DNA of 35,111 nucleotides, counting the filler, from an uncultured virus (IMG/VR IMGVR_UViG_2061766007_001136) (Duplodnaviria; Heunggongvirae; Uroviricota; Caudoviricetes). It is 3 parts of one record of this genome, joined end to end, with 100 filler letters (N's around TTAATTAATTAA, not from the genome) between each part and the next. Parts side by side here need not be neighbours in the genome. Positions count along the whole stretch, not along the records: positions 1 to 28,131 come from IMGVR_UViG_2061766007_001136; 2 more parts are not named here. One strand, 5' to 3'. A model generated the notes under the pieces. It was not told the DNA's origin and searched no databases. It saw only the letters and a program-made list of their open reading frames with translations. Below, piece by piece: positions 1 through 35,111 of this stretch (position 1 is the stretch's first letter; each line of letters begins with the position of its first letter). The translations under genes and the position numbers were made by a program.

Positions 1-3000
1 ACTACTGATAAAGAAACTTTAGCTGCTTCATTAATTGGTTTTTACATGGGTGGTGCTTTAGAAGGCTCTATACATGGGTTAAATGTTGCAACTAATTTAT
101 CTTCTATTAATCGTAGAAACAAAGAACTAAATCAAAAAATAGATTACGCATCTACACATACTATTTCAGGTGAAACAGCTAGTGTAGAAAAAACTAAAGA
201 TGCTCAAAAGACTGCTAATGNNNNNNNNNNNNNNNNNNNNNNNNNNNNNNNNNNNNNGCTTCTGCACAGCTTCAACATTTAGTTGATAAAGGTAAAAAGG
301 ATTTAGATATTCGTACTAGAAATAATCTTTTAGTGCAAAAAGCTGCTTGGGATAAAGAAGCTATTACTTCTTATCTTGAAGAAGGATTATCTAAAGAAGA
401 AATAGAAAAAAGAATAGGAACTAACGTAGAAAGAGCTATGGCTTCACAGCTTTGGTTCTCTCATGTTAATCCCATGACTGATTTACTTAATAAACGTAAA
501 CCTACTGANNNNNNNNNNNNNNNNNNNNNNNNNNNNNNNNNNNNNNNNNNNNNNNNNNNNNNNNNNNNNNNNNNNNNNNNNNNNNNNNNNNNNNNNNNNN
601 NNNNNNNNNNNNNNNNNNNNNNNNNNNNNNNNNNNNNNNNNNNNNNNNNNNNNNNNNNNNNNNNNNNNNNNNNNNNNNNNNNNNNNNNNNNNNNNNNNNN
701 NNNNNNNNNNNNNNATTTTTAGCTAAAGCAGAAATTGTTCAAGCTATTAACGATGCTATTCCTGATCTTCTTAGATCTGGTAATGTTACAAGCACTTCTG
801 CTAGTATTCGAGGTAATAAACAATACCAAATTCTAGCTGATGACATAGCTAGCAATACTTTAGAAAAAGGNNNNNNNNNNNNNNNNNNNNGATATAGCTG
901 AGACTCTTAATGAATATAAATCTCAAAAGAATCTTACAGGACTTATCTCGAATATTGTTGATAGTAATGGTAATGTTAATTTAGATGCTATAGAAGGATT
1001 AGAAAGTCAGTTTAAGAATTTAACTAATAATGTTCGTATCAAAGTTATGAACGAACAAACAAAATTTAATGAAAGTATATCTAAAGATCGTCCTAAATTT
1101 GTTAATACTCTTACAGGTCAGCTTCAATGGTTAGCTAGCAATCCTACTAGAACAGATGATCCTCATTATGGGATGTTTACCCATANNNNNNNNNNTGATC
1201 CTACTATTATTGATGATCTTAAAGCTTCCATAGATTCTCGTACCAAGTTTAGTCAACAAGGTAGAGAAAATATGCATAAAGCTTTAGAAAATGTTATAGA
1301 TTTTAATAAAACTATTAAAGCAGGACAAGAAGCTTCTCTTAAAGAACGTGAAAGAGGTATTACTAATCTTGATAAATTACTTAATGATAATACCTTAGAA
1401 GAAATTGAAAAGAATGCTATAGACGAAAAAACAGATAGCACTGAAGATAAACGACATAAATTAAGTGTATTAAATTCTCTTTTAAATGCTTTTACACATG
1501 TTCAAAGACATTTCAATACTATCTCCGATAATAGCAAAGAAGATTTAAAACGTAGGGAAGAATTAGCTAAAAGAAGAAGTAAAATTATTACTCTTTTAGG
1601 TCAGGCTAGAAATAGTGTTATTTTTGCTGGTGAAGAAAGATTACTTAATGCTAAACGTANNNNNNNNNNNNNNNNNNNNNNNNNNNNNNNNNNNNNNNNN
1701 NNNNNNNNNNNNNNNNNNNNNNNNNNNNNNNNNNNNNNNNNNNNNNNNNNNNNNNNNNNNNNNNNNNNNNNNNNNNNNNNNNNNNNNNNNNNNNNNNNNN
1801 NNNNNNNNNNNNNNNNNNNNNNNNNNNNNNTGGAGAGCAATCGTTGACCGCATGGAAGCTCTTGGCTTTAAGCTTCCTAGGGTCGTGACTGAAATGAGGG
1901 AAGCTCTAGCCAAGGCAGAAGCTCAGAAAAAGGCTGAAGAGCAGGCCAAGGCATCCGAAAATGCCCAAACGGCAAATAAGGGGTCTGAGAGGCCGTCTAA
2001 CGCATCGGAAGCGTCTGGACAGGAAAACACACAGGGACAGGCTTCAAATGCCCCACAGACCCCCTCAGAGGCTCAGAATGGGCATGCAGAAGGCAAAGGG
2101 CAGGAAGCGCAGGCACACATCTCCGACATGGCTAGAGCGAAGGTTACTGTGCATATCCTGTCTGCAGGAGGAACCCGTGCCAGAATCATTGCCAATGCCA
2201 AGGCAAAGGGAGTTTCAGTATCTGACAAGACTGCCATACGAGATGCTGATTGTGTATTTGTAATTACTGAGACAAATCCTGAAGATGATACGTTTGATTT
2301 TTCTGTCAGAGAACAGATAATTGCTAGAGATACCACTAGAGGTGGTATTCCTACTTACATGTATGATGTAACTGATAAAACATGGTATTATGTAAGTTTA
2401 AAAGATGGTAATATTCAAACAAAGAAATTAAATGATAAAGTAATTCCTTCTCTTACGAAAAATTCTGCGATTGTTAGTTTTAATAACACTAATGAAGAAG
2501 CTAATAAAGTTATTGATAGTCTTTTTGATGAAACTATCAATAAATTAAAAAATGATACTACTAAAATAGCTCCTGAAGATGATTATGAATCGTCAACTCA
2601 AACTGCACAAAATAAATCAACTGCATCTAACATTACACCTACTACAGAAACGAATCTTTCTTCTACAGCATCTTTAAGTAAGGATGAAATTAACCGTACT
2701 AAAAAATATACTTTAGAACGACTTAAAGCTCTTAAAGAAAAGTATGAAGCTAAGATAGATGATTATATTAAGAGACAACAAACTCTTACACCTGAAGAAC
2801 GTACTGATTTAGAACATGCTCAACGTTACTATGATTTGATTGAAGAACAACTTGCTAGAAAAAGTGGTGAATTATCTGATGAAAGATTAACTGAAAACAA
2901 AGAAAAAATTAAAACGCCTAAGACTGTTACTGAAGCTATAAATGCTGTATCTGCTAATGCTAAAAACTCATTTCAGAATAAACAAGCAGAAAGACTTGGA

Positions 3001-6000
3001 TTAGCAGAACAACAGCAGCCTAANNNNNNNNNNNNNNNNNNNNNNNNNNNNNNNNNNNATGGAAAATACTTCTGACCAAAAACGAGATGAAGCTCCTGTA
3101 AATTCTCAAACAAAACTTCTTCTTAATTCTGAACGTGCTATTTTACAAATCAGAGAGCGTTATAAAGATCATAGGGATACTGATTCTCTTGATCCTAGTG
3201 ATCAAGTTAAAGCAGGTAGACCTGATTGCTTATTAGCTTTAGATCCTGAACTTTATTTTGATACACACTTATTAGGAGCTACCCAACGTAATGCAGATTT
3301 CCTTAATATGTTAAAGATTATGAGGTTTTCACCTCATTTCTTGCATGAAACCACAGAAGGAGATCCGATTACAGATCCTATTGCCTATATTACAACTAGA
3401 CAAAATGAAGATGGTCTTAGTCAATCCTCTTTCTTAGGTAATGCTCCTCATTTCTTATTCCTTTATGATGTAGATCCTGATCATAAAGATCAACCTAAAG
3501 ATACAAATGGTAAGACAGTAGTTACACCTAAATTTTGGAAACCTAATAGATATGTATTTATGATTGTTGACTATTCTTTACGAGAATTCTTTGGTACTAC
3601 TGGTTTAGAGCAATACTTTGCCTACGGTAAAATCCCTAGCAAAGATGAAATAGCTAACATGTTTGGTCTTTCTCCTGATAGCTTATCTTTTGAACAGATA
3701 GAACAGTTACAAGGACTTATCAAAGAACATGGTATACCAAGATCTATGTTAGCTGAAACTATAGGAAGACTTATTGTAGAAAACTTAGGGTTAAGAGAAA
3801 AATTTGAAACAAGTAATCTTGATTATTATGAAAAGCTAGTAGCTGGATTTGGTGCTTTTGCAGTAGACTGGGGAGCTAAGTTTTTATTCAATGATGGTAA
3901 AAATCAAGGTTTATACGAATTAACNNNNNNNNNNNNNNNNNNNNNNNNNNNNNNNNNNNNNNNNNNNNNNNNNNNNNNNTTGCTAGCAGTGAATCTTTAG
4001 TAGTTACTAGACCTGCACCTTCTGACATTAATTTAAGTGATTTAACTACACAGTTAAATAAATTAAATAATGGTGATTTAAACGAAGAGCAGGAAGAACG
4101 TANNNNNNNNNNNNNNNNNNNNNNNNNNNNNNNNNNNNNNNNNNNNNNTGTACCTAAAGGTAAGACTACTGTTGATAATAGAAATGTTAGAGTATTTAAT
4201 GAAGCAACTGTAAAATCTATTACTAAATATGTGCTTAATGGCGATACAGGACATATTTTAAATAATAATGTTAACTGTGTTAAAGTTAAAGTTGATGCTA
4301 TAGAAACCATTCAAAGGATTAAAACTGAATTCAGAGGTTCTCTTGATGAAAAATCAGGTAGACTTAACGATGATGGTTTAAGTCAGTTAAAAGCTCCTAA
4401 GTCTAGAAGTTCTGCTAAACCTCATTGGGATAAACTTACAGTTTATGATCTTTATAATACTGCTGTTAGAAATACAGGTGGTAAAGTATTAGCTAGTCCA
4501 TTTAGAGTTCTTGCCATGCAGGAACTTTCTAATTGTGCTTATCAAGTAGATAGCGATGCTATTTCTTTCTTAAATGATGAAGTAGATGATCCTGACAATG
4601 AAGGACAAAAGATAAGATTATGGGATACTGTAGGAGCTATTCACGGATGGCAAACACAAGACGAGATAGATAGACTTAGCTATAGTGGTCAACTTAGTGC
4701 AGAAGGTGTTAATACTTCTGTTCAAAATGATATAGCTTACATTAGAGATGCTTTAGCTACACAGAATGATATGATTGCAGAAGGAACATTTAAAGGAATG
4801 TTCTTTGATTTCTTCTTAGCTAGAAATGGTCGTATCAACAATGCATCTACTACTATTAATCAGCAGAGTAGTAAGTTAGCTCGATTCATGGTTCTTCCTC
4901 AAAAAGTTTGGAGAATGTTTAATCCTAATGATGAAGAACAGATTGAATTTGAAAATTACGCTATTACTCAAGCTTTTGATACTCAAGGTGATAATAAACA
5001 GCAACTTACAGAAAGTGCTGAATTTCTAAAAAGTCTCAGTAAAGATGAATTAATCGAACTTAGAAAAAGACTTTGTATTTATACACAACCTAAATTTACG
5101 CAATGGGTTGAAGAAACTTACAAAGACAATCCTAAGTATAAACATCAGCTTAAAGTAGAAAACTTTGCTCAATGTCTTAATACTTTGGCTCACTTAATTA
5201 AAAGAGCTGATTCTAATGGTGAAGCTTTTGTTACTTCTTTAGCTGTAGAAAACGACTCTACTACATNNNNNNNNNNNNNNNNNNNNNNNNNNNNNNNNNN
5301 NNNNNNNNNNNNNNNNNNNNNNNNNNNNNNNNNNNNNNNNNNNNNNNNNNNNNNNNNNNNNNNNNNNNNNNNNNNNNNNNNNNNNNNNNNNNNNNNNNNN
5401 NNNNNNNNNNNNNNNNNNNNNNNNNNNNNNNNNNNNNNNNNNNNNNNNNNNNNNNNNNNNNNNNNNNNNNNNNNNNNNNNNNNNNNNNNNNNNNNNNNNN
5501 NNNNNNNNNNNNNNNNNNNNNNNNNNNNNNNNNNNNNNNNNNNNNNNNNNNNNNNNNNNNNNNNNNNNNNNNNNNNNNNNNNNNNNNNNNNTATGTATAA
5601 AACAGTTTCTGTAAATGTTACTGATATAATTTCTGATTTTGTTACACCTGAAGGTGAAGTTAAAAATGTAGATGCTTTAAGAAAAGTATTTTTAAAGAGT
5701 TTAGGACCTTCTTTTAAAAATCAAAGTAATGCCATCGAAAAAGCTACAGATGAACTTGTAGAAATATTTAAAATTATGTCACCTGCTTTACCTAAAGCTG
5801 TAGCAGGAGAAGTTTCTTCAGAACTTCGTACTATGATGAAANNNNNNNNNNNNNNNNNNNNNNNNNNNNNNNNNNNNNNNNNNNNNNNNNNNNNNNNNNA
5901 TTTCTTAAATCTTTATGTAGCTGCTAAAGACCAATTAAAAGTAGATGATCCTAGCAATATTACAAATACTGAATTACTAAAAAGGTATAAAGAACAAGTT

Positions 6001-9000
6001 CGTTTAGATCCTAGAGTAGCTGATTTAGCTGATAAAGATGATGCTTCTCGTGAAGCTATCATGAAAACTATTGATAAAATTGCTGAGAAGTTTGTTCCTG
6101 ATCCTAACAATCCTGAAGAAACTTTCTTAGAAGCGTTAAAAACTAGACCTTATTCTAGTATTCGTATCAAACAAGCAGGAAGATATATTACTTTAGATAC
6201 TCTTTTTAATCGTCTTATTGGTTCTACCTATGGTCAACCTGCTGCAGATACTTTAGGAAACATATTTGAGAAATTTGTTNNNNNNNNNNGACTTCTATGA
6301 TGTTTGAATTATATAATGAAGTCTATACTGAAGAATTAGAAGATCTTAGAACAACTAAAGGTAAAGTTGTTAAAAATGAGATCAAAAGTGCTGCAGTAAG
6401 AGAAATGGAAAAACGTATATCCAATATGCTTCCTTACATTACTTTACCTGATAATATTCATCGTGCAGGTGTAGATAGTTCTAAGCTTCTAATGGTTAAA
6501 TCTACTAAAAGCATGAATAAAACAAATAGAGCGCAAAACTACATGCTCGATGAAACAGGTAGACTTGTTCAAGGTACATCAGCTTATGGTGCTAGCAGAG
6601 TACCTGATAGACCTGGTAGATCTGGTGCTGTTTTAGGTATTCATGGAATGGATGGTCATATTATTTCCATGATTGCAGCTAAATATGCTAGAGAAGGTAT
6701 TGCAGTTATTCATGACGCTTATGTGTCTTCAGCGTTTGTACATGAAGAAATCAGTCACGATTATAATCAATTTCTTGTTACTGCTAACCTAAACTATAAT
6801 TTATATGGTAATGTTTTAGAGAATTTTAAACGTGTATATGACAACTATATTGAATATCGAGTTAATAAAGCTTTTGAAGAAGAATTTAATCCTGATGCTT
6901 ATCCCTCAAAACAAGNNNNNNNNNNNNNCTAAGAGAAGAAATTACTGTAGCTTTACGCAATAGATTTGTTAGAGGTGGTAATGGAGAGTATATCTATATT
7001 AATTCTAAGGATAAACTTACACTCGGTAAATTATTAGATGATTGCGTAAATACTAATGAAGAAGTTGTAGCATCTAGAAACTGGCTTATGCAGCAATATA
7101 TCATGGCTACTAATATGGATTCAGCTAGACCTCAAGGTGCTGCGTTAATTANNNNNNNNNNNNNNTTTCATGAAATTGTAAATAATGCTCATAATTGGAC
7201 TACTGCTGATATGCATGGTTCACATCCTCACGGTTTTATAACTTCTGGGATGCTTCATACTATTTATGAACAAGCATTAAACAGTACNNNNNNNNNNNNN
7301 NNNNNNNNNNNNNNNNNNNNNNNNNNNNNNNNNNNNNNATCTTAGAGATGTTAGTAGAGCTAAAGGTGAAAAAGATGTTAGTGATGAGCATTTTAAGTAT
7401 TTACAAGATATTATAAGATCCATGCCTTATGAAAAAAATACAGAAATAGTATTAAATTTGATTGACAATGGGCTGTATACTGCTGGTCAAGTNNNNNNNN
7501 NNNNNNNNNNNNNNNNNNNNNNNNNNNNNNNNNNNNNNNNNNNNNNNNNNNNNNNNNNNNNNNNNNNNNNNNNNNNNNNNNNNNNNNNNNNNNNNNNNNN
7601 NNNNNNNNNNNNNNNNNNNNTTTAAACATCGTCATGAATTTAGAATTAATAAACTTATAAATAAACTTCTTCATAATCGAGAAGAAGCTGCTAAAATTAT
7701 TACAGAAGAAGACTTTATGCCTCCTAAAGGTAGTTATGATGAATNNNNNNNNNNNNNNNNNNNNNNNNNNNNNNNNNNNNNNNNNNNNNNNNNNNNNNNN
7801 NNTAAATGAATATTGTGCATTTGTAGCTACTAATGAAGAAGTTAGAAAACGTCTTAAAGATCGTTATCCAGAAGGTAGTAATAAATATAAAGATCTTAAA
7901 TTCTTAGATAAACTTATCCAAATAGCTAAGGATATCTATGATGTAGTATTTGGACCTAAAACATTTAAAGAAGCTTATAGCAACATCTATGAAGTAATGA
8001 AAGGTAATGCTAGTATCAGGCAAAAATCTTTATTAGAAGATTTTGATACTCTTACTATGCAGATGCGTACTGTTCAAAATAAAGTTAAAAACAGACTTCT
8101 TGAACATCCTATGAGATGGTTAGAATGTTTATTTAGCATTGCTGGTCAGAGTATTAATTGGGGTGACAAACATCTTCATGATCTTCTTTATAAAATATTT
8201 AACTACTCTGATTTACATGGTGGTCCTAAATACGGCACTTATGTACAAAGTATTCCTTTGTATGCTACTACTGGACAAAAACTTAAAGAATCGTTTGATA
8301 TAGCTAAATATTTCTTTACTAGTGGTGAACAAAGAAGATATGCTAAAGCAATCTTTGCTGACACTATGAAAATTCATCAGCAAGGTATCTTTATGTCTAC
8401 ACTAAGAGATTTTCTTGGTCCTGATAAAGATACCTCTATGCTTGAAGCTTTAGGTTTAAGACTTAGATCTGTTGATAGAGCTTCTAAAGGTTTAGAAAGT
8501 GCAACATATAATGAATTAAAAGAAGCTTTTGGTAAAGAACTTAATGATTTTGAAAATGTTTCTTTAACTAATTGCTTTCTTTATACTGATTTGCAATGCT
8601 GTGCTGATTATGGATTAAAAACCATAAGAAGTTGGTTAGCAGATAATAAAACTATAGATCAAGAAATAGCTAATTTACAAAAGAATTTAGATGGTGTTTA
8701 TAATGTAAGACAACGTACATGGCTAAATAATCAAATAAATAACTTAGCTGCATTTTTAGTTTACCATGTTGGTAATCCTGGAATGAATTATAATGCAGAA
8801 AATATCGCTAAAGGATTAGGTTATCAAGGTAATATAAATGTTAATGATTCACATATAGAAATTATAGATAAACTTATTACTCTTACAGCTTTAAAGCATA
8901 CTGACCAAAACTATAGAAATGTAGTAAATAGTCTTAATGATAAAGGTTTATCTAATTTCTTAAATACACATAAAAAATTTGTAGAAGAATCTAAAAAAGG

Positions 9001-11011
9001 TATTGAAATTGAATTAGAAGATGGTAGTACAGATCGTTATCAATTTATGAGTTCTCATCAAGTTATTAAAGGTTATACTAAACAACTTACTGATCCTAAC
9101 TTGGAATTAGAAGTAGCTGTTGTAGATCCTACNNNNNNNNNNNNNNNNNNNNNNNNNNNCCAAGGATATAAACTTATAGAATCTCTTAAACCTAATGCAG
9201 TTACTAATCGTTCAGGTGTAGGTTTATATACACGATTTGGTTTACCTCTTCATACTGATGGAGCTATTGTAAGTCTTCAAGGTGTTAAAATACTTGGTCA
9301 ATCCTTGCGTAAATTAGTTTGGAATATGGCTGATGAGTATCCTGCTGTTGTACCTGATTCTAATAAGCTTTTTACAATATATAGAAATGAAGGTGATAAA
9401 CAATATATAGCTCTTAATAAACTCATGGGTGAAAAAGAATTATCTTTTGAAGATTGTGCTAAACTTCATGAAAAATATTCAGGCTACATTCCTCAGCCTA
9501 GCAGTAATTCATCTGCTATGCCTACTGACTACAATATNNNNNNNNNNNNNNNNNNNNNNNNNNNNNNNNNNNNNNNNNNNNNNNNNTTAGTAAAATGTAT
9601 GGTAGTGTTACTAGACAGATTAATGGTACTGTAGCTAATAATGTTCTTTTACAATTTTTAAGACAATCTGAAAATAATATTGTAAAAGATCATAAAGATA
9701 AAAATGGTAATCGATATATTAAATTAGAAGAAAATAGTCCTAACAAATATCTACAAAAAANNNNNNNNNNNNNNNNNNNNNNNNNNNNNNNNNNNNNNNN
9801 NNNNNNNNNNNNNNNNNNNNNNNNNNNNNNNNNNNNNNNNNNNNNNNNNNNNNNNNNNNNNNNNNNNNNNNNNNNNNNNNNNNNNNNNNNNNNNNNNNNN
9901 NNNNNNNNNNNNNNNNNNNNNNNNNNNNNNNNNNNNNNNNNNNNNNNNNNNNNNNNNNNNNNNNNNNNNNNNNNNNNNNNNNNNNNNNNNNNNNNNNNNN
10001 NNNNNNNNNNNNNNNNNNNNNNNNNNNNNNNNNNNNNTATTCAAAACTATAGCTTATTACCGTAAACAAACTATTGTTATTAGAATTCCTGGAGTTCTTA
10101 TTGGTAATATCATATCTAATTTAGCTTATAGTATCTTAAACCATAAAAATCCTTTAAAAGTATTTAAACATACACTAGCTAATGCTCAAGCNNNNNNNNN
10201 NNNNNNNNNNNNNNNNNNNNNNNNNNNNNNNNNNNNNNNNNCTTAAACGTAGGTTAGGTACAGCTACAGAAGCTGAAATAGCTAAAGCTCACAGACTTCA
10301 AGATAAGCTTAACAATAATATTGTAGCTCCTCTTATGAAAAAAGGTATGTATCAGGCTATTGTAGAAGATCTTAATCCTGATGATCTTGAATCTATTGGC
10401 GTTATTAATAAATGGGTTAAGAAAAATAAAGTTATGCAGAAGCTTCCTAATGNNNNNNNNNNNNNNNNNNTTATATGACTGAAGGTACTCCTATCTATGA
10501 TTTTATGTTTACTGCTACTCAATATTCTGATTTTATAGCTAGAGCTACTGAGTATCAGCTTTGCATGGAAAAAGTACCTAATGAATATAACGAAGCTGTT
10601 AAAGAAGGTACTTTACAGTTTAATGAAAAAACTAAAAAGCTTGAAACTAAAGATGAGTTCTTTAAAAGACGTGAACAAGAAATATCTACAGCTATTACTA
10701 ATGCATTTATTAACTATGATAAGCCACAGTCTCAAGCTGAACAATATTTAAATGACTTAGGTTTTCTTATGTTTACTAAATTTGCTAAACGTATACAGCA
10801 TGTTATAGGTAGACAATTATACTATAAACCTGTATCTGCTATTCTATTTTTACTATCTCAACATTTCTTAGTTGATACAGAAGATATTTTAGAACAAAAC
10901 GTATTTAGTAAGCACTGGTCAGCTTTAGTTCATAATCCTATAGAGAATTTCTTGAATGCTGTAGTACCTATGCCTATACAGTTTATTTTCGGTGATCAGA
11001 GAGTACTTTAG
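1..11011 (+). CDS. Giant N4-like virion-encapsidated RNA polymerase (5' partial; frame broken by N gaps, probably one gene)
   Basis: Continuous + strand coding across gaps. Single-subunit RNAP motifs in order: ARNGRINN/QSSKLAR (~4815-4885), motif A AVENDSTT (~5240-5265), motif B LRTMMK (~5825-5841), GIHGMDG and motif C IHDAY (~6637-6722). C-terminal FINYD...YLNDLGFLMF resembles N4 vRNAP C-termini. TAG at 11011 followed by a terminator. Confidence 0.85.
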
Positions 11012-11054
11012 GAAGGGAGAGCGATTGGCAGGATAATTAGGCAAGAATGATGAT

Positions 11055-11100
11055 AAAAATAGCCCCTAGAGACCGCTCCAGATCTCTAGGGGCTTTGTTT
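11055..11100. terminator. Intrinsic terminator, probably bidirectional, between convergent transcription units
   Basis: 12-bp stem AGCCCCTAGAGA/TCTCTAGGGGCT with an A-tract on the left and a T-rich tract on the right. Confidence 0.8.
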
Positions 11101-11465
11101 GGCACATCCGTCGAGGACACTTACTACATTGTGTTAAAGGGTTGTGCCATGCTTCGGGAGAGGCTGTCATCACTCAGCCTCAGACCCGAAATAGAGGGCC
11201 TAGGAGCCTCTCTGAGGCATCTCTAGGCGAAAGACGGTAGATTGTCCATGAAAGGCTCCAGAAGTGGCTTAGAATCGATCCTCGAAGCATTTTGAGGTGT
11301 AGAGCCGTTATTCGGGGATCTGATTCGTACTAGGGCTGGGAACCCATGAGGACAGCATTCCCAGCCCCTTTCCAAAATCCTGGAGATATTTATGGACGGT
11401 TCCGTTGCACTCAAGCTTCTGCGAGAGGTGTGCAGAAGTCTACACGGTTTCCTTGTAGCACTATC

Positions 11466-11541
11466 TGGCTAGAACGGAAGGAATCGAACCTTCGGATGGC
11501 AGAGTCAAAGTCTGCTGTCTTAACCACTTGACTACGTTCCA
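11466..11541 (-). tRNA. tRNA-Gln(UUG)
   Basis: Acceptor TGGAACG/CGTTCTA, anticodon arm GCAGA-CTTTGAC-TCTGC, GGTTCGATT T-loop, encoded CCA. Confidence 0.95.
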
Positions 11542-11548
11542 AGAAAAA

Positions 11549-11637
11549 TGGAGGAAGCAGAAGGATTCGAACCTTCGACAGGTAGAACCTGTGCCTGCTC
11601 TCAAGGCAGGTGCAATAGACCGCTCTGCCATGCTTCC
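11549..11637 (-). tRNA. tRNA-Ser(UGA)
   Basis: Acceptor GGAAGCA/TGCTTCC, anticodon arm CCTGC-CTTGAGA-GCAGG, long variable arm, GGTTCGAAT, CCA. Confidence 0.95.
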
Positions 11638-11639
11638 TA

Positions 11640-11714
11640 TGGAGCCGAAGACAGGACTCGAACCTGCATACGCCTGAGTACAAATCAGGAGCCTAGCTGT
11701 TAGACTACTTCGGC
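11640..11714 (-). tRNA. tRNA-Thr(UGU)
   Basis: Acceptor GCCGAAG/CTTCGGC, anticodon arm CCTGA-TTTGTAC-TCAGG, GGTTCGAGT, CCA. Confidence 0.93.
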
Positions 11715-11721
11715 ATAAAAT

Positions 11722-12260
11722 TTTAGGGAGAAAGCCATATCCGCTATGACTTTCTCCCCGATGACCTGAGCCATCCCAACAGGAGGTGTGTTGGTGAACC
11801 CGTTGTACTTAACAAGCTTGGGTAAAAATGATTCCAAAAACCCCTGCTTCTACACGGTGTACTGGTAGCTGCAGCCTAAGGTCCTCACCATGAGGATGAA
11901 AGAATCTGATCTTCTTTCAGATTTTGAGGGTTTCACAGAACTCCCTCAAACTGGGCTATTCGTTTCTCACTGCGTCCAGTGGGGCTTTTGCACTTCCGGC
12001 CTGGAAGCTGGATTCCTTGCCTCTTCAGTTGCCGTGGAATTTGACGAGGGAGTTTCTGCGATACTCCCTCATAAACGCAGCAGAGATGCCTAGGCAGTCT
12101 GCGTTCGGTCCAAGCTAGGTACCGGTACAGGTTGGACCGGATACTTTGAAATTTTGCCTAGGGATACTCCTTTTACTTGGCGGGAGTGGGAGCGGGAGCA
12201 TCCCTAGGACTTGCGTAGAGCGAGAGGGACGGCCTCTTCTCTACATGGAAGAAAGGGCTT
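11722..12260 (-). ncRNA. Candidate large structured non-coding RNA
   Basis: About 14 closely packed hairpins and no credible ORF. Several stems have G-U pairs only in the minus orientation. Lies directly upstream of tRNA-Thr. Confidence 0.65.
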
Positions 12261-12264
12261 CTGT

Positions 12265-12942
12265 CTATGCCTTCCTTCCGAAGCTTCTGCGTCCAGTGCC
12301 GGAAGGCTTCTTTTCAGCCTCCTTCTTGCCGGAACGCCTGTCCTTGAGCCATTGGGAAACGTCTTCCTCGGTAAGACCGTCCTTGTACGTCACCTTGTCA
12401 GCTATTTCAGATTCCTTTTCATACTGCTTGCCCATTTCCTCAGAGTTGTTCACAATTTCTGAAGCTGTAGCATTGTCAGTGAACCTGAAGAAGTTACGGA
12501 CAATCTTTGATTCCTGAATCTTGCCTTCATAGATCTTGTATTCAAACTGAACACGCATCTTCACAGGCATATCGTCGAATTCGGTGAGGACCATGCATTC
12601 CTTTTCCTCCCCGCCTTTGCCGATAGGGAGCATTCTTGGAGTGGGGTCTTGGATTTCCGTTCCTTCACCGAACTCTGCAATAACACAGAGCTTATTGAAG
12701 AGCTTGGCACCAAGGTTTGCAGAACCATCGTTATTAGTAAGCCTCATGGCTTGGAAAATGATCTGCTCCTGACCTTGATGCTCGAACCAGAGATTGAGGA
12801 ATTCGCTTCCGTTCTGGGTTTTATCCACAATAACGGATTTGATTACAATTTCATAAATGCCAGATTTGCTAATGTACGCACCTCCGTCACCAGAGTAGTC
12901 GCGTACAGTTTCCTCGTCAGTCTTAACTGTGAAAAAACCCAT
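12265..12942 (-). CDS. Probable phage single-stranded DNA-binding protein
   Basis: 225 aa with an SSB-like start (YISKSGIYEIVIKSV), adjacent to Sak4 and nuclease genes, AAGGAG RBS. Confidence 0.6.
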   Translation of the reverse strand: MGFFTVKTDEETVRDYSGDGGAYISKSGIYEIVIKSVIVDKTQNGSEFLNLWFEHQGQEQIIFQAMRLTNNDGSANLGAKLFNKLCVIAEFGEGTEIQDPTPRMLPIGKGGEEKECMVLTEFDDMPVKMRVQFEYKIYEGKIQESKIVRNFFRFTDNATASEIVNNSEEMGKQYEKESEIADKVTYKDGLTEEDVSQWLKDRRSGKKEAEKKPSGTGRRSFGRKA

Positions 12943-12968
12943 TTTTTAGCTCCTTTCTTAATTGTTTA

Positions 12969-13247
12969 TTAAGCTTCTTCAGAAGCTTCCATTTCAGCCT
13001 TGGACTTGCGACCAGGCTTAGTCTTGAAGTTGCGGGTAAGCTTGGGACCATAGCCCTTGATGATGCGGATAGCCTTGTAGAAGGTATCGTTGAGGTCCTT
13101 GGAAGAGACAGAGAACTGATTGTTACCGCCAAATGTGATGGCAACCATCTTGGCAGAGGGATCAACGGAAATGTTCACATCGTTGGCATTGAAGCCAGCA
13201 GCTTCAGCAGTGGCCTTGGCACGCTTTTCAAAAATGTCGAGACGCAT
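12969..13247 (-). CDS. Hypothetical basic protein (MRLDIFEKRAK...)
   Basis: 92-aa ORF. The variant copy at 13676-13876 differs mostly at synonymous positions. Confidence 0.75.
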   Translation of the reverse strand: MRLDIFEKRAKATAEAAGFNANDVNISVDPSAKMVAITFGGNNQFSVSSKDLNDTFYKAIRIIKGYGPKLTRNFKTKPGRKSKAEMEASEEA

Positions 13248-13272
13248 ATTAAATGCTCCATTNNNNNNNNNN

Positions 13273-13876
13273 AGCAGAGCCGTCATTGTTGGTAAGCCTC
13301 ATGGCTTGGAAAATGATCTGCTCCTGACCCTGATGCTCGAACCAGAGATTGAGGAACTCGCTTCCGTTCTGGGTTTTATCCACAATAACGGATTTAATAA
13401 CAATGTCGTAGATGCCAGATTTGCTAATGTACGCACCACCATCGCCTGAATAGTCGCGTACAGTCTCTTCGTCAGTCTTAACTGTGAAAAAACCCATGTT
13501 ATGCTCCTTTAGTAATCAGTTTTTCTAAGCTTCTTCAGAAGCTTCCATTTCAGCCTTGGACTTGCGACCAGGCTTGGTCTTGAAGTTGCGGGTAAGCTTG
13601 GGNNNNNNNNNNCAGATGCTCCATTTTTCTGCTACCTGTGTAGACTCTTTGATTTTGTCTAGGTANNNNNNNNNNGCCATAGCCCTTGATGATGCGGATA
13701 GCCTTGTAGAAGGTGTCCTTCAGATCCTTGGCACTGACAGAGAACTGGTTGGAACCGGAGAGAACAACGGCAACCATCTTGGCAGAGGGATCAACGGAAA
13801 TGGTAACTTCGTTGGCATTGAAGCCAGCAGCTTCAGCAGTAGCCTTGGCACGCTTTTCAAAAATGTCGAGACGCAT
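13273..13876 (-). repeat. Strain-variant duplicate fragments of the SSB, hypothetical and Sak4 genes
   Basis: Near-identical proteins to 12723-13247 and the Sak4 C-terminus, each piece bounded by short N runs. Confidence 0.8.
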
Positions 13877-13877
13877 A

Positions 13878-14540
13878 TTAAATGCTCCATTTTTCTGCTA
13901 CCTGTGTAGACTCTTTGATTTTGTCTAGGTAGGTTTGAAGGTTGAAGTTGTCGGCACTTTCCTTGTCAGGCATATCGGAGATGAGAGTTCGACTCAGATT
14001 CGTGCCTCTGTGGGTAACTATCCTCTTATTGCCAACTATGTCAATATTAATCGCATAGTCTACAGTGGATAGGAAACCTCCTGTCTTGGCAAACGATCCC
14101 TTGCATGTCTCAATGAATTTCTTGGCATCGACATCCCATACGGCATGGGCAATCAGAACCAGATTGAAGCCCGATTCCTGCATGGAGTTGAGAGCATCGA
14201 GGAAAGTGTTGATTTCCTTGTTGACGTTGCTCCACACGTCATAGCCATGAAACCGTTTTGAACAGCTTGCTTCGATGTCGGTGAATATGCGGCTTACCGA
14301 ATCGAAGCAGATCGTGTCGGGCAAGCTTTTAAACTTCTCCTCGTAAGCTGTCAACTTGTCCTGCACCAAATCCAGCAGATCGTCTATCTTCGTGTACTCA
14401 GGCACGTTGACATGAGGCATAGGCAGAGAGAAAGGCTTACCATCCCTAGATATAACAAAAGCATTCTTTAAACTTTTTAATAGAGTAGTTTTACCAGTGT
14501 TTGGTAATCCAGCTATGAGAATCTTAGCACCAGTAGCCAT
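13878..14540 (-). CDS. Sak4-like AAA_24 ATPase / ssDNA-annealing protein
   Basis: Walker A GLPNTGKTT, Walker B ICFDSVS, LVLIAH motif; 220 aa; flanked by SSB and nuclease genes. Confidence 0.8.
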   Translation of the reverse strand: MATGAKILIAGLPNTGKTTLLKSLKNAFVISRDGKPFSLPMPHVNVPEYTKIDDLLDLVQDKLTAYEEKFKSLPDTICFDSVSRIFTDIEASCSKRFHGYDVWSNVNKEINTFLDALNSMQESGFNLVLIAHAVWDVDAKKFIETCKGSFAKTGGFLSTVDYAINIDIVGNKRIVTHRGTNLSRTLISDMPDKESADNFNLQTYLDKIKESTQVAEKWSI

Positions 14541-14738
14541 CTATTTCTCCTTTTTATACTCTTCTAATTCTTCTAAAATAACTTGTATCCAATCCCCCTC
14601 AGTAACATCTTTGCAGGCTTTGTAATAGGGACATTTCTTTAATTCTAAATAAGTGGCAGGACATCTAGTAGAGAAACTTGCATCCAGCTTAGAATATTCT
14701 TTGCAGTCATTAGCAAAGGTTTGAATAATATTAGTCAT
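14541..14738 (-). CDS. Small Cys-rich protein
   Basis: 65 aa with C...C...CPY..C; abuts or overlaps neighbouring genes. Confidence 0.7.
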   Translation of the reverse strand: MTNIIQTFANDCKEYSKLDASFSTRCPATYLELKKCPYYKACKDVTEGDWIQVILEELEEYKKEK

Positions 14739-15513
14739 TTTTCAAATCCATAGATTTAAAAATCAAGTAGGCTAACTCAGGTTTCTGTTTCACCGCTAGG
14801 ATAGATTCCCCAATTAGCCTCAGCGTATCGCTGATAAGCTTTTCAGCCACATAGTCTATGTCTTCTGTAACTACATAGCACCTAGCAGAAAGCTTCTTTG
14901 TAGGCTTTACACCATACACCAGTCGGATACGGTTTATCTCGTATCCAAGCTTTCTAAGAGCATAGGCATATGCTAAAAGCTGAATCTTATAGGCAAATGG
15001 AATGGCATTTTCATTAGGCTTGGTTCCTACAGTCTTGAAATCAACTACGCAGTCTCCTTCAATCCTGTCACATGTACCAGCAACATAGATGCCATCCATA
15101 ACCTTAGCTACTACCTTCTTTTCTGTCTCAAGAACTCCACCATGAGAGTTTGCAGGAAGAAGGTATTGATTAACCACAGTAGCTGAAACTAATGGATAAT
15201 CTAGCATAACCTGAGTAGCATCTACATCAGGATTAGGACACATCATCATATAGTCAGCTAAGTCATTGTTAATCTTTTCTTTAGTGACTTCCTTGCCTTT
15301 AGTGACCATCTCATAGATGTAATGGCAGATAGTGCCTGTCACAGTAGCAGTGCTTCCTTCAAACTTAGGAGCATTGCCTAAATAGCAATCATTATACCAA
15401 ATCTTAGGCAAGCTAAAGAATTTGTCTATCTGACTAGGACTGATTGCATGAATGCAGTCATCAGGAAGTTCTGGACGTTCGTACTGAAACATTTCAGGAA
15501 TCTGTTTTTCCAT
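14731..15513 (-). CDS. PD-(D/E)XK (RecB/Cas4-like) exonuclease
   Basis: ISPSQ, GTICH, GTCDRI, VVDFKT and QLLAYAY motifs. Confidence 0.85.
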   Translation of the reverse strand: MEKQIPEMFQYERPELPDDCIHAISPSQIDKFFSLPKIWYNDCYLGNAPKFEGSTATVTGTICHYIYEMVTKGKEVTKEKINNDLADYMMMCPNPDVDATQVMLDYPLVSATVVNQYLLPANSHGGVLETEKKVVAKVMDGIYVAGTCDRIEGDCVVDFKTVGTKPNENAIPFAYKIQLLAYAYALRKLGYEINRIRLVYGVKPTKKLSARCYVVTEDIDYVAEKLISDTLRLIGESILAVKQKPELAYLIFKSMDLKND

Positions 15514-15715
15514 TTTTTAACTTCTCCTGTAGCTTAGTTATTTGAAGTTTAAGATCATTAATAAAATTAACTAGATCTCCTACTTCATGTTTCTGCATAA
15601 AAAAGGATGAATCATCCTCTACAGTACGATTAAACCATGTTATCATTTCATCCCAAACTATTTCACCATAATTAATACTTCTTGTAATTTCATCTGTAAT
15701 CATTAATTCCTCCAA
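15494..15715 (-). CDS. Hypothetical protein
   Basis: 73-aa ORF overlapping both neighbours, GGAGG RBS. Confidence 0.65.
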   Translation of the reverse strand: MEELMITDEITRSINYGEIVWDEMITWFNRTVEDDSSFFMQKHEVGDLVNFINDLKLQITKLQEKLKNGKTDS

Positions 15716-16182
15716 AAATAATGGTTAAGATTTTCTACAGGAACACCATTCTCAAGTCTCCATATCTGCTGATTGGTTATTCTGCTCTGCAGACCTCCTA
15801 GATCTTTTCTGTAGGCACCCCACTTGAGGTACTTCAGAAGCCTCAGATCGAGGGTTTCCTTGAGAGTGTCGAACTCCTGGCCAGAGTACAGCGCACATGG
15901 CATTTCTAGGGCCGTGGATGCCCCTAGAATCGATTTCATGAGGTCTGACGGACTCCAGTCACCCCCCATGAAAAGAACGCAGGAGAAGCCATTCTGGAGC
16001 GTTCTGAGGGCATCCCAGTCAACCGTGTCCAGATCCCTTCCCCAGCCCTTCGAGTTCACGTCCCAGAGATAGGGACTGTGGCATCCTTCGCAGTGCTGCG
16101 GGCATCCTAAGATGGAAAATCCCAAACTTAGTTCGTTTGGGATTTCATTAGGGAGGATCTGATAATTCAGATATCTAAGCAT
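15703..16182 (-). CDS. nrdG: Anaerobic ribonucleotide reductase activase (radical SAM)
   Basis: GCPQHCEGCHS CxxxCxxC, FMGGDW, GGL..TNQ; next to nrdD. Confidence 0.92.
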   Translation of the reverse strand: MLRYLNYQILPNEIPNELSLGFSILGCPQHCEGCHSPYLWDVNSKGWGRDLDTVDWDALRTLQNGFSCVLFMGGDWSPSDLMKSILGASTALEMPCALYSGQEFDTLKETLDLRLLKYLKWGAYRKDLGGLQSRITNQQIWRLENGVPVENLNHYFWRN

Positions 16183-16394
16183 TAGCTAAATATTTTCTTT
16201 ATGAATTTCATAATACAACCATCTTTAGGTTTAGGAAGTAAACTTACTAAATAGTTATGCTGTTCCATCATCATTTTATTCATCCATATATAATTTTTTA
16301 AATGATCAGGAATAACATCTTTTTCATAAACAACGTAATCTACATTATTTACAGGTTTTATTTGTCTATCAAACACGCTTCCCAGACGTGACAT
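16182..16394 (-). CDS. Hypothetical protein (MSRLGSV...)
   Basis: GGAGG upstream of the ATG at 16394; stop overlaps the nrdG start. Confidence 0.6.
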   Translation of the reverse strand: MSRLGSVFDRQIKPVNNVDYVVYEKDVIPDHLKNYIWMNKMMMEQHNYLVSLLPKPKDGCIMKFIKKIFS

Positions 16395-17735
16395 GATAGT
16401 ACCTCCTATGTTCTTCCTGTTGTCTCTCTGTAGAAAAGTTAGATACACGTCTAAGATAACCTATGACACGAGTAGCGTAGTCAACATCCTTGCTTCCACA
16501 CTTCACACATTGGTTACGAGTTTGCTTATCTATGTAGCCACATTCATTGCAAATAGTAACCTTTACGTTAGTACAGAAGTAAGGACATCCTGTTTGTACA
16601 GCTACATCTAAGATTTTCTTAAAAGTCTGAGGAGTAGGATAATCTTCTAAGTTAAGGTGTAAAGCAGAGCCACCGTCAAGGTAACGGGTAGTAGTAAACC
16701 CATGCAGATTAAACTTATCAATAATAGTAAGAGATTCGTTTTCCACAGGATAAAAATAACTGTTATAGCAGTCACGCTTAACAACATAATTATCTTTCTT
16801 GTCCCAGTTAGCAAACTTTACTCCTAAGCTTTCTGCAGGAACACATTCAGTATTCAGCTTGATGCCATACTTCTTGCTAGTCTCTTTGTTCTGATCAGAG
16901 ATACATTTCAAAACAAAGCTTACAAAGCTAGTGTATTCTTTATTGTTGCTAGGTTCATAGCCTAGGAACTCAGCACCTTCCAACAATCCGTTAATGCCTA
17001 TAGTAGCATACTGCTTATTCAACTCTATGTAATGAGCAGAATAGGCAGGAAGCAACCCTTGTTCTTCAAATTCCTTGAAGAGCATTCTGAATCCCATTTG
17101 ATAGCAATGCATCAGCTTTATCTGAGCCTTTAGACGATACTCAAGATATGCAAAGTCAGCTTCAGAACCATTCCAAGTACCTCCATTGAGACGGAAGGTA
17201 TCTTGTATGAATCTATTAAGATTTAATGTCATGACATTAATAGAACCTGTCATGACACCACCAGCACCTAAGGAATAGCTAAAGTCATTTATCTGATCAG
17301 TAATGACATTCTTAAGTCTACAACAAGAACTAAGACTGTCTGCTGTATCAGATGAATAAATAAAGAAGCTATTCCCTTCACTGATTTCATTGCATATAAA
17401 AGATTCATAGTCTTTGTCTATAAGTTCTGTACCATCATGAAGAACAGATACTGTGACTACTGGGAAGGTTAAGAGGGCTTTTGTTCGTTCTTGATTGAAC
17501 CAATGCATAAAGTATCGTTGCAACTGGTCAAGCGATTTCCAAGTTGGTTTACTTCCATCTGGAAAGGTGAAATTTCCAAAGAGGGCATTGAAATAGTTTT
17601 CATCAAAGATGGAAATGTTCCAAAAAGGAGACTGGTAGTTACGGGCAGAGGCAGGTTGATTAAGAGCGTAGACAACTTGCTGTAGTTCTTGCTCGATAAC
17701 GCCTCTATGAGTTCTGAGATAATCTTCTCCATAAT
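16369..17735 (-). CDS. nrdD: Class III anaerobic ribonucleoside-triphosphate reductase (5' part in gap)
   Basis: TFPV, SSCCRL, VPAES, LDGGS, CNECG...CVKCG Zn site, and the TRVIGYL glycyl-radical loop. Confidence 0.95.
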
Positions 17736-18282
17736 NNNNNNNNNNNNNNNNNNNNNNNNNNNNNNNNNNNNNNNNNNNNNNNNNNNNNNNNNNNNNNNNN
17801 NNNNNNNNNNNNNNNNNNNNNNNNNNNNNNNNNNNNNNNNNNNNNNNNNNNNNNNNNNNNNNNNNNNNNNNNNNNNNNNNNNNNNNNNNNNNNNNNNNNN
17901 NNNNNNNNNNNNNNNNNNNNNNNNNNNNNNNNNNNNNNNNNNNNNNNNNNNNNNNNNNNNNNNNNNNNNNNNNNNNNNNNNNNNNNNNNNNNNNNNNNNN
18001 NNNNNNNNNNNNNNNNNNNNNNNNNNNNNNNNNNNNNNNNNNNNNNNNNNNNNNNNNNNNNNNNNNNNNNNNNNNNNNNNNNNNNNNNNNNNNNNNNNNN
18101 NNNNNNNNNNNNNNNNNNNNNNNNNNNNNNNNNNNNNNNNNNNNNNNNNNNNNNNNNNNNNNNNNNNNNNNNNNNNNNNNNNNNNNNNNNNNNNNNNNNN
18201 NNNNNNNNNNNNNNNNNNNNNNNNNNNNNNNNNNNNNNNNNNNNNNNNNNNNNNNNNNNNNNNNNNNNNNNNNNNNNNNNNN

Positions 18283-18654
18283 ACCCTTATGGATATAAGC
18301 TATCTGCATGGAGTTGTTTGTGACTATCACGCCAACATCTCCTCGATAAGTTTCATCGATAGTTCCTAGATGCACTGAAAGTCCTCGGGTAGCCAATCCG
18401 CTTCTACCTCTGACAATGCCCTCAAACCCATGTGGAATCTCCACTGCTATGCCTGTCTTAACAATTGCTGTCTCATGCGGATACAATGCTACTTCCATGT
18501 CTGCATACATATCCATGCAGGCATCATCTTTTCTAGAATACTTGAAAGGTATAGCTGTGCTAGTAAGTTTCTTAAATTTAACATCAATAGCCATAATAGT
18601 AAGATCACATAGATCTCTTCCAAGACCATGCTTTAAGCCAGCAAGAACAATCAT
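18283..18654 (-). CDS. dut: Trimeric dUTPase (3' end in gap)
   Basis: ACMDM, GRSGLA and GTIDETYRGDVGV motifs; AAGGAG RBS before 18654 (alternative start 18594). Confidence 0.9.
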
Positions 18655-18718
18655 AGCAACTCCTTTTAGGTTTGAGAAACGGGTGTCAGGCTATCCTCAG
18701 AAAACCCCCATGTCTAGG

Positions 18719-19776
18719 CTATTCGCAGATTTCCTCTGCTTTCTGCATTGCCTCTGCAATCTCCTCGACAGAGGCTCCGTTGGCTATGGGAACAGTATCG
18801 AACCAGTTTAGACCTACCTCTCCTTCTGCCTGATTATGAACAATAATATCCTTAAGAAAATCCTTTGTCAGAAGAGGTATGATAGTATCGTTTACCCATT
18901 TCACTAGCTCAGGATCTTTACGGACATGGATATAGATGCTGTCATAAATTGAAGACACTATTTCTATGTCCTGTTCCAATCCTTTCTCTTGAATCAGAGA
19001 ATTCATCTTGTTGATGACTAGGATAGTCAGAATAGACCAGAATTGAGAACAGGCATTGAAGAGAGTTCGTATTTCCTTCTCTGGTTCAGAAGTATTTAGA
19101 AAGCATCCTAGACCTAAGTGTATTCTTTTATGCTTCTTAGCTGTCTTTAAAACCTTCTCTCGCATATCGGATATTTGAACATACAGTTCATTATGATAGC
19201 GATCAAAGATNNNNNNNNNNNNNNNNNNNNNNNNNNNNNNNNNNNNNNNNNNNNNNNTCTAATAGCCTTTAATTTTTTGTTACCATTCTCTACTTCTTGG
19301 TGATATCTTTTAATATACTCATTAAATGACTCACTATCTTTCCTAGGAAGAATAGCTTCTACTTCATCTTTAAAGTAGACATAACTGTTGAGGCAATGTC
19401 CATCAATTCCATCCAGAAAGATGGAGCATTTATTTCTATCACGACTAAGATTAGCAATGACTCTATCTTCAAGAGCACTAAGATCGACCATATAAAACAG
19501 CCAGTCTTTATCAGCTTTGAGACATCTTTTGACTGCTTTGGCATAAATCGAACCAGTAGCAGGCATATTAAGCATATTTGGGCTATTACTAGTAAGTCGG
19601 AAAGATTTTGCACCAAAAAGTTTGTAACTTCCGTAGAGTCTTCCATTGATTGTATACTTATAGAAAGCTTCTATGAAGTTATTACGAATAATAGCTGCAC
19701 TGCTATAATCTAACAGTGCAGCTACTACTTTCTTAACTTCTTGTAAGTCTTCTATAGACATCTCTTCTAGAGACAT
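18719..19776 (-). CDS. polA: Family A DNA polymerase, catalytic (palm/fingers) fragment
   Basis: [13 protein letters not shown], motif [10 protein letters not shown], motif C SIYDSI. The frame change coincides with the N gap at 19211-19257. Confidence 0.88.
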
Positions 19777-19779
19777 CTA

Positions 19780-20025
19780 TCACCTCTTCTTAATATTAAG
19801 TTTAGATAACCAATGATGTCTAACATGATCTGTTAATTCCGTTATAAATGCTTTACATATATCACGTTCATATTCATGCATATAACTAAAATCTACTGTG
19901 TCCTTTAAAATATCATATACATAATCTATTTTAATATTATGGTCATTAATTGAACAGAGTAAAGTACCAGCACTTTTATGTGTTTCTCTATCATCTGCTA
20001 AATTATATACTTTTAATTCTGTCAT
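19780..20025 (-). CDS. Hypothetical protein
   Basis: 81-aa ORF with GGAGG RBS, tightly packed. Confidence 0.65.
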   Translation of the reverse strand: MTELKVYNLADDRETHKSAGTLLCSINDHNIKIDYVYDILKDTVDFSYMHEYERDICKAFITELTDHVRHHWLSKLNIKKR

Positions 20026-20490
20026 TTATTCCTCCATATTATCAGCTAATGTAGCATAACCAATAATATCAGCTAAATTATCATGCTTATGTTTATTTTC
20101 TTCTCTAGCAATCTTAAAGAGAATCATAAGCATAGCTACATCATGACCTGTAAGATATGCACCTCTAAGAAATTCATAGGGTAAATCTTCTTCATGTGCA
20201 GACTTATCAATCTTATCACGTTTATGACAGAGATAGGCATTCCAGTAGTCAGCTATACGCTTAAAGCTAGCATTAGCTTCACCATAGTCTGACCTTCTGT
20301 CTCCACCAAGAATCTTCTCTACTTCCTCAAGAATTGGATACGGTTTCTTCTTAACAGACTGTTCATCTATATCTTCACACATATACTTATTACCTGGACA
20401 ACCATATCCATATTTCATAAGCATTTCTTTAACTTTTTGAGGATCACAATCATTAACTTTAATATCAGGTTTATTATGTATGTATGCCAT
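20026..20490 (-). CDS. DUF6378-like phage protein
   Basis: DRRSDYGE..SFKRIADYWNAYL...DVAMLMILFKIAR...DNLADIIGYA. Confidence 0.75.
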   Translation of the reverse strand: MAYIHNKPDIKVNDCDPQKVKEMLMKYGYGCPGNKYMCEDIDEQSVKKKPYPILEEVEKILGGDRRSDYGEANASFKRIADYWNAYLCHKRDKIDKSAHEEDLPYEFLRGAYLTGHDVAMLMILFKIAREENKHKHDNLADIIGYATLADNMEE

Positions 20491-20881
20491 CTTTCTTAGG
20501 TTCCTTCTTAATAAAGTCTTCTAACCACTCTTTAGTTAATCCTTCTAACATTTTAAGAGCATTAGAAGTACTATTTTGGATATGTTCATTATTTACTATA
20601 GCAGGTATAAGATACATAGCTGCTATAGTTTTAGAATTAGGTACAAAAGTATGAATTAATACACTACAAATAATACATGTAATAGCAAGTTTTAAGCATC
20701 GTAATAATTTTTTTAATATTTTTTCATCTTCTTCTGTTGCACAACTTTCAGCTTTACCTATTATCCAAAAGAACAGAAAAGCACCACCAGCTAAGCTACT
20801 TAAAAATATAATTGCTTGACTTAATGCATCTATTTTATCCACAAGACTTATAAAATAAATTTCTAATGGACTAATAGTCAT
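20474..20881 (-). CDS. Membrane protein with two hydrophobic segments (MTISPLEIY...)
   Basis: TAATG overlap with the upstream gene; FVPNSKTIAAMYLIP motif. Confidence 0.7.
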   Translation of the reverse strand: MTISPLEIYFISLVDKIDALSQAIIFLSSLAGGAFLFFWIIGKAESCATEEDEKILKKLLRCLKLAITCIICSVLIHTFVPNSKTIAAMYLIPAIVNNEHIQNSTSNALKMLEGLTKEWLEDFIKKEPKKDGIHT

Positions 20882-21793
20882 TAGGCTACTCCGAGTACTT
20901 GNNNNNNNNNNNNNNNNNNNTCCTTCGAGAGAATCAATAAATAAATTGCTGTCAGTGTATCCATTACTAGATCTACGACGAGGCTCACAATGAGAAATGT
21001 AATCGCTGATAGCACTAATATACCCAAAAGCAGTGCCTTTGTAGTTAGCGAGATCATTCTTATTGTTGTAGATCCTAACGATTTCATTCCTGACTTCAGC
21101 ATTCCAAGTAATCGTTCTATCACTGTCATCATCCTTATCAACTATGATGGTGTCAACCAACTTCTGAATGCTCATATCAACCTTAGTATTAATCATAAGA
21201 TCAATATTAGCACTCAGTTCCTCAGTATAAGTATGAGTGCTAGCGATAGCCTTCTGAATTTCTGCAAGCTTCATTTCAACTTCACCAACATGAGTGATGC
21301 TGTACTTGAAAGTAGCAGTACGCATCATCATATTCAGTTGGTTCATACAGAACATTCTAATGGGACAAATAATAAAACGGATACCTGATTTGCCATCATG
21401 TCCATGTAAGAAAGTAAGATAGAAATCAACGAGATCTCCATGCCTGTCAATATCGATTTGTTCTGTAGACTTTCCGACAACAAAGACTTTCTTTCCGTTA
21501 TCGAACATTCCAACCTTTTCGAGATTGAAATTTGGAAGCTCGTCAATAAAGTTAAAAGCTTCAAGATTCGAGACGATCTTGTATTTACTGGGACTAACTG
21601 TACCGAGGAAATCATGAGTATCACTCCTATAATTAGCAACAAGCTTAGGAACTTCGCCATAATCAGTATACAGAGGCTTCTGTTCGATAGTCCAGTTCAG
21701 CCCAGTAGCATCAAAGATGGTTTCAATACGGTTATCAGGAAGATCATGAGGAACCACAGTACCAGCACGTTCCATAAGGCTAAGGCCACCCAT
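20881..21793 (-). CDS. DUF932 / TIGR03299-like protein
   Basis: GLNW, YKIVSNLEAF, HGHDG, PIRMFCMNQL and GTAFGYISAISDYISH motifs; ends QVLGVA* after a short gap. Confidence 0.85.
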
Positions 21794-22556
21794 TAGTTGT
21801 CTCCTTTACTCTCAATGAGAGTATCTAAATATTTATTGAGTTGTTCCAATGCAGCCCTATTCCATTGAGGACTGCCTTTAGCTGTCTCAGAATCAGACTC
21901 TATGCCTAGCATAGAAAAGAATTCTTGCTTCTGAAGATTGCTTCCAGGATTAAAAGAAAGCTTAGCTTTCTTTTCTATTAATTTTTGTTCTAAAGCATAT
22001 CTTTTAGAATCATTATAAATAGCTAATTTTCTNNNNNNNNNNNNNNNNNNNNNNNNNNNNNNNNNNNNNNNNNNNNNNNNNNNNNNNNNNNNNNNNNNNN
22101 NNNGATTTGATTACACATACGAAGATCTTTGATAGACCATTCATCCATGATCATTTCATCATGACCATTTTTTCTAAGCCAATAATTAACTACTGCTGAT
22201 CTATGAGCTTTCTTTTTAANNNNNNNNNNNNNNNNNNNNNNNNNNNNNNNNNNNNNNNNNNNNNNTTTTAATTCTTTATAAGCTTCAGAAGAATCGCTAT
22301 GAAATTTAGATTCTAGATACTGCTGTATAAATTTATTTTCTTTAAGAATATCTTTAATATTCTTTAAGACATTATTAACAGTATCTTCTACTTCTTTAAC
22401 TTTATCAAGATTTATAGGAATACCTGTAGTCTCTAGCTTAATCACATCAGGAATAAGCTTACTGACTACATTATTATAAAAATAGGTATCATCAGGCCAA
22501 GGTTCAGTAGACTCTAACGGTCTTTCTATAGGTAGAAGATCTAGTGGATTATTCAT
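21793..22556 (-). CDS. polA: Family A DNA polymerase, middle (linker/thumb) fragment
   Basis: KLETTGIPINLDKV and, past the gap, FNPGSNLQKQEFFSMLGIESDSETAKGSPQWNRAALEQL...KGDN*. The TAA overlaps the DUF932 ATG. Confidence 0.8.
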
Positions 22557-22596
22557 TTTCGTCAGGGTTTTGAGAACACNNNNNNNNNNNNNNNNN

Positions 22597-22787
22597 CTAT
22601 GATTTTCTTCACCAATCAGTTCTTCTATAACCATTTCCCACATCCTAGGTGTCATCTTATGACATGTATTTTCCTTGAAAGGACATTTGCCTACTTTGTC
22701 TATGAAACAGTCAGTTTTCCTGTCTCTGCAATCTAAGCAGATATGATGAAGAACATTAGCTAAAGCTACTTTATCAGTTAATAGCAT
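22597..22787 (-). CDS. Small Cys-rich protein (3' end at gap)
   Basis: CLDC...C...KCPF...C; similar to 14541-14738. Confidence 0.65.
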
Positions 22788-23448
22788 TGTTCTGATCCTT
22801 TAAAATGTCTTGATAGAGTTTATAAGTAGCACAGGCATCAGTAGCTGAATACTTTATCATGTTTTCATCGTACATTTCATCCAAGGTAAAATTATCCTTG
22901 GATATAGCCCATGCACCATAAGCATATGCCATTAAAGATTTTAATCTTACATCATTCTTAAACTGATTAGCATCATTAAGAATACATTTAGCTAGCAGCA
23001 TAGTATCTACATAATTCTTAGGCAGGCTACCTGTATTCCAAAGAATATGTTTAAAGTCAAATGTAGCATTATGCCATAGCTGTTTTTTATTTGTACTAAC
23101 TAAAAAGTTACAAACTAATTCTCTCATAGTATTATTAGAACAAATAATTACTTTAGCTTCATGATCAGACCAACCTATGCTTAAATGAGTTACAAGAGTA
23201 AGACTAGGATGCGATAAGCCATCAGCTTCTAACCATTGAAGTAGTTCACGTCTTTGTTCAAAATGCTTATCATCTTCTGGTATAAGATTAAGTTTTAGTT
23301 TTAATAAATCTTGCCATTCTTTCGATGAAAACCTGCTAGCTGTTTCAAAATCTGCAGCAAAGAGATCAGGCAGATCTCCTAGCCATTGGCTANNNNNNNN
23401 NNNNNNNNNNNNNNNNNNNNNNNNNNNNNNNNNCTTGCCTACGTCCAA
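22774..23448 (-). CDS. polA: Family A DNA polymerase, stand-alone 3'-5' exonuclease fragment (start uncertain)
   Basis: ExoI ADFETA, ExoII HNATFD, ExoIII YSATDA; stops shortly after ExoIII. Confidence 0.85.
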   Translation of the reverse strand: MDVGKXXXXXXXXXXXXXXSQWLGDLPDLFAADFETASRFSSKEWQDLLKLKLNLIPEDDKHFEQRRELLQWLEADGLSHPSLTLVTHLSIGWSDHEAKVIICSNNTMRELVCNFLVSTNKKQLWHNATFDFKHILWNTGSLPKNYVDTMLLAKCILNDANQFKNDVRLKSLMAYAYGAWAISKDNFTLDEMYDENMIKYSATDACATYKLYQDILKDQNNAIN

Positions 23449-23565
23449 AAGAAGCCCCCTAGAAGCCCTTCTGAGGGCTTTGAATCGATTTTACGATGAA
23501 TCTACCGTCAGACCCTTCAAATGCCTTAGAATGGCTCCTAGGGGCCTTATTTGGCGTATGGGTAT

Positions 23566-24069
23566 TTATGGATGGNNNNNNNNNNNNNNNNNNNNNTAGA
23601 AGCTTCCGAGAATGTTGTCATTGAGATATGTTTCATCTTCAAGAACCTGATGGAAGAATAAAGCTTCAGCTTCACGGTAAGTAAGTTGATACTTATTGTA
23701 AGCATAGTCCAGTATTTCACGAACTACAGGAACTCTAATCTTACACTGTTTAGAGCTTCCACAATAAGTTTTCCAATCAGACTCTATTTTAACTATATCG
23801 TATTTCTGTCTATAGCCTTTACCAGTATTTTTATAGATAATATCTACAGTATTTGGATGAGGCTTACCATCCATTCTAGCTTTAATAGTACGAGTACCAT
23901 AAATATTCTTTTTACCTATGTATTTCGTACCATCCACAAATTGGATACGGTAGATAAAACCATAAGCACCTTCAGGCATATCTTCAATGTTATTAATGAT
24001 TTTCACTGAAGGGTGCTTGGCATCTATGTTTTCTGATTCAGTCCAATCAGGCAATGACTTATTATTCAT
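23566..24069 (-). CDS. GIY-YIG nuclease, T4 endonuclease II-like
   Basis: YGFIY...KYIGKK, ESDWKTYCGSS, YLNDNI. Confidence 0.8.
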   Translation of the reverse strand: MNNKSLPDWTESENIDAKHPSVKIINNIEDMPEGAYGFIYRIQFVDGTKYIGKKNIYGTRTIKARMDGKPHPNTVDIIYKNTGKGYRQKYDIVKIESDWKTYCGSSKQCKIRVPVVREILDYAYNKYQLTYREAEALFFHQVLEDETYLNDNILGSFXXXXXXXXHP

Positions 24070-24445
24070 CTGTGACCCTCACACAGTTAGGAAGATAGTA
24101 GTTAATGCGAGTTTCTATGTTGGCATCAAAAGGATTATCATAGAAGTATCCTTGCAGTTCAATGTCTCCTAAATCTTCACCAATACGCATAAGATAATAG
24201 TCTTCATCTTCACGATTATTAAGAAAATCTTCTATGAAAGCTATTTCTGGATAATTATTATACCATTTCATATACGTCCAATGGATTAACTCATCACCAG
24301 ACTCATGCATAAAATGTCCATTAGAACAAGAAAATAAACTTTCAATGTTTTCTTTCTCTTCTTTAGGAAGAGTATTAAGCTTTTCTTTTAATGCTTCCTT
24401 AGCTTCTTTAGAAAGAACAAGCACTACTTCAGAACGGTATCCCAT
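24062..24445 (-). CDS. Hypothetical phage protein (MGYRSEV...)
   Basis: GGAGGTGG RBS; KWY and RIGED motifs. Confidence 0.7.
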   Translation of the reverse strand: MGYRSEVVLVLSKEAKEALKEKLNTLPKEEKENIESLFSCSNGHFMHESGDELIHWTYMKWYNNYPEIAFIEDFLNNREDEDYYLMRIGEDLGDIELQGYFYDNPFDANIETRINYYLPNCVRVTDE

Positions 24446-24507
24446 TAAAAACTCCACCTCCCTATTTGGTTAATCATTACTTCTAGATCATGCTCAGGCA
24501 AAGGCTT
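24445..24507 (-). pseudogene. Relic of the helicase-primase 3' end
   Basis: Translates KPLPEHDLEVMINQIGRWSF*, versus the primase end KSLPEKDLDAMIRQIDRWHFG*. Confidence 0.8.
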
Positions 24508-24995
24508 TAATATTTATATGAATAACCAAGAAGTAAATCTTTTATGGTTGATTGTGCTACATTAAACTTTTTAGCTAAGCCTGTCTGTCCCCATTCTGAA
24601 GATCCTCGAATGTAATGTTCTTTAATATACTTAACATCTTCATTAGAAAGTTTTCTTAATGGAGAAGGTTTACGAAGTGTAGAAAATTTATGCTTCCTAT
24701 TCTCTTCTCCTGTACACCATTCAAGATTATCTAAAGAATTATTAAGTATATTTTTATCCTTATGGTTAACTTCTGTTTGTCCTTCTTTTGGTTCAATCAT
24801 ATTAGTTATTAATACTAAACGATGCTTAAAAACGGTATGTTGTTTACGATTAATATCTCGTAAAGTATACCGTTCATAACCACTTAAATCTATAGTAGAC
24901 TTAAGTTTAATAGGTTCACCATTAATTTTCTTAAGTCTACTATAGACATTTCCTTCAGTATCAAACCAATAACGATTACCATAAAGTTCTAACAT
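24507..24995 (-). mobile_element. Free-standing HNH homing endonuclease with C-terminal HTH
   Basis: KHRLV...VNHKDKNILNNSLDNLEWCT..EN..H; GLAKKFNVAQSTI HTH; AGGAG RBS. Confidence 0.88.
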
Positions 24996-25032
24996 AACAT
25001 TTCTCCTAGTGGGTAAGTTTAATAACTTTCTA

Positions 25033-27681
25033 CTAGCCGAAATGCCATCTGTCAATCTGTCGGATCATTGCATCCAAATCTTTTTCTGGGAGACTTTTGA
25101 CCCAGTAGTCTGAGATATCTCTGACAAGCTTCTGAGCATACTCCTTGGTACATCCTAGCTCTTGAGCATACCTAGCTGCCCAGATGAGCCTTCTTCTCCC
25201 CTGTCCATCAGGAGCATCGAAGGCTCTCTGAAAAGTAGTGAAGGGATCATCGAGCATGGAAGAGCATTCCTTTCTGCTAGGCTCCTTCTTAGCTTTGCGA
25301 CTAATAGAATCGGATATTTTATCTAAATAGGGCTTTGTAGCTAATGGATTAGCATCAAGGGTCTTTAAGATAGTTCTTCCAGAATAGCTGAAGAAAATTT
25401 GAGATTTAGCTACATTGTCTATGATTAGACCTAAGTCTTCAGCAATGGTCCTAGTAAACATCTGCCATTGATTGTCAGGAATATCTATCTCTGCATCTAA
25501 TTCAAGAATTACTCTGAATTTATGAGGATTGTCCTTATTGCTAGTTCTAACAATGAAATGATTGATTTCTGTAAGCATAATATGTGCTTCAGTATCAGTT
25601 ATTTCACTGGTATCGATATCTAGAACTATCCACTTGCAGGGACTACAGATATTTTCCTTGCCTCTGACACCATTGAGAAATTTGAAAGGACTATACGCGT
25701 AGTCTCCTTCAAGCATTTCTTCCAAATCTGCAAATTCAAGCTCTTCACATTCATAGCCAGAAGCACATCTAGCACCTCTTTGCTGTTTAGTTCCTGATAC
25801 TGGAAGAAAACTAAGAAGTATCTTATCTGTTTTAACTATTTCAGTGAAATAGATAATATCCTTATCTAACCTATAAGTACCATTCTGATCATACGAATTA
25901 ACTAGCTTTACCAGTTCCTTCATATGAGTATCAGACTGTCCTTTAATAGGTATGAATCCTGCCTTTCTTAAGGCATGAAGATTCATGCTGTATGCACCTT
26001 TCAAAGCTGACTTGTGAACATAGTCTGCAAAGAGTTCATAAGGTTCTTTGACTAGTTCCTTTTCAAAGAAAAGAACATCATCATTAATTAGTTCTACAAA
26101 CTCAGTAGCTGCTCTATAGTGATCTAGCTCTATTTCATCATAGCCTTGTATCAAAGCTAAGGCACCAGACAGCTTTAAAGCTTTCCACTGAAGATGTGTA
26201 CGAGTAAGTTTAGTTATAGGAAACTNNNNNNNNNNCTTCCAGATACAGGAAGAAAGCTAAGAAGTATTTTATCTGTCTTAGCTATTTCAGTGAAATAGAT
26301 AACATCTTTATCTAGTCTATAAGTACCATTCTGATCATACGAGTTAACTAGCTTTACTAATTCTCTCATGTGAGTATCAGACTGTCCTTTAAGAGGTACA
26401 AATCCTGCTTTACGCAAAGCATGTAAACTCATGCTATATGTACCTTTAATAGCAGACTTATGAACATAATCAGTGAAAAGTTCATAAGGTTCTTTAACTA
26501 ATTCTTTTTCAAAGAAAAGAACATCATCATTTATTAATTCTACAAATTCTACTGCAGCTCTATAATGGTCTAATTCTATTTTATCATAGCCTTGTATTAA
26601 AGCTAAGGCACCAGACAACTTTAAAGCTTTCCACTGGAGATGAGTGCGTGTAAGTTTAGTTATAGGAAACTGATTATCGATTGTAGCAGAAACTGCTTCA
26701 TTGTATCTTTTATAAAGACCAAATAAATCTCTTACTTCTTCAGAAACTTTAATCGTAGTATTCTTTTTCTTTAAGAGGTCAGGAGTAAGCTCTTCTATAT
26801 ACTCAGATACTTCTTTACGGTTTTCTACTGCCCTATCTTCAATGACTCTCTCAGCTTTGAGCATTTCTTGAATAGAACCGTATTCAGAGGACATAATATC
26901 TTCGTACACAAACACAAAGAAACTTCGTCTAGCCAGCTTTGTAGTAAATTCTGTTTTGAATTTCTTCTTNNNNNNNNNNNNNNNNTTGAGAGCCAATAAA
27001 CAATGCAGATACTGGTAGATTTTTAATTTCTTTAGACTGAGTTTCTCTAGTCTTGATAATTTTGACTTCTTTAGAACCTTCGTCATATAGTTCAGAAATA
27101 AGTTTTATACATTCTGTAAGGTTAATATTGGTGGCCAGTTCAGCTCCAACTTCGCCAGAAAAAATATACCCAGCACCAAGTCCATCATCAGATAAATCAT
27201 TAAGATGCTGGATGAATCCTTCAGCAGTCGAAATAGCTGCGAATAAAGGATTAGGGCTAACATAGTAGTCCTTATATACAGCAAACTTGTCAGGTACGTC
27301 ACAACCTGCCTCCGTTGCCTTTTCTATAGCTCTATTTACAGCTATATCTTGACGAACATAGTTAAGACGATCATAGCCTACTTGAAAGCATTTTCTAGCA
27401 GCTCTAAGAGAACTGTCTTTAGAAGCACCAGATTTAGCTATGCAGAACATTATGCTGTTTATCGGGATGATACTCCCATTCCAGTGTTCGATATTAATCC
27501 TGAACTGGCTAACGAACAGCATTATTTCTGACATGGCTAAGGCAATCTTCATCCTTTGAGGAATAGTCTGTGATGGTATGCTGTCGGCTACAGCTTTCAC
27601 TATCTCAGGCATATTCCCTTCAAAGAGATTCAGCTTGTTAATCTCCTTCTCCAGCATGTCCATCATAGACATATCAATCAC
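25033..27681 (-). CDS. Helicase-primase: N-terminal DUF3987-like P-loop domain, C-terminal AEP-like primase with helical tail (contains an assembly duplication)
   Basis: Walker A IAKSGASKDS, TAEG, SELYD; then WIVLDID, RTS..NPHKFRVIL, GRRRLIWAARY. 26236-26665 repeats ~25797-26225 as a strain variant. Confidence 0.7.
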
Positions 27682-28131
27682 CTATATCCTACATTAGTTA
27701 TCTTATTTCTAGCCCTACTAAGCGCAACGTAGTAGGTGTTTAAGTCTTCCTTGTCGCTTTTGTCGAGATATTTTTTCAATTCAAAGATGCTTTCTCCAAA
27801 TGGCAAATCCTCTTTAAGAACACGCAATCTTTCGATTACTTTGTTCACACACTGGTTTAAATCATTTTCTATGACTACACNNNNNNNNNNNNNNNNNNNN
27901 NNNNNNNNNNNNNNNNNNNNNNNNNNNNACCTTTACCTTATTATACAAATCATAGATATTAATCTTTTTATCTTTAAACTTAAGAAGAACTCTACATGTT
28001 GCATTAACAGCTTCATCATTTACAGCTACTTGAAGATAATCAAAGAAGCTAGTGAAACTGTCATTCATATCCTGATACCTTTTAAATTCTTTCTCTAGAA
28101 ATTTAAATTTCTTATTGAGTACAGGCTTGCC
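27678..28131 (-). CDS. SF1 (UvrD/RecD-like) helicase, C-terminal fragment
   Basis: Motif VI NTYYVALSRAR just before the stop at 27678; truncated by the contig linker. Confidence 0.7.
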
Positions 28132-28231
28132 NNNNNNNNNNNNNNNNNNNNNNNNNNNNNNNNNNNNNNNNNNNNTTAATTAATTAANNNNNNNNNNNNN
28201 NNNNNNNNNNNNNNNNNNNNNNNNNNNNNNN
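28132..28231. other. Artificial contig linker
   Basis: N44-TTAATTAATTAA-N44 (100 nt; stops in all six frames). Confidence 0.95.
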
Positions 28232-28267
28232 AATAAGACAGGAATACCTGATTCCATGTAATACTCC

Positions 28268-28516
28268 TTACTTCATATCAAGGTTTTTAATATTAAACTT
28301 AACAGCATAACGATAATGAAGAGTCATTAACTTTTCTGTATCAGGATTACCTTCATCATCTGACTGTATACCAATTACAATATTATGTTTAAACTTAGTA
28401 TGTGGATCATTATTATATTCTGCATAAACACCAATCTTCCAACCATCTTCTGTAAAATCTTTATACAGAACTAAATCACCAGCTTTAAGATTATTTTCCA
28501 TACCTGCAGTAAGCAT
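28268..28516 (-). CDS. Hypothetical protein (MLTAGMEN...)
   Basis: AAGGAG RBS before the ATG at 28516. Confidence 0.65.
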   Translation of the reverse strand: MLTAGMENNLKAGDLVLYKDFTEDGWKIGVYAEYNNDPHTKFKHNIVIGIQSDDEGNPDTEKLMTLHYRYAVKFNIKNLDMK

Positions 28517-28531
28517 ATTCACTCCTTTTTC

Positions 28532-28572
28532 AATAAAAAAGGGATTCACCCAGCTTAGCTGAATGAATCCCT
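28532..28572 (-). terminator. Intrinsic terminator downstream of thyX
   Basis: GGGATTCA/TGAATCCC stem with a U-tract on the minus strand. Confidence 0.7.
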
Positions 28573-28670
28573 GAAAACCGTTGGTACTGCTCAATTTTGC
28601 TCCAGGATGGCTTCTGAGGGCCTTCCAGAGCAGAGACGACTAATCTATCGCCTCACCCCTCGGATACGCC

Positions 28671-29366
28671 TTAGAAGGCATCCTCGCGCATTCTGAAGGG
28701 TCTTCCGCATGACCTCTTCTCGGGACATGGACCATAGGCGCATGGAGGTCTGCAGAGGTCGTATACTTCAGGAAGTCTCTGTTTGAGGGTTTCCTTCATC
28801 TTAGAGAATAGTTCTCTGATTTCCCATTGAGCTTTGCTGCAGAGACGTTTCCTAGATGCTTCTACGAAGCTTCTAGCATTCATAGTAACCATGATATTAG
28901 TCTTACAGGCATTAGGGAGAATGAACCTAGCATCTTCTTTTTTAAGTCCATAGATGTCTACGAACTTATCATACATTCTAGCTATTTGATCCATTAAATT
29001 AAAATAATCAATCATAGCTTCTTTGTTTTCTTCAAAGGAAGAAGGTACTATGTACCATTCTCTGTCCATAGTGCCTATTTTACAGTATCTTTGACTACAT
29101 TGGGCATAGCTAGCCAGACGATGCCTAACTAACTGATGACTACAAGCTCTAGATATGCCTTCTACATACCATGAAAGAGATATAGGTTCTAGAATACCTA
29201 AATGACCAGAATCTATAGCTGTATGCATACCTTTTACAGTATCGTGTTCTTTTTGAGAAATACGTTTATGTGCAAGATAGCATGTATCTATTTCATGATT
29301 AACGCAGACAGCAGCAGCTAATTCTGCAAGACCTATTGTAGGATTTGAGACTAAAGTAACTTCCAT
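28671..29366 (-). CDS. thyX: Flavin-dependent thymidylate synthase
   Basis: GHLGILE, ISRACSHQLVRHRLASYAQCSQRY, EDARFILP, AQWEIR. Confidence 0.95.
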   Translation of the reverse strand: MEVTLVSNPTIGLAELAAAVCVNHEIDTCYLAHKRISQKEHDTVKGMHTAIDSGHLGILEPISLSWYVEGISRACSHQLVRHRLASYAQCSQRYCKIGTMDREWYIVPSSFEENKEAMIDYFNLMDQIARMYDKFVDIYGLKKEDARFILPNACKTNIMVTMNARSFVEASRKRLCSKAQWEIRELFSKMKETLKQRLPEVYDLCRPPCAYGPCPEKRSCGRPFRMREDAF

Positions 29367-29960
29367 TACTAGTCATCGTCTCCTTCAGTATCTTCTTTAA
29401 GAGGCTTATCAGGAGTTACAACCATGATGGTAATTTTATCAACAGTAGTAGCTGTATTGTTATTTTTAAAAGTAACATTANNNNNNNNNNNNNNNNNNNN
29501 NNNGGCATCTGTTGAGCTAAAAGATGAAGAAGTTCCTGTTTAAATTCAGGAATGGTTAATTCGACAGTAGTTTTCATAATTGTCTCCTAGACATTAATAA
29601 TGACTTTGAAAGAGTGAAAAGGAACAGGTTCACTGTCCTCTGTGAGCTTTACGGTAATAGAAATATTTTCTTTACTGATATTAGATGAAGGAGCATTAGT
29701 CTTAANNNNNNNNNNNNNNNNNNNNNNNNNNNNNNNNNNNNNNNAATAGAAGATTCATTACGCATCTTCTTTCTCCTTTAAAAATAAATTTGAACCAAGC
29801 TTTGGAAGTATGCTCAGTTTTTAAAAAATTTGCAACTAGTCAAAGTCATCATCGTCATCATTATCAGTATAAGCTACACTACCAAAAAGTAATAATGTAA
29901 ATAATAAAATGATTAATGGTATTCCAACTACTACGAATAAACCTACTAAAAATATCTGTA

Positions 29961-30227
29961 TCATTGTATTGTTTCAGTAATACTTTCTGCTTTTTTCATA
30001 ATGTAATCATCAAAAGCTGCTATAGCTTTTTGAATAATTTCTGGCTCATGTGCTAAGCAATGATGAATGGCAAGAACTAAATGAACTTCATCTCCATATT
30101 TTTCAGGATCATCCATCATTATCTGTGGTCCAATGATTTCACAGCTTTCATCATTGAAAACCATTACAAGAACTGGATGGTCATACTCTTTAGCTATCTT
30201 TTCATCTATCTTAACCTGAATATTCAC
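29961..30227 (-). CDS. Hypothetical protein
   Basis: 88 aa, AAGGAG RBS, GTG start. Confidence 0.65.
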   Translation of the reverse strand: MNIQVKIDEKIAKEYDHPVLVMVFNDESCEIIGPQIMMDDPEKYGDEVHLVLAIHHCLAHEPEIIQKAIAAFDDYIMKKAESITETIQ

Positions 30228-30490
30228 TAGATACTCCTTTCATCAGTAACAATAAGCTGAGTAAATGGCTTAATAACTCCAGCTCTTTGTGTAAAATATT
30301 TACACATTTCCATTTCGTTTAAATGCTTAGCATGAAGAAGTCTACGCCAAGTATGCTGTTTAGCATATTTAAGATTACTTTCATAAAGCTCTTCAGCAGT
30401 TTTAAGAGCTTTCTGACTAAGATTATCATCAAAGCTAAGCTTAGTGACTTCTGCAACTAAACGACGAAGATTAATGCGATAAGCAGACAT
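30227..30490 (-). CDS. Hypothetical protein (MSAYRINL...)
   Basis: AAGGAG RBS just after the tRNA CCA. The longer predicted start overlaps the tRNA. Confidence 0.65.
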   Translation of the reverse strand: MSAYRINLRRLVAEVTKLSFDDNLSQKALKTAEELYESNLKYAKQHTWRRLLHAKHLNEMEMCKYFTQRAGVIKPFTQLIVTDERSI

Positions 30491-30552
30491 TAGAACTCCT
30501 TTGGTGCAGGAAGAGGGAATCGAACCCTCATGAGCAATGCTCGACAGATTTT

Positions 30553-31318
30553 CTTGCAGCACTAGCTTTCACTAGCCACATTCTGTGTTGCTGTTTGGAC
30601 TATCTCATCATCCGCTTGGGATGCGACGTGCATAGTCTCTGAACCTTCCTCATTTAACAGAGGCTCGGCTGCTGATTGCCTAATCTCAGACAGTTTTTTA
30701 ACTTTCGCATTCGTTGTTTCCAACCATGCTGTAGTCGTCTGAGCTATAAAGGTTTTCCAGCAATTCTCGTCGTTCAGATTATGTAATTGCTTACATATCG
30801 CTCCTTGCTTTGCCAAATAAGCATGTAACTGAGCATGTTTACTACGAGATAATACAATAAGATTTTCAAGATTATTATTTTTAGGGTCTAAATCTAAATG
30901 ATGCACAACTTCATTAGTATTTAGTTTTCTACCTAAAACTTGTATAGCTATATTTCTATGTCTAACAGTGCTTTGTTTATAATTTTCACTATCATATTCA
31001 TAATGATTAGTAGCATTACTAGACATATTTTTATTAGCTTGTGTAAAGCATGCTTTTGAACAATATAAGCTTGTTTTTTTCCAAGCATTATACTGTTTAC
31101 CACATATTATACAGGTTTTAGGATAAGTAGTACGATGTAACGTACCATTTTGAAGATCTTGTTTGTATTTTTCTCGTTTATGTTCTAAAAAGTGTTTATG
31201 ACAATATCGTCTACCTTTTAGACATTCTTCATTACATCCTTCAATTTGACATACTTTCATAAAAACCTCCTTCAGATAGGTTGACACTTATCTATCAGGA
31301 GATTTCACGAAAGTCAAG
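30553..31318 (-). mobile_element. Group I intron (766 nt) in the tRNA-Leu anticodon
   Basis: Exon ends in U, intron ends in G. Core elements P AATTGCTGGAAA, Q AATCAGCAG, R TTCAGAGACTA, S GAGATAGTCC; P3 CGACG/CGTCG. Confidence 0.92.
30562..31260 (-). CDS. Intron-encoded HNH endonuclease with N-terminal Zn-finger-like motifs
   Basis: CQIEGC..CHKH, CIICG..YCSKAC, HRNIA...VHHLDLDPKNNNLENL...H; AAGGAGG RBS. Confidence 0.88.
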   Translation of the reverse strand: MKVCQIEGCNEECLKGRRYCHKHFLEHKREKYKQDLQNGTLHRTTYPKTCIICGKQYNAWKKTSLYCSKACFTQANKNMSSNATNHYEYDSENYKQSTVRHRNIAIQVLGRKLNTNEVVHHLDLDPKNNNLENLIVLSRSKHAQLHAYLAKQGAICKQLHNLNDENCWKTFIAQTTTAWLETTNAKVKKLSEIRQSAAEPLLNEEGSETMHVASQADDEIVQTATQNVASES

Positions 31319-31354
31319 AAGTCTGTTGTGTCTACCTGTTCCACCATTCCTGCA

Positions 31355-31675
31355 TTATTTACCAAACCATTGGTAAAGTTCTTTAATAGTTATAATACGA
31401 ATTTTATTTAATCCGTATCTACAANNNNNNNNNNNNNNNNNNNNAGTTTTAAATCTTAATTCACGAAATAGAACTTTACCATCTTTATTAAAACACCATA
31501 CTTCAGCTATACCATTTATAAAGATAGGTATATCCCAATCTTCATCTAGTGGCATAGCTTTAATATGCTGTTTAACTAAATGTCTAAACCTACTATGCCA
31601 GAACTTTTTATCCCATCGTTCTGACTTAGAGCATGCTACTGGATGAACTGGATGTTTTTTATAACTTCTAGACAT
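31355..31675 (-). CDS. Hypothetical phage protein (MSRSYKK...)
   Basis: 106-aa ORF; TAATG coupling to the upstream gene. Confidence 0.65.
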   Translation of the reverse strand: MSRSYKKHPVHPVACSKSERWDKKFWHSRFRHLVKQHIKAMPLDEDWDIPIFINGIAEVWCFNKDGKVLFRELRFKTXXXXXXXCRYGLNKIRIITIKELYQWFGK

Positions 31676-32365
31676 TAGAATGGCATTTCTTTTGTCTCAC
31701 CAATCGGTTCATGCTTATCTTTCTTTTTCTTCTTAGAAAATTCAACGAAATCTATATTATTAGGATAAATAATAGTTTCGTTCTTAAACCATCTAGTACA
31801 CCTTTTAACAAACTTAGCTAGTTCTCCTTCGTACATCCACTTATATGGAATACGCAGAATATCGTTTGTAGGAAATTTTTCTGGTCTAGGAGTAACTCTA
31901 ATGTCGTATCTAGTAGGATACTCTCTAGCTCTTTTCTTAGCTAAATTCAGAGCAATATTTTTAGAAAATATGTCTTTATCANNNNNNNNNNNNNNNNNNN
32001 NNNNNNNNNNNNNNNTTAAAATTTTTTCTGCATACATACATCCACATTTCTTATGACAATTCTTTTTAAAATCAAATTTATTAATATACTGATAAATAGC
32101 TTGCTTTTCATATGGAAAGNNNNNNNNNNNNNNNNNNNNNNNNNNNNNNNNNNNNNNNNNNNNNNNNNNNNNNNNNNNNNNNNNNNNNNNNNNNNNNNNN
32201 NNNNNNNNNNNNNNNNNNNNNNNNNNNNNNNNNNNNNNNNNNNNNNNNNNNNNNNNNNNNNNNNNNNNNNNNNNNNNNNNNNNNNNNNNNNNNNNNNNNN
32301 NNNNNAAGAACTCTAGAAGAACCATGCTTAAATTTAACATATGCACGGTAGAAATATTGATTCAT
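31675..32365 (-). CDS. Hypothetical protein(s), gapped
   Basis: AAGGAG RBS before 32365; coding on both sides of the gaps; may be two genes. Confidence 0.45.
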
Positions 32366-32397
32366 TATTTTACTCCTTTATCTATTAGATAATAAAC

Positions 32398-32439
32398 AAA
32401 AAATAAAAGCTCTTACCCCTAAAAAGGGATAAGAGCTTT
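32398..32439 (-). terminator. Terminator-like hairpin
   Basis: AAAGCTCTTA/TAAGAGCTTT stem with a minus-strand U-tract. Confidence 0.6.
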
Positions 32440-32469
32440 CATATAAGGAGAAAACATTCATGCGAAATG

Positions 32470-32500
32470 TCTTTTATCCTCACCATTCGGATACTGTCAA
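32470..32500 (-). promoter_or_regulatory. Possible sigma70-type promoter
   Basis: Perfect TTGACA at 32500-32495, but only a weak -10 (GATAAA/TAAAAG). Confidence 0.3.
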
Positions 32501-32501
32501 G

Positions 32502-32552
32502 AAAAAAATAAAGGGGTATATGACATCTCTTTCGAGACATCATATACCCCTT
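32502..32552 (-). terminator. Intrinsic terminator of the RNAP gene
   Basis: 13-bp stem AAGGGGTATATGA/TCATATACCCCTT with a U-tract, about 15 nt after the stop. Confidence 0.8.
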
Positions 32553-32566
32553 AAATATGCTATAAA

Positions 32567-34014
32567 TTATTTAAGACAATAACCTGAAAATTTATCTACT
32601 TCAGGTTCTTTATTAAATTTAAACTTTTCAGTTATTCCTATACTATCAAAGTAGCTTAGAAGAATACTGTGTCTATTATGATAAATTTCTTCCATTTTCT
32701 GTACATAAGCTTTACGACACTTAGCTACATCATTTGGATGTAGTGTAAAAGCATCGTGGTTAGGAAGAATCCAATCAAGCTGTAAACATACATGATTAGC
32801 TACTTGACTGTCTAAATTNNNNNNNNNNNNNNNNNNNNNNNNNNNNNNNNNNNNNNCTGCTGAGTATCTGGTACCATAGCAACTTCTCTTGTTATTTTCT
32901 TAAGTTTTGACTGTGCAGTATGATAGACAAAGTATTCTACACGTTTTTGTTCTTGCCACTTAAATCGATTGCACTCTATATTAAACTCCTCATTAAATAT
33001 TTTTACTCTCATTTTCGTTTTTGGATTAACATTATTAATAATGAAATCCTTAAAACGATTAGCTTNNNNNNNNNNNNNNNNNNNNNNNNNNNNNAGCATT
33101 AAGCATAGGTTGAGTATATTCAAGCTTGTTATGATCCCACAAATCCTTAGGTTTCTTAGAACTCCCATAAAGCATGGGAGTTAAAGCTTTCTTGACGTGC
33201 AGTCTGGAACAGTAATCAACCGTCCAGATGTCACCAAAGATTTCAGGATTGATGAGATTAGTTTGGTCAAGATATGTATGATTATTTAATAATACTCCTA
33301 TCATTTGAATTTGACTAGCCAATGCATCTATTTCTATTGGAACAGTCCATTCTTCAGGATGTTCTAAATTTTCATAGATACGTTCACACCAAATCCTTTC
33401 ATGTAAATCTTCGATGCTAGGGAGATTTCTTTCTTTGTATTGTCTATAACCAAAGCTAGCTTTATCCTCTGCATTTTGTCCTCTATAGCCAAATAATTCG
33501 GCTATAGCCATATATACAGAGGCAAAGTCATGAAGAGGTGCAGGAGCAGTTTTAAGAACTGCCCTTGCTTCCTTTGAACTTACAGGATTGAACACCTTTT
33601 TCGAGCATTGGAATATTGCTCTTCCTCTACTATCGATTATGCAGTTTCCTAAAGTATAATTAGCATTATCAATAGCGTACCAATCCGTTAAGTCAGACAG
33701 TATTTCTTGATATGTTATTTCTCTAGTAGAACCTGCTAATCCTTTCATAAGGTTTTCTGCTATTTTATCACGATACTTAAGAATATACTTAGTATCGTAA
33801 CTAAACTTGCAATTTCCTGCTTTCATAAATCCTTTACGAATTAGTCCAGTGGGAATATGCTTCCCATTAATCTGGACAATATCAGATAACTTAGATTTAG
33901 TATAAGTCATACGATACTTATTAAACTTATACCTATACATTACAGAAATAAGTTCATCTTTAGAAACCCATTTTAGAAGTTTTTCAGGATTTAAAGATAC
34001 GTTTGCATAGTTCT
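32567..34014 (-). CDS. Compact T7-like single-subunit RNA polymerase (5' partial, gapped)
   Basis: DSRGR, motif A IEIDALASQIQ, motif B RLHVKKALTPMLYGS, motif C LPNHDAF; ends FSGYCLK*. Confidence 0.88.
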
Positions 34015-34114
34015 NNNNNNNNNNNNNNNNNNNNNNNNNNNNNNNNNNNNNNNNNNNNTTAATTAATTAANNNNNNNNNNNNNNNNNNNNNNNNNNNNNN
34101 NNNNNNNNNNNNNN
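34015..34114. other. Artificial contig linker
   Basis: N44-TTAATTAATTAA-N44. Confidence 0.95.
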
Positions 34115-35111
34115 GCATAGTCAACTACTGAGAGGAATCCTCCTGTCTTGGCGAACGATCCCTTGCATGTCTCAATGAACTTCTTGGCATCGACATCCCA
34201 TACGGCATGGGCAATCAGGACTAGGTTGAATCCTGATTCCTGCATGGAGTTCAGTGCATCGAGGAAAGTATTGATTTCCTTGTTTACATTGCTCCATACG
34301 TCGTAGCCATGAAACCTCTTGGAACAGCTAGCTTCGATGTCGGTAAAGATCCTACTGACTGAATCGAAGCAGATCGTGTCGGGGAGAGCTTTAAACCTCT
34401 CTTCGTAAGCTGTCAACTTGTCCTGCACCAAATCTAGCAGATCGTCTATCTTCTGGTACTCAGGCACGTTGACGTGAGGCATAGGCAGAGAGAAAGGCTT
34501 TCCATCCCTAGACACGACAAAGGCATTCTTTAATGTTTTAAGCAATGTAGTCTTACCNNNNNNNNNNTAAGGAGTAGCTGAAATCATTTATCTGGTCAGT
34601 AATAACGTTTTTAAGTCTACAGCAAGAGCTAAGACTGTCTGCTGTATCAGATGAATAAATAAAGAAGCTATTCCCTTCNNNNNNNNNNGAGCCACTGGGA
34701 AACCTCTTCTTCAGTGAGACCGTCCTTGTAGGAGATCTTGTCGGCTATCTCCTCTTCCTTGGAATACTGCTTGCCCATTTCCTCAGAGTTGTTGACGATC
34801 TCAGAAGCGGTAGCGTTGTCCTCGTAGCGGAAGAAGTTCCTGACTATCTTCGACTCCTGAATCTTGCCTTCGTAGATCCTGTATTCGAACTGAACGCGGA
34901 TTTTCACAGGCATGTCGTCGAACTCAGTCAAGACCATGCACTCCTTCTCCTCTCCACCCTTTCCGATGGGAAGCATTCGAGGAGTGGGATCTTGAATCTC
35001 TGTTCCTTCTCCAAAGTCTGCAATGACGCAGAGCTTGTTGAAGAGCTTCGCTCCAAGGTTTGCAGAGCCGTCATTGTTGGTAAGCCTCATGGCTTGGAAA
35101 ATGATCTGCTC
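34115..35111 (-). repeat. Strain-variant fragments: Sak4 (34115-34557), nrdD (34568-34678), SSB (34689-35111)
   Basis: Proteins nearly identical to the main copies, with mainly synonymous changes; pieces separated by N runs. Confidence 0.85.

Follow-up and report, generated by a model that had tools for sequence, protein, structure and literature searches.

Genes of the locus and coding potential

The locus occupies positions 11012-12264 on the minus strand of the window (the whole 35,111-nucleotide stretch of DNA analysed, filler included) and comprises 1.25 kb of non-coding sequence. It fills the convergent junction between the gene of an N4-type single-strand DNA-binding protein (SSB; 12265..12942, minus strand; Pfam PF05037 (DUF669); phrog_743 SSB, E 5e-21) and the 3' end of the virion RNA polymerase (vRNAP) gene (10475..11011, plus strand; phrog_2206, profile positions 3260-3401/3406). 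The SSB gene, which has 182 homologues, is the last protein gene in a minus-strand operon. The virion RNA polymerase gene bounds the locus and identifies the phage, which comes from cattle rumen, as N4-like. Three minus-strand tRNA genes, tRNA-Thr(UGU), tRNA-Ser(UGA) and tRNA-Gln(UUG) (11466..11714; ARAGORN; Rfam tRNA 55-64 bits), lie between the 5' domain and the 3' domain.

The ~540 nt flagged in the initial annotation belong to an interval of 550 nt (11715-12264) flanked by the SSB gene and the tRNAs, and represent the front (5'), less conserved part of the locus. The boundaries proposed there were too narrow: the element extends beyond the tRNAs as far as a terminator (11051-11094), and its best conserved part is found in that segment. 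The GC content of the locus is 0.47-0.55 against 0.41-0.48 in the flanks. The surrounding genome had been described as otherwise tightly packed, which does not hold, as other ORF-free gaps of 0.4-0.6 kb are present in the window (e.g. 29367-29960 and 32347-32811).

The flagged interval is non-coding, as was originally proposed. Each of its six frames contains 5-11 stops of mixed kinds, by which protein coding, single-stop recoding included, is ruled out; a conserved coding signal was among the findings named in advance as ones that would contradict an RNA. Two open reading frames behind the tRNAs, 11223-11414 (minus strand) and 11047-11226 (plus strand), were rejected, their reading frame being broken in the relatives. 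A plus-strand mini-ORF behind AGGAGG was also discarded: it is not kept in the relatives, because the spacing in one of them (L063) is off by 5 nt.

Four metagenome relatives (L063-L066) carry an SSB 88-96% identical to that of the window, followed by a gap of 440-552 nt. The third codon positions of their SSB gene are 31-42% different. No DNA match was obtained among cultured phages, and at the protein level only Alteromonas phages were recovered (37-41% identity). In IMG/VR no close SSB relative was present; none of 62 distant loci was similar to the 5' domain, and the 15 of these 62 that were inspected had no tRNA and no long gap downstream. Motif scans of IMG/VR returned 0, 33 (all low-scoring) and 0 matches, and a scan of species genomes gave 4, which is chance level. 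The known family is narrow, with five sequences, from cattle-gut material; about 12 more DNA runs (X3-X14) contain a quarter of the sequence words.

Hairpins and modules of the two domains

All elements described here are given on the minus strand, in the direction of the tRNAs. The 5' domain, from the SSB stop codon to hairpin H10, opens with hairpin P0 (12247..12279), which holds the SSB stop codon (12265-12267) in its loop and corresponds to consensus helix 1 (10 pairs, 96% of cells paired, 7 invariant). Hairpin H1 (12215..12244; consensus helices 2 and 3) presents an invariant CCGUC loop. Hairpin H2 (12157..12208; helix 5) has a 14-bp stem, based on CCUAGGG, and a loop that varies in length; the relatives show compensatory changes in it (U-A to C-G and G-C to A-U), and at this site those from runs X15 and X3 carry ~100-120 extra letters. 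A conserved single-stranded linker of the CAAAAUUUCAAAG type follows (12143..12156; alignment columns 125-141). In hairpin H3 (12106..12139) the basal stem sequence is lineage-specific and the GUAC-rich tip is kept. Hairpin H4 (12074..12105; helix 7, with two-sided changes in 2 pairs) is tipped in 5/5 sequences by CCUAGG (12089-12094), a palindrome.

Hairpin H5, or module Y (12036..12079), consists of a GUUU...AAAU basal helix, a covarying stem (GAGGG/CCCUC, UAGGG/CCCUA or GGAGG/CCUCC) and a conserved UCGCAGAAAC loop. Covariance model R2 detects it in all five sequences with 57-70 bits. The initial annotation had noticed a motif shared by the hairpins at 12046-12070 and 11923-11950; the likeness stands by eye, but the covariance model of the first misses the second at E<=10. 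The latter hairpin (H6) belongs to a variable middle (11875..12035), together with hairpins at 11966-11983, 11903-11923 and 11882-11896. Identity in this middle is 63-74% over 19-70% coverage.

Module X copy 1 (11788..11872) is composed of GCUAC..ACCGUGUAG, a variable hairpin and GURCAACGG, the whole being closed by a conserved helix. The module X pattern occurs twice in the window against 0 expected and is present in 5/5 sequences. Model R1 scores the true copies at 69-82 bits, whereas all loci picked by pattern remain at <=27.6 bits. Hairpin H9 (11776..11794) displays ACCUCCUGU, a motif found in 5/5 sequences with differing pairing registers, which we take to resemble an anti-Shine-Dalgarno sequence.

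Hairpin H10 and its U-rich tail (11715..11759) end 11 nt before tRNA-Thr. H10 is flagged as terminator-like on the sense strand only, in 4/5 sequences (the window, L064, L065 and L066), and two unrelated stem sequences occur at this hairpin (helix 12, 3 pairs changed on both sides). Both H10 and the last hairpin of the locus have the form of an intrinsic terminator, with a GC-rich stem-loop and, behind it on the transcribed strand, a U-tract.

Behind the tRNAs, module X copy 2 (11390..11462; 74 bits; also in L063 and L066) begins a few nt past the CCA end of tRNA-Gln. Variable hairpins form the proximal 3' domain (11251..11389; identity 59-75%), where a stem covaries between GGGAA/UUCCC and GGAGA/UCUCC (helix 4, with two-sided changes in 4 pairs). 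The distal 3' domain (11095..11250) is the best conserved block of the locus, and its helices 7-13 are 100% paired. It opens with the hairpin GCCUC-AGA-GAGGC (~11215-11227), then UCCUAGG. This hairpin-UCCUAGG motif is repeated in two other intergenic gaps, at 23458-23472 (minus strand; immediately upstream of an ORF starting at 23448) and 23528-23542 (plus strand), and also in IMG/VR relatives. The minus-strand unit is closed by a strong intrinsic terminator with a 14-bp stem and a U-tract (11051..11094), found in 4/4 sequences reaching there.

Folding, compensatory change and strand

The minimum free energy (MFE) of 11715-12264 is -200 kcal/mol compared with -163 +/- 7 in shuffles (z -5.3 on the minus and -5.0 on the plus strand), and two 550-nt coding controls gave z -2.6 and -2.3; the claim of structure above chance is thus borne out. 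All 10 of the stems listed earlier fold as hairpins at their coordinates. Further z-scores were obtained for L063 (-6.2), L066 (-3.4) and the 3' domain (-6.4). The signal is uneven along the flagged interval: z is -5.0 for 12264-12037, -0.6 for 12036-11875 and -5.0 for 11874-11715; the z-scores of six coding controls of 162 nt lie between +1.0 and -2.7. In the 3' part of this interval the sense strand (z -5.0) folds more strongly than the antisense strand (z -2.7).

In the five-sequence alignment 89.3% of cells are paired, compared with 84.0% in shuffles (0/500 as high), and 17 pairs are changed on both sides, compared with 10.7 in shuffles (1/500) and 2-8 in slid controls; these counts come from about 3 independent lineages and from a consensus structure drawn from that very alignment. 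Several hairpins are thus kept through compensatory changes. The consensus structure consists of local hairpins in series.

Conservation rises along the locus. Identity amounts to 69-72% in the 5' part, 86-96% in the tRNAs and 90-95% in the distal 3' block. The segment 11055-11250, terminator included, is 90-95% identical in L063, L064 and L066, and the flanking coding sequences are less so (SSB CDS 83-88%, vRNAP C-terminus 69-84%).

Such a locus could also have no function of its own, being a fast-evolving, recombination-prone spacer which arrived with the tRNA genes and holds leftover terminators and chance structure. Several findings speak for this and against an RNA locus: the identity of the 5' domain over all columns (56-66%) is close to the ~60-70% expected from third-position divergence, i.e., near neutral; pairs of the window's own MFE structure are not preferentially kept (0.36-0.38 versus 0.38-0.55 in slid controls, in a MAFFT alignment); and more distant phage relatives lack the whole locus and have just a 110-170-nt gap with a terminator. 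The content is mosaic as well, with recurring breakpoints near 12037 and 11921, and the unstructured middle third (z -0.6) is swapped or deleted between close relatives. However, the region contains islands whose conservation far exceeds neutral expectation, stems stay paired despite sequence change, the gap length of 514-552 nt is held in four sequences, z-scores in three phages lie well past the coding controls, and the 3' block next to it surpasses the flanking genes in conservation. A functionless spacer is considered unlikely.

The initial annotation had placed the RNA in the orientation of the tRNAs, partly on the ground that G-U pairs in three stems occurred only on the minus strand. 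The co-orientation stands; the argument from G-U pairs does not. Minus-strand G.U pairs are found in stems 11726, 12106 and 12157 and are missing in the 12046 stem, while plus-strand G.U pairs occur in stems 11966, 12157 (extended) and 12215. Over nine sequences (five of the 5' domain and four of the 3' domain) single mismatches number 13 G.U versus 11 A.C, and alifold energies of the two strands are -63.2 versus -61.6. These pair statistics show no strand preference and are uninformative on strand. Some conserved helices do contain sense-only G.U pairs: columns 210-247 are G.U in 5/5 sequences and columns 507-554 are U.G in 2/5, and in 3' helices 5 and 7-13 all six one-sided changes (6/6) lead to G.U.

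Early and middle transcription of N4-like phages begins at hairpins that extrude from single-stranded DNA. The stems could accordingly act at the DNA level, as elements of a promoter or an origin, and not be RNA structure. The N4-like character of the phage, the strand-neutral pair statistics and the recurrence of the 3-nt-loop hairpin with UCCUAGG in two other intergenic gaps and in IMG/VR relatives agree with this explanation. Moreover, the hairpin at 11882-11896 (6 bp, 3-nt loop), then CCUUAGG, repeats the layout of the 11215-11227 hairpin.

In Pseudomonas phage LUZ7, as described in PMC9163698, early promoters have a 3-nt loop on a stem of at least 4 bp and start transcription 13-14 nt downstream, and middle promoters have a 3-4-nt loop on a GC-rich stem of 6 bp or more. 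The hairpins at ~11215-11227 and 11882-11896 resemble them in having a short GC-rich stem and a G ~12-14 nt downstream. Unlike these promoters, most stems of the flagged stretch are far longer and their loops are large: hairpin promoters of N4-like phages have a stem of 4-7 bp, a loop of 3-4 nt and a start site 13-15 nt downstream, and this stem-loop geometry fits 2/10 listed stems and the 11215-11227 hairpin, while the other listed stems have 10-14 bp and loops of 5-24 nt. Both H10 and the last hairpin are followed by U-tracts, which are RNA signals specific to one strand, and modules X and Y contain invariant G.U pairs that would become A.C mismatches on the other strand. The region is also GC-rich, whereas origins are usually AT-rich; an origin of replication is unlikely because of this composition and because iterons are absent. 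Hairpins working in DNA have, on balance, a low probability as the explanation of the locus.

The locus is present in RNA libraries: contigs from 3 studies cover 12038-12331. Such contigs also extend over coding sequence and DNA carry-over could account for them, which weakens the case for a transcribed RNA locus; so does the minus strand of the locus, on which no promoter-like site was found. In three RNA runs no RNA-library contig covers 11566-12037 or 11055-11417, and contig cover proves nothing either way. Matches to tRNA-Gln in the RNA runs are from other organisms and continue into unlike sequence.

Known RNAs and possible working of the locus

Apart from tRNA, no Rfam family was matched in the window or four relatives; besides the search at the gathering score, a threshold of E<=10 was applied to 2 kb, to the 591-nt region by itself and to the four relatives. 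ROOL (RF03087; 574 positions, cut-off 99.1 bits) gave no match even at E<=10, in a search run without a positive control, and the GOLLD model gave none at this threshold in the window or the four relatives. Inside 11715-12264 ARAGORN and Rfam revealed no tRNA, tmRNA or RNase P RNA, the only tRNAs being the three that flank it. The earlier failure to match the region by eye to ROOL, GOLLD, tmRNA or RNase P is consistent with these searches.

Theta ribozymes are HDV-like, with a nested double-pseudoknot fold and a catalytic C. According to PMC10879173 (section 7), those of gut phages are located at +/-5 nt from the 3' end of a tRNA, and only 4.5% of theta-associated tRNAs encode CCA. Module X copy 2 is similar in starting a few nt past the tRNA-Gln 3' end. 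In contrast to most theta-associated tRNAs, tRNA-Gln encodes its own CCA, and module X copy 1 does not stand at a tRNA end. A theta-ribozyme reading of copy 2 was rejected, as no Rfam ribozyme family was matched at E<=10, and the HDV-type hairpin-plus-loop arrangement could not be threaded into module X by eye.

ROOL, according to PMC5737381, averages 581 nt, was originally discovered in metagenomes from cow rumen and is frequent near tRNAs and in prophages. The flagged stretch resembles it in length (550 nt), in its phage origin, in its position 11 nt from tRNA-Thr and in coming from cattle gut/rumen material; it differs in that only tandem hairpins are supported and no covariance-model match exists. 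For GOLLD, portions of bioRxiv 2024.12.08.627333 describe a less conserved 5' region, a linker sometimes with tRNAs and a universally conserved 3' region. The present locus, which lies by tRNAs in a phage and passes from a variable 5' part to a conserved 3' part, is GOLLD-like by analogy of layout only. Differences are the missing Rfam match, the terminator-like hairpin that parts the two domains and the absence of any sign of joint folding.

These likenesses raise the possibility of one giant ornate RNA of the ROOL/GOLLD kind, forming a new class, in which the 5' domain, a tRNA linker and the 3' domain would fold and perhaps self-assemble. Its context (phage, beside tRNAs, cattle gut samples), the gradient of conservation from 5' to 3', which parallels GOLLD, and the palindromic CCUAGG at the H4 tip, which could support loop-loop contacts, are in its favour. 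Yet neither ROOL nor GOLLD is matched, the consensus is a local hairpin string, covariation is lacking in almost all long-range helices considered (13 inside the 5' domain and 46 between the domains), a comparison with little power at five sequences, and entire hairpins are swapped, inserted or lost among close relatives. A terminator-like hairpin also stands between the two domains. A giant RNA of this kind is distinctly improbable. The discrete ~540-nt ornate RNA of the initial annotation is not sustained either, since only local hairpins are found and the middle third is unstructured and swapped.

In its most extended version, the whole 1.25 kb would be a third kind of giant tRNA-island RNA, sequence-unrelated to ROOL and GOLLD, with parts that fold or assemble together. 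It would comprise a fast-evolving 5' domain, a tRNA linker between two module X copies and a strongly conserved 3' domain. Assembly might proceed, e.g., via the palindromic CCUAGG loops, and the anti-Shine-Dalgarno-like loops might engage the translation machinery. The probability of this version is very low.

A parallel in gene order is offered by the N4-like Pseudomonas phage LUZ7, where the SSB-to-vRNAP interval contains a ~400-nt gap (orf69-orf70) with z -6.15. Passages of PMC9163698 report that this gap is heavily transcribed late and yields sRNA1-3, each under 250 nt, which share a common start and have alternative terminators and one processed form. Both phages possess a non-coding, strongly folding gap that lies past the SSB gene and precedes the convergent vRNAP gene. 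Unlike the rumen locus, the LUZ7 stretch contains neither module X nor tRNAs, four further small ORFs separate its SSB gene from the gap, and no sequence similarity was detected (blastn best E 1.6, outside the gap).

The locus is likely a new, lineage-restricted structured RNA locus. The reading tentatively preferred, which falls somewhat short of being probable, is a 'tRNA island with structured RNA flanks', modular and transcribed, from which several RNA species arise instead of one ornate RNA. Transcript boundaries, processing and any function in trans are what we infer in the following scheme. Transcription from the SSB operon, or from a start inside the locus, would pass through P0, H1-H5, the dispensable linker, module X and H9, and could then stop at the terminator-like H10 or read through into the tRNAs. 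An RNase P cut at tRNA-Thr, 11 nt past H10, would release an RNA of ~0.5 kb with a hairpin-protected 3' end. Past the tRNAs, a second module X may be followed by a highly conserved RNA of ~150-190 nt ending at the strong terminator. Since the loops keep their sequence while the stems covary, the conserved hairpins would most likely serve recognition by proteins or RNases and the stability of the RNA. In this role they would determine where transcripts end and how tRNAs are released, and they may act in trans.

RNAs of the ROOL/GOLLD type by phage tRNA islands are among the least understood bacterial RNAs, and few classes are known. The present case combines a ROOL/GOLLD-like setting with no detectable homology to these RNAs, in an N4-like phage related to the sRNA-making LUZ7. 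If the hairpin modules are processing or binding sites, the locus would show how a single transcription unit of a phage can hold both tRNAs and non-coding RNAs; joint folding of the parts would make it a new class of giant RNA. In the tRNA cluster of phage T4, stable non-tRNA small RNAs are co-transcribed and processed with the tRNAs; these differ in their length of ~120-140 nt, and the modular tRNA island would be similar in placing non-tRNA RNAs beside a phage tRNA cluster.

Location of the locus and its relatives

The stretch 11715-12264, called here the 5′ domain, is bracketed on the minus strand by the gene of a single-strand DNA-binding protein (SSB; 12265-12942, DUF669 in Pfam and phage SSB family phrog_743) and by three tRNA genes (tRNA-Thr, tRNA-Ser and tRNA-Gln, 11466-11714). 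The initial annotation had taken it for a non-coding gap, and rightly so: 5-11 stop codons, not all of one kind, interrupt each of its six frames, so no frame is opened by the standard code or by a single reassigned stop. The locus exceeds these coordinates. Two short ORFs behind the tRNAs lose their frame in the relatives and in a 75-kb DNA contig of the public run X3, and the convergent plus-strand gene of the virion RNA polymerase (vRNAP, phrog_2206; ORFs 7736-9634 and 10475-11011) ends at 11011, the SSB/vRNAP junction being filled by non-coding 11012-12264. To the right of the locus, the neighbouring genes all lie on the minus strand, like the tRNAs. The convergent vRNAP gene marks the phage as N4-like, and the public runs containing the stretch are cattle-gut metagenomes. 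The 5′ domain is best seen as the variable leading part of a tRNA-island locus, non-coding, modular and 1.25 kb long, in an N4-like rumen phage. N runs break the sequence at a number of positions, 9700-10000 and the vicinity of 23431 and 23576 among them; those inside the vRNAP gene explain why its ORFs appear as pieces.

At the gathering score, Rfam 15 returned the three tRNAs and nothing else. At E ≤ 10, only noise-level microRNA-type matches were obtained, whether the query was 2 kb spanning the region, its 591 nt by themselves or four relatives, so ROOL and GOLLD are unmatched (ROOL model RF03087, 574 positions, cut-off 99.1 bits, run here without a positive control). The search proposed in the initial annotation thus places the locus outside known families and lends no support to ROOL/GOLLD kinship.

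No DNA match was found among 50,697 phage records. In IMG/VR, the SSB gene has no close relative but 62 distant ones (≤64% identity); none of these loci has DNA similarity to the region, and in the 15 of the 62 inspected neither a tRNA nor a long gap follows the SSB gene. A metagenome collection yielded 21 loci, four of which (L063-L066) encode an SSB 88-96% identical; the distance from SSB stop to first tRNA is 527, 514, 440 and 552 nt, respectively, versus 550 in the window. At 60-67% identity the gap is merely 110-170 nt, with a plain terminator. The family is known from five sequences only. Among the relatives, the tRNA set ranges from one to three genes. A weak tRNA match in L065 (1279-1346, 31.6 bits, not called by ARAGORN) looks as if the 5′ part of tRNA-Thr had been fused to the 3′ part of tRNA-Ser.

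Folding and conservation of the 5′ domain

All ten stems listed in the initial annotation form hairpins at their coordinates, and the four longest repeats (I2, I3, I4, I11) are also recovered by a mechanical inverted-repeat search. The observation is real and beyond chance: the minimum free energy (MFE) of 11715-12264 is -200 kcal/mol versus -163 ± 7 in dinucleotide shuffles (z -5.3 on the minus and -5.0 on the plus strand), and two 550-nt coding controls of the same window reach z -2.6 and -2.3. This excess is spread unevenly. The front part (12264-12037) has z -5.0 and the last part (11874-11715) z -5.0 on the sense, minus strand versus -2.7 antisense; the middle (12036-11875) has z -0.6, with six 162-nt coding controls at +1.0 to -2.7.

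SSB third codon positions differ by 31-42% among these phages, so unconstrained DNA would be expected to be barely alignable. Set against its relatives, the region appears as a mosaic: identity to the window is 69-72% in the front part, 63-74% in the middle part (coverage only 19-70%) and 65-80% in the last part. That the stretch is a spacer without a function in its own right is unlikely. The relatives' middle part is replaced, shortened or expanded, the X3 contig having 76 other letters in place of 116 nt between 11921 and 12038; hairpin H2 (12157-12208) has ~100-120 extra letters in that contig and in an RNA-library contig of run X15. In the alignable parts, pairing is kept while stem sequence varies. 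The H5 stem (12036-12079) reads GAGGG/CCCUC in the window, UAGGG/CCCUA in L063 and L065, and GGAGG/CCUCC in L064 and L066, every version enclosing a conserved UCGCAGAAAC loop; H6 (11923-11950) occurs as GAGGG/CCCUC, CACGG/CCGUG and CAUGG/CCAUG, and H2 shows compensatory changes from U-A to C-G and from G-C to A-U. The H10 hairpin (11715-11759) comes in two versions unrelated in sequence.

Pairs were counted on a five-sequence MAFFT alignment (about three lineages) and an RNAalifold structure of 87 pairs derived from the same five sequences. On this basis, 89.3% of cells pair; column shuffles give 84.0 ± 0.9, with none of 500 as high. Both sides are changed in 17 pairs (10.7 ± 2.2 in shuffles, 1/500; 2-8 in six slid controls), and the covariation score is 0.272, compared with 0.07-0.13 in slid controls and 0.180 in shuffles. 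For the window's own MFE pairs, the changed pairs still paired in relatives (0.36-0.38) are no better than in slid controls (0.38-0.55), partly because variable parts are misaligned. Conserved long-range helices were sought as well; the 5′ domain by itself gave 13 candidates and pairing across the two domains another 46, almost all of them lacking covariation. These data support conserved local hairpins and no compact multi-junction fold. The large-RNA interpretation of the initial annotation was half right: the region is non-coding, outside known families and rich in conserved hairpins, but a single giant, ornate RNA is rather improbable. The loop of the conserved hairpin 12247-12279 (helix 1 of the pair count) encloses the SSB stop codon.

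Several signs point to a minus-strand transcript. H10 with its U-rich tail is terminator-like on the sense strand in four of the five sequences (window, L064, L065, L066; the 11-nt loop of L063 is beyond the limits of the scan), and the last terminator of the locus is present in all four sequences reaching that far. Sense-only G.U pairs occur in conserved helices at columns 210-247 (5/5) and 79-117 (3/5). RNA-library contigs from three studies span 12038-12331, including SSB coding sequence, and may reflect DNA carry-over. Consensus folding has no strand preference (-63.2 vs -61.6 kcal/mol), nor does a strand-neutral count of single mismatches (13 G.U vs 11 A.C). GC content (0.47-0.55 in the locus versus 0.41-0.48 in the coding flank) fits a structured RNA better than a replication origin.

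Repeated modules and the 3′ domain

Module X consists of GCUAC..ACCGUGUAG, a variable hairpin and GURCAACGG. The window has two copies (0 expected): copy 1 (11800-11858) precedes H9 (11776-11794), H10 and the tRNAs, and copy 2 (11402-11448) begins a few nt past the CCA of tRNA-Gln. All five sequences have copy 1, and the window, L063 and L066 also have copy 2. With a covariance model, these eight copies reach 69-82 bits, and no pattern-selected foreign locus exceeds 27.6 bits. The modules flank the tRNA cluster and could indicate processing sites or the borders of a cassette. The hairpin motif that the initial annotation had seen twice corresponds to H5 and H6. An H5 model recovers H5 in 5/5 sequences, with second copies only in L063 (24.8 bits), L065 (16.0) and L066 (10.8); at E ≤ 10 it reports none in the window or L064. 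The hairpin loops at 11776-11794 and 11420-11435 contain CACCUCCU and ACACCUCUC, similar to the anti-Shine-Dalgarno end of 16S rRNA. AGGAG-type ribosome-binding sites are found on several phage genes.

The 3′ domain, behind the tRNAs, folds with z -6.4 and ends in a strong intrinsic terminator (11094-11061, minus strand). Its paired cells amount to 96.5%, six pairs are changed on both sides (3.4 in shuffles, 23/500; 0-3 in slid controls), and one-sided changes in helices 5 and 7-13 give sense-strand G.U in 6/6 cases. In L063, L064 and L066, identity in the distal block (11055-11250) is 90-95%, and its flanks are less conserved (SSB coding sequence 83-88%, vRNAP C-terminus 69-84%). This block, with fully paired helices and the strong terminator, lies outside the stretch first flagged; it is a candidate small RNA of ~145-190 nt.

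Comparison with LUZ7 and hairpin-type promoters

Behind the SSB gene (gp65) of Pseudomonas phage LUZ7 come small ORFs and then the convergent vRNAP gene (gp73); within this interval, a ~400-nt gap separates orf69 from orf70. According to the LUZ7 study, the gap is extensively transcribed late in infection and gives three non-coding RNAs <250 nt, two with a common start and alternative terminators and one processed (PMC9163698). The gap (14645-15042 in our LUZ7 record, source of sRNA1-3) has z -6.15 and several long perfect hairpins. It shares neither sequence similarity nor module X with the present locus, and it contains no tRNA. The present locus probably yields several RNA species; its reading as modular transcribed RNA is held tentatively, at somewhat under even chances.

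DNA hairpin promoters are reported in these phages by the same study: early ones have a 3-nt loop on a stem of at least 4 bp and initiate 13-14 nt beyond the hairpin centre; in middle ones, a loop of 3-4 nt is carried by a stem that is GC-rich and at least 6 bp long (PMC9163698). The 3′-domain profile matches the intergenic gaps 23440-23567 (both strands, E 7e-12 and 4e-10) and 28561-28703 (both strands, E 2e-6 and 2e-3) and also an intergenic gap of each of four IMG/VR relatives (L002, L003, L005, L057, at ~720-850). Imperfect inverted repeats in those gaps resemble window 11180-11330. The common core, a GC-rich hairpin of 5 bp (loop of 3-4 nt) and then UCCUAGG, has exact matches at 11199-11213(-), 23458-23472(-), directly 5′ of an ORF starting at 23448, and 23528-23542(+). 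By analogy, these elements may be N4-type hairpin promoters. That the hairpins of the locus act at the DNA level is doubtful. In the 3′ domain, the G residues of CCUAGG lie 12-13 nt past the loop centre, and with this spacing the distal block could represent an RNA of ~145 nt that starts at a hairpin of this type and stops at its own terminator. The arrangement is the same immediately ahead of module X copy 1, where CCUUAGG follows hairpin 11882-11896; of the five sequences, only the window and L064 have this hairpin.

Elsewhere in the window, dUTPase and anaerobic ribonucleotide reductase (NrdD) domains are joined in one ORF (16369-18654). The adjacent ORFs 25033-26154 and 26214-27086 hit separate portions of a single DNA primase family (phrog_2135); this gene is split, or its pieces are separated by a frameshift.
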